From NCBI GenBank assembly GCA_965235115.1, contig OZ249436.1, positions 13,456,001 to 13,520,000 of the forward strand: DNA of 64,000 nucleotides. Reading direction: 5' to 3'. A model generated the notes under the pieces. It saw nothing but the letters and a program-made list of their open reading frames with translations. It was not told where the DNA came from and did not search any database. Positions 1 to 64,000 of the stretch are shown in pieces. How positions within the stretch are numbered: position 1 is the stretch's first letter; each line of letters begins with the position of its first letter. This stretch comes from Laetmonice hystrix (taxonomy: Eukaryota). The translations under genes and the position numbers were made by a program.

Positions 1-618
1 GTAAATTTATTATAGACTAAGAATTTTTGCCAACAAAAAAATGCTTCATCATAGGGCTTGATGAAAGTAATCAGTGACAAACTTGAATATGCAGAGGTAT
101 ACTGGTACTAAGGAAGTACTTTCCACCAGAGAAAATGAAGTATCAGTACTGATCAAGACTGAAGGCAAGGTTTTTAATTTTATCAGGTGTAAAAGGTTCT
201 TATTTTAAAAAACAGGTAAGAAGAGAGTGGGTAAAAAACCAACCAATCGAGTAAGACGTGAGATGGTTTGGAATTTTTAATGGGCTTATTTAGGTGGTCT
301 AAATCTTCCAATTTGTTAACTATCTCATTTAAAAAGGTTGTTACGATCCTTGCCTTAGTCGAACTACATGCTGCCTTTTTATTACTTCAAAGCAAATATA
401 GAATATAAATAACACAGCAAGCACTCTTCCCGAGCTACTAGTCAACAAAGGCTGTGTTGAATATTTAATGTATTAATTAAACTCTAAAGAAATTTTTCTC
501 TGCCTTGCAACCAATTCTTATTTCCACATTCCGTGCCTAATAAGACCACAAGTAAATACAGGAGTGCCTTTTAATTGAGGTATGTATACATAGAACGTCT
601 GAAATACCAGTGCCTCGA

Positions 619-779
619 CATGTTAGATACATGCCAGTAAAACTACTGAGTGCAATATTGATTCAACTTGGCACAAAATACAGGCAGGAGATACAAGGCA
701 TGTTAGATACATGCCAGTTCAAAACTACTGAGTGCAATATTGATTCAACTTGGCACAAAATATAGGCAGGAGATACAAG
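619..779. repeat. Tandem duplication of an ~80-bp unit
   Basis: catgttagatacatgccagt...ggagatacaag at 619-698 and 699-779. Confidence 0.9.
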
Positions 780-1315
780 AATACCTTGGTTCGATGACAT
801 TTTGATGTTCACAGGTTATGAGGTAAAGCATAAAGTAATGAAAAAGATTTGATTATTGTTCTTGTATATTTATATCATTTGTTACTACTGGAATCAAGAA
901 TGCATCTTAGGCTTTTACAGAGGTGAAGCAGAATACCGCAGCGCCCTCTATTTGACACTGAGGTTGTTCCATTCATGACTGCAGGATGGCTCCGCGCTTT
1001 CTGTGCAGCAATAAATTGTGGGAATTGCGACCGAAGCTGGTCGGGTATGGTTTTTTTCTGATTTCCGTGTTTTTTTAAATACCAAATTTGTAATTATTTA
1101 GGTAGTTATGTTCGTGTCAACAGCCGCATCAAATCCCGTGCCTCTGCATTGAACTCAAGCTGCAGCATAGCTTTGTTTACATCTCCACCTCAGTCGTTCA
1201 TAGGGGGGCTTTGCGTTTTGAGATCACAAAAAATGACCTACTTGCATATCCTACAATCCACCATTCTTGCTTGAATGCTGAATTGCATTTAAACTTATAT
1301 GAAGTTGTTGTACTT

Positions 1316-1655
1316 AACAATGGGGAACATGGTCGCCGCCTTTTCCGCATGGCGGCAGCACTGTGCAAGCGGTTCAGGAGGCGACATTTTAGCATAGAAT
1401 TAGATAGGCTGATATCTGCTAATCTGTGGCTGGTTGCCTTACCGACATTTGTTTTAAAAAGGTATGACAATTTTTAAACATCTTTCATTCACTTTAGTCC
1501 AAATGAGTTAATATTATTTAGTAATGATAAGGTTAGGTCATCCTACAGCACATTAGCATTTCGTCGTCCTATCTAACCTTATGCTAACGTACTGCAGCAA
1601 GGACTGCTTGCACAGTGCTGCCGCCTTGCGGATTTGACTTGAAATCCCCATTGCG
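1316..1655. mobile_element. Foldback/MITE-like element with ~110-bp imperfect inverted arms
   Basis: GGCGGCAGCACTGTGCAAGC (~1352) and its reverse complement GCTTGCACAGTGCTGCCGCC (~1606). Pairing extends through ttagcata...ttagatagg. Confidence 0.7.
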
Positions 1656-3008
1656 CATGCGCCTAATGTACCCCATAGGGGCTATTGGTTCTTTTTAAAT
1701 GGTTAGGCATAACGACTTTTGAAAAATGTGTCTAAAAGATACTGTGGGAGGCCAAAGGATATTTGTAATCACACTTGTTTGGTGGGTAATGGGGCATGCA
1801 GCAGAACCTGTCGTAGTGGTAAGGTTGTGGAGAGCATCTTGTTTGAGCCAAGGGGACCTAGTCATACCAGCACATGAATATATCCTTCTATATAATCATT
1901 CATGTGTCAGGAGTTTGACTTGGAGCTCATCAAACCTTTTTGCAGTGCATTTGTGGCCAAGACCTCATTACAGTAAAGAGCATTCTACTGCTGTTACAAC
2001 TAATAGGTGATGTTTTAAACTATTGGTGTTGGTTTTGTATGTGGGGTTGGGTATTTTGGTTTTTATAATATTCCAGTAAAAAGCTCCTGTATGTAATGGT
2101 TTTGGTAATTGTCAAGGGCACATTATCCTTTGGTATGAAGTAACATGTACATGCATTGTGATAGTAAATATACACAATTACCATATACCCGGTATTCATT
2201 TTAAAGTTATACTGCAGTAACATTGAATTCAGTTTTTGAGTCTTCCATTACTTTGATACCGGTAACTACAAATGTTACAGTAGTACATACAAGGCATTTG
2301 ATGTTATGTAGCTTTATGACGTGTTGGCAGCATTCATTGTGAGTAACTTGAGTTGTAATTTGTTACTTTATTTGGAAGGAAAGTGGGCAAAGTTTTTGTG
2401 TACCAGTAGAAAAATGCTGTTTAGTGCCAGTACGAGAGTTTTAAGGCAAACGGGTGCAGTTGTCCATGTACCAAATATCCTTTTTGCTAAAGAAAGCTTT
2501 TACCTAAAAGGTTTGTCAGGAATTATATAGCTGAATCTTTAGCTGAATCTTCAAGAATTCAAAATATTTGCAACCGGTGATACGTTGAAGAAGGGGATGG
2601 GGCACTGGCAAATTTTAAAACTAGCTAGTTTTTAAAGATTGTTTACGTGTACATACCGACCTGTTGGGTGCATAGATTTCAGATTAGATATTGTATGCTG
2701 GAAAATTGTACCACATCTTATGCTGGTTTATGAGCCAAACCTGCTTACAGATATCCGGAAAACAATTACATGTACATGTACATTATTGAGCGCGACGTTC
2801 TTGAATTGCACACTGCATTGTGATTACAAACTACAGTTCTAAGTTATGCAGAACATTGAGCTTGTATATTTTTGCAAAGATTTTGCAATAAAGGTCAAAA
2901 TCCACATGAGGTCTACTTATACGAGTCCAACCCAGTGTTCCACTTGGCGTCAGGCACCCTGACGACATGAGGCATTATGCCGTGACAGCAAATTTTTTAG
3001 GTCATATA

Positions 3009-3085
3009 GGTCAGCCACCATGATTCGAACCTGTGCCCTTCCCATTAAGGGTCTTGCATTTTAACCATTTCACTACAGAGTCCCT
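3009..3085 (-). pseudogene. tRNA-like SINE head or tRNA pseudogene fragment
   Basis: Minus strand gggactctgTAGTGAAATGGtt...GGTTCGAATC with A/B-box spacing. The cloverleaf stems are not intact. Confidence 0.45.
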
Positions 3086-3774
3086 TCACTTGTTAGCAGT
3101 ATTTTGAGGTGTTGAAAACGTAATAAATTAAAGTCAATGTAAGCCGACGTAATCCTTCATATGGCTTGTTAAACAGTTAAAACGTCACGGCGAATGTGTT
3201 CACTAAGTTTCTTTCAGATATTTTGGAATATAGCAAAGATGCCGATTACCGTAACACGGTACTGGGAAATCGCATACAACTTTCAGGTCATGTGAGGAAC
3301 TGTTACTACGCGAGATCGCATTAAAACCTTCTATAAAGATTCCACCTGCTAAAAATAGTGAAGATTCTTCAAAAATTGGGGGAGTAGCGAATTTCTCATT
3401 TTTGACCTTTCTAACTACAAATATAATAGTGTACACGAAACCATGCAATTTCAAGATCCCCAATGGGATAATAATTGTATGTATTGGGAGGGGGATTACA
3501 CAGCCTTCTCTTGACAATATTTTGATTAATCCTAGTATTCTGGGGCCCAACGCACACCCAAGACTTGCAGACCCCCAAACTATTATTATCCAGCTGTTAA
3601 ATAATAGTTTGCGGGTCCGCAAGTCTTGCTTGTGAGATTATTACATCCCTCATGGTGAACCCCTCCATGCTATTCAGTATACGGTCTCCAGGGGACACAG
3701 ATTAGATGGGAGTAAATGATGGACAAAACGTATGGCCTGCCTCCTCGACAATAAAGGCATGGAAACATGAAACA

Positions 3775-4005
3775 TGAGGCGTCCCTACACTACTGGCTAC
3801 CGTTGTATGCAAGCAAACGGTACAGGGAGTCCAAACAGTACAGGGAGCCAAACAGTAATGAGGAGTCCCTACAACGTACTGGCTGCCCTAGTACCCAAGC
3901 AAACAGTACAGGCAGGCCAAGCAGTATGGGAGGCCAAACTGTACAGTGAGGAGTCCCTACATCTTACTGGCTGGCCTAGTACCCATGCAAACAGTACAGT
4001 GAGGC
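3775..4005. repeat. Minisatellite, ~3 copies of an ~85-bp unit
   Basis: gagg(a/c)gtccctaca...tactggct...gcaaac(a/g)gtaca at ~3776, ~3860, ~3948. Confidence 0.8.
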
Positions 4006-4930
4006 CGTGTAAATGAAAGGTATAGGCGAGGAGCATCTACTGTTAAAATTTGGATGTGGGAAGAACCATCATATCTGTTCTGTTCAGTTTTCTTGAGCAC
4101 CCTCTTAGTAGTAGTAGTACAAAAAACAATGTAACCTATTGACATAATGAATTGTGACAATACATCATAACTGTAAACCCATATATCATACTAAACATAA
4201 TACCCAAAATTTCTCTGTGTTGAAGTTGATACCCTGAGTTGGGTTCGCACACGCTCAATGGTAGTGTGAATAAAACTGGTAAATAGGGAGCAGCTACTGC
4301 ACCGTCCATGTTTTACTAAACAGGTGGCCGAGTAAGTATTTACATTTAACAATGGGAACTGGAAATACTATTAATACTAATCCTCCTAGAATTATCTGCC
4401 CCAAATTCCTTCAAAAGTAAAGATTTCTCCACTTTTTCACTTTGATCAGATTGGACATTGTAGCAGTATCTTTGCTATAATGCCCAAAGAAAGGAACAGA
4501 ATCTAAATGCAATTTACTAGTTTGTTCACATCTACTTTATTCAAGGTATGCATTTTCCTTTACAACTTAACTTCTGACATGAACGAACAAGATCAATAAA
4601 TCATGTGCTTGAAAAATTATATTCACCAAATTCTCAACTTGAATAACAAGCTCTAGAAGCATCTGAAAATTGATGATTGTTCATCCGACATTTCCACCGT
4701 CGGTTGTCTCATATTCTGCTAACCAGGACATGACCCAGACACATCAGACATGCTGGAATAAAACGACCTTCACACAACTCACAAGCTGGGAGTGGGGCTG
4801 CCAAGACGACACATGCTATGTGACCCATGGGTTACGTCGCAGGAATAGTTTCTGTGACAATATTCAATTGAATGTACCTCAAATTCATACTATACAAACA
4901 TGTCTTTCCAACCATCAATTAATGAATCTA

Positions 4931-7900
4931 TTACTTTTGTGTTTTTTTCAAGTTCTTCTTCACAACTTTTGGTGCCTTCTTTATAGAACCTGTTTTACTT
5001 TGCTCTGTTCGTTTCCGTTTTGGCGGTATTTCTGTTTTTGTACTTGTGTTTTCTGCAGCAGCCCGATTTCTCTTCCTTCCTTTCTGTCCAACATGTGTTT
5101 CTTTTGGGTGCCTAATCCTCCGTCCTGTCTCACTATCAAACAACTGGATGTGACCATGTCGTGTGACCAGCACTTTCATGTCAAGAGAAGTCGACAATTC
5201 CTCAGGTGTACCTTTCTCAATCACCTTTTCGACACGAGGTAAAACAACATCTGCTCCAGAATCTAAAAAAGTAATGGGGGGGGGGGGGGGGGGCTAGATT
5301 AGTCACTGAATGATATTAATCTCAATTCAAATCTGTTACCCGGTAATCTGGCAACATTGTACAACATTAACACGCAATAATGTCATTCCATAGAGTTTTA
5401 ACATAAGCCAGTAAATATTTTAGAAGTAATACCAAAATATCTTGAATGAAAACCAACCTGTGGAGATGTACAAGGGCAGAGCTGGGGAAGTGAGAGACTT
5501 GAGATGAAGGGAGTGCAGATTCATTGACCCGCCAGGCACTGTTTCACTCAGTTTGTCTACAGCTGCTATGACGTTTTCAATGATATCATTTGCCTCCATA
5601 ATAGTGTTAGCTACAATGACCTGACTGAAACCAAAGAGAAGTCGTACTGGTCAATAACAGCCAAAGTAGACAGCTGTGATGCTGTTATAACTACAGGCAG
5701 AGACTTAACCAGAGTCCATTAAATCAAGACCCCGTTGGAGTCACTATTGTACATTGTACTTCGTATTTTTGAGATACAGTCCATGTGAGAACATACATGA
5801 GTCACAAAGAAATTGTCTTATCTATCATTTGTAGAAAGTGGTTATCTTGAAGTGTTTTCGAAATACAAAATGTTCCGACCATGAAATGACTGACCTCAGA
5901 CGGTCACTCAATGTAAACGGAAATAGTGACAAATGAAATGTAATATGACTTTCTTACCTTAGTTTATAGACAGGATATTGACCTGTGTCATTCTTAGACT
6001 GTCCCTGGTTATTATGTAATGTTTCATGCAAGACTTGCTCACTGCAAGATTTCTCACCTTGTTGAGCCACGGCCAGCCAGAATACACATCGATGTTGACA
6101 AACCACGTTCAATTTCTCCTTTGAGATTTTTTGCTTCAAGGTTTACTGGTACAGGATACCTGCAGACAAAAATTGCTCAATGATTGAAAGATTTAATATC
6201 AAGATAGCATGGGCAGTATAGTATGGTGCACCTCAAATCATGTCAAACCCTCTTGTAGTCTCTATTACTTTGTATTGTCTGTGTTAGTCTCATCTTGTAC
6301 TTTGTGTCAGTTTCTCACTCTGTCAGAGGAGCCCTACTGTTTGGCTCCAGTTTGTGCATTAAGGCTTTGAATATGTTTCACAAGGTTGCTGTGAGGTAAG
6401 TTGGTTATTGCACGGAGGCCAAGAAAGGTTGACTGGAAGTTAGTTAGGTTTCTTGATATACTGGACAGTGGGACAATCATGATCTGAATAATTTCTAACA
6501 TTTTCAATACATAAGAAAAGTGAAATTTTCTGCTTATGACTGATGTAAGAACTTTACCTCTTCCTTTTATAGAAATTTTTGCCCAGAAAACTGGGAAGGC
6601 GTTGCACAATCCGCTCATCAGCAAGGTAGGCATCGTACATGTTTGAAAGGTTTCGCTTCGCCTCATATGGTTTATATTCAAGTTTGAGTTCCTTCAGTGG
6701 TATCACCTAAAGAAACAATCAGAAATATTTAATTAAAGAATCAATATCTCAGAGAAGCATATTAAGCAACTTAGACTTTTAGACTTTTTACCCGCATAGA
6801 ACATCTGGCAAGCATATTAAATCATTTTTCATTTAGTGTGATTGTATTGATAGAGTATTTATAGTGTTTTGATCTTTTTAAACCCATATTGATAAATAAG
6901 ATGTATAACAGTTTACAGAGCTTATTAGGAAAGTAATTGACATGAAACACAGATTAAGAAGTTCTCACCTTAGATATGGAAGTAATATTATTGTTCGTCA
7001 GTAGACTTGTAAAATGTTTCACTGTTGGTTCAAAGTCTTTCACCTTTTTGTCAAGATCTTTTACAAACAGGCATATGTTGGAGGTTGCCTTTAGGATTGA
7101 AGTTGGTAATTTACTGCAAATAAAAAAAGAATTGCCATTATTACAACCACCGGGATAATTTTGGGCTGTGCCATTGCACCATTGGCCCTTTAGAAATCCA
7201 CATGGCACATTAAATGCTGTCTCTATCATCTTGTTGGCGCAGTGATAAAAATAACGATGTGATGCTTATTCAATAAACCTACTTTTTGATGTGTGAAATT
7301 GCCAAAAACACTTCCCATGTCAGCCATAATAATTCAAGCTTGGTTGTTCAGAATGTTCATTTAAGAATGCAAAATACCAGAAACTGCCTACTCACACTTT
7401 GATGATTTTGTTCTTGATCTGTGGAACCTTTTTGAAAGCCAGCTGGATTGTGATGATCTCCCCATCCTCCAAGAGGCGTCGTGTTTTATCTCCTTTCTTT
7501 TCAGCATACTTCTTGAGGGCATCAACAGCTTTACTTACCTGAAATGGCAACAGTTAATATCTTTAACATACGACATTCTCTGCCATTTTCAGTCTCATAC
7601 ATCTCATAATTAGGGTCCGATAATCTGCAGTGTATGCTTCCCTCCCAATGTGTGCAGTATGCCAGTATCTGCCACTTTGTAGTTAGTTTGTGGGATTGCA
7701 AATCGTCAACATATAGGTAATGTTTAGATACTGTCAAGTACATTTACATACAGTGTATCTGGTGAAGAAACATCTTGTGTGTACTCTCATCATGTTTTAA
7801 CACCAACAGTGGTCTAAAGTGAGTATGAAGGAATGAAGCACGGTCAAGTCATGGTTTTGTTTCTCTGCCGTTTCAAATCTCTGAAATAACGGGCCTGGAT

Positions 7901-10590
7901 CATTAAAAAATGGCCGATATTTTTTACCCGGCAGCCGGTTTCCCGAAGAAATACGTTAGTCACCCGGCTGAAGGGTACAATGTGTAAAATATATTGTTAT
8001 TTGCCCCAAGTCAGCTCCCGAGTGAAGGAATTGGTCCCTGCTTGCCAGGCCGCCGGGTACATAATGCAAAATTCTGTTACTGAACACCCAGAGTGCCGGG
8101 CATGAAAGGCTAAAAATCTTCATAGTGGAGCCGGCTGGCTGGGTCACGAGACACGCCAATATTTTCCTGGCTGTAAGGGAGGGCATTGCATACTTAATTG
8201 GGTGAGGGGTCGGGGGTGGGGGATGATTTTGATGGGCTCAATATCTCACGGAATTTGGGGCAAATGGCTTTTTAAAAAATTTCACCCATAATGACAACAA
8301 GCACTGTCAATGTATCCAAATATAATATATCCAAAATGCACAGAATGCACCATTTTTAACATAAGATTTCAAATTTTTCCGGGGCAGCATGCCCCCGGAC
8401 CCCCCTAGTATGGCTGTACACCTCCGGTGCTCCCCATGATCACAGAATATTTTTTCTCCAGGTTGGCAACAGTGCGATAGGTCCCTATTTTTTTGAGGGG
8501 GTGGTATAATTTTGCCATATATTTTTTCTGTGGGGGTGGGGGGGCTGTAGATGAACTTGTGGGTCGGAGTCTGTATGGTGTAAGCCATAAGGACTCTGGG
8601 GCACAGGGGTCCAGGGTGGTGCAGTGGTCAGAGCAAAGGTTCTGGGTTCAAGCCGCGGCCGCGCCAGACTTTTCTGCATAGCAGTGCTACCGACTGCTTT
8701 ATCAAAGGCCGGCCGTGTTATGATACGTCTATGTGGAGGGGCACGTTAAAGATCCCTTGGCACCTATCGATAAGAGTAGGGGTTCGCCCCGATGCCGGGT
8801 TTCCTCCTATCATCTCATTATCACCCAATGGATTTCACCGACTGAGCTAGTTAACTTGTTCTCGCCCTGAAATAGCTGAAATACTGCTGACTGGGTGTTA
8901 AACACCACAGTCTACTCACTTACTCACTCTGGGGCACGTTTTACTAAGGGGCAGACCATTTAATGGCTGGGGGGGTATGGTTTGTTTGCCAAGTTGACCC
9001 AAAAAAATAGTTTGCTCCCAAATGTGTGTGAAAAAAATAGTTTGTTTAGCAATATGTGTGAAAAAGTAGATTGTTGACAGGCAGCAGATTTATAAAAAAA
9101 AAATCTGCCCGAAACCGCTAAAAAAATTAAAAGAAGACCAAAAATTTTCCTCGCTCCTCTCGGTCAACACTGAGGGGGGGCAGGGGGGCGCCTGTTGCCC
9201 CTCCCCCCAGCTCAAAAGCTGGGGGGACAAGCATAGATTTTGCCCCCCCCCCCCAGCTCCAAGGTGGCAGGAAATGGTCAGACCGTCAGAGGGCCTAGAT
9301 TTTGTACCCAGATGCCAGGAAAACGTGTATTTGGCACTTTAATTTCCTAATTTTTCTGGGGGAGGGCCCCCAGACCCCCCACTCGAGGCTTCGCACCTTC
9401 GACGCTCGCATCACCAGCATTTCAAAACCTAGAACTTGGGGCCTATGATTTGGTCTCCTGTGAATATCTTTTGGCGCCTATGTCTGTGGAACAGAATAAT
9501 GTCCTGGAAAAAAAAAGTTTGTCTCTGCCACCTCGGGAAAAAAATTGTTTGCTTTTGATCAGGGAGAAAAAAAAATTTTTGTTTTTTGTTGGAAGTAAAA
9601 AAAAAAAGTTTGGTCGGAAAGAAAAACCATACCCTCCCCCCAGCTATTAAAAGAGTTGATAATATAATAATGCATGACGATAATTTAACATAGAAGTGAA
9701 TGGGGTTGCTTGATCGAAAACAACGACCTAGCAACCATTCATGATTCACTTCTATGTTAAATTATCCACGTTGTTATTATCGTCTTTTAGTAAAACCGCC
9801 CCCCCCCCAATCCAAAATAAAGTATATAGATCTGATCTAGGATACGGCTTGCAAAAATAAGGTATAATATATGGGCAGGCCATTCCGGAATGCCCCCGGA
9901 CCACCCTACCATAAGGACGGCTACCCCCCCCCCCCCCCCCCCCACACACACACACAAATAAAATAATGCGCACGGCCCGCCACTAAATATGGTTGGTACT
10001 TGTGCAGTTGACCGAGTTGAAACTTGTGTTGTGCTACCGTACTGCACTGCAATGTATATGAATACACGACATGTCCGCCCGTCGCCATGTCCGCCCCTCG
10101 GTACATATGCCCTCCCGCCTGCCTTGCCTCTGAGTCTGAGGCTCTGTGATAGACACTCCACTCACTGACTCAGTCAGCCGCCCCCCCCCCCCCCCTGCCG
10201 CCCGTGGTCCCGGGAAAAGCCGTCAACGTGACTAGGACAGTCTACTGAGTTAGAGGAGTGTATCAACAACCCTAGATCAACTATTGTAATCGCTAAGTGC
10301 CCAACAAAATGAGGTAACGTGTCCCTTGCCGGGCGCCTCTTGAGCGGAGCGGCGAGCGCCGGACATGAAGGGGGACATGACCGGGGGTAGGGGCCCACAT
10401 CCCGGGGGCCGGACATGACCGGGCAGACATGGCGACGGGCGGACATGTCGTGTTACCGTTATTAGTGTTAGAGATGCATTTTGAGTTTGACAGCAACATC
10501 GAGAATCAGAAACATAATCACATATATAATTACCGTGTCCTTTGTCAGACCAAGCGATTTGACAGAATCCCCCATTTCCTTCAGTCCCAT
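4931..10590 (-). CDS. RSL1D1: Ribosomal L1 domain-containing protein 1 (CSIG), 7 coding exons
   Basis: GT-AG exons join in frame: 10590-10534, 7538-7396, 7113-6969, 6706-6558, 6159-6058, 5624-5458, 5262-4931. Translation includes VSKAVDALKKY...IQLAFKKVP...ICLFVKD...VIPLKELKLEYKPYEAKRNLSNMYDAYLADERIVQRLPSFLGKNFYKRKRYPVPVNL...SLHLKSLTSPALPLY and a Lys-rich tail, typical of RSL1D1. Start could be the ATG at 10590 or 10575. AATAAA on the minus strand at 4536-4541. Confidence 0.93.
8605..8925 (+). mobile_element. tRNA-derived SINE with Meta-like core
   Basis: A box (TGGTGCAGTGG), B box (GGTTCAAGCC), core GCACGTTAAAGATCCC...GATAAGAGTAGGGGT, (ACTC)n tail, 12-bp TSD ACTCTGGGGCAC. Confidence 0.8.
10064..10453. 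mobile_element. GC-rich inverted-repeat element in RSL1D1 intron 1
   Basis: 33-bp arms ACACGACATGTCCGCCCGTCGCCATGTC(C/T)GCCC, 32/33 complementary. Confidence 0.7.
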
Positions 10591-10942
10591 TTGCCGAAGT
10601 AGTTCGAGTATTTTCACTTTTCTACCGTCTCCCTCACACGCCCCACGTGGTGCTGAAACTACGGAACGGAGACATGCTTCCACCTAATTGGGTGATAAAG
10701 AAAAAGCAGAAGCCAAGTCTTTTCCGTATTTTTAAAAAAGGATTTCACATTCTATACATATGTTTTCATACCTTAGTGTGATTTGATTCCCGTACGTAAC
10801 GAGTACAGTTTTTGTTTTTATGTTAACTGTTCATTAAAGTGCTGAACCGAGAGAGCAAATATCATTCACATCCGGGTCAAGGTCAGCTGTCGTGGCCGTC
10901 TTGAGCTGAGGGAGGCAGGGCTGTGCTGCAATCACACCAAAA
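10591..10942. promoter_or_regulatory. Bidirectional promoter region RSL1D1/CANT1
   Basis: Divergent start codons less than 500 bp apart; TCAAGGTCA nuclear-receptor-like motif near 10877. Confidence 0.6.
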
Positions 10943-11063
10943 ATGTCATCGTACACCCGCAACCCCGTAACCTAGTTATATTATTCGCTGGTTATGTTTG
11001 TCTAGAGCTTGGTGTATTTTAGGCAAGGGGGTCAGGGTGTAATGTATTCAAGCCACTGCCTTG

Positions 11064-14000
11064 ATGGGGTCGCAGCGATACCGTTCCGCTGACCTCGACA
11101 TCACTGACGTTGGCGGTCGCATGAACGACTGGATGCGGGCGATCCGCACGCCGATACAGTACCGAGTCGGGACCTCCACAGTACACATCAACACAATGAT
11201 GTTCGCCAAACTCGGTGTCGTCGTGCTTCTCATTATGACAATCTGTGTACTGCTCATACCGGCCGCCGAATACTCGCCCAAAGTGAACAAACGTTACTCC
11301 TTGCACCCAGAGTATAACTCCACGTACCCACTCACCAAGCCGGAGAAAACTCTTCAAGGAACCCGCTTCAGGATTGCCTGTGTGGCCGACTTGGATCTAA
11401 ACTCCAAGAGCGAAACAGAAAAGAACACATGGTACAGTTATATAAAGAAAGGGTATCTGACGTTGAGTCCTAACCATGATAAGGTTACTGTTACCTGGGA
11501 CCCTGAAGAAGTCAAGATGAAGTCGACTATATCTGAAAAGGGGCGTGGTGTTGAATTGTCGGAGTTGATTGTATTCAATGGGAAGCTTCTCACTGTTGAC
11601 GACAGGACTGGAATAATATATGAGATCACAGATCAAGACAAGTTGCTCCCATGGGTTATTCTACAAGATGGTAATGGCAGGGTCAACAAAGGTAAGTGAC
11701 CAGTGAATCATATTCCTCCTCCAAATTCAAAATAAATTAATACAAGTCAGTAATTATAGTGTACGGTATCGCAATCGACACAAAGTTTAGAAAAGAGTTT
11801 TATATCACATAAATTTTGTGCTTTGTGATATTCTGGTACAGAACAATAAACTTTGGCCATTGTTTTCTGCCCCCTGTTGTCTGTGAAAGCGGTCAGCTAC
11901 TTGGTCTGAAATGTACAAAGATTAGCTTTGATTTTGGAGTAAATGATGTGATATATGCTGTTATTTAGACACAAATGTGAATTAATATGATGTATGAGGC
12001 TGTTCTGCTCAGCTGTACGGTCATTTTACCACATGGACACTGGCCCTAGATCTCTATTCAGGTTGACCTGAAATCCTAGTTTACCAGATATACTTGTTGA
12101 TCCCTGAGAGCCTGTGATTTCCTCCGAGTACCGGTGTCGCAGTCTGTTTTCTCCGGGTGCATAGTTTGCATGGCTTGCACCTCCAGTCGTCTGCTAGCTG
12201 TGTGCTAGCTGATGGGGGGGTGGAGGTTTCTTCCAAACAGTAATAAACGACAGCCTGGATAGGCAAATTTTGGAACAAAACTGACGGAGGAGAAAAGGGT
12301 TATTACGTGAGACTCCATCCAGACCTGATATTTCGGATAGTTTTCCGAGAACGAAACAAATACACACGACTCTGCAGCCAACCTCCCAGAGATTTCAGAC
12401 CACGGAGAAAACAGGCCGCGACACTGGTGCTCCGGTTTCCTCCACCAAGAAAAACTGACTTTCATCATTATCTTCACCGCAGTGATATGATCCTGGCTGT
12501 TACAAGGTGTGAAACCCCAAATACCCACCCACCCGTACCCCCGTAAGCCTGTTTGACATTGGGGTTCATTTCAATTACAGGGTTCAAGGCAGAATGGATG
12601 GCTGTCAAGGACCGAGCATTGTGGGTTGGTGGTCTTGGCAAGGAATGGACAACCACAACTGGAGTAGTACAGAACCTCAACCCTCAGTGGGTCAAGAGTA
12701 TTGGTTACCATGGAGATGTGCTACATCACGACTGGCATGAGAGATATGATTCACTCAGGGCGAGGGGAGGATTTGATGCTCCAGGTTAGTAAACCCTATT
12801 TGGAAAGAAAAGATCTTCACAACTGTGTTATCATACAATATGAGTACTGTATTTAATTAAATATAATAAGATTTGTTGAACAAATTTTGTTCCATGTGCA
12901 TGTGTACTTAATGGCATACTTTTAGGTAGTGAGCCATGTAGCCGGGACTTTCACAGCCACAAAAACATGGCTAATATCTTTCACTGGACTTAGAAAATGA
13001 TACCCAAGCCATGCACAATGTAGGACATATGGTAGTGTGTCTGAAATTTTGCACAACCTGCTCTTCAAATCCTGCCTAATAATGATAATAATGATCATTT
13101 ATGTATATTTATATGGTCAAAATAGCATCATTACTTTATCAGGTATTAGGGTGCTTTAGAACATTTCCTTTCTTAATGGAATGGATTATTACCTAGTTGT
13201 TTAGGAAAATCTTTCCTTAAAGTCCTTGTCATATTTTTTCTCGTACCTTGTACCATATTTATAGATCTGATCAATGTAGGGAATGCCAGTATAATATTGT
13301 ACACCATAATTATATGAATAAGTTTAGCTTGAGGTATTCAGATGGACATGTTCTGTTCTGCTGGGCAATGTCCAGCAATCAAAAGTTGACATAACTGTAC
13401 TCAAGATAATATTGTCTGTGAATATTGGCCTTTAATCCAGTAGTTCATCTGTCTAATCTGATAAGATATCGAGTTATCTCTAGGTCATCACAGAATCAGG
13501 CACTGGGAACTAGTTAATGCACTGATATTATCTGGTTCAAAAGATGGAAAAAAGTTGATAAAACTACCAAGTCCATATTATTACATTGGTACATTGTACT
13601 TTATCTGTGATGCTACAGTTTGTTATTGTGGCAGATACTTAGGGTACACCTGTTTGAGTTACTAAAGTTAAGGTTGAGTTACTGTTTTTATTTTTGCTAT
13701 TTTTCTGTAACTTGTTTAAATAGACTCCGCCAGTCTGCAGATTAACAAATTCTCTTTTAAATTGCAAGTTTACCATAGTAAGAAAATATTCGGGAGAAAC
13801 AAAGTCATGTCACTGCTTACGGTACATGACTTGATGTTGGATTATAAGAATGGACAATTTTTAAAATTTTTCCTTTTCAATTTTTAAGCTACCTATTAAT
13901 AAAATATGTTGTGTTTCAGGGTACATGATCCATGAATCTGGAGTTTGGAGTGACATACATGAGAAGTGGTTTTTCCTTCCACGTCGTGCTAGCACAGAAA

Positions 14001-14290
14001 CTTATGATGAAACATCTGATGAGCACCGTGCAACAAATCTTCTCTTTAGTACTGATGAGGACTTCAAACACATTGACATGAGCCGGTTTGGTCCCTTCAA
14101 TCCAACCCATGGTTTTTCCTCTTTCAAGTTCATCCCAGGGACTGAGGATTCAATCATGGTCGCCTTGAAGTCTGAGGAAGATGCTGGAAAAATAGTTTCA
14201 TATATCATGGCCTTCAACATGGATGGAGACTTCCTTATGGAAGAATCCAAGATTGCAGAAGTTAAGCTGGAAGGAGTAGAGTTTATATAA
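11064..14290 (+). CDS. CANT1: Soluble calcium-activated nucleotidase 1 (apyrase), 3 coding exons
   Basis: Exons 11064-11691, 12581-12784, 13920-14290 join in frame. N-terminal signal-anchor ([17 protein letters not shown]) and apyrase motifs [77 protein letters not shown]. Start codon uncertain (11064 or 11121). Confidence 0.95.
12095..12545 (+). mobile_element. Probable SINE remnant in CANT1 intron 1
   Basis: CTCCGGTTTCCTCC motif typical of V/CORE-type SINE bodies and an (ACCC)n tail. Boundaries approximate. Confidence 0.45.
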
Positions 14291-15515
14291 ATCATGTGAC
14301 TGTGATATAGTGTTTTTTATGTATCTATGGTAACACCCTGACCAAAAATACTTTCAAGGCAATTAGTTAATTGTAATTTTGGTAATCCTCTATGTTTAAC
14401 ATCAGGGAACCTAGATGCAATTCGATACAGTTTTTAATTCAACAAATGGTAACACCTAAGCTGTCAGTAAAATGATTTTGGAGCAATAGTTCTTTTCTAT
14501 ATAAAAGTGTGAATGGAAGCTATGCCCCACATTATGAAGTTACTACTATTGGTACATGTACGTGTTTTACATGTACAGTGTATTTTTTAAATTCAGCATT
14601 TAAATACTGGTATCTATTGATACTTCCTCCAGTTTGACAGTTTGAAGAAGCCATTTTCTAAAGACTAAGGTAATACATGTATTTGTCTGTCACTGTTGAT
14701 AAGAAGTGAGGTACTGCTGAGTGCCATACCCAAGTCCACATTCATGCAGGTAATTGTTATGTAGTTGATTGGAAAAAAATTTAAATAAAGTTTTCTACTT
14801 ATCTGTAAAGAATGTTTACATTAGAACCAAAGAGTGTAAGGTACATTGTGTACATGAAAATGATGTAAAGAGGATTTCAGAAATTAGTGAAAATGACCGT
14901 GTTATGGCTGTATGAATCCTGTGTAACAATTGTTTATTCCTAAGTCACTCTCAGTAATGCATGTGTGTTCGTATCACACTTAAAGGTTTCAAATATGATG
15001 TATAATTTTCTTTTCAAACGTTAATGAAATGAAGCTTATGATTTATAATCGGGTGGCAGGCTTTAGGTGAGTGCCTTTAATTGTACACAAATGATACGTT
15101 TAGAATACTGTGGGGCAAAAGGAGCACTGTGGGGCAAAAGGAGCCACAGGTTGTGTCTGTATGTACATACACTGTGAATGTGTTAAGATATCATACCCAA
15201 CGTTAAGGCTATTGTCTTAACACGAATGCTTTTCTATTAATGAGCATTTTTATCCTACCAATATGCTGATCTGATCGGTTTATAAGTTGATGTGAGGGCA
15301 CCATAAAAATAAGAACTGTGCAATCATTAAACCCTGGGGCAGTCTGTTACAAAGAATATCCCATATCATTCCTTAAAATCACCTTTTTCAAGGTTAGTGT
15401 GAAAAAATAGATAACAGGCTTAAATATGCGTACACTATGCGTATTGCTACATAATTCTCAATTACGTAGCCTGAGATAGACTATGTACAACGAAACAGCC
15501 CCCCCCTCCCCTCCC

Positions 15516-16157
15516 CCGTAATTTTTTCCGAGTATAGGCCGTTCCTATGTATAAGCCACAGGCCTTTTTGTTAGAGAAAACTGATAGCAAAAAATTAATG
15601 TTTCGGACGCCAATCGTACCAAATTTGGGCCCCAACCCCCAACGCTATAAACACGCTGAAACGTCTATCAGTAAGATGCTGCGCCAGTCTGGCCATAGTG
15701 TGTCCAGACGCCAGCCCAGTGCCACCATCGCCTCCCATTGAAAGCAATACGACACCCCTTTATTTTTGGAATCCATCTCATTGTAATATTCCCATATAAA
15801 ACAATGGGTGTTAGTGTTAACGGGACACCACGGGTTTTGGTGATCTTGCCCCGTATCTCCCACTCTCGCTGTCTATATCTGTGTCTATACATATTTCTTT
15901 AAATCTATATCATTGTAAAACATAAATACTGTGAAAACATTACTTTGCATTGAATACTACCAGTAGGCCTAAACATTTCAACAAGGTTGTGGAGTCCCTT
16001 ATTAGAGGTGGCGACACCTAGGGATAATATCCCGTACTATGTTATAGGCCGACTTTATGTCCAGAAAAGATCCATTGTGGCCAAGTGCAAGCCGCACTCG
16101 TAATTGATGGTTAATTTGAGGAGGAAAAAAGTTCGTCTTATACTCAGAAAATTACGG
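15516..16157. mobile_element. pogo/Tigger-like non-autonomous element
   Basis: Imperfect TIRs CCGTAATTTTTTCCGAGTATAGGCCG / CGTCTTATACTCAGAAAATTACGG. Confidence 0.6.
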
Positions 16158-19100
16158 GGTAATCAGTAGATATCGATGTGAGGAGTACATATTTTGTCCC
16201 AAGACGTTGTATTCAAAATGCTATGTATAGCACAGATACATGAAACTTTCTTTTTGTTGGTTTTGTAAACACCAAATCACCAAAACGGATAAGAACACTA
16301 ATCGAAGATAAAACTTGTAACTGCAGTGCTCAGTATCACCTTCAGAAATATCTGTAAGGTATGGTACATCTAGTAGAACTGAACTACTGGAGATAGGGGA
16401 AATAACCCAGTACTATATGGATGCAAAACAACGATCGAGAATCTATAAATAGTGTCTTTTTTTGGTCCAAGATATCCAGCAATGGTGTCAGGCACAAGTC
16501 TATATGGAATTGTTAGTTTACTGTAGATAAATTATAGATTTCACAATTGCAAGGAAAGAGAACAGTTTATATTTGTACTTTCCAAAACAATTAAAAGAAT
16601 AAAATCCGTTTTTTTTCACCTTTAATATTGGTACTTTCAAGATTGTGGTTTATTTTAAAATATTATTGCGAAGTGCAACTGTCAGGGCACATCAACGTTG
16701 CCCAGTCACTCAGGAAATTGCGTTTCACATACCGCCTACCACGTGTCATCTAACATAACTCCATTTTTAAAATACTGTTTACCCCTCGAACCTGAAACTT
16801 TAACATGGTGTCACTGGCGTTCAAAGTTAAGTATTTGAGGAATTTGGGGCGTCACTTTAAAATGCATAATTAGAAGTACCAGAGCCAAATGATTTTTTTT
16901 TTTTGGGGGGGGGGGGGGGGAGCACCTCATCAGTTTTAAAAGGAAGACAGGGCTAAAATACTGTCAATCGGGAATATTCTTGCCAAAAATAATTACCCCC
17001 CCCCCCTTGTTGTGTGCATCACAATTTCAGGTTTGCAACACTTGATGTATTTCTACCCCTCATACTGTAATACCGGTTATTAATTCATAGTAACTTTCCC
17101 ACGACATTTTTGGAAAGGGATAAGGTCAGGGCTAGGGATAGTGATAGATTTTTACTTCTAACCAAATTTCCTGGGGTTTAAGTTACCATGAATTATATAC
17201 CGTAATACCGTTGGTAATTAACCTTGCGATGTACACGTACAACGCCTGAATGTCAAACCTGTGAAAATACTTCCCTTAATATTAAGGGCATACCAGTCTA
17301 AGAAGAAAAGAACGCTACAAGCAGTTTGATTTTTCGCAGTTACCCCTGGTATTTTATTCAGAAACGGTCTGTGGTTATGGCCAGAATGATCCATGTGAGC
17401 ACATAGTCTTCTCCTTACCATTTACATGTACATACCGCACAGTAGTAGCTTTATCATACATGTATATGATATATATTACAGCAGTTCGTTTGATATACTT
17501 GGATTGTTATCCAACCTGATCTTGTATTTTCCATTTGTAAGACACAAGCTATAATTTGTGTTCATTTACCGTCTATATATCTCCAACTTGGGGGGGGGGG
17601 GGCGCACAGGTATACTCTCTCTTTCTCTGCACACTAATTCTACCACTGAATATTGTTATAATCATCTGAAGGTAAAAGGTTACGTTTTTTTGCATCAGTG
17701 GTGGTGAACGTTTTCAATATTTTTCCTGTTATAAGACATTCTTCTTCCACCCTTCACCTTCCCAACGTGGACCATGCTAGACCTCTTATTGCCATTTTCT
17801 GCATAGCAGGTACAACAGCTGGGGCAGTGCCATACAAATTGAATGAGGATGTGGTTATCCATTATTGTCCTTATAAGCTGAAAACTATAAACGACGCTCT
17901 TACAATTCAATAAAGACACTGTTTGAAGTTTCATTTACGCTCCAAACTTTATTAGACCAAAGATGCATTCTCTACAAAAAATATTAGAAAACGTTTTGGT
18001 CGAATTTTCCTAAATCAACGTTATGCAGAAATGCAAGCACATCGGAGTTATTTAAGATTGCTTTTTCCCAGCAAAAATCTTACCACGAATAACTGTAATA
18101 AATGTTTACGTTGCATCATCCTAAATGCACGGATGCAGAGAGGGTAAATGAAACTACTGGTATTCAAAATTAATACGGTGTGCCTTTGCATGTTTTTTTT
18201 TTCTAATCTAAACGAGACCCGCTTTTATATTTCTCTGTATGTACACAAGTTGAATCCCCCCAGCTTATTATTATAGTTTATAATGCATTTAACAATGTAC
18301 CTGGTACATGAATGAACCATGACTTACCAGAGCTGGCTTGCTCTTTACTAAGCGTGTTGCTTTCAACACTGAAGCATCTTTCGCACTCCTTTGACCACAA
18401 CAAGGCCACATCGGACCAATTGACTTGGCTACATCAGAATATTTCCTATTACACCTCCACTTTGTGCAGCGAAATAAAGACGTGAAATTACTGCTGACTT
18501 GAAGAGATGGAGCTTCAGCACTTGTTAGTAATCAAAGTCCTGGACTTTTCAAACACAATTTATAAAAGGATGGGCAGTTTGCCTGCACCACCTACATTTT
18601 TACCAGCTATTTGTATCAGCCCAGCAGCATGCCTGTACAGAGTTGCATAGCAGCCAGGTTAAACTATGGACAGAAGCACCACACCTCTTCTGACATTGTA
18701 CCCTGAGCACCCCATCCCAACACTCGCCATTACTACTACCCTGGCCAGAGCCAGCACTCTCTGCCTCACCACCTGTGTACATTGACACCCAGTACCATCC
18801 AACTGCCTATTGGCTCTGGTCCTACATTCCAATATACCCCGGTACCAGTCTGCTGTTCCAAATCGACAGAAAAAAACATTTAGTAAGAGTATTGATTAAC
18901 TTATTGACAGGGTTTTCACGCTTCCTTCTGTTCACTGTGACAATGCTGCAAAAAGGAGTATTAGCAGATAATCTTACCTCTGCGAAATTTCCCGATGTAA
19001 TTTTGAAAAACCTAATTATCAAATTCTGACTTAAAATTATGCACCTCCATATATAAACACCTAATATATCCAGATTAATTTCTGCAATTACTCCATGTTA

Positions 19101-20555
19101 ATAATTACTTTGGGTAGAGATTCTGTGTTTCCTTTACACTGTGTAAAGAAGTGTTAAGGTAATTTTCCACAGAATTTCAACTACATTTACTATTTAGCAC
19201 TGTCTCTGCCAATGTTATAGAAATGCTGGGCCGTAAAGCACAATAAATAAAATTGGTTTACATTTGGATTGTTCTGCGTGAGGCAAATATTTTCAATTAA
19301 TCAGCTATCATTGCAGCCTACCAATATTGTTCATCCTCTAGCATCACAGTAGACGTGTTATTTCCTCATTAGTTTTTTAAAAGTACCGCAAGATGAAGAA
19401 GTAGACACATATCATAATTCAGAACAAAACACAAACAACTGCTTTGTATGTAAGATGCATATATACAAAAAAAACATTAACTTGCCTCGAATAATGTGTT
19501 TAATGGTGCCTACCCGATCTTCTACTTTTCAGACAAGTACCTGGTAGTTCAGGTGCTACCACCTAGCGTTACGTATTACTCTGTCTTAACTTTCTTGGCA
19601 TTTCATTCACTCAAGAGAAATTGTAGGAAAGTGGATCACTCATGGCCATAAGAGGCCAGCTAAATGTAACACCATCTCACTGGTAGACTCTCTCGAGGGA
19701 AGCCTTGTAAGAACAGAACAAGTGTATGTATACGAGTGTATCAAGGATGGACTTAAAGAGCAGACTCAAAATTTCACTTCACTTCCCAATCCTGAATAAC
19801 ACAATTGTATTTCGGGGTAGGTCCTCACTGTTGCTTCATTTGAGTGGATATTCTTTATATTAGTGCAGTAAAAACTGCAAACATCAATTACCAGTACTGC
19901 CATCAGCACAAGCAAAACAAATCAACTTACTTGTAGACTCTATGAACAGGTTAGCAACGTGACAGTAATTGACGGATCCGCTTATACAGAAGTTTTCAAG
20001 TCTGTTTGCAGGCCGAGATCGATAAACCTGATCGAAGTAAAACAAAGTGAATATCTTCGACTTCTATGCATACTTGAAACACGTGTATATAATCAGCACT
20101 TGCCAGAGGTCAATTTCATTTCCTGTATATAGTCCTGTATATTGTTCGACACCAGGCTCCCCAGACTCGGCTAGCTTTTATTGCATTACCTCCCAAGTGC
20201 CAAAACCAACAGACATTACTCATCAAATGAATTCTTTTGCCATGAACATTACATTGAAGTAACATCACATCACCAGGAGGCAACCGACATTCAGGAAAAA
20301 AGATAACGCCTGGCGCAAGAATGGATATTCAATCAACAATTTCCTTGAATAAATCATTCTTTTTTTGTCCATGTTCCTGAAAGATTTCATCTGATTTTAA
20401 GCAGTGATATGAAGAACAGACTGCTATAGGAGCCTGTTTCATGTGGATGACGAAGAAAGCCTATTGAATGCAATGTCCAAGGACAGGAATCGGTGAGAAG
20501 TTGGATCACTTCAAGTATAGGCCAGTAGTCGGTGTTGGACGTGCCGACCAGATCT

Positions 20556-23500
20556 TTACTGAATCACCTTCAGTACCTTGCCAATGGCAATTGTTTTACC
20601 TGAAAGAAGAAAGATATTTCTCAATAAATACTTCAATAAATTACCGAAAATGTTCATCATGCTAATGGATTCTTGGGATATGGAAAATTAGGAATTTAGT
20701 GCGACAGTCCTGAAGCATTCTGTACAGCTCTATGTAGAACCAGATGCCATATTAAATCAAAATCTTTATTGAATGAATCAGACCTCGACTGAATAGTTGT
20801 GCATAGTGGGTGAATAATCTGTGGGAGCTGCAAGCAATGTGTTCTACCTTCATCTCTGAGTGTGAACCGTCCCATCTGGGGGAACTCTTTGAAGGCCTCC
20901 AGGCAGATGGTGCCTCCTGTCACCTCCAGCCTCACGATGGCTATTTGGTCCTGCTTCACAAACCTAGGCCGAACCTTGGACTTTTCGCCAGTTTTACGGT
21001 CAATCAGACAAATAAGGTTCTGAAAAGAACATGAAAGACATACACCGATAATGAATATCGTTTATAAAAAGTGCATACCATCCATTTCCCTTATCAGATT
21101 AGTTTTATAGTTTATTTCATTATATTTGGTTGCTTGATGCGGAGGCATTGATAGCAGGTTACCAGCTTACCCAGTACATATCTAGTATAGGAGAGATTAC
21201 ATGCCATCCACTAACCTTGATTGTACACTCTTCCGCACATGTATGAATATGCATTACTGCACTATAACCAGCACAGATGATGGACTTGTGTTCTAAAATG
21301 ACAATCTGGAATGTAAAAAATGTATTCAAGAATGGCATTAGTGTTGTTTTTTTACCCTTTACTTACCCAACAATTTTTAATGAATAACCCTTCCTAAGAG
21401 ATCAACTAAAGGGGGAAGAAAGTGTCTGTATTGGACCAGTGATCGCCACATTGGTCACGGATGTAAAGGATGGATACACATGTATCAGGATTCTTCCCTC
21501 GCGTCAAAACGACTGACCGTAAAACATAGGCTGGACGAAATATTGTAGGCGACACATGTGTAGGGAGCACAGATCTATGAACGTGTTATCTCAGAATAAT
21601 CATTTTTTCCACATGACTTCTTCAGACAGGGATAACTTTAACATCATTGACAACATTTCTGGGCTGGATCCAGCAAATATCACGTGGTCAGGCTCATGCA
21701 AAGTTAAACACTTTCTCTGAGACAACATACACGCGAGTTTAACCATTTCACTCAGCCATAACGGCCAATAGTTTCTAATATTCAATAAATATCGCACTCT
21801 AATGAAGACAGTGGCCTAACTAAGGTCTTGTTATTAATGACATCGTTTATTTGCACAGGAGTCGGTAACAGACCAACTGGTTATGAATTAGTGGCCTCCC
21901 ATTCACTTCTAGAAAACTTAATGATATCAATAATAACAAAACCTTAATCAGACGGTCCCCAGGTGTTAAAATAGTAAGGATATTATGTAAGGTAAAGACA
22001 ATGAGTCTGCCACTTTGTCCCGATCAGTACTTTTATGTAAGCTAGGAAACTGACCTCTATAAAAGACCGATACCGGTAGCAACTATTGAGGCAGTTTAAG
22101 TGTTATCTCAGATCAATTGATGTCCACAGCCCAGAGGGTTCAGACAGGGATAACTTGTAGCATCACCGGTAACACTCGACTCAACTGCTGACAATAGTAA
22201 TACTACTCCTGCGACATGTAAAAAAAAATTAGTCTTCTATTTTCAATATACTTAATTGAATGTTTACCTTGATGAACAAGATCCCTCACCTAGTGAAGTA
22301 TTCTTCACCGTTATCTATCAGTATCTGTTTTTAAGTGATTAAACAATTTACTAACAAGGAGTTTACATGAAAGTTGACTGCAGTTATCATCTCAGACATA
22401 CATTTCCTATCCACATTTGACAAGGATACCATGCCTTTACTATAGTTACACGTAGCCAACATCCCCGAATTAAGAAAGGGCTAATTGCAGTGGGCAAATT
22501 ACTTTTTAATACGTGATAAGATTGAAGTAAAGGAAAGTCAAGACACAAAACACAATCACACCTTCATTCATTCATTACTGTCATCTCAGAGATAAGCTTT
22601 CTGTCCACATTTCTGATTGTTCAGACAGGGATAACTTGAGACATCATTGACAACACAGCTTTCTTAGTTACATGTATCCAGTGTCCCAGACCTGACACAA
22701 ATACTTGACAGAATCATCCACACATTCAGACCCTGCCAACATACAGGAGCAATTCCTCTTGCTCTCATCCACTCCTGTCAATTTGAAAGGTATCAGTCCT
22801 GTAACCCAACATATGGGAGCTAGTGATCGCTCCTGTGCTCATTTTATAAGGCAGACACTACACACGTGACATCCTAGAAAATAGAGGCTAGTGATTTACT
22901 TAGGGTCTAGAAAGATATTTTTTGGCTACACTAATTACTTCTCAATAATATGAGAGATCAAAGTGAATAGAATTCTTTTAAATTCTAATCGGAAAGTCAT
23001 GGGAGTATGTGCCAATTGCAATCATACTTTCTTTTGCTCAGTTACTGTCATCTCAGAGATAACTTTTGCTGTAATATGACTATCAACTTTATTACCCGTA
23101 CATCAACAAGAACAGCGTAAGCTAACAGGGAAAAGGCTCCACATCCCAGTGAGAATTCCAAGTTTAGTTTGTGTTATCTCAGATGAGTACAACATGTCCA
23201 CAGTACACAAAATGTTCAGACAGGGATAACTTGTAGCATCACTGACAACACTTCATTGAATTCAAGTAAATACATTTAATCTTAATGCACAAACTAAGTA
23301 TAAGATTAGATCTCTGTTAATACAGTACCCAACATTCCAAACCTGACACAATTCTTGACGCAATAGTCACACATGTTTAATCCAAGAATTAAGAGAATAA
23401 GAAGATTTAGCTTTTTATAGTTACACTTTTTCACACTGAAATTAAAGATGGCATGTGCCACATGCAATCACCCTTTCATTCATCCATTACTGTCATCTCA

Positions 23501-26500
23501 GAGATAAGCTTTCTGTCCACATTTCTGATTGTTCAGACAGGGATAACTTGAGACATCATTGACAACACAGCTTTCTTAGTTACATGTATCCAATGTCCCA
23601 GACCTGACACAAATACTTGACAGAATCATCCACACATTCAGACCCTGCCAACATACAGGAGCAATTCCTCTTGCTCTCATCCACTTCTGTCAATTTGAAA
23701 GGCATCAGTCCTGTAACCCAACATATGGGAGCTAGTGATCGCTCCTGTGCTCATTTTATAAGGCAGACACTACACACGTGACATCCTAGAAAATAGAGGC
23801 TAGTGATTTACTTAGGGTCTATAGCTCATATTTTTTGGCTACACTAATTTCTTCTCAATAATATGAGAGATCAAAGTGAATAGAATTCTTTTAAATTCTA
23901 ATCGGAAAGTCATGGGAGTATGTGCCAATTGCAATCATACTTTCTTTTGCTCAGTTACTGTCATCTCAGAGATAACTTTTGCTGTAATATGACTTTCAAC
24001 TTTATTACCCGTACATCAACAAGAACAGCGTAAGCTAACAGGGAAAAGGCTCCACATCCCAGTGAGAATTCCAAGTTTAGTTTGTGTTATCTCAGATCAG
24101 TATATGTCAACAGTACACAAAATGTTCAGACAGGGATAACTTGTAGCATCACTGACAACACTTCATTGAATTCAAGTAAATACATTTAATCTTAATGCAC
24201 AAACTAAGTATAAGATTAGATCTCTGTTAATACAGTACCCAACATCCCAAACCTGACACAATTCTTGACGCAATAGTCACACATGTTTAATCCAAGAATT
24301 AAGAGAATAAGAAGATTTAGCTTTTTATAGTTACACTTTTTCACACTGAAATTAAAGATGGCATGTGCCACATGCAATCACCCTTTCATTCATCCATTAC
24401 TGTCATCTCAGAGATAAGCTTTCTGTCCACATTTCTGATTGTTCAGACAGGGATAACTTGAGACATCATTGACAACACAGCTTTCTTAGTTACATGTATC
24501 CAATGTCCCAGACCTGACACAAATACTTGACAGAATCATCCACACATTCAGACCCTGCCAACATACAGGAGCAATTCCTCTTGCTCTCTTCCACTCCTGT
24601 CAATTTGAAAGGTATCAGTCCTGTAACCCAACATATGGGAGCTAGTGATCGCTCCTGTGCTCATTTTATAAGGCAGACACTACACACGTGACATCCTGGA
24701 AAATAGAGGCTAGTGATTTACTTAGGGTCTAGAAAGATATTTTTTGGCTACACTAATTACTTCTCAATAATATGAGAGATCAAAGTGAATAGAATTCTTT
24801 TAAATTCTAATCGGAAAGTCATGGGAGTATGTGCCAATTGCAATCATACTTTCTTTTGCTCAGTTACTGTCATCTCAGAGATAACTTTTGCTGTAATATG
24901 ACTATCAACTTTATTACCCGTACATCAACAAGAACAGCGTAAGCTAACAGGGAAAAGGCTCCACATCCCAGTGAGAATTCCAAGTTTAGTTTGTGTTATC
25001 TCAGATCAGTATATGTCCACAGTACACAAAATGTTCAGACAGGGATAACTTGTAGCATCACTGACAACACTTCATTGAATTCAAGTAAATACATTTAATC
25101 TTAATGCACAAACTAAGTATAAGATTAGATCTCTGTTAATACAGTACCCAACATTCCAAACCTGACACAATTCTTGACGCAATAGTCCCACATGTTTAAT
25201 CCAAGAATTGAGAGAATAAGAAGATTTAGCTTTTTATACAGTTACACTTTTTCACACTGAAATTAAAGATGACATGTGCCACATGCAATCACCCTTTCAT
25301 TCATCCATTACTGTCATCTCAGAGATAAGCTTTCTGTCCACATTTCTGATTGTTCAGACAGGGATAACTTGAGACATCATTGACAACACAGCTTTCTTAG
25401 TTACATGTATCCAATGTCCCAGACCTGACACAAATACTTGACAGAATCATCCACACATTCAGACCCTGCCAACATACAGGAGCAATTCCTCTTGCTCTCA
25501 TCCACTCCTGTCAATTTGAAAGGCATCAGTCCTGTAACCCAACATATGGGAGCTAGTGATCGCTCCTGTGCTCATTTTATAAGGCAGACACTACACACGC
25601 GACATCCTAGAAAATAGAGGCTAGTGATTTACTTAGGGTCTATAGCTCATATTTTTTGGCTACACTAATTACTTCTCAATAATATGCGAGATCAAAGTGA
25701 ATAGAATTCTTTTAAATTCTAATCTGAAAGTCATGGGAGTATGTGCCAATTGCAATCATACTTTCTTTTGCTCAGTTACTGTCATCTTAGTGATAACTTT
25801 TGCTGTAATATGACTATCAACTTTATTACCCGTACATCAACAAGAACAGCGTAAGCTAACAGGGAAAAGGCTCCACATCCCAGTAAGAATTCCAAGTTTA
25901 GTTTGTGTTATCTCAGATGAGTACAACATGTCCACAGTACACAAAATGTTCAGACAGGGATAACTTGTAGCATCACTGACAACACTTCATTGAATTTAAG
26001 TAAATACATTTAATCTTAATGCACAAACTAAGTATAAGATTAGATCTCTGTTAATACAGTACCCAACATTCCAAACCTGACACAATTCATGACGGAATAG
26101 TCACACATGTTTAATCCAAGAATTGAGAGAATAAGAAGATTTAGCTTTTTATACAGTTACACTTTTTCACACTGAAATTAAAGATGACATGTGCCACATG
26201 CAATCACCCTTTCATTCATCCATTACTGTCATCTCAGAGATAAGCTTTCTGTCCACATTTCTGATTGTTCAGACAGGGATAACTTGAGACATCATTGACA
26301 ACACAGCTTTCTTAGTTACATGTATCCAATGTCCCAGACCTGACACAAATACTTGACAGAATCATCCACACATGCAGGGTCGCAGACCCTGCCAACATAC
26401 AGGAACAATTCCTCTTGCTCTCATCCACTCCTGTCAATTTGAAAGGCATCAGTCCTGTAACCCAACATATGGCAGCTAGTGATCGCTCCTGTGCTCATAT

Positions 26501-29500
26501 ATGGCAGCTAGTGATCGCTCCTGTGCTCATTTTATAAGGCAGACACTACACACGTGACATCCTAGAAAATAGAGGCTAGTGATTTACTTAGGGTCTATAG
26601 CTCATATTTTTTGGCTACACTAATTACTTCTCAATAATATGCGAGATCAAAGTGAATAGAATTCTTTTAAATTCTAATCTGAAAGTCATGGGAGTATGTG
26701 CCAATTGCAATCATACTTTCTTTTGCTCAGTTACTGTCATCTCAGAGATAACTTTTGCTGTAATATGACTATCAACTTTATTACCCGTACATCAACAAGA
26801 ACAGCGTAAGCTAACAGAGAAAAGGCTCCACATCCCAGTGAGAATTCCAAGTTTAGTTTGTGTTATCTCGATGAGTACAACATGTCCACAGTACACAAAA
26901 TGTTCAGACAGGGATAACTTGTAGCATCACTGACAACACTTCATTGAATTCAAGTAAATACATTTAATCTTAATGCACAAACTAAGTATAAGATTAGATC
27001 TCTGTTAATACAGTACCCAACATTCCAAACCTGACACAATTCTTGACGCAATAGTCACACATGTTTAATCCAAGAATTAAGATAATAAGAAGATTTAGCT
27101 TTTTATACAGTTACACTTTTTCACACTGAAATTAAAGATGACATGTGCCACATGCAATCACCCTTTAATTTATCCATTACTGTCATCTCAGAGATAAGCT
27201 TTCTGTCCACATTTCTGATTGTTCAGACAGGGATAACTTGAGACATCATTGACAACACAGCTTTCTTAGTTACATGTATCCAATGTCCCAGACCTGACAC
27301 AAATACTTGACAGAATCATCCACACATTCAGACCCTGCCAACATACAGGAGCAATTCCTCTTGCTCTCATCCACTCCTGACAATTTGAAAGGCATCAGTC
27401 CTGTAACCCAACATATGGGAGCTAGTGATCGCTCCTGTGCTCATTTTATAAGGCAGACACTGCACACGTGACATCCTAGAAAATAGAGGCTAGTGATTTA
27501 CTTAGGGTCTATCAGAGTATGTGAACACCGTGGGACCGACGGCCCGAGACCCGCTAAAAACCCGTCGGTCCGACAGACCTTCCCATTTAGCAGGCCCGAT
27601 TGTCCCGCACACATTTGGCTGTTATGTACCCACCTAAGTCCCAAGTAGGCATCCATTGAGGAGAAGCTGCTCCACTACATGCAATAGACTCCACTACACT
27701 GTCCTTTAGCCAACCAGAGCACAGATATACATTTTATATTTATTTATACATTTATTCTATTGCACCTGGTAATGACACCAGCATAATAAAGACGTGTTAT
27801 ATTCATGAGCATGCGTTTTTGTGTAATTTTTGAAAAGTGACATATTTCAGTAGGTCAGACAGAACTCTGGTAGGTCCCCCAGACTTGTTACTTGTGCAGG
27901 ACCGCAGGTCCTGCAGAAATTTTGGCACTTTCACATACTCTGGTCTATAGCTCATATTTTTTGGCTACACTAATTACTTCTAAATAATATGAGAGATCAA
28001 AGTGAATAGAATTCTGTTAAATTCTAATCGGAAAGTGATGGGAGTATGTGCCAATTGCAATCATACTTTCTTTTGCTCAGTTACTGTCATCTCAGAGATA
28101 ACTTTTGCTGTAATATGACTTTCAACTTTATTACCCGTACATCAACAAGAACAGCGTAAGCTAACAGGGAAAAGGCTCCACATCCCAGTAAGAATTCCAA
28201 GTTTAGTTTGTGTTATCTCAGATGAGCACAACATGTATATGTCCACAGTACACAAAATGTTCAGACAGGGATAACTTGTAGCATCACTGACAACACTTCA
28301 TTGAATTCAAGTAAATACATTTAATCTTAATGCACAAACTAAGTATAAGATTAGATCTCTGTTAATACAGTACCCAACATTCCAAACCTGACACAATTCT
28401 TGACGGAATAGTCACACATGTTTAATCCAAGAATTGAGAGAATAAGAAGATTTAGCTTTTTATACAGTTACACTTTTTCACACTGAAATTAAAGATGGCA
28501 TGTGCCACATGCAATCACCCTTTCATTCATCCATTACTGTCATCTCAGAGATAAGCTTTCTGTCCACATTTCTGATTGTTCAGACAGGGATAACTTGAGA
28601 CATCATTGACAACACAGCTTTCTTAGTTACATGTATCCATGTGTCCCAGACCTGACACAAATACTTGACAGAATCATCCACACATGCAGACCCTGCCAAC
28701 AGACAGGAGCAATTCCTCTTGCTCTCATCCACTCCTGTCAATTTGAAAGGCATCAGTCCTGTAACCCAACATATGGGAGCTAGTGATCGCTCCTGTGCTC
28801 ATTTTATAAGGCAGACACTGCACACGTGACATCCTCGAAAATAGAGGCTAGTGATTTACTTAGGGTCTATAGCTCAGGTTTTTTGGCTACACTAATTACT
28901 TCTCGATAATATGCGCGATCAAAGTGAATAGAATTCTTTTAAACTCTGAAAGGCATGTGCCAATTGCAATCATGGCTGCCGGCACTTATTGAGAAGACTG
29001 AAATATCTTCTTAAAAAAATTAAAATTATACATATAATATGACCATGGTTTTGCAACATTAATACTACAAGCCAGTTCACTTTTCTTCAGCTTGCTGCAT
29101 TCTCAACTGGTTTTAATGATTTGCTGACTTGTCATCACTGATATGTCACCTCAGATAAAAGCTGCTTGTCCACATTTCTAACTTTCTTCAGACAGGGATA
29201 ACTTTGGGCATCATAGGTAACAAATACCAAAATCAGTTGTGCTACTTTCACCAATTAACCCTTTCTTCACTTCAATCACTTTTTCCCCCTCAAATTGTAG
29301 AAGCGCAGACGAATTGTTCTATCCCAATGAGCCTTCTTGAACAGCCCGTCTCTATCAAGATTCATCGAGTTACGAGGCCAGAGTTCCAGGAATTTTTCAG
29401 GATAAAATTGCGTTTTTCCAGGTCTTAAATTCTAATACCTTTCCCCCTTTCCAGGGGAAAATTACTTCATGATGAACGTAGTTATCTAGTAGGAAAATGG

Positions 29501-32500
29501 CTTAAATTCCATAGTTACAGGAATTTATACCTCATTACACATTTTTTAAACCTAAGCATTTTACTCTTTTTCCAAGGCTTTTCTGACTGACCTTAGGGGA
29601 CTTTCCCGTACACTATGACATGTCCCCCTCCCCTATTACAAACATAAATCGCTACCTATGGGTATTTTTATTAGCAGAATAACATACCTGGGCATCAAAG
29701 ACTTTCCCTATGTGGCATGGGTTGTCTGGGGAACAAATTACAAAACCTGGCGACACATCCTGAAAGAAATATAAATCTGTCAAAATATCTTAGAGATTGA
29801 ACGATAAAATAAGGTCCTCAGTGTTGCACCCGTCTATTGCTTAAACGTCAGTCTCTGTAATACATGATAGTATTTCCTTCAGAACACTTTCCTTACTAAC
29901 ATAAATACAACTAATCAATTAAAATTTTTCCTAAAAAAAAGGATCTATGAAAACCAAATTAGATAATACTCATTGCTTGATACAATTCCTTGATCCAACT
30001 GTATTAGAGATACCTTGCAAAACTACCAGTAATATAAATGGTACTCAGATGGCAAGAAGGGCTTGGGCTGATCCTCTGCCAACTTTGATACTCAAATCTA
30101 TTTACCACCTTCTAATTTCAAGAACTGGTCAAGGATACGGGTACATAGAAATCTACTGAAGGCTTTACAGTTATTATAAGCTGCAGGAAATCATAATAAT
30201 TACCTCTTCTTCAACATTCTTCAACTTGACCTTGACATTCTCGCCTGGGTTTGCTAAGTCTGTTTCCTCATCATCTGACCACAACTGCATTACTTCTACT
30301 AATGTCTGCAATACAACAAATTTTCAAAATCTAATTAGGCTTGGTTGTTATGTGACTATCTAATTCATTACCTTAGCAAGAACAGCGTAAGCCAACAGGG
30401 AAAAGGCTCCACGTCCCAGTGAGAATTCCAAGTTTAGTTTGTGTTATCTCAGATCAGTATATGTCCACAGTACACAAAATGTTCAGACAGGGATAACTTG
30501 TAGCATCACTGACAACACTTCATTGAATTCAAGTCAACACATTTAATCTTAATGCACACTAATATCACATTATGTTATTTGATATAGACAGCATATCTCT
30601 GGAATTAGTGTAAATCCTCCTCTTCGACTTTTCATGCTTGACTGGGAAGCTCAAAAGTTTGAATCATTAGAAAACTAATTCTGAGCCAGAATTGCAGTTT
30701 TTGGCTACTTACCCTGTTTGGCATAAGCATAACTGACAGTCCTCGAGAGATAACCCCTGATTCTACTTTGCCCAGTGCTATGGTTCCCATATCCTGAAAC
30801 AGAAAACACCTGTAGTAGCGACCCTTATTGATGGATAGTGGAAGGGTGTGTGTCAAGCAAACTTATGTGTAACTCACCATGTCATGTTGTATTATGTTTT
30901 ACCTGATCTTGAAAAATGACCTCACCTTGTACCTATCTACAATTGGTATTCTGATGGGCCCCTCTTCCATTCGATTCATTGTGGGCAAGTTGTCGATGTA
31001 ATCAATAAGTGAAGGCCCTGTGTACCAAGGGCACAGATCTTCGGTTGTCTCCTTCAGGTTAGCGCCGGTCAAACCAGATACTGGGATGTAGTAAATGTCT
31101 GTTTTCGGATTGAAGCCACACTTCTTTAGATAAGGCGTTAATTTCTCCTTGATCTCTCCAAACCTACAATGGTAAATACCAGGTCATCATGAAATGGTTC
31201 AGTTTTCAGAAATTTATTAAGCCAAGTGATAATCCCACAACATGAAAATGGGTACTAATTCTACTGTCACCAAGAGCTTTTTTCTCATCGTTGCCCTTTT
31301 TTCACAAAATTCTTTTACCTGGATTCATCCCATTGTACTGTAGAGTCGTCCATTTTATTCACTACAATGACTAAATGCTTGACGCCAGCAGTCTTGACCA
31401 GCATAGCATGTTCTCGTGTTTGTCCACCACGTTCAAACCCAGTTTCAAATTCCCCTTTTCTGGCAGAGATTACCTGGAGATAGAGGCATATTAAATATCT
31501 GGTTAGCGCAGTCATCACATCATTATCAACACCTTATACTAAATTTGTGTGTATGTTTTCTCTATGTATTTAGTAGACTTCCCAGTTCACCCAACAGCAA
31601 TGGCAGGTAAAACTGGGAGAAAAATTACTAAAAATATTTTAGGTGAGGGTTTTCAAAATACAGTGACCGATAGAACTTAACACTCTTTACGTACTAATAC
31701 AGCAAGGTCTGCTTGTGAGGCTCCACCAATCATGTTTGGCACGAAACTCTTGTGACCAGGGGCATCAAGAATGGTGAAGTGCTTGTTTTCTGTCTCAAAA
31801 TATGCTCGCCCAACTTCCACAGTCTTTCCTTTGTCACGCTCTTCTTGGTTTGTATCCAGAGCCCAGGACAAGTACCTGCATAACATAATAATCATGAGGA
31901 TACATCTCATCCATCTACATTTTTATGCATATATTGCAATCTTAATAATTCGAAAATCGGAACGTTCTGATTTTTTGCTATCTCGAAACATGAAAATCGG
32001 AACAATTCCGATTACATCGGAACGGTATGCCAACCCTGTCAGAGACAAGGACAGAATCATATATTATTAACAAATTGTAAACTATCGAGCAACCTGGCAA
32101 TAAAACGTCATCTGTTAACTTCCTTTGCATGTACAGTCAGACCTCGTTTATCCGAACAGCTTGGTGCCCACTAAAATGTGTTTGGATTGTGAAACATACA
32201 GATTACTGAATCACTTTAAATAGAAAATGGTAGAAGAGGTTACCAGAAAGCGTGTTCGGATTGTGAGGTATACAGATTAACGAAGCACGGATTAACGAGG
32301 TCTGACTGTATTGGAATTGTAATCCCTTGATAGTAGCACGTAAATGCATTGATTTCATTCTATTTCTTTTCTTTTAATAGTGTACTCAAATAAGTAGCCT
32401 TAAACTAAAACTCATCTTTCATAGTGATTTCTAAAAATGAACTCACCAACTTTCTCTGTTCTTTTCTTTGGCCTCCTTCTCATATTTCTCCAACGTACGT

Positions 32501-35500
32501 TTCTCAACTTTACCTGTCAGATACCTGAAAGTAAAATCATTTCAAAATAAAACGTAGCTCCAATATATTTTCATTCAAACAATACTCACTTATGTAAGGC
32601 TACTAACCAGGACAGCCACATATTGATTACTGAAATAAGCAAATATCACACTGCATAAGAGGTTGAATGATCCAGAAAAAGTTCTATGTTCTGCACTGTT
32701 TTCCCATTCAGCATTGAGTAAAAATACAATGTAACAAATAAATTTGTCAAAGCTTTACTTTTTGCAGCATAATTATATTTCTAATACAGTATATGTCTAC
32801 AAGAAAACAAAAATGATGACGCATCATCATTTCCCACGAAATGCCTCCTTAGCTTCTTCTTAATCTTTTTCTTACATGTTAAAATAATTCTATGCTTTGA
32901 AGCTGCTTACATTATATGGCCTCCAATAGTTGACTTTCCAGCATCTGTCAAAAAAGTGCATCTGTCATGATCAAAAATGTCAACATTTCCTATCTTGCTG
33001 GCATTACCATGCCAAGTCTAGTATCATTATATGTATACAAATATGATTTGGCAAGAAAAGAAAAACTCTGTCTTTAACACTTAATATCCATGACTGGTTG
33101 CACGATCTTTACTTCGACCAGCCTTTCTACTTATAATCTATGGTGCACATGTATGCACAACTGGGTACCTCAGAAGACTAGAGGTGTTATACGCATTTGG
33201 GCTTATACATTGTAATTGACTTTGCTATGTCTGAGATATTCCAGTATGGTTGTCCTCACTATAAAAACCCTTGAAAATATCTTACCAACGTGACCAATGA
33301 AGACAATGTTTACATGTTTCTTCTTTGTAATATCTGACTTCTTTTCCTTCAGTTTCTTTGGTTTTGTGACAGATGTGGCCATGTCACTCAGGGTATCGCT
33401 GGCCTCCATGTCATCACTTCCGTCCTCCTCCTCGTCACACGCCTTGTCTCCACCCCCACCGTCATCGGCAGTACTGCTCCCACTGCTTCCATTCTCGGCC
33501 CAATCCTCTGCAACCAGCCAGAATATATTACTGTAACAGTGATCTCCTTCTCAAGGTATGTATAAGGAGAAGGCAGTCAGAGACAAAACACTTATTTTTT
33601 AAAAAGTGCTTGCTATCAAAAACATTGCAGGGAAGTGGTGCACGGTTCAATGAAAAGTCTCTATTGATGTGTGATGCAGAAAATTTAGTTACAATTTGCC
33701 ATGCAGGACTACTTAATGTAAGCCTTGCTTAAGAATCCTGAAATATCAGTTTCCTGTTCAGATTTATCAGCATCGGCTTTCATTATCACTTACCTGGAGG
33801 TTGATCACCTCTATCCTCATCACCTGTAAAAACAAAAGATTAGTCTTACTATCTAGACTTATTTTAATTATGTGCACAGGTGATATTATGAGGAGATAGC
33901 CAGCCTTCTTTTAGTATAGAACCTAACGTATGATGAGTGTGCAGTTTGTGGCAAGTAAAAACACCCAATACAAACACACAGGCATTGCCCGAGTTCCACA
34001 ATTGTATCTACTGACTACGGATGATGCAGGGTACCACATGATGGCCATTTCTTAATAAAATTTTATCTCATTTGTCAGTATCACTAAAGAACATACTGAT
34101 ACATATCGTATTCACAGTTTTGGACCGTAAATCGTATCGTTCAGTGAAAAAATCGAGATTCGTGATTGTATCGATGAATCGTCCCTGCACTACTTTTATG
34201 TGACTGCAGATGCGAGTTTTCAGGGACATCAGACAAAATGTCAGACAAAATGTCAGACATTGAAAAGCTTTATGGTAGACATTTGGATCTTATGCCATTT
34301 CCTCTTTGATGAACAAGGTGGGGGGCGGGGGCTACCACAACCCAATCTCACCCATCTCTGCACCCTCCCCTTCCTCCAACCTACCTATATACTTTGGGTC
34401 TATGTGAGGCTTTTGTCACAGAATAGGTCAGTATATGTGCCGAAAACAGTTCTACCACTCCTAGCCCTGGACTCTCTATAGAGAACGATGGATTAACACC
34501 GTGCTGTGGTCCTGAGACCAACAGTACAATAGTACGGCCAACGGTTGTAAGAAAGTGATTGGTTCAGAATTAAAATTTATTTTATTATGCAGACACAATC
34601 ACAATGACAACGACACAATTACTAAAAATTGATTGTAGACCGTCACAATTAGACTGATATTAACCACTTAGGTAGCGGCTTTCATAACGCGCTCGGAAAG
34701 CACTGCCACTGGTAAACACAGTAATGTAGAGCTTATAAACATGGTAAGCCTTTTTTCTGATGTTTTAGGTAATATTTATGAAATAAAATAGTGTCTAAGA
34801 TATGGCATTGTCATGGTAGAAAAGGGTTTAAACATGATTTTCAGTGTATGGCCCCAGATCACAGCTCTCAGACCTCAACGTTCTGTCTCGGTCCTCGTGC
34901 TGTGATCTGGGGTCACACACTGAAAATCACGTTTAAACCCTTAGACCAAAGTTTAAGGTAACTTTGAACACTGAAAGAACGTTACACTTTTACATGACTT
35001 TCATTAGAAATCCTGAGAAACTTTTTTTTATAGTGGCAGGCCTCTTACACGACGGCATCGACGGCAGCAGCAGGACAAATTGGCCTGCATTAAAATGAAA
35101 CCCGTCGGCCATTGCAAATTTTGTGGACACAACATTTCGCTTACACAAACTAGCTTAACAACTAACTACTTCTATCACTAATGCTTATTCCCTAGAAACA
35201 TACTTTTACCTGTATTTGGACTTGGTTCCGTTTCCATTACTTCTGATGTAGGCACGGATTCTTCTTGTGCTGCAACAAGATGAGTTTTAATAGTTCTTAC
35301 ATGTTACAGCTATAAAAGGTAGACCAAGGACATTAAGATGAGGTCTCATCCTCACGGGACACATTGTAAAAAAAACTGATGTCTCACTATAGATATACCC
35401 ACTAGCGTAGACATCCTAACAAAAAAATTTTTGTTTCCGGTTTGTGGCCCCTCAAAAATAGGGTGAGCAGGTAAGGTTTTTATTTTAATTTATATTTTAT

Positions 35501-38500
35501 TAATTACAATTTATTATTACAATTGCATTGGTGGTACAGGGCTTTAAATAATTTTCTATGGGAGGGCGGGTGGAAAGTACGCCAGCGCACATTTTGTTCA
35601 GTATCGCGAAACGCGATACAAAATGGGGTATTCACTAACCAATTTCCAAATTGATTAGATCTTATTGCTAATCAAAAAAGTTCAGCCCTAAACTCTGTAG
35701 CTATGATTGATCTGAACTAGTTGACACTCGTTCTCACTGCAAGTGAAGATGACCTCAGATATGGAAACAGCCTCAAGCCAACAACCACTCACTGACTCAG
35801 AATCTCAAATAATATTGTCGGCCTACCGTAACCTTAATCATGATCATATTACACAATTTATATTTATAGTACATATTTTTTAATTAAAAAAATGCTACTC
35901 AATATTAGCAATTGCTAATCAATTTCTGAATTGATCAGCGATTGTTGCCAATCAAAATTTTCAAAACAAAATGTGCGCTGTATGCCGTTCTGTGTCTCCA
36001 TGTGCGTACTATACGCCCTACCTTCAAAGGTACGGGTGTATTTTGCACACCCTTGCTTACTCGCCCGGGCTGCTCCAACTCGGACACATGAACGTTACCG
36101 TTCCTGCATCCAATGCTTTTAGCTCGGCATGGAGGGCTTGGCCAGTGAGTGGGAGGGTTTCCATTTCAAATTAGGCTGTTTCAAGTTCCCCATTATTATG
36201 CATCAATGAGGAACGAGAAACTATGGAGAGCAAACTGGTCAAGGACACTGGGGTTGGGGCATGCCCCATATCTGCATACGATTAGAATATATGTTCATAT
36301 TTGATGTTTTTACAATTTATTTCTCTGCATATTTTGCTAGAACGTCTGCATATTTATGCCAATATGCACACAGGCCTCGAATTACACGACGGCATCGGCC
36401 ATCGTGCATTTTCCATGTACCGTAAATTTGCCGCCGTGCCCTGGAAAAATCTGATGTTGATTCTTATGTATCGACGGCAGTTTTTGCCGTGCCCCTTTCA
36501 ACTTCTAATTCGAGGCCTGCGTACACTAACGGAATCCCGAGTGGTAACTCTGTTGCAATGTTACAAAAGTGACTGGAGAAAATTTTGAGTCGTGAGGTTT
36601 TAACAGGGTCGCTCGGAAACCGGAAACAAACATAATTTTTTGTTTCGCCTTATGAAGTAACACTGATTGTCATGATTCCATCAAGTTTGCAGCAAGCAAA
36701 GTTGAGCATATTCCAGGGCAGACGAAATGGCACCTTACTGTCACAACTTTGGTTATTCCACAGACAATAAAAGCATGAAAATCAGTGTCTATTTTTCAGG
36801 TTATAACAGGGTTTTTTTTCATTTCTAGGCTCTTTATGCTTTTAGGTAGGTAAAACTGCCAAGCAGTACTTAAAATTATACCTAGTATTTACCTACCACA
36901 TATAACAGACTAAACACACTTGCCACTAGTACTAAATCATGTACGTAAAAAGACCAATATGTAATGAATTGAATACCAACTATAAATCAGTCCGAGGGTA
37001 CATTTACACAAAACTTCTCAAGCAGATACAGCCATATCCAACATCAAATTAGATGACATTATGATTGCTTTATTTTCCACTTAACCTATCAGATTTTGCA
37101 TTTCTTGCCAAACACATACATTGAGTGTCTGTTCAGTTTAACTCCCAAAGTGTGAGCCTGATTCACATTTCAATCACATTACTGATCACAAAAGCAAAGA
37201 AGTTCATATCCCCGACAATTGTGATGTCACAGCAAACTTGATTGGTAGAATCTGGGGCCTGTTTCGCTCCTCGCGTCAAAACGGTTACCACACATGGGCT
37301 ATCAGCTACCTATGATGGAGAAAATTTCACTTGGTGAATAGGAGACATTTGGCTGGTCACCTGTCATTTGGGTGACGTCGCTGGATGAGTGAAATGGGAC
37401 ATTACATTATGCAACCCTTCAACTAATTCCCCAACAATAGGCCAAGAAAAAGGTTTCCCAACTGTTCAGGTCAACAGCAACAAAATGTGCCGAATCACAG
37501 ATTTGCCAAGCCTAGATCAAGGCAACAATTAGTTGAGGCAGGGTGCTGGAACTTTGTCATTTAAGGCAAATTTTAAAATAAGTTTCTTGATTTACAATCT
37601 TATTTTTTGGATTGTCGACCCTAGTCCTTTGATGTGATGGGTGGGTCAGAGACTCCACGTTCCATATTCGTCATGTCCCAGTACGTCAGACTCCATGTCC
37701 AAAGTGTACATTTCATTCTCTAGTCAATATTTTTCCTTATAAATAAAAGTTTTGAGCAATGATTTCATCACTCAGTGGGTATTGCGACCAGCTGATTGCA
37801 AGGAATTCCTATTATCTGAAGTGCCTAGACCTAGTCAGAGATTTTTCTCCATGTTGTCGATCAACCACATGAAATGTCTGGCCCTGTCTAAAGACTGTCG
37901 CCCCTATACTCCCATATCAGGAACATGGCCGAGCTGACCACCAGGGCCCAGTTTCACTAAGCCGGCGACGTCGTGAAATGGGACGTTGCCGGCCCATATA
38001 AGGTAATATGTCGCCCTTTCTTACGACGTGCCCCATTGCTTTAACGTTGGCGACATTTTGATGTGCGACGTTGCCAGATTCGTAAAACGGGGCCCTGACT
38101 CAGGGCGAGTGGGACATGTAGGCCTATCTGGGTCGGGACATGGCACACATGGCCATGGAAAATGGAGGCCGACAACCAGATGGTTGCATAACTCCCTCCC
38201 AATGCTTACATTAAGTGTGTATATACAATGTCTTACTTCACTAAATAAAATAAATATTCAGGTTTGAAACCTAAAACACGTTATTTGATATTATAACTTA
38301 AGATTGATCATGACATGATGACGTGTGTACTGTGTAGAAATGGTGTCACTGTCACTGTCAGGGATGGGGTCTGGCCTCACTCACCGACTCAAACAGGCAA
38401 AATAACTTTTGTCTCTTCTGCTGTTCTGGGTTGGTTAAAATGGTTTGTGTATAATACAACTGACATCACCATTATTAAACAGTATGATAATCAGGAAAGC

Positions 38501-38944
38501 CCCGTGTGTTTTATGAGCAATCTCATTCTGGGATTCTTACCGACCACGTCAATGTGGCCTCAATGCCGGCCCATGGAAGTCGCCATCTTGGACTGGGCAT
38601 GGTCACTCATCAAGACACTCCCTGAACTTAGTTATATGGCAACTCAAGACAAAACCCATTGCAAAGATAGCGTGGAAAGCAACAAATAAATGTCATTCAT
38701 TGTCCGACAGTTGTCAGGCGATCTTATTTCGGTGCTTACCCTCGGATGAGGTTACATTTTGGTGGGAAGAAGGCACGAATGCTTTCGCGTAAGGATTCTG
38801 ACCAGGAATGAATGGAGCAGCATTCACATTCAGGCCCGACAGTGACATCGTTGCTGCGGTGACGCCGACTTGATCGCCAGAACTGCCATCATCCTGCTCG
38901 TCCCAAGATTCTGGTGGAGTATTACTATTATCTTGTACGTCCAT
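20556..38944 (-). CDS. GSPT1: Eukaryotic peptide chain release factor GTP-binding subunit eRF3, 15 coding exons
   Basis: Exons 38944-38740, 35269-35210, 33823-33794, 33507-33286, 32944-32911, 32524-32447, 31875-31695, 31473-31319, 31163-30926, 30793-30713, 30305-30204, 29759-29688, 21305-21216, 21019-20848, 20599-20556. Tandem PAM2 motifs ([21 protein letters not shown]), G1 [27 protein letters not shown]-terminal [17 protein letters not shown]. Confidence 0.97.
21584..21655 (-). ncRNA. SNORD1: Box C/D snoRNA, SNORD1/snR38 family (divergent copy 1)
   Basis: Minus strand: tgttgtca-ATGATGT(C)-taa-AGTTATCCCTGT-CTGA(D')...GTGGA(C')...CTGA(D)-gataaca. Terminal stem present; guide complementary to 28S ACAGGGAUAACU. 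Confidence 0.88.
22100..22175 (-). ncRNA. SNORD1: Box C/D snoRNA, SNORD1/snR38 family (divergent copy 2)
   Basis: gtgttaccg-GTGATGC-taca-AGTTATCCCTGT-CTGA...GTGGA...CTGA-gataacac. Confidence 0.85.
22579..22655 (-). ncRNA. SNORD1: SNORD1/snR38-family snoRNA, array type A1
   Basis: tgttgtca-ATGATGT-ctca-AGTTATCCCTGT-CTGA-acaatcagaaat-GTGGA-cagaaagcttatct-CTGA-gatgaca. Confidence 0.85.
23171..23251 (-). ncRNA. SNORD1: SNORD1/snR38-family snoRNA, array type B1
   Basis: gtgttgtca-GTGATGC-taca-AGTTATCCCTGT-CTGA...GTGGA...CTGA-gataacac. Confidence 0.85.
23491..23567 (-). ncRNA. SNORD1: SNORD1/snR38-family snoRNA, type A2
   Basis: Same sequence as A1. Confidence 0.85.
24084..24161 (-). ncRNA. SNORD1: SNORD1/snR38-family snoRNA, type B2
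   Basis: B-type with C, D' and D boxes and guide intact; the putative C' GTGGA is changed to GTTGA. Confidence 0.8.
24401..24477 (-). ncRNA. SNORD1: SNORD1/snR38-family snoRNA, type A3
   Basis: Same sequence as A1. Confidence 0.85.
24993..25070 (-). ncRNA. SNORD1: SNORD1/snR38-family snoRNA, type B3
   Basis: B-type, boxes and guide intact. Confidence 0.85.
25312..25388 (-). ncRNA. SNORD1: SNORD1/snR38-family snoRNA, type A4
   Basis: Same sequence as A1. Confidence 0.85.
25905..25985 (-). ncRNA. SNORD1: SNORD1/snR38-family snoRNA, type B4
   Basis: B-type, boxes and guide intact. Confidence 0.85.
26227..26303 (-). ncRNA. SNORD1: SNORD1/snR38-family snoRNA, type A5
   Basis: Same sequence as A1. 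Confidence 0.85.
26860..26939 (-). pseudogene. SNORD1: SNORD1/snR38-family copy B5 with broken box D
   Basis: Plus strand reads tgttatctcgatgag instead of tgttatctcagatgag. A 1-nt deletion converts box D CTGA to CGA (real mutation or sequencing error). Confidence 0.7.
27181..27257 (-). ncRNA. SNORD1: SNORD1/snR38-family snoRNA, type A6
   Basis: Same sequence as A1. Confidence 0.85.
27513..27942. mobile_element. Non-autonomous DNA transposon (MITE) inserted in the snoRNA array
   Basis: TIR CAGAGTATGTGAA / TTCACATACTCTG and 6-bp TSD GTCTAT. The empty site is visible in the other units. Confidence 0.9.
28210..28296 (-). ncRNA. SNORD1: SNORD1/snR38-family snoRNA, type B6
   Basis: B-type with a longer, hybrid segment upstream of box D; boxes and guide intact. 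Confidence 0.82.
28538..28614 (-). ncRNA. SNORD1: SNORD1/snR38-family snoRNA, type A7
   Basis: Same sequence as A1. Confidence 0.85.
29144..29222 (-). ncRNA. SNORD1: SNORD1/snR38-family snoRNA (divergent copy C)
   Basis: tgttacct-ATGATGC-ccaa-AGTTATCCCTGT-CTGA...GTGGA...CTGA-ggtgaca. Terminal stem keeps pairing despite a different sequence. Confidence 0.88.
30441..30518 (-). ncRNA. SNORD1: SNORD1/snR38-family snoRNA, B-type copy in eRF3 intron 10
   Basis: Matches B3. The flanks (~30375-30558) are also homologous to the array unit. Confidence 0.88.
32134..32308. mobile_element. Tc1/mariner-pogo type MITE
   Basis: TIR CAGTCAGACCTCGTT(T/A)ATCCG flanked by TA on both sides. Confidence 0.85.
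34822..34942. repeat. ~120-bp long hairpin, probably part of a repeat element
   Basis: AAGGGTTTAAACATGATTTTCAGTGTATGGCCCCAGATCACAGC ... GCTGTGATCTGGGGTCACACACTGAAAATCACGTTTAAACCCTT. Confidence 0.85.
35418..36652. mobile_element. TIR element with a nested MITE (36371-36519)
   Basis: Outer arms AACAAAAAA...TTTGTTTCCGGTTT / AAACCGGAAACAAA...TTTTTTGTT. Inner TIR CAGGCCTCGAATTA / TAATTCGAGGCCTG. Confidence 0.6.
37942..38097. mobile_element. Harbinger-like MITE
   Basis: Ends CAGGGCCCAGTTTCAC / GTAAAACGGGGCCCTG with further internal inverted similarity. Confidence 0.6.
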
Positions 38945-39916
38945 GTTACTCTACACTGCGAGAAAACCGGCTGCAATCGTTCCGATTTTCCAGATGGACG
39001 TACAACCGCGTGTGAGCAGTACCATGTGACGTCACGCTCGCACTCACAATCTAGACATGGCGAGAACTGAACAATTATTTTAGAAATGTTTTCTAGTTAA
39101 AATGTGGCGTTATTCAACGTTATATGATATGGTTTTTTTCAATCAAATAAAAAGACAGAGTTATATATTTGAAGGATAATTTTGAAAACCCATCTTTCGC
39201 CATCGAGCTCAAATAAAAAGAGAAATGCAGGTACTGCATCTGGAATAGTCTCCCTCTTGAGACTTCCTCCCCCCTCCCCCCGTCAGAACTAAGACCCTAA
39301 AATAAAACTAAAAATAAGCCAAAACTTGAATGATGCACTACTTGAGACGGCAGTACTAGGCCTAGATCTAGTAGAACCGTTAGTCTACTGTAAATACTGT
39401 AGACTTGCATATCTTGGACCAAGACTTGGAAGCTTGGTCTGGCGTTTTGACCAAATTTTTTAAACATCTACCTCTCTATATTTTTTTAATTTGAGTTGAC
39501 CATTTCACGTTTTGATTAAAGGTTTACGTCATGATTAAAACGTCGTTTACGGATCGCAATCGACCTCTACATGTCATATTAAGGATTAAGGGGGGTCCAC
39601 GAAGGTCCTTTGAGGCTTTTCCCAAATGTCTCCATCGTATGATCGTTTGTCGGCTAGGCTCTTATATAATGATAATAGTCTAATCACTTTTATTTCGCCA
39701 GTTTCGGCCAAATCCGCGCCCTTGCATCGCATGGTCGTCAACCTTGAAGAAATGCCAACTTTCGGAAACGTCTTCCAAGTTTGTTTCAAGATTTTTTTCA
39801 GTAGGGCTTTTTTTAGCAACGTCCATGCTGGGTTCATTCTTTCTTTCTCTCGCCCTCGTTTTCGTTCCAGTGGCTTTAACGTTACACATTTACTATTTTG
39901 ATATTTCTTGAGAAAC
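38945..39916. promoter_or_regulatory. Bidirectional promoter region GSPT1/LUC7L3
   Basis: Divergent start codons ~970 bp apart; perfect CRE palindrome GTGACGTCAC at 39026-39035; YY1-like AAACATGGCGGC over the LUC7L3 ATG. Confidence 0.6.
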
Positions 39917-42900
39917 ATGGCGGCGGCAGCGGCAGCGCAGTTGTTGGATGAATTAATGGGGCGAGATCGTAATCTTGCTCCTACAGACAAACGAAGAGAA
40001 GTTAGATGGGACGATCCAGAGGTAAAGTATAGCGTGTTAATAATATATGTGAAAGGATGGTCGTTCTGTGGTATATTTTGGTAGAAGTCCATTCTTCCGC
40101 CATGCAAATGAAGGCAGTGCCACTGCCCTGCCCCTGGCTGCTAAGTGAGTCAGTGAGTGTCTTGCCAGTGAGTGACATGTCGACGGGCATGTCTGGCTCT
40201 GGCGTTCGTTCGGTTACACGACCCGCGTGTCTACTCGATCCGGCTTCTGTCCATCCCCTGCCAGGTCTTTTTCATAGGCGGACCCAGGATTTTCCAAGAC
40301 TAAACTAAAGAATGTGTTCAAATTAGCTATGCCCGCCCAGGAAAGTTTTATTTTTTTTTTCTAGGTCTAACGTTAGGCTAGGGCTAGGCCTTAACCTTCA
40401 TACTAGTCATAGAATACAAGGCGTATGAGCCCGACGCGATTGAGCCCGCCAGGCTTAAACCCAGCGAGGGTCCCGTCAAAGCAGAGGGTGGCGGCGCCCA
40501 GGTGTAGGTCCGCCTAGGCCTATCCCGCTCTCTACCGGCCGAGGCCCCCTACAAACCCCCGGCCGAACCGACCGGTGACGTGATGCACTCTATCTCGCCC
40601 CCAATTTTACACCCTGCCATAATCATGATTCATATGAACAGATACTACTGCTTCCAAGGAGAAATCAACCGTAATAGACACCTACATTTTTATGGCAGAA
40701 AATTTCAGTGTGAAGGCCATGACACTGTGAGCACCACCTAGCAAGCTCCGGGACGGCATGCCTAGTTTCAGATTTCCATAGTTATTGATAATGTTGTAAT
40801 AATGATATGGGTGTGTGCCAAGACAAGTCAGGTCAAAGAATAAGTATCGGAGAAAGCGTGAGCGCCGGGGGTTACCAGGAGTGACGGGTCACTTAGCAAT
40901 TGTCATCTTGGTGATATTGTTGCACCACAGTCATTGGTCACAGTAGACTTTGGCAGCTTTTATTAACAGATTGGTTCTAAATCTACAGTCTGGCAGGCTG
41001 TGTTTTTCACCATTTTCACTTCGGGCAAGCAGACCTAAACGGCATTGATTGGCCGTTACGTTTCTAACAGGCGATTTCACGTGAATCGTATGTAGAATCA
41101 AACGGAAAAGTCGCTAAATGTTTGGAATTTGTTTATAGAAGTGGCAGATAAGGAAGCGAATTTTGATGCAGTGCAATTTAAGCCAATCAGATTGCTCCCA
41201 TTTTCCGGCTCCGGAATAGTGGCCCATTCTCCATGGATTTCTGAGTTCGGTTCATCCAACTTTCTCGATTCCTTGCAGTGTTCGTTCTTAACGCCGGTCC
41301 GTCTGCCGTTGGCCGACAATTCTCATCTTGGGCTGACGATTTTCAACCAAAACAAGGGTCAGTCGGCCTGGTGGGCCGACAGCCAGGACGGGTACTGGCT
41401 AGCCAGTCACCCCCCCATCATGACCATCTTACTGAGCACTCTTACTGCATGACCATCTTACTGATGAATGCCTATCCTTAAAAATCTCCCTCCCCCCATT
41501 ACATAAATCCTGCATTCATGCCTGCCAGGGCGTTCAATATGGTCAATAATGCCACGACAGGTAAAAGCCAGGTGCGGATCCAGGACGGGCGTGGGGGCTC
41601 ACGCCCCCCCCCCCCCCTTTAAAAAAAATAGTTGAAAAAAAACCAGTTTACTTTATTTTTGGATAAAATATAACAAATTGCAGGAAAATGCATCTAAAAT
41701 TTCAAAAGTTTCTGGAGACAAGCCCCTACACCTCTCTAGAGGGGCGCGCACGTGCAGTGCGTGCACTGCTAGTTTACCATTCAAACACCATGCCCCCCTC
41801 CTTTCCAAAATCCTGGATCCGCCCCTGAAAGCTACTATTCCAAGGTGACTTGGTGACTTGTGAATGATCAGGGCTGACAAAAGTTCAGCAGGGCCGACAG
41901 ATTCTGGGGTCAATCAGCCCGGATGGCTGACAGCTGGACGAACACTGCCTTGGGCAAAGAACTCACTGTGCTTGCTATGACTAGAATAAAGTAGATTAGT
42001 ATAGGGGATGTGCTCACAAGTAAACAGCTTTTTTTGATCAAATAAAGCGTCTATTTGTCTTAGACTTAAAGTGACAGTCTCGTCCGTTAGACCATACTCA
42101 CAACCACTTATTTCATAACTACGACCATGCTATGCTGTAGGATAGGAACTGATGTCTATAAATAGCACATCGACCATTAGGATGGCCAGCCTATCGAGAC
42201 TGTCGCTTTTAAGCTGCACTGCAAGTAACTTCGAAAATAAAACACTTAAAGTCTACCTGTCACCGATAGCAACCCATTGACTAATATGAAGACACAATGT
42301 TGCTGTAGTACTGCAGCAGGGCTTCAGATAAGGTGCGTATTTACGCACTGAAGTGGTGGAAATACGCAGTAATTTTGAAGACCCTATCGTCAAAAACGCT
42401 TCACTATTGGGTAATAAAAGCTTTTCATACGCCGAGTCCTTCTGCACTGAGCGTCAAATATGGTTGGGAGGGGGCTTCTAATGGTCTGCAGTGGTCAGCA
42501 AGCACTGGCTGGGTGCCAACAGCTGGACACGTTGGCACCTAGCCAGTAGGGTGCCAACTGGACAATACTATAAGTTGTCAGTTTCAGTCGTTCCCACTCC
42601 CAGCATTAGCAAACACATGCAGTTCAGTTGAAAGTTGGAAGTCAAATACGCAACACTTGTTGAGGATGGGTACTACAATACGCAACCTGAAAAAAGAGGA
42701 GGAGTCAAAAACTCCCCACCTTAAAATATTATCTGAAGCCCTGCTGCAGTATGATGATCTTTGTTAACTAGGATTCGGGCTGAAGGTAAAACGGTAAACA
42801 TGATAATAGCTTGAGTTTGTATCTCCGAAAGTGGCACTGCAAATGACGTAGAACAACATCCCTAATATTCCCAAGTTCTGGGGAATCCTATGCTAACTTA

Positions 42901-45900
42901 TGGCTCATTATGTTGACAGTAAACTTGCCATGCAACAACCCTGTAGCTACAGTGTTTTGAGAGTGGTATGCTAGCCCGATGGCTGGTGCTCCAACCCAAC
43001 ATAGACTTAATAACAAGTATAGAGGGCATATGGATGTCAGAGTCGGGCAAGTGGAATTTTGTAGTCCACTTGTCCTGTGACAAGTGATCAATTTGAAAAA
43101 TTGGCCACCCCTGTGAGGGGGGGGGGGGCGGGTTGTATATCACCCTCCATAGAATTCCACCTGAATATGAAAAAAATGGACTCTTAAATTGTAATTAGTA
43201 GATCTACTAGCTAGAGGTATTTCAACCCGTATCATGGTTATTGAAGATGGTGCAAATATAGCAAACACATGATCTGGTCTGTTTCACAGTGGGTATCCCT
43301 TTGTTTTTTCCAGACATGTAAATATTTTCTTTGTGGATTTTGTCCTCATGAACTTTTCGTCAACACAAGAGCTGACCTTGGTAAGTATCTGTCATAGAGT
43401 TGTGACACAAATTACATCATATCTATGACTTTATAAAAGTGGCCCAAGTTGCAGTATTTTTAGTGCCCAACCTGAAGGGGTGGAGGCTTCTAATTTACCC
43501 TCCGAGGTTTACACGTACATGTATGTCCATAGACAGTGATTGTATGGATCAAATTATATGAAACTCATAAGAACCATATGAGGGACAATGTACGGTATAT
43601 ATGTATTCTCTGTATATATGTATTTTTTGCCATTTGGTTTCTGTTAGGTCCTTGTGACAAGATCCATGATGATGAGCTGAAAAAAAGGTAGGTGCTGCTT
43701 ACAAGGATAGGTTTCAATAAAATCATGACTGGCAAAAGTTGTTAAAATTTGGTGAATGGTCAAATCATAGTTATTTATCATGGCAGTTTGTTGGGGAAAG
43801 TTCATCTTTATTCATCTTAACATTTAGCAGGTATAAAATTATTTACACACTAGTATAATTTACAGATATACGAAGGGCTAATATTGAGAACCCGGTGTTC
43901 CTTTCAGTTACCAGAGAAGTTCCCGAGTGGAACGTATGGGTTACGAGGAGGAGTTCATGCGTTTCTTACAGAGCCTCTTGGCCGATGTAGAACGGCGCAT
44001 AAAACGTGGCCATGCTCGCCTTTCCCTGAACAATACACAGGGTGGGGTAAGTACAAAATCCAGTTAGATCCTGTAAACTGTAAAGGGAGTAGGGAAGTTA
44101 GGAGATAACCAGTGATAGGTGTAGTATATTCAGTAAGCTACATGCTGGCCTTCTTTGAAATTTTTGACAAGAATTGATGGCATCATTCAGAGCCAAGATA
44201 AAGCCAAGCCAAATATTCAAAGGATACTTGTGGGTAATGAGATTCCATATAGCAAGGAAAGTCGGGGAAATTCTTTTAAAGGAAATTTTGTTGCTAGTTA
44301 TAATTGTAAATTGATGCATAGTCTGTGTCATTGACAATGAAAAAGGGGTACATAAATGTGGCCAATGTCTTCCTTTCAACCCTTAATTTTATCTCCAGTT
44401 ATAGGTTTCAATGCCTTTCTTTAAAAGTCTTGAGACACATGAGCTGACTTAGGAAATATTTCCACAAAGTGATCTTGAGTAAATTGTATTTTCAGTTGTC
44501 GGGGGGACCTGCAGCCAACAGGGAGGAGCAGATTGAGTTCCTTACCAAGCGTATCAACGATCTGGTGGAAGAGGTATGGAGTATACATTTCCATAATGAT
44601 AGATCTTCATCTTCTTATGTCTAGTGTAGATTCTTGATATTTTAGCTTTTTTAATTTTTTATGAAGATTATCAGTGAGAGCAGTGACTTATAGAACAAGT
44701 AGTTAACCCTGGCGGATGGGTTTTATTGTTGACAGGCAGAAGAGCTGGGATGTGAAGGCAAGGTGGAAGAAGCCCAGGGAGTGATGCGACTTTGTGAACA
44801 GTTACGGGAAGAACGTACAAGTTTGGAGCATGTAAGTAAAGCACCTCTTACATAGAAGAAAACGGAGGACATTTTTATTGTTAATATAATATGTTCACTG
44901 AGAGAGCAATCATTTCACCTGTTCAAATGAAAATCATTGTATTCCTTCATATGTGATTTGACGGTACATATTTATGGATCTGTTAAATGCAGGCTGACAA
45001 AAAAGGAAAAGGCCGTGATGAAGAAATAGCAAAGAAAATGGAAGTTTGTGATGTGTGTGGGGCGTTGTTGGTTGCTGGTGATGCCCAGCAGAGGATAGAT
45101 GAACATATAATGGGCAAGCAACACATGGGCTATGCACGCATACGGGCCTACATAGAACAGAGACAGGTTTGTATAAATACATCTTTAGAAAATTACAGAA
45201 TGTGCAGAAAACAAGCTCAGTCATTATTCAGTCTATCTGTTGAATATTGGCTCAATTAGGTTTTCATGGTTTCAAAAAGAATTGTACAGGTTTTCTATCA
45301 GAATCCGCTTTAAAAAAATATTGTTTGTAATACAGAATTGCACTTGTGTTTATGTGCTGTTTTGCATTTACACCCACCCCTGATGCATTTTTACCCAAGT
45401 TTCCAAAGTAAGATTCAGCGTTAACTCCAACCATTGGTGCCATAGAGCACATTGCTCAGTATTTGGTTTTTGTGAATAGTGCTAACCCAGAATTGAAGCC
45501 TTGCATTCTATGACCACCAAGCATCATTCTACCACATCTTCCCTAATGCTTCAGTTTTGTACGAATCCTCTGTCAGAGAGCTCACACAAGTCTTGGCCCG
45601 TTGCCACATTTAAGTGCAGCCTAGTCCTAGATTAAATAGATTGCTTATCAAATGGTTCCTTCTGAACAGAGTTGGAGTACAAAGTACCCCAGTAATAGGG
45701 TACCATATTGAAGAATGTTACATAAGTTGCAAAAACACCTCGGATCATAATACACTGAGTCCTAAGACAGCCCCAACTTAGGTGTATTACTAATGAAGGC
45801 ATCTAAACTAAAAAATAATGCCATACCCAGTAGCGAAATTTTCATTCTCTATTAACCTGGTTAGTTAGTTTTCACAGATACTGACAACAAAGCGTGGGTT

Positions 45901-48900
45901 TAATTCTGTGTACACGTTTAAAAGTTTTTAGGTCATAATGTCCGACGTTAGCCATTGTTACTCTGGCTGACAATGGACAGTTATCACAGGAGCAGTGTCA
46001 CAGTACAGTTAGGTCAGACTCTGTGCATCCATGGGCAACGGCCTAAAACTAAAACTAAAGCAAAGTTATATACTGACCCAAGACAATTGACATGTTTTAA
46101 CAAAATCAGTTTAGTTTTTTAAAAAAGAAACGTCCACCGCCAGTGTGTACAGGCCAGGCACACAGGCCGTGATATTCTAAGCAATTTAAAAAAGATTTGA
46201 ACACAATTGGTGCTCAAATAGTTAAGATATTTATAAGCACTTTAGTGCCAGAGCCTGCTTAGAACGTACTCCGCTGCTGGTGGCTGCCATAGCGTCTGCT
46301 CCTTGAAAAACTGACGCACAGTCTGTTGCGTTGAGCGATTCGAAAGGCAGCGTTAACGTTGACAGCTTATAAGCAAAAGTTGTTATAACATAGACGAAAA
46401 CCATCGATCATAGTGATGAAGAATGGCTAGGAATTAAGCCTACCGATGTCAGGGGATATATCAGGGTGGACACGGATCTGGGCAAGCTCCAGCCGTGGGT
46501 TTCGGCCGCCTGAATTCAATTCGTCCCGCTCGGAGATGCGATGTTGACAGAGGTCCACTGCCACTGGGCCGGGGGGCCGGGCCCTGACTCTGACCCGTCA
46601 CTGCGGGCGGGTGCTGCAGGGTTCGCAGACTCCTGGAAACTCCTGGAAAGTCCTGGAAAATCAAAAATCCGTTTTCCAGTACTGGAAAGTCCTGGAAAAC
46701 CAGTCAGACTCCTGGAAACTCCTGGAAAAATCATAAAATGCTTTGGAACAACATAATGCTTGGGTTCAGTTTTGCTCTTTATTGCATTTAAAAATCACTG
46801 AAAGGTAATAAGTATTAGAACTTAAGTCCTGGAAAACTGCGATTTTATCCTGGAAAACTCCTGGAAAACTCCTGGAATTTTGGTTTCCTCTAACTCTACG
46901 AACCATGTGCTGGCAGTGTCAGACTCCTGTGGTCAGTTCAGCACAGACCTGTTGCGTTTAGTTGTGACTGTGGGACTGACCCCCATTGAGTTGCCGACCC
47001 GCCTCAGCTGCCTTTACTTTAGTCTAGTCTTGCCTAGCCCCGGGATGCAATAGATGGGCCCTGGAACGGTTGTCATGTTCAATATATGACTTCTTGGAAT
47101 AGGGGGACATTTATTTCCAACCACTACTCTGAAAGGTGAGTGTATATAGAGGCCTTGCAGCTGTCCAAATGTGATTTTGGACTGGACTTCTCCTTTAAGA
47201 CAGCATCTTGGCACAAATTAGGTAAGCTAGGCTAAATAAGCTAAAGCTTTTAAAGCAGCTGTGAAGAATCAGGGCCAGAAGATTGTCTCCATTTGCTTAA
47301 CTCTGTCCAAATTTGAGCATCTCTGGTGGCTCCATGGAACCTTGGAAAGTTTGAAATACATGTTGTATAATAAAATGGGTGGATGTGGCAAAAAGATGTA
47401 TACCCTCTTGATCTTTGCAGGGTTTCCTGGAGGAGTTCACCCTTTTTTTTTTGGGGGGGGGGGGTGCTAGGGTTGAGCATTTTGAAAGAATAAAGTCAGA
47501 AAACTTTGTGGGGAGTAACTGATTTTTTTTGGGGGGGGGGAGAGTCTTTCCCCCCCCCCCCAAAAAAAAGGGGCCTGCAGGAAACCCTGCTTTGAGAGAA
47601 AAAAAAGCTGTCCAAAACTGCACAATGGGTGAGTATGGTTGCGTGACTAGTGGTTATGTAGACTACATGGGTAAGAACAGGACCTATTCACGATTGGATC
47701 ATGTCAAATAGGCCATGTTCATGTTACGAAGATAATTTTGTGGCAGAGGTATCCAAGCCAACAAGTATCCCATACAACTTTATTTTACAGAGTAATCCAG
47801 GCACTTCAGCACCTGGAAAACCACCCCAACAAAACGAAAATGGCCAAGAGCAAAAAGTAGGTACTGTGCAGTGAAGAGAGTGTACATTGGTCTTACCGGT
47901 ATTAACCTATTGAGGTGTTTCTTATATCTGCTTCAGTCATGATTTCTTGACAATGAGCAGAAAGGTTTGCGTTTAGCAGCTCCTCAGCTGTGGGTCATGA
48001 TTCAGAGGAATTAAAAGTAGTAAGTTGGTCATGACACATTTAGATATTTGTTGGGAAAGAAGCCTGCATAATATATTGCCTGTAAGAATATTAAAAGTGG
48101 AAAGGAAATATTAATTCAAGGCATTGGTTCTGTGATAGGATGTTAAGCAACTAACTATTTCACAACCCTTGCCCAAGTTTCAGCATGATATAATGGTGTG
48201 TACAGGTAGTTGTAAACTGGACTGGATAATGTGGTACCGGTACCTTTGGCGTTGGTGCTGTAGGAAGTCAACACTATTGTAGATATTTGAAGGGACATTA
48301 TGTCGTACAGTTTCTGCCAACCAAGTAAGGCAGATTGGTGTTGTATGTTCGGGTGCTATTTCTTAACCCCTCACAGGTCTTCTTGTGGGCAAGTGGTTTA
48401 TGTGATCTTTTCACTCTTTTAAGGCCCAGAGAAATTCATGAACTTGAACCCATTTACACTAAGTAGGTCAGTACTTAGCAAATAGGTGAAGCTAGAGCCA
48501 CAGAGGCTGTTTTCAGAAGTACTGGAATTAAATTTGGTACAGATTGTGAATGAAACTCGACATCAACTTCTCAGTTGCCAAATGATTTGGCTGGCATGGC
48601 CAACATGGCAGCTTCAGATGATTGTGGCTCCTGGTACGGGGGGCGGGGTATCCTACAAATAGTGTTCAGTGCAATTGTGCAAAGTTTGGCCGAAAGTACT
48701 TCAGGCAAGTCCAGCTGGATTTTGACAGTAGATGGAAATGAGTTGCTATGACTAGGTCAACAAACCTTTTAGTAATAGCTGTGTAGGTTTGATTCCAAAG
48801 ACCAAAACAAATTTTGATCGACATTTGTGAACTTTGGAGGATTGGTTGATAACGTTTTGGAGAATATAAATAAATCTGGAACATTAAGTCCTTTTGCCTT

Positions 48901-50921
48901 TGGTTCAGATCTGTTAATAGTAATTGCCAAACTTCAAAATCCTTGTCATTTTCTGTCATATTCTGAAAATTGTGTTTGTGGCTAATTTTAAAGACGGGCT
49001 TCAAGGTTTTCCAAGACATTATTTTTGATACAGTTTTCAGCCAAATTGAGGTTAATAAAGTATAATAACAGGCTTCGTTTGGGCTTGCCATGGCAATCTG
49101 GATACCCACTCTTCCATCATGGTCTCTTGCATTTACTGGTAGGCTAGAGGGGATGTTGCAAAGATTAGATAGTCAAGTGAAAGAAGATTGCATTTGCATG
49201 CCGATGCTCTTCCTGCTATAGTCATTGGAAATACAGGAGTTGTCCTATTATCGGTATATCATCTCATTGATTGTTTGAAGGGATTTTTCTGAATGGTTGA
49301 CCACAGGAGAAAACTTTGTGTACATGTATCACATTCAAAGAATTGGGCTAATTAAGATATACGGGAGATATATTTAAAAGGTAAGAAAATGAAATTCAAT
49401 GGTAGACATTAGGTTAAAAGAACTTCGGTTTATATTTTGTATCTGAATACCAAAATTTACACATGTATGGAACCTCTTTATTTAGCAGACAGCAGTAAGC
49501 AGAGAAGGTCAAAATCGAGAGGACTATGATGCCCGCCTTGAGAAGGAAAAAGAAGAAAGAGAAAAGCAAAGAGAATTAGAGAGGGACGAACGCCGGAAAC
49601 GTCTTGATGAAGAGAAAGAGCGGGAGAGAGAAAAAGAAGAAAAACGGCGTCGCAGTCGCAGTGGAAGTCGTTCCCGGAGGAGGAGGTCAAGATCAGACAG
49701 TAGAGGTCGGCATAGTCATAAAAACCGAGACCGAGAGCGGGATCGTGAAAGAGATAGAGAAAGAGAAAGAGACAGAGATCGTAGAGGCAGAAGCCGTGAT
49801 AAGTAAGTCATAGCCTACGATCAGAACAGTCGATAAATTTATGATTTAAAAAACTTAAACATGAATACAATGGCTTCACCATTATGCTAATCACATATAA
49901 CGTCAAAATATTTGTTAGATTAGTAAAGAGTGGTATACCAGAATGGTCATTCCTAATAATCTTTGTTTTCTGTTTCCTCTTGCAATGTAAAAAAAATAGG
50001 GAAAAAATGCATAATTATTGGATCTTTTTAAAGGTTAATTGCTGAATTATAAAGTCAGGACATGACCTAAACTGTTATTCTAAGAAAGCTTGTGCCGTCT
50101 ATCGTCTGTAAAATTTTGTTGCTTCATACACAGGAAGAAAAGATCCCGCAGCAGAGAGCGCAGTAGAGACCGTAGCCGTGAACGTAGGAGACGGTCACGC
50201 AGTCATCATCGCTCTCGTAGCAAGGGAAGTAGTCACCGCTCAAGCAGAGATCCTGATAGGGACAGAGAAAGAGAGCGGGATCGTGACAGGAGGCGATCGC
50301 ACAGTCGAAGCCGCAGAAGCCGATCAAGAAGCCGTGATAGGAAAGACAGGGACAAAAAATCACGCAGTTCACGTGAAAAAGATAGGGACAGGCGACATTC
50401 AGGTGATTATATTTCCTGTCACTTTTACTCGTCATTTTTCTTCTAGTGTTAGGCATGGTTGAGGAACAGTCATTAAGTGAACAAGTACTGAAGTAGTCTC
50501 ATGTTAAACCGTACGTATCGGAATGAAGACAATCCACATTTATAATTACATGGTGAAGGAGGAGGAACTGCATGGCATTTTGCTGTAATTGAAGGGATAT
50601 CTTGAACATTGATAATATATTTTTAGTCGATTTTGATGTTGTCTGAGACAAAAGGGGTCTAACCAAATATTTTGTCAATTTGTTTCTGATGCAGAACGGC
50701 GAAGTGAAGATAAGGATCTTCATGAGAATGGACATGACAAGGATGAGCGTGAAACCAAAACAGATGAAAGCAGAGAAAAAGGCAGCATGGACACAGATCC
50801 ATATGAGAGTAAATCCCTCAGCGATTCCCACTCAGACACAGTAGTAAGACCACCTGAGCCACCTATTGAATCAGACATGACTAGACAGCATGAGGCCGAT
50901 ATACAAGGTGACTCAAACTGA
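39917..50921 (+). CDS. LUC7L3: Luc7-like protein 3 (CROP), U1 snRNP-associated splicing factor
   Basis: Exons 39917-40021, 43314-43380, 43648-43687, 43908-44046, 44496-44573, 44736-44831, 44993-45166, (probable 47791-47856), 49486-49802, 50134-50402, 50695-50921. N-terminus AAQLLDELMGRDRNLAP..VRWD..CKYFLCGFCPHELFVNTRADLGPCDKIHD matches the LUC7L3 subfamily; second zinc finger MEVCDVCGALL..HIMGKQHMGY; RE/RS-rich C-terminus. Confidence 0.95.
41569..41827. mobile_element. CAG-ended MITE
   Basis: TIR CAGG(T/G)GCGGATCCAGGA; 5-bp TSD AAAGC. Confidence 0.8.
42066..42212. mobile_element. TTAA-flanked MITE (Kolobok/piggyBac-like)
   Basis: TTAAAGTGACAGTCTCG ... CGAGACTGTCGCTTTTAA. Confidence 0.6.
42317..42743. 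mobile_element. CAG-ended MITE
   Basis: TIR CAGGGCTTCAGATAA; 6-bp TSD CTGCAG. Confidence 0.85.
46123..47194. mobile_element. TTAA-flanked non-autonomous element (Kolobok-like), copy 1, with nested MITE 46617-46907
   Basis: Homologous to 57608-58461; imperfect TIR AAGAAACGTCCAC / TGGACTTCTCCT. The nested element CAGGGTTCG...CGAACCATG has CCTGGAAA subrepeats and TSD TGCTG. Confidence 0.8.
47418..47589. mobile_element. CAG-ended MITE
   Basis: TIR CAGGGTTTCCTG(G/C)AGG; 5-bp TSD CTTTG. Confidence 0.85.
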
Positions 50922-53900
50922 TACTACTGTGACTGTTGTGTCCAGTGGTGAGAGGTAAGTGCGACTCTGATTGTTCCTTATCACTGCCATTGCCAGACTG
51001 ACTTACCAACTCTTCATTTCAGTAACCCCAAGGTGAGTGATAACACAGTGATGCACTGTAAGGTTGTGGGCAGAACAACCATCATGGGGAACAGGTGGAA
51101 ACAAAAACTTAAAACTCTCCAGAGGAAAAGAATCAGGATCTATCTAATGATGTCTCACAGAAGCAAACGTACAAGTTATTGCTTCTATCCATAGGTTCTA
51201 TCCAGGTCTAACCCTCGGCCTTAACAGAAGCATTTCATTACTGCTTCCATTAATTTCAATCCCAGTTTACTGATGTCACATAGGTAGGGACATCACTCTC
51301 TACAGTATACAGCCTTTGCTAACAACATTGACTGAAAGGGTATTCCAGTCAAGAAGTTCACCTTCCTGTTTAAGTTGTGTACATCTCCATGTGAAAATTT
51401 ATTTAGTGTAAACGAGTTTTAGGATCTTGTCGCTGCAAAAAGTCTCTTGACGAAGATGGAGCATATTCAGCCGTCAAATATTGATAGACTGCATTATTAC
51501 TTATTGCAGATAGCTCAAATTTGAAGCGTCTAAGAGACAACCTATTTTGAAAAATTAATATTTAAACAACATTTATGATAAAAAAAATGTATACCCCTGG
51601 TACCCACTGCAGTTTTTTTATTTTTTTTAGCCACTAATCATTTACAATATTTAGGCAGAAATGTGAATAATACATCATATCTGTGGTCACAGATAAAATG
51701 TACAAGTTTCTCAAAAAGATTTAGAAATTTTCTAAAATAGATGAGTTTGATTTTAAAAGTTAAATCTGGATGCAGTGTATGATGGAATGGTTCAATAAGA
51801 TAACAAATTGTTCTTGCATTATAATTTTCGGATGGCTTGTCTGCAGTTTGAGGTCATAATTTCATGACCTGAAAGAGATACCCTAGTAATTAAGTATATT
51901 CCTGTGTTTATTGGGTTATAAACTCTTGAGGTAAAACTGACTGATATTTTAGGGCTTCAGTATTTTTATGCTCTTTTTTCAGTTATTAGGGTTTGTCTAT
52001 TGAAAGATAGCAGTGTAAAAACATCACGTTTTATTGAAATTTTATTCCTAAAAATTTTATTGAAATATATTTTCATTATGTTTTTAAGCATGTGATGTTA
52101 AAAAAGTCATGGAATTTTTGTACTTGTTTCTTTAAAATTCATGTTCATAAATTGTACACAATTGCCCAGTTTCTCCTAGCTCTTTCACAAATTTATCAAA
52201 ACATTGAGGAGTGTCGCATAGAAAGTAAATTATGGCTTACACTGGAAAACACGTTTGTCACCAAACTCTTGTTTATATAAGGAAACAGCCTAGGAGCAGC
52301 TGTGTAGATGTGTTTTGGTTGTGACTGTAATTTATTACTGCAGTGGGTGATTTGCTCTACTGCTGATCACCCTGATTAAACAAACCTTGAGCTTCAGCGG
52401 TCAATCACTCAGCATCCCTGAGATCATGTTGAGACTGTGACAAGAAGCTATAGGTGTAGGCATCAACGTCGGCCGTGCTCTGACAGGCCCTGACCATGAT
52501 ACACCATTGTCTAGCGGACTTACTGCCTTAGCCAGGTAACTTGTGCCCTCTAAACACCAGGTCTCCCAGCTCTGTGTCAGCATGTCTTTTGACATTTGGG
52601 GTGACAAAACATCAGGGTTTGCGGCATCTGCTTTTGGACGAGAGCGCAACATTTAAATGGCCTGATAAAAATAAGCATGTCGGTTCAACCCGTGTCTCGT
52701 CTGGGAGGACTTAGATAAAGCTGACACAACAGTTCATTATTAAAGTCATAAACCATTATTCCATAATAGGGTTTTAATGCCAGGTATTATCAGATAGAAA
52801 CGGTAAACCTTCTAAAGCTATTTTATCATGTTTATAGGAGGACAGCATCCTGTCATTTCCTAACATTATTCTGGCAAAGATATAAGGTAATTAAAGTAAA
52901 TAACAATTTCTCCTGAAATATAATTATATGGAATTATTAACATTTAGTAATCAGTCATGAGGGGTAGTACTAATTGTCATTGATACCCCGTAATGGTAAT
53001 TGTTCAGAATCGACTTTGCCCTTTTTAGATATCGTTTCTTTGTAACATTGCTTTCTTGTTTTATTGTGCCAGCGAAGAGTTTCAAAGGTCATTATCAGAG
53101 GCATTGGTTGTTGTATGGAGAGTTTGCTGGTGAGACCTCTCGGAAGGCAAGTGGTGTTCAATCTGTTGATGCTATCTTACCGGTAATCTAAACTGTAAAC
53201 AGGACAAGGACCAACCAGTTCCCAGTACTACACTGCTGCCATTCATTTTAACAGTATTTAAGAGGAGACAGAATTTATCAGGGAACAAACGGGTGGAATG
53301 AATTGATGATCCTATATAATAGGAAGAGATTATATTTCTTTCTTTGATGCTTTCTGCTTTGAACCTTGAAGTTAGTCAGTATATAAAATGCAATGAGTGG
53401 GCACGTTGTGGCTGGTCTGTGTTCGGTTGGGATACTGTCTGTTGGGGATTTATTTCCGCGTGATTTGACTCCAGACAATTATGGAAGCACCTCCTATTCA
53501 GAACAAGGCTACAAGTCCCTAGGTTAGTGTCAGTTCCGTCGTCTTGAGAGCTGAAATCAAGACTCATCATTGCAACCCCTGCACAAGGTACAACTGCTAT
53601 TGCATGAGTCAGAGGCCGTAGCCGTTTTCTAAGGTTAGTGCTGATTGGTCTCTAGTGGTGCACGAGACATGGAGTAGCAACAAGTCACCAGTATCTTATC
53701 TGCACCATCTTCGCCTGAAGGAAGAAAGAAGACCATAAGGTGCCCCCTTTTCCTTTTGCTTTCCAGCTGTTATTTTATGGCCTTCCCCTCCTTGTCAACC
53801 ATCTTGGATAATTTCTAAAGCAAAACCGTGCCATTCTGGTGAATTTTGCAGGGTTTGAAGCTGGAGTTAAGTTGGACTGGATAGAAGATCAAGTCATCCA

Positions 53901-56431
53901 TGAAGAAAGCATCATATTCAAGAGGACAAGACCCATAAGGTGACCTTAATGTCATAAAACAAGCGTGTACCAACATGCCCATTTTCTATGGTACAAAATG
54001 AACTTTGGCATTTCCATTAATGCTTTTTAAAAATCGACAGATGTTTAGGGTAATTCCCGCAAAAATTGCGAGTAAATGATCATGGTGGGTGCACATGGTT
54101 ACCTTGTTGTGATTAATGTACATTTCACAGACAAGTTTTGTTTGAAAAAAAATGACTTCTTCATGTGCACATGTTTTGGTGTTCTTCACGCTTGACCAGA
54201 TGTAAATGCCAGTTAAAGTGGCATTATAGATAAGGATTAGTAGTCGCTTATGTTGTGTGGGCATCAGGTAGATGTATTGGGTAGATGAATTCAACTACAG
54301 GTAATGGGTTTGTGTCCAGATGCGGGCAATGGGAGGCTGGACCCATGTTGACTGTTTGCAGCTCTGTCTCAACTCTTTTTTCAAGTAGCAACGCCACCTG
54401 GTGACACAAAGTGCATCTCCTGCCTGAATCGGATCCTTGTTCAGAGGTAACTTGACTGTGTCTTTACAGGTGTTCCTGTAAAAACACAGAGATTGTAATA
54501 CAGATGTACATTTTAGGATTTCATCAAGGACTTATATATCATGTGTAATTGAATAGCCTAAAGTCGGTATCCATCCATGGCATCTTCCCTGGCATCAAAA
54601 GAGCGTCAGGTTCCAAACAGTTATTCTATGTAGCGCATGTGTTAGCAGCTCCACAGAAAGTGTAGATTTTTAATCACATAGAAAGCAGTGGACCATTTAC
54701 CGTCTTATTTTGTATTTCAATGTTGTATCAATTTTAATAAGTATACACGCCTTACTTTGGATGAATAATTGAATTTTGTAGTTCTGTGTTTGGTGAGACT
54801 GGTTATCCAATATATTTGCTTCCAGTGCGTGCCTAATTACATAAATAACATTTGAAGATCTTTCAAGGTTGGTCTATGATTTGTGCATATGTTTAGATAT
54901 TGTTATCCACCGATTCAGAGAGATTTTTAGGACTTCAGTTTTAGTGATGACCCAGACTATATGTGTAGGTATTGTTTGACGCACAGTGCCCATGTAATTG
55001 CTAGATCAATTCGGCTTTTTGTGGGAGATCAGAACCACAGCGTACATAAGTGTGCGGCGTAAAAAATATATATAATCCAGAACTAGTGTTGAATCCTGGT
55101 GACTGAGCCCCTTCGCAATTCACCAATTATCTGTTGCATGGGATGCGAAGGTGATCCTAGAAGTTGCAAACTACCTGTATATACGACCGAGTGTGTTTAG
55201 ACCCCGTGAACATTGTAGGGAGCCAGGGCACGTTACTGTCGAAGTTCTGTCATTGCATAAAGCAAAACTCGGGTTGGGAGCTTAAAACGTTGAAGATTTT
55301 GGATGCGTTTCAATTACTTTAAAACCATGTGCAGATAGCTGTCTGAAGTAATGGTCATTTTAAATGTTGATGTTGTAACAGCTCTGTCATGTTATTGTGA
55401 CGATTAATTTCATGAGTTTTGGTCAGTGCTCGAGTTTTTAGGCCTTATTTATATAAGATGAAGGATATTTATAAACTGTTGATCGGCCCTAGAATCAGTG
55501 ACCTTCCCGTGGAAACCAGTGGTTTCACTCTAACAGAGTAAGAAGTCCTCATAGTATCCAACAATTCGTACCTAGAGTGGTGTTGTCCGGGCAAGTGGCT
55601 TCATAAATCAGTGAAGCCACGACCCTATATCACCCAGCTGTTAAAAGGAGATTTAAGGGATTTAACTTGTAAAGTGTTAAACGTTATAAATTACTCCGGA
55701 TGCATTTAGGATAGAGTATAACGCAGATAATACAAAGTTCATCGGGGGGATTATGAAATTTAGTCGGTGGACATACTGAATTTATTGCAAGAAGATAAAT
55801 ATAAAAAAAATTAAGCACAAAAGCAATGACGGAGGCAAAAACATTGTAGTTAGTAGTTAAATCAACCCCCATAATAGACGACGTCTTTGTACTCCAATCT
55901 GACATTTAACATAATATTTGACATCATAAGGATTAGGGGAAAACGAAGAAAAGCGAATGGACAACATATGCCAGAGACCAAGGACAATGTAACAGAAGGG
56001 AGCATCGCACCAATGACGTAGTCTACATCCAAAGTATCTCCTTTTGATTTTCATTGGGAATAAAAAGTGTTCACATGTAAACGTATCCATTGTTCATTGA
56101 TTGTACACATACCGACACATCACTCTCCTTTATCTTTATCTGGGCCGTCCATTTATTTCGTACTCAGAAAGTTGCCAGTGTTGTGCCCCCGAGATGTCCA
56201 CGTTTCACTGCATCAGGAACTATCAACCATTAGCGTACGATATACTGTCCAGGATTTTAGTGGCGGGGGTGGGGGTGGGGGGTGGGGGGTTGTTAGCTTG
56301 GTCAATCCCGAAAGTTCTATGGAAAAAAAAGATTGGCTATACGGGGGGGGGGGGGGCCTTGGATCCGACATTGATACATACCAGTTTAAATTTACGTTAT
56401 ATTCATGTAATCATGTATTATCAAAGTTTCC

Positions 56432-57355
56432 TCAGGTTCCTTTGATAGGTGGATTATGTGTTGCTGAAGGAACGGTATTTGTATTGGACTGTGCGTGAGA
56501 GACATCGCCCCATCTTTCAAGAAGATCGGTAAAATCGGGCGTCATAGGTGACGATGGGCGGGAGTTCGACTGGTGCCGCCCGTCGAGCCGTTTGGGCCGA
56601 TCTCTGGCTCCTCCTCCCGGATTACAGCAGTAGATATTGACAGGTTCCTTCCAGAACGACGACGGTAACCTGCGTTCAGACATCGGCGTAGCGTCAGTGT
56701 TCATGGAGGAGTCGCGGCTCTGAAGCCTTTTCAACTTTTTACTGCCGTGCGTCTTTTTAGCGTCTGTTTTCAGACCAAATTCAAAAAGTTCCTCCAACGG
56801 ACCGAGGCCGAGGCCCTTGTCCATCTTACCCGTGGGTGCCTGGGACGTCGGGGTTTTAGTGGAGGGAGTCTCACAGTCCGCCCTACCAGGGGACTTTGGG
56901 TCGTCTGTGTCTATTCCTTGTGCAATTTTTAGGAGATCGGCGTAATACAGTTCTCGACCCGATTTCCCAGAGGTCCACTTGTCCTCGTAGACATCACAGG
57001 CGTCCTCGTCTTTGTTGTGACCGAAAAACCTTTGTATGTCGTGATTGATTATCTCTGCGAATCGCAAAAGTTGGTCAGTCACGTCGTTCGGGGGTGCCTG
57101 ATCCTGGGCAAGGTCGTACTCTTCATCAGAAAATACCTCGTCTACTTCCTCGTCAAACTCGCTGTCAAAGTCCGGCTCGGTGTAAGCGCTGGGCCGACCC
57201 CCAGGGATCAGCAACCCTTCCTGGTTACAGCCCAGAGCACCGGCCGACATAGAGGGTTGCAGTTCTTTTGTCATGGTAGACGGTCCAAGATGCCCTTCGG
57301 TCCCTGAATACCTGGCAGTGGAGGACGTCTGTACGTGCGTACTCGTACCATACAT
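56432..57355 (-). CDS. PERCC1: PERCC1-like protein, single coding exon
   Basis: 307-codon ORF from ATG 57355, with an in-frame TAG upstream and a candidate 5'UTR acceptor near 57453. Acidic tract, then DVTDQLLRFAEIINHDIQRFFG, DACDVYED, RELYYADLLKIA, GLGPLEELFEFGL, RRLPSSFWKEP, PDFTDLLERW, which are the conserved blocks of vertebrate PERCC1 as I recall them. Confidence 0.85.
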   Translation of the reverse strand: MYGTSTHVQTSSTARYSGTEGHLGPSTMTKELQPSMSAGALGCNQEGLLIPGGRPSAYTEPDFDSEFDEEVDEVFSDEEYDLAQDQAPPNDVTDQLLRFAEIINHDIQRFFGHNKDEDACDVYEDKWTSGKSGRELYYADLLKIAQGIDTDDPKSPGRADCETPSTKTPTSQAPTGKMDKGLGLGPLEELFEFGLKTDAKKTHGSKKLKRLQSRDSSMNTDATPMSERRLPSSFWKEPVNIYCCNPGGGARDRPKRLDGRHQSNSRPSSPMTPDFTDLLERWGDVSHAQSNTNTVPSATHNPPIKGT

Positions 57356-57607
57356 CACGGAGGGCGCTTCAGTATAATAGTAGGCCTACTCTTGCCCACC
57401 GTCGCTATTCCGGATGTGGAGAGCCAATATTCGCAAAACGCCTTTATTGGTTCTGTGAACAAAGAATATTTGAAATGATTAAGCCTAACCCATTAATTAA
57501 AAAAAGAGGATGGAATTATCCCGAAACTATAGGGTCCCGTATTCCTACAAGGGATATTCCCTCCTGACAACTTCCCCAAAACATTATTGGGCAGGGGTTC
57601 GGGTTAA

Positions 57608-58461
57608 AAGAAACGTCCACCGCCAGTGTGTACAGGCCAGGCACAAATGCCGTGATATTCTAAGCAATTTAAAAATATTTGAACACAATTGGTGCTCAAA
57701 TAGTTAAAGATATAAGCACTTTAGTGCCGGAGCCTGCTTAGAGCCTGCTCCGCTGGTGTTGGCGTCCATCGCGTCTGCTCCTTGGGCTAATCTCAACCTG
57801 CGCATGCTCGACTACTGCTCTCCAGTTTGGGAGGAACGAAAACACCTGTTGCGTTGAGCGATTCGAAAGGTAGCGAACATTGAAAGCTTATAAGCAAAAT
57901 TTTTTAGAACATATACGAAAACCATCGATCATAGTGATGAGGAATGGCTAGGAATTAAGCCTACCGATGTCAGGGGATATATCAGGGTGGACACGGATCT
58001 GAGCAGCCGTGGGTTTCGGCCGCCTGCATTCAATTCGTCCCGCTCGGAGGTGTTATGTTGACGGAGCTCAGCGCCACTTGGGCTGGGCCCCACTCTGACT
58101 ACGACCGCGGGTAGTGGCAGTGTCAGCACCACAGGAGTCAGACTCCTGTGATCAGCACAGACCTGTTGCGTTTAGTTGTGACTGTGACTGTGGGTCTGAC
58201 CCCCGTCGATTTGCCCACCTGCCTCGGCTGCCTTTACTTTAGTCTAGCCTAGCCTAGCCCCGGCATGCAATAGGTGGGCACAAGAACGTCACTTACTTCC
58301 GGCCAAATGGCTGCGCCGTTGAAGCCAGTGATTTTGACACGGTTGTCATGTTCAACATATGACTTCTTGGAATGGGGGGACATTTATTTCCAACCACTAC
58401 TCTGAAAGGAGAGTATAGGCCTTGCAGCTGTCCAAATGTGATTTTTGAGTGGACTTCTCCT
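57608..58461. mobile_element. TTAA-flanked non-autonomous element (Kolobok-like), copy 2
   Basis: Same orientation and long homology with 46123-47194; TTAA at both ends. Confidence 0.8.
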
Positions 58462-59030
58462 TTAAGGGCACGGATAGGGGTAGGGATAGGCCTATGTTTC
58501 TGGGAGCTGTTTATGGATCGGGGTTAGGGGTTAAGATGGATATGGATCTTACTTTCTACCAAATTACGTGGGGTTAAGTTATCACGGGCGATGTAGGCCT
58601 ACAATGGTCATGTAGGCATATACAGGGACTTGCTATATTCCAAAAAGTGTGTGTGTGTGTGTGGGGGGGGGGGCACATCTCAGGCGCGGAACCAGCACTG
58701 CACGAAAGGGGGCGTCGATCTTTGAGCGCCGAAGGCTTGCGGTGACTGGGTCTGGGGGCCCTCCCCAGAAAATTTTTCCATTTAGAAGCCCAAAAAACGC
58801 TATTTCTGGCATCTGAAAATAGAAATTGTGGAATTTCTTAAAGCATTTCGGTGAAGTTGAGGTCTGTAGCAGAATTTAAGCGATATTGGAAATTCTGGGT
58901 CTGAAAGTGTGCGTGTGTGTGTGGGGGGGGGGGGACAAGCATATCTTTGCCCCCCCCCCACCCTGACTGAGAGGGAGGGGGGGGGGGCACATCCGGTTCC
59001 TACGCCAGTGTATTATGTTCGGATGTTTTA

Positions 59031-59640
59031 AAGCCTAGATCCAATGCGACGGAGAAGCGGCGGTAATATCGCGTTATCGTGACGGTCGTACGTACGACTC
59101 GGCCGTCAGACGGCCGTCGGACAGACGCTGCTGTAGATCTGATACTGGAGAGTGACGGCTGCTTCGCGGCAGGTGACGTTGTTTGGCGTTCACCTGACGT
59201 CACAACCGCTGATATCAAATCATTTTAATATCGGCGGTGAGTTGGCGGTTGCTTGCGGCGAGTAGCAACAAGTCTGCATACCTGCATCGATCATCGGTGG
59301 CAGTAACTTGTTTCTTACTTTATATGATCTTTATGCTCAATACATCTTAAGAAAAATCATATTTTCTTTTTGAACAAAAGACCTAGGCCCCTGCTGTTAT
59401 TTCCACATCGTGCACTAAGTTCAAGCTGCACGCTGATTGGTCGTAATGCAAGATATTACTACCAAGCATACCGCCAGGTAGCCGTCAGTGAACGTTGATG
59501 GATCTGCTGAAAATGACGTGCGTGCAGCTGACCACAACGTGGCGTCTGTTCAGCGTCTATGTGACGGTAAAAACGCACGCCGTCGGCCGTCAACAACCGC
59601 CAGCAAACGCAACCGAAACGTTGCAGTGGATCTAGCCTTT
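59031..59640. mobile_element. TIR element (Harbinger-like)
   Basis: AAGCCTAGATCCAATGCGACG / CGTTGCAGTGGATCTAGCCTT. Confidence 0.7.
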
Positions 59641-60471
59641 TAGGCAGTCCGTTGGCTGGCCGGACGCCGGTCGCCTGCAGTGAACAGATGGTTTCTCCGG
59701 ATGGGGCGCTCTGCCCACTCCAATACCTACTTGAAAATATCGCTAATCGTCGCTGGACTATCACAACTGATGCACCTGAGCTTATTTCGTGAGAAAAATG
59801 GGGGTGCAAATAGAAGTTTAAAAAGGTTCATCTTTATAGGCTCCTTTTGGATTTATGCCGACAAATTAGTGAAAGGTATTTTGGCTAGACTACAGGAGAA
59901 AACTTGTTTTGGTAAAATCTTAATGCCACTTGTTTGTTCAAATATTTACTGAATTTACCTGCCCCCCCCCCCCCCCCCCCATTATGAGTAGGATGGACGG
60001 ATGGCACTAGCATGCACCTATAATCTAGGTCTAAAGCAACAAAGACAGGTGCTGCCGAGACCTAAGCCAAACTTTGACAGACTTGGTAATCTGTAAGCCG
60101 TTAACCTTAATAAACACAGTACAGTGGGTACCGCAAGCCGATTCCCCGTCCTAGTGTGTGGACTGAAGGAGTGTTCGACTCCGTTGGCTGAAGTCATGTG
60201 GACCTTTTCTATTGACCGCGGAAATCATATTGTGCAAATATTGACGGTTGGCGCACTAATGAGCACTGGGCACTCGAAGGCCGTCAGCCACGTACAGTGA
60301 CCACCAACACAGGCTTAGGCTATAGCCTATATATAGTCGCCCAGGATGTTGATGTCGGAGGACAGCAAAGATGGGTTTAGCTAAATACAAATGTATATTG
60401 AATCCGTGGAAGCGTTCCTCCTCCAACCGAAGTGTCGATACTATACTATACTGTACCTACTATACTTAAAT

Positions 60472-61201
60472 CAGGGCCGGATCCAGGATTTTTTCCCGGT
60501 GTAACGTTTTGAAATCCCCCCCTCCCGAATTCCCCCCCTGGAATTTGAAAACGTTTTCAAATTCCCTCGCAGGAATTTGAAATCGTTTTCAAATTCCCGG
60601 GGAGGAATTCGGGAGGGGGGAATTTCAAATCGTTTTCAGATTCATCCCCCCATTTTCAAATCCCCCCCCCCTAGGATTCTGAAAATGTTTTCATTTCCCC
60701 CCACGAGAACGTGAAAAACGTTAATACGCGTTCCTTTGGGAAAGGGTTAGGGTTAGGGTTTGGGTTAGGGTTAGGGTTAGGTTAGGGCGAAAATGAACGG
60801 TAAAATGAATGGAGAGAAACAACCTGGCAAAAGATATCTAGGCCTAGGACCTACCCCCTAGATGTGGTGAAGTAAGAAGGAGAAAAAGGATCGACATTTA
60901 AAATTAGTCATAAAATAATAAGGTAGGCCTATACGTTTTCAAGTCCCTGGGGGAGGGAAAGTTAAATCGCGGGAGGGAATTTGAAAACGTTTTCAAGTTC
61001 CCGGGGGGGGGGGGGGACTTGAATGTGGGGGGAACTTGAAATCGTTACACCGGGGGGGGGAGGGCACAGGTGGGTGGGTGGATGACTGGATCAGTTACCT
61101 GATATGGGCAAGGGTCACTCAGTATAGGGGGGGGGGAACCCTGCTTTTGAAAAAAATCGGGGGGGGGGGGGGGCTGTGCCTCCCCCCAAAATCCGCCACT
61201 G
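60472..61201. mobile_element. CAG-ended MITE with nested TIR element (60496-61053) bearing TTAGGG repeats
   Basis: Outer ends CAGGGCCGGATCC / ATCCGCCACTG with TSD TAAAT. Inner TIR CCGGTGTAACG; (TTAGGG)~7 at 60743-60787. Confidence 0.7.
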
Positions 61202-64000
61202 TAAATAGTACCAAGACTTAGAGTAAGGTCATCGAACGTTGCTACGGTATACCGAAAACCAATCACTGTCAAGCCCTCAACGAAAGACCTCCCAGCTGTA
61301 ACGAGGTCGTTCCTACTGAGACATTCAAACATGACTGTCGGCTTCCTTATAGGAAAAGCAATACATTCCCCTCATCAAAGATCGAGACTAGGCTAGCCTA
61401 TACCGTAGCATATCATAATAAGAGGACAGCATAATCTTACTTTTATTGATGTAAAGGTTATGCTAAAATATGTGATGATCAAAAGTGATTATTAGTTCCC
61501 TACGATTATAATCTTCGGGAAAATTCGGACCCTAAGTAGCAGGCACGTGTTTTGTGGGAGTTCTTTATGCTACACATACCGCAGTTGTCAAGTAACAGCG
61601 GATGTAATCAGTCATGGCATGCAAAGACGACCCTATCACCAAAGACGGTATACAGTAAGGGGTGGGTGTGGATTCAACAACCAGAAGGGCAATGGACCTG
61701 CCATGAATAGCTATCTATCAAAACACGTTATCTTACGAAAAGATTTCACTATATAACGGTCAAAGTTGATAACGATATAGAGGCCTATAACTCCACGGCA
61801 TATGTACACTTGTATTCAGGAAGGCCTAGGCCTATTCCTTCGGAATATAACCAAATTGATATAACTGAAAGCAAACGGCGGCCAAAGGTAGACTTTCTAT
61901 AGTCTGTCTTTGGAAACATGCACCGTCATATGCCTCTGCCTGCACGTTTGTTCATTACCGGCCGCTGGATCAGTGCAAGTTTCGCAATTTCCTTTAGTAT
62001 ATCCGGTTTGAAAACCACCCAAACATTAAGACAAAGAAATTCAGAAACGGAAAGATAGATTTCCGCTCAGAGGTAATACATTGCATAACTAAATATAGTA
62101 CCTCAACCAAACTAAATTAGAGTGTACTGCCATATAGGCCATGCAAGGTGTTTTCCTTATACCTAAACTCCTGGTATAGAAAGAACTGCCGCACGAATTG
62201 CTCTTGCCTATATACCATAATGAAATGGGAGTAACCGGACATCGTTTATAGAAGCTGCGGTAATAAGGAAGCAAGGCCAATGTATCTGCCACCATAAGAT
62301 TTTCCAAACAAATGTTGCCCAATCACTTCTATAATCCAATTTGCAGGCAGAATTTATAAAAGCGATTCGATTAGCCTAAGATATAGCCCTATAGGCCTAC
62401 TATATACCACGAAACAGGACAGGTGTCCTACAGGAACATATACAATCCTCATAGGCGTCCCCCCCCTTTGGCCAACGGTGCCCTTAAAACTTTCAAGATT
62501 CATTGGCGTACTTTCTTCTGGTAGCTATAATCATAATGTGCTGACCAAGTCCCCCCCCCCCCAAGTCGAATTCGACCCACCCTTTGGAACTTCTGGGGGC
62601 GCCTATGAATGCTTGTCATTGAGATGTAAATCTTGTTCAGGATGGCGTATACATCTTACCCTTTGATCAGTTGCAGTTAGCTAGTTGTACAGTGCCTGAA
62701 GGCTGCCGGAAACCAACGTCTCCCGAGTCCTGATGTGTTCTGTCTGATAGAATCCGTTAAACTCTATCGTACTTTCCGTATTGCACGTCCTCTGGTCTAT
62801 TTCCAACACTTTACTGCGCACTTTAACCTGAAGTACCATAGCTGATGGCTTGCACACTTAGACTAGGCCTATACTATGTAGGCGTACAGCTTGATTGATT
62901 AGGTCTAATCATGATGGCAGACGTCTTTCTCCGACCACTGACTTGTGACAATTTCAGGTCGTAGGATTTTCCGCTGAATTGTATCGTGTATCCTGTATGA
63001 TGGCGCTACACGCGTATTACATATACCTACGCCACAGAACAGTCAAAGATCGAGTCGACTCTTCAGAACTGGCAGAGAGCGTTGCCGTTGTAGTCCTAAC
63101 TCCCGTTACCGCCAACTCACTCTTCAGAGAAGTTCAACGCGCCGTTTGCGGACCTCGTGGTGACCATGCAGTGTCGGAACTGTTTCCACGTCACCAGGCG
63201 TCGCTTCTGTCGCCTGCTCCCGGCCCTAATCACACACAGCCGAAAGCTGTGCACACACAGCAATCCTTCAAAGTGGCCCCTCTCTTCCCCTCGCTTCACC
63301 TCTTGCACCTGACAGGTTCTACGATGCTGGTTTTACTCTTCTACAGTACTGTGACATAATTGTCAATATGAAACGGACAAGTAAGTAATCCTATTAGCAA
63401 ACGCCCTTTTATCGACAACACTGTCGACCTCAGCGACGCTTATCGCCGCGGTAGCGTTCACCTCGGCGGTTAGGGCACAGGGCTACGCCTATAGTTAGAT
63501 AGGCTTACTAATGGGGGAAAGGAGAAACCCGCCCTAGTTAATAGAAAATTGAGAAAAGTCGCTGTTATGGCAATGCCGCTCCCCTATAGAACTAGATGCC
63601 GGGCCACACTTTAATGTTTGATCAAGTGACGGGGCCGTCTTTGGACAGGTCTACAGGTGTAAAAAGTCTCGGTATGTTGAGTGTGCCTGCCGCGTGGGGG
63701 TTGGCGCCTGGGCGGATCCGGGATTTTTGAAAGGGGGGGGGGGGTGTGAGTGGTGAACTGTGCGTTGGGCAAAGTGTGGGTGCAAGCCATTTTTTTTAAA
63801 TGAAACCCCCGGATCCGCCCCTGGTTGGGTGGGGATTGATCTACACTTAGGCCTAGAAGCAGATGGATTTCGGATAGGCCTACTTTGCGCCCCCGAGAGT
63901 CCGACAAACCAGACAAACACTCCTCGAGATAATTCAACTTTCAAGCCACAGCAATACACAGTCACAGGTCACGCATGTCTGAGACGAGGACGGTTACTGG

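Follow-up and report, generated by a model that had tools for sequence, protein, structure and literature searches.

The eRF3 locus and its intronic snoRNAs

The stretch of DNA analysed here (64 kb, hereafter the window) carries on its minus strand a gene for the termination factor eRF3, two introns of which hold 17 sense-strand copies of a C/D snoRNA. The features are as follows.

20500..38950, minus strand: host gene, eRF3/GSPT1-like (Pfam domains and best solved relative)
38714-38950 (PAM2 motif), 30793-30713, 30305-30204 and 29759-29688, minus strand: among the eRF3 exons
21305-21216, 21019-20845 and a last exon from 20596, minus strand: also among the eRF3 exons
30712-30306, minus strand: 407-nt intron with copy 1, GT..AG, removed in RNA contig record 25
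30442..30517, minus strand: snoRNA copy 1 (type A1), sole copy in the 407-nt intron; RF00213 50.1 bits
21306..29687, minus strand: 8,382-nt intron with 16 snoRNA copies, GT..AG; RNA contig joins 29688 to 21305
29144..29222, minus strand: snoRNA copy 2, old unique copy, first in the 8,382-nt intron, stem TGTTACC/GGTGACA; RF00213 47 bits
22553..28973, minus strand: tandem array, delimited by repeat comparison; 14 snoRNA copies are assigned to its types
28973-28615, minus strand: 5′ partial unit of the array, 91% identical
28614-22656, minus strand: six full units of ~911 bp, 97.8-99.1% mutual identity
22655-22553, minus strand: region of the seventh type B copy
28538-28614, 27181-27257, 26227-26303 and 25312-25388, minus strand: type B snoRNA (box C ATGATGT; n = 7, all 77-nt bodies identical); RF00213 44.3 bits each
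24401-24477, 23491-23567 and 22579-22655, minus strand: the remaining three type B copies; RF00213 44.3 bits each
28211-28295, 26861-26938 (box D broken) and 25906-25984, minus strand: type A snoRNA in the array (box C GTGATGC; n = 7 in four variants, including copy 1 outside the array); RF00213 38.2-50.7 bits for the type
24994-25069, 24085-24160 (C′ TGTTGA) and 23172-23250, minus strand: the other type A copies in the array, matched by RF00213
24864..24943, minus strand: decayed third snoRNA-like remnant, one per full unit, recognised by intra-unit similarity; guide and D′ lost
22101..22174, minus strand: snoRNA copy 16, old, A-like, one C-A stem mismatch; RF00213 42.9 bits
21584..21655, minus strand: snoRNA copy 17, most diverged, with the best Rfam score, 53.7 bits (RF00213)
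27512..27953, no strand assigned: 442-bp dispersed repeat in the first full unit; 40 scored genome copies

The host product contains the Pfam domains PAM2, GTP_EFTU, D2 and D3. Its best solved relative is eRF3a (E 5e-31), with eEF1A at 6e-10, and its named relatives are ERF3A-like, the nearest being those of annelids and molluscs. A second high-identity eRF3 locus is absent from the genome, and the gene is single-copy. An apyrase gene was confirmed as a neighbour of the locus by a protein atlas search.

Read-derived evidence comes from four runs of one sample, all in the form of assembled contigs and none recorded as RNA; only X4 is called RNA-like, because one X4 contig is spliced. RNA contig record 25 of this run (2,248 nt, depth 44.2) contains every one of the six GT..AG junctions predicted, 29688|21305 among them. 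No junctions within the array are listed for X4 contigs, 29688 being joined directly to 21305, and minor isoforms are possible. Within the array, X4 covers only part of the dispersed repeat and 251 nt represented by one further contig (25349-25599, depth 6.35).

Family assignment and box anatomy

The sequence AGTTATCCCTGT, searched for with up to one mismatch, occurs 17 times between 21626 and 30498, always exactly and always on the minus strand; no shuffle out of 100 reached this number (mean 0.31, maximum 3). These guide matches and the two spliced introns bear out the layout proposed in the initial annotation, 16 copies in one eRF3 intron and one in another, and the 17-copy intronic snoRNA observation is confirmed. 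The same annotation had placed the copies in the snR38/SNORD1 family and named an Infernal search with the Rfam snR38 model as a check. In an E-value scan over 12 kb, RF00213 aligns end to end with 17/17 copies (38.2-53.7 bits, E 6e-07 to 0.0022), in agreement with that placement. Five copies pass the gathering score of 45 bits, at 47-53.7 bits, and the other 12 lie just below it (38.2-44.3 bits, E 8.7e-05 to 0.0022 in 12 kb), with full-length alignments.

A purpose-built covariance model, R1, recovers all 17 copies from the 64 kb with a single extra match at E 0.95, and finds no convincing further copies in the window. When the genome was searched with RF00213, only the window copies scored above the cut-off among the 62 of 113,589 candidates that were scored, a count to be read as a floor. 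The second genomic site of the 16-mer proved to be a 57-bp minisatellite with neither a box C nor an Rfam match, and was rejected as a snoRNA.

Box C is present in all copies as ATGATGT, GTGATGC or ATGATGC, with the UGAUG core in 17/17; the seventh base is U or C, never A. A D′ box CTGA adjoins the guide in each of the 17 copies compared. The C′-like box is TGTGGA in 16 copies and TGTTGA in the copy at 24085-24160, and box D is CTGA in 16, its T being missing at 26861-26938. Together with the terminal stem, these elements give each copy the full set of parts initially described, one box D being broken. Across nine distinct sequences, 98.4% of the 63 cells of the 7-bp stem are paired, compared with 17.5-72.6% when the partner is slid. 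The stem variants initially cited as pairing-preserving changes, tgttgtc/gataaca and tgttacc/ggtgaca, are indeed present; covariation as such is not significant, with one pair changed on both sides and 104 of 500 shuffles equalling it.

The guide and its target in 28S rRNA

The 12-nt guide, the D′ box and the next A (AAGTTATCCCTGTCTGAA) are invariant in the 17 copies, and the internal spacers differ. The complement of the guide has a single match in the 28S rRNA of the organism itself, where all seven distinct copies tested form a perfect 12-bp duplex. By the D′+5 rule the fifth paired nucleotide is the middle G of ACAGGGAUAACU, near nt 3656 in the 28S match, as had been proposed. In an alignment with E. 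coli 23S, this G falls 5 nt 5′ of the second A in GAUAAC, taken to be A2451. On that presumed numbering, the alignment upholds the claim that the target lies in the peptidyl-transferase centre (PTC), five nucleotides from the A2451 equivalent. The yeast table of PMC8307265 agrees, assigning Gm2815 in the PTC to snR38, and tables in PMC3511168 and PMC8307265 support the identity of the target with the snR38 site. The human equivalent of yeast Gm2815 is Gm4362.

A second guide before box D was considered and rejected: the 18 nt preceding that box in the seven distinct copies give only scattered 9-12-nt rDNA matches (G-U allowed), and no rRNA target is shared among them.

Repeat unit, constraint and history of the cluster

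Fourteen of the 17 copies trace to a 911-bp unit repeated ~6.5 times in tandem (~98% identical), in which two types of snoRNA are accompanied by a decayed remnant. The remnant (unit positions 501-560 against 56-115, 78.7-82% identical at six places) resembles type B at its 3′ end and is detected neither by Rfam nor by model R1. In copies 2, 16 and 17, likeness to the unit is confined to the snoRNA body and ends at the snoRNA ends. Elsewhere in the genome the unit is represented only by scraps of 50-65 nt. The 442-bp repeat in the first full unit is dispersed: its 40 scored genome copies, a count that includes the one in the array, are 94-100% identical, and its contig depth is ~3000 compared with ~55.

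Variation within the unit is uneven. Type B has 0/77 variable columns among the six full units, and the type A array copies have 0/40 in their 5′ half and 5/37 in their 3′ half, which is thus more variable than the spacers (38/757). Type B and the type A 5′ half taken together have 0/117 variable columns, a contrast with the spacers that depends on a post-hoc split (chance ~0.003). Copy 1 and copy 10 are identical over 76/76 positions of the body and over 136/149 of the flanks (chance ~0.001). The alignment of the copies, these flanks and the divergent spacers agree with the original view that conservation is limited to guide and boxes. At ~2% divergence the 14 copies are so young that selection on them individually is unreadable; the guide-less remnant in each unit shows the fate of unconstrained copies.

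These relationships suggest a stepwise history. Old local duplications would have produced copies 2, 16 and 17 and types A and B, after which a unit with two live snoRNAs and one dead may have formed. A recent ~6.5-fold tandem amplification of the 911-bp unit, probably by unequal crossing-over, would have followed, and a 236-bp piece appears to have been copied into, or from, the neighbouring intron. The recurrent amplification suggested at the outset is a fair description of old duplicates, a three-member unit, a 911-bp tandem expansion and a copy in another intron.

Processing and release

We consider it likely that the locus is a genuine sense-strand intronic cluster of snR38/SNORD1-family genes in the sole eRF3 gene, whose guide directs methylation at the PTC G, which grew stepwise and which is released from the host intron. 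Sequence and contig data show its anatomy, family match, target site, intron layout, splicing and repeat structure, and the confinement of conservation to functional elements; the assembly of snoRNPs, their processing, the methylation and the number of productive copies are what we infer for it. The eRF3 pre-mRNA would serve as the snoRNA precursor. By analogy with what has been inferred for clustered intronic snoRNAs in Drosophila and rice, the 8.4-kb intron may be cut between snoRNPs after splicing, with exonucleases trimming the pieces to individual snoRNAs. Pairing of the guide with 28S over 12 bp would then direct fibrillarin to 2′-O-methylate the middle G of the target. For rice and Drosophila, PMC2780460 and PMC5932544 refer to clusters of snoRNA genes within introns (Huang et al. 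2004/2005, cited there), and the initial statement that the array needs an unusual processing route was in view of PMC2780460 too strong. In mammals, according to PMC11028025, an intron with two snoRNAs yields sno-lncRNAs after exonuclease trimming, not two free snoRNAs. No unusually stable fold that might mark cleavage was found in the spacers, whose predicted stability does not exceed that of shuffles (z 0.09 and 0.52).

One alternative is that the near-identical units are an over-expansion in assembly and the true array much shorter. The ~98% identity of the units would allow this, and none of the read-derived contigs listed runs across the array. The units are nevertheless distinguishable, because they differ at 38/757 spacer columns and by the 442-bp insertion and a 32-bp duplication, and copies 1, 2, 16 and 17 are unique sequence. 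Over the stretches of the array with read-derived contigs, the 31-mer multiplicity of the assembly is 4.1-4.9, and contig depth is ~4.5x (X1), 5.4x (X2) and 3.1-3.7x (X3) that of the flanking single-copy contigs. These runs are from one sample, possibly the assembled one, and contig depth is not equal to copy number; depth and assembled copy number roughly fit, which is the outcome of the read-depth check proposed at the outset, and we regard over-expansion as very improbable. A less remote alternative, though still an unlikely one, is that mature snoRNA comes from a single copy or from very few (for instance from copy 1, or from copies 2 and 17 at the ends), the units being young and neutral and the internal copies degraded with the intron or kept in a sno-lncRNA bounded by the outermost snoRNPs. 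The units, at 97.8-99.1% identity, are too young for visible selection; one box D is broken, one C′ box altered, the type A 3′ half variable, and a dead copy is already present in each unit. The main mRNA contig, moreover, splices out the whole array, without internal exons that would give copies introns of their own, and paired mammalian intronic snoRNAs end as sno-lncRNAs (PMC11028025). Against this, the diverged lineages 2, 16, 17, A and B, with flanks that cannot be aligned, share the intron and retain guide, boxes and stem, which argues that several snoRNAs per intron have long been under constraint. The seven type B bodies are identical, and guide conservation would be unneeded in a sno-lncRNA. 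We favour release of individual snoRNAs from the cluster.

Hosts of related snoRNAs

Background given with the initial annotation, namely snR38 in TEF4 in yeast, human SNORD1 in three copies in separate introns of the non-coding SNHG16, and one snoRNA per intron as the usual state, is borne out, in part by PMC2705663 (TEF4) and by the review PMC11028025. The latter also places snoRNAs generally in translation and RNA-processing genes. In a survey in which 101 of 400 computed ORFs, from 6 of 12 loci, were run against Pfam, five metagenome relatives had a nameable host: PRP19 (L034), RPLP0 (L071), an eIF3 subunit (L036), an RRM protein (L031) and eRF3 (L016). L016, an unrelated contig, has a single snR38-type snoRNA in a different eRF3 intron, the last, in which the guide is absent in the window. 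In L016 the distance between snoRNA and 3′ splice site is ~70-80 nt, which no copy here matches: the 3′ ends of copies 1 and 17 lie at 136 nt and 278 nt respectively. The short spacer between box C and guide and the TGTGGA C′ box recur among metagenome homologues, and several of these have a seventh box C base other than A.

The variety of these hosts, as judged from sequence, indicates that host choice for this snoRNA family is labile, and its presence in eRF3 is best explained by the preference of snoRNAs in general for translation genes with high expression, and not by a circuit specific to termination. A link between the eRF3 gene and the dosage of a PTC-modifying RNA had been suggested; in its full form, the amplification would be adaptive and tie guide-RNA dosage to eRF3 expression through a dedicated regulatory link. 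The host is eRF3 and the target is in the PTC, and the recurrence in L016 means that the eRF3 association is not unique to this genome. The L016 snoRNA, however, is single-copy and in a different intron, the other homologues are hosted by PRP19, RPLP0, an eIF3 subunit, an RRM protein, TEF4 in yeast and SNHG16 in human, and the snR38-bearing intron had no effect on suppression of release-factor mutants in yeast, according to PMC2705663. The tie between termination factor and PTC modification is not borne out by hosts that vary among the five relatives, and such a dosage link is highly improbable. A literature search at title and abstract level found no record of eRF3 or GSPT1 as a snoRNA host. 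It is conceivable, although we hold it rather doubtful, that eRF3 is a conserved host of a PTC-site guide snoRNA in a lophotrochozoan lineage and that one of its introns is a polycistronic precursor of up to 16 same-guide snoRNAs.

Significance and comparison with known systems

The array is an unusually large new example of an arrangement that flies and plants are already known to have. Neither the snoRNA nor its target is new, and multi-snoRNA introns are known too, so our understanding of snoRNAs is unchanged. The locus does offer a natural case for how many snoRNPs are released from one intron in non-fly animals, whether singly as free snoRNAs or within long RNAs capped by snoRNAs, and shows snoRNA family birth and death at one place, with long-constrained copies next to a dead one, a recent tandem burst and a copy between introns. 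Recurrence of the eRF3 host in L016, in another intron, offers a way to study how snoRNAs move within a host gene. Arrays of this kind are likely to be under-called by annotators, because 12 of the 17 copies here fall just below the Rfam cut-off. If the 16 snoRNAs do share a polycistronic precursor, an endonucleolytic, splicing-coupled release pathway so far undescribed beyond insects and plants would be required, and the cluster would be one of the largest same-guide rRNA-modification clusters in an animal coding gene.

The closest counterparts are yeast snR38, human SNORD1A/B/C and Arabidopsis snoR38Y (RF00213), which have the same C/D architecture, a single D′-adjacent guide, the identical 12-nt antisense element, and the same PTC-region G as target. 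The copies described here differ in a box C-to-guide spacer of 4-5 nt (~18 in most homologues found), a seventh box C base that is not A, a C′ box TGTGGA, and their number: 17 in one coding host, compared with one in yeast TEF4, three in SNHG16 introns and one in chicken. Like the intronic clusters described for rice and Drosophila melanogaster, the locus has several sense-strand snoRNA genes per intron (16 between 29687 and 21306), an arrangement that implies release beyond exonuclease trimming of the lariat alone. In contrast to those clusters, all its members have the same guide, 14 belong to a 911-bp tandem repeat of recent origin, and the animal seems to be a lophotrochozoan, not an insect. 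SNORD115 and SNORD116 (SNHG14) provide a parallel for tandem amplification of a C/D snoRNA unit, with subfamilies and partial duplications; each of their copies has its own intron, the host is non-coding and imprinted, and there is no rRNA target. The present array instead lies wholly within one coding-gene intron, has a canonical rRNA target and, in the spliced contig, has no exon for each unit. Sno-lncRNAs likewise contain more than one snoRNA per spliced intron, whereas the invariant guide in every copy here argues for guide function.

Host gene and intron structure

The minus strand of the window holds, in pieces of open reading frame, a PAM2 motif, an EF-Tu GTPase domain, domain 2 and an eEF1A-like C-terminal domain. 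Among solved structures, one of these exons matches eRF3a (E 5e-31), eEF1A (6e-10) and HBS1L (1.5e-09). Its named relatives in the databases are annotated 'ERF3A-like', those of annelids and molluscs ranking first, and it is by these relatives that the animal is judged lophotrochozoan-like. At high identity, eRF3 is found at a single locus in the genome. Exon ends placed by peptide position give GT..AG introns throughout, and a 2,248-nt contig (depth 44.2) from an RNA-like run, X4, has its junctions exactly where these ends predict.

Splice junctions in the X4 contig (minus strand)
30925 joined to 30792
30713 joined to 30305; 407-nt intron, holding copy 1
30203 joined to 29758
29688 joined to 21305; 8,382-nt intron, holding 16 copies
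21216 joined to 21019
20845 joined to 20596

The array is thus spliced out of the main mRNA as one intron, and no exon is seen inside it in the spliced contig. The arrangement proposed in the initial annotation, 16 copies in one intron and one in another, all sense to the host, is correct as judged from the guide positions and this contig.

Three further features lie in or beside the gene.

13865-14290, plus strand: apyrase/CANT1-family exon downstream of eRF3 (protein atlas)
39902-40084, plus strand: first exon of a divergently oriented gene on the other side of eRF3, presumably LUC7L3 from the way it reads
30867-30909: DNA joint skipping 43 bp within a 132-nt intron of eRF3, the one upstream of exon 30793-30713; the depth is about half in DNA runs X1 and X3, greater in X2, and a heterozygous indel is the probable cause

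The snoRNA copies

The 12-mer AGTTATCCCTGT occurs 17 times in the window, each time without mismatch and on the minus strand, between 21626 and 30498, and at most three times per shuffle in 100 shuffled windows. The Rfam snoR38 family, RF00213, matches all 17 copies end to end (38.2-53.7 bits, E ≤0.0022 in a 12-kb E-value scan), which supports their assignment to the snR38 family; five exceed the gathering score and 12 fall just below this curated cut-off of 45 bits. All 17 share one layout.

Layout of the snoRNA copies, 5' to 3'
1. 7-nt 5' stem arm
2. box C with a UGAUG core (ATGATGT, GTGATGC or ATGATGC)
3. 4-5-nt linker, then the guide
4. box D' CTGA, then a variable spacer
5. C'-like TGTGGA, then a second variable spacer
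6. box D CTGA, then the 3' stem arm

One copy (26861-26938) has a box D without its T, and in another (24085-24160) C' reads TGTTGA. Our own covariance model, built from the nine distinct copy sequences and run over both strands of the whole window, recovers the 17 copies and one further match at E 0.95.

Across the genome (627 Mb) there are 26 occurrences of the 16-mer of guide plus D', 17 of them in the window and nine in a 57-bp minisatellite. Among the 62 of 113,589 candidates that were scored, only the window copies exceed the RF00213 cut-off, a count to be read as a floor. The minisatellite (G000:C1:71619532-71620232; about 4500-5300 of locus L009) comprises some 14 units, nine of which carry the exact 16-mer AGTTATCCCTGTCTGA followed by AAC. 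It lacks both box C and a stem, is not matched by Rfam and was rejected as a snoRNA; its 16-mer is either an amplified chance match (about 0.3 expected per genome by our own arithmetic) or a snoRNA fragment turned satellite.

The tandem array and its copy number

The centre of the large intron is built of tandem units. In each, a type-B snoRNA is followed 241 nt downstream by one of type A and, some 50 nt beyond that, by a decayed snoRNA-like remnant that keeps a type-B-like 3' end and has lost guide and D'.

Features of the array
28973-28615: partial unit on the 5' side, 91% identity
28614-22656: six full units of about 911 bp, mutual identity 97.8-99.1%; a seventh type-B copy lies at the other end
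27512-27953: 442-bp dispersed repeat that breaks the first full unit
26467-26530: perfect 32-bp tandem duplication in the second full unit, which helps to tell the units apart

The unit was considered as a mobile element and rejected, being found at the eRF3 locus only, apart from 50-65-nt scraps elsewhere in the genome. The 442-bp repeat has 40 scored genome copies on many contigs (94-100% identity, window copy counted) and is a young non-autonomous element, probably still mobile; part of it is covered by a contig of the RNA-like run. Copies 2, 16 and 17 resemble the unit in the snoRNA body only, their BLAST matches ending at, or 2-6 nt from, the snoRNA ends. Around copy 1, in the neighbouring intron, 236 bp match the type-A part of the unit at 90.7% identity. 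Contigs of all three DNA runs join 21658 to 21917 with a depth near half that of the flanks, apparently because of a heterozygous insertion/deletion of 258 bp (21659-21916) that starts 3 nt upstream of copy 17, and loose ends suggest that the inserted piece is a repeat.

The near-identical units could in principle be an over-expansion by the assembler, a concern raised in the initial annotation, and no read-derived contig from X1-X4 was found to span the array. Contig depth inside it is 269.9 in X1, 278.5 in X2, and 106 and 89.8 in X3, against 52-66, 40-58 and 19-40 for flanking single-copy contigs, giving ratios of roughly 4.5, 5.4 and 3.1-3.7. The comparison is rough, contig depth not being a copy number, and the runs are not independent, coming from one sample that is perhaps the assembled one; the ratios are nevertheless near the 31-mer multiplicity of the assembly over the same stretches (4.1-4.9), with no sign of over-expansion.

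Constraint on the copies

The nine distinct copy sequences agree throughout in AAGTTATCCCTGTCTGAA, in the box cores and in most of the stem, while both internal spacers differ freely. Copies 1 and 10 have identical 76-nt bodies between aligned flanks that differ at 13 of 149 positions and by indels; the chance of such an unchanged body is about 0.001 by our own arithmetic. The six full units show no variable column in type B (77 nt) or in the 5' half of type A (40 nt), compared with 38 of 757 in the spacers and five of 37 in the 3' half of type A, a split that was picked after the data were seen. Covariation in the stem is weak, with one pair changed on both sides (U-A to C-G, copy 2), which 104 of 500 shuffles equalled, and a half-step, C-A, in copy 16. 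The remnant in each unit shows the fate of a copy without constraint. Taken together, this evidence supports purifying selection, initially claimed for the guide, on at least the five old lineages; it says little on the 14 young copies individually.

The rRNA target

The large-subunit rRNA genes of the genome were located with RF02543. In the rDNA locus examined, the guide complement ACAGGGATAACT occurs once, within GUUACCACAGGGAUAACUGGCUUGUGG, and all seven distinct copies tested pair with this 28S site over exactly 12 bp. No rDNA match before box D is common to the copies tested, which makes these single-guide snoRNAs. The fifth paired nucleotide upstream of D' faces the middle G of ACAGGGAUAACU, at about nt 3656 of the 4,358-nt LSU match on contig C13. 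Aligned with E. coli 23S rRNA (record annotated at 2,909 nt; raw position there 2449), the target G lies five nt 5' of the second A of GAUAAC, which we take to be A2451 in standard numbering. The target predicted initially, in the peptidyl-transferase centre (PTC), is upheld by this single pairing, by the alignment and by published site tables: one gives Arabidopsis Gm2805, human Gm4362 and yeast Gm2812 for RF00213 members (PMC3511168), and another lists yeast 25S-2815 Gm as guided by snR38, more than 85% modified, conserved in human and located in the PTC (PMC8307265).

Relatives and their host genes

Metagenome contigs scanned for box C, a gap, the guide and D' gave at least 117 stretches, and 116 loci were analysed. 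At least 14 locus ids, some from the same contig or near-duplicates, have two or more guide 12-mers, with at most three among the matches listed. The spacer between box C and guide, 4-5 nt here, is 3-7 nt in at least 23 matches from at least 19 locus ids (L034 and L035 being one contig), and several of these relatives share with the present copies a TGTGGA C' box and a non-A seventh base of box C.

When a related full-length eRF3 (P0002) was compared with the 116 loci by tblastn, one, L016, matched at E 1e-05 or better. This animal-like, unrelated metagenome contig carries eRF3 exons and, in the last intron, a single sense-strand snoRNA (1854-1928; RF00213 35.1 bits, E 0.0022) 80 nt before the 3' splice site. 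Its gene has no intron at the array-bearing position, and the guide was not found in the last eRF3 intron of the window. Pfam searches of same-strand ORFs from six further loci (101 of 400 ORFs) named four hosts, and none for L039 and L021.

Other hosts of snoR38 relatives
L034: PRP19, two copies in two introns
L071: RPLP0, two copies in two introns
L036: eIF3 subunit
L031: RRM protein

In L039 a SNORD49 (63.7 bits) lies 175 nt away from the snoR38 copy.

These varied hosts indicate that the snR38 family moves among housekeeping translation and RNA-processing genes, normally at one copy per intron, and eRF3 is one recurring host among several. At title and abstract level, the literature was not found to name eRF3 or GSPT1 as a snoRNA host. 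The dedicated eRF3-to-PTC dosage link proposed in the initial annotation draws no support from the host survey, and in yeast, according to a passage in PMC2705663, removal of the snR38-bearing intron did not explain a release-factor phenotype.

Processing and comparison with known systems

The evidence best supports an ordinary guide for rRNA methylation, its gene multiplied within the host. The host pre-mRNA would be the precursor, and because 16 snoRNPs would share the 8,382-nt intron, release of free snoRNAs would require cuts between them. Alternatively, the intron could yield a long RNA with the outer snoRNPs as its caps, and sno-lncRNAs can arise from two snoRNAs in one intron, as stated in PMC11028025; no unusually stable fold was found in the spacers. 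That five diverged copies with a full set of elements have long been kept in this one intron argues that several may be productive.

The comparisons first drawn for this array are confirmed in the relevant parts of the sources: the yeast TEF4 intron carries snR38 (PMC2705663), introns of human SNHG16 give SNORD1A-C (PMC7154078), and animals have predominantly one snoRNA per intron (PMC11028025). Chicken is listed with one copy of this snoRNA (PMC2653536). Several snoRNAs in one intron are described as 'intronic gene clusters' in rice and Drosophila (PMC2780460; reference list of PMC5932544). We conclude that the array is a real feature and a large new case of this known arrangement, and that it offers a useful system in which to follow how snoRNA genes arise and die, and how introns with several snoRNAs are processed, beyond insects and plants.
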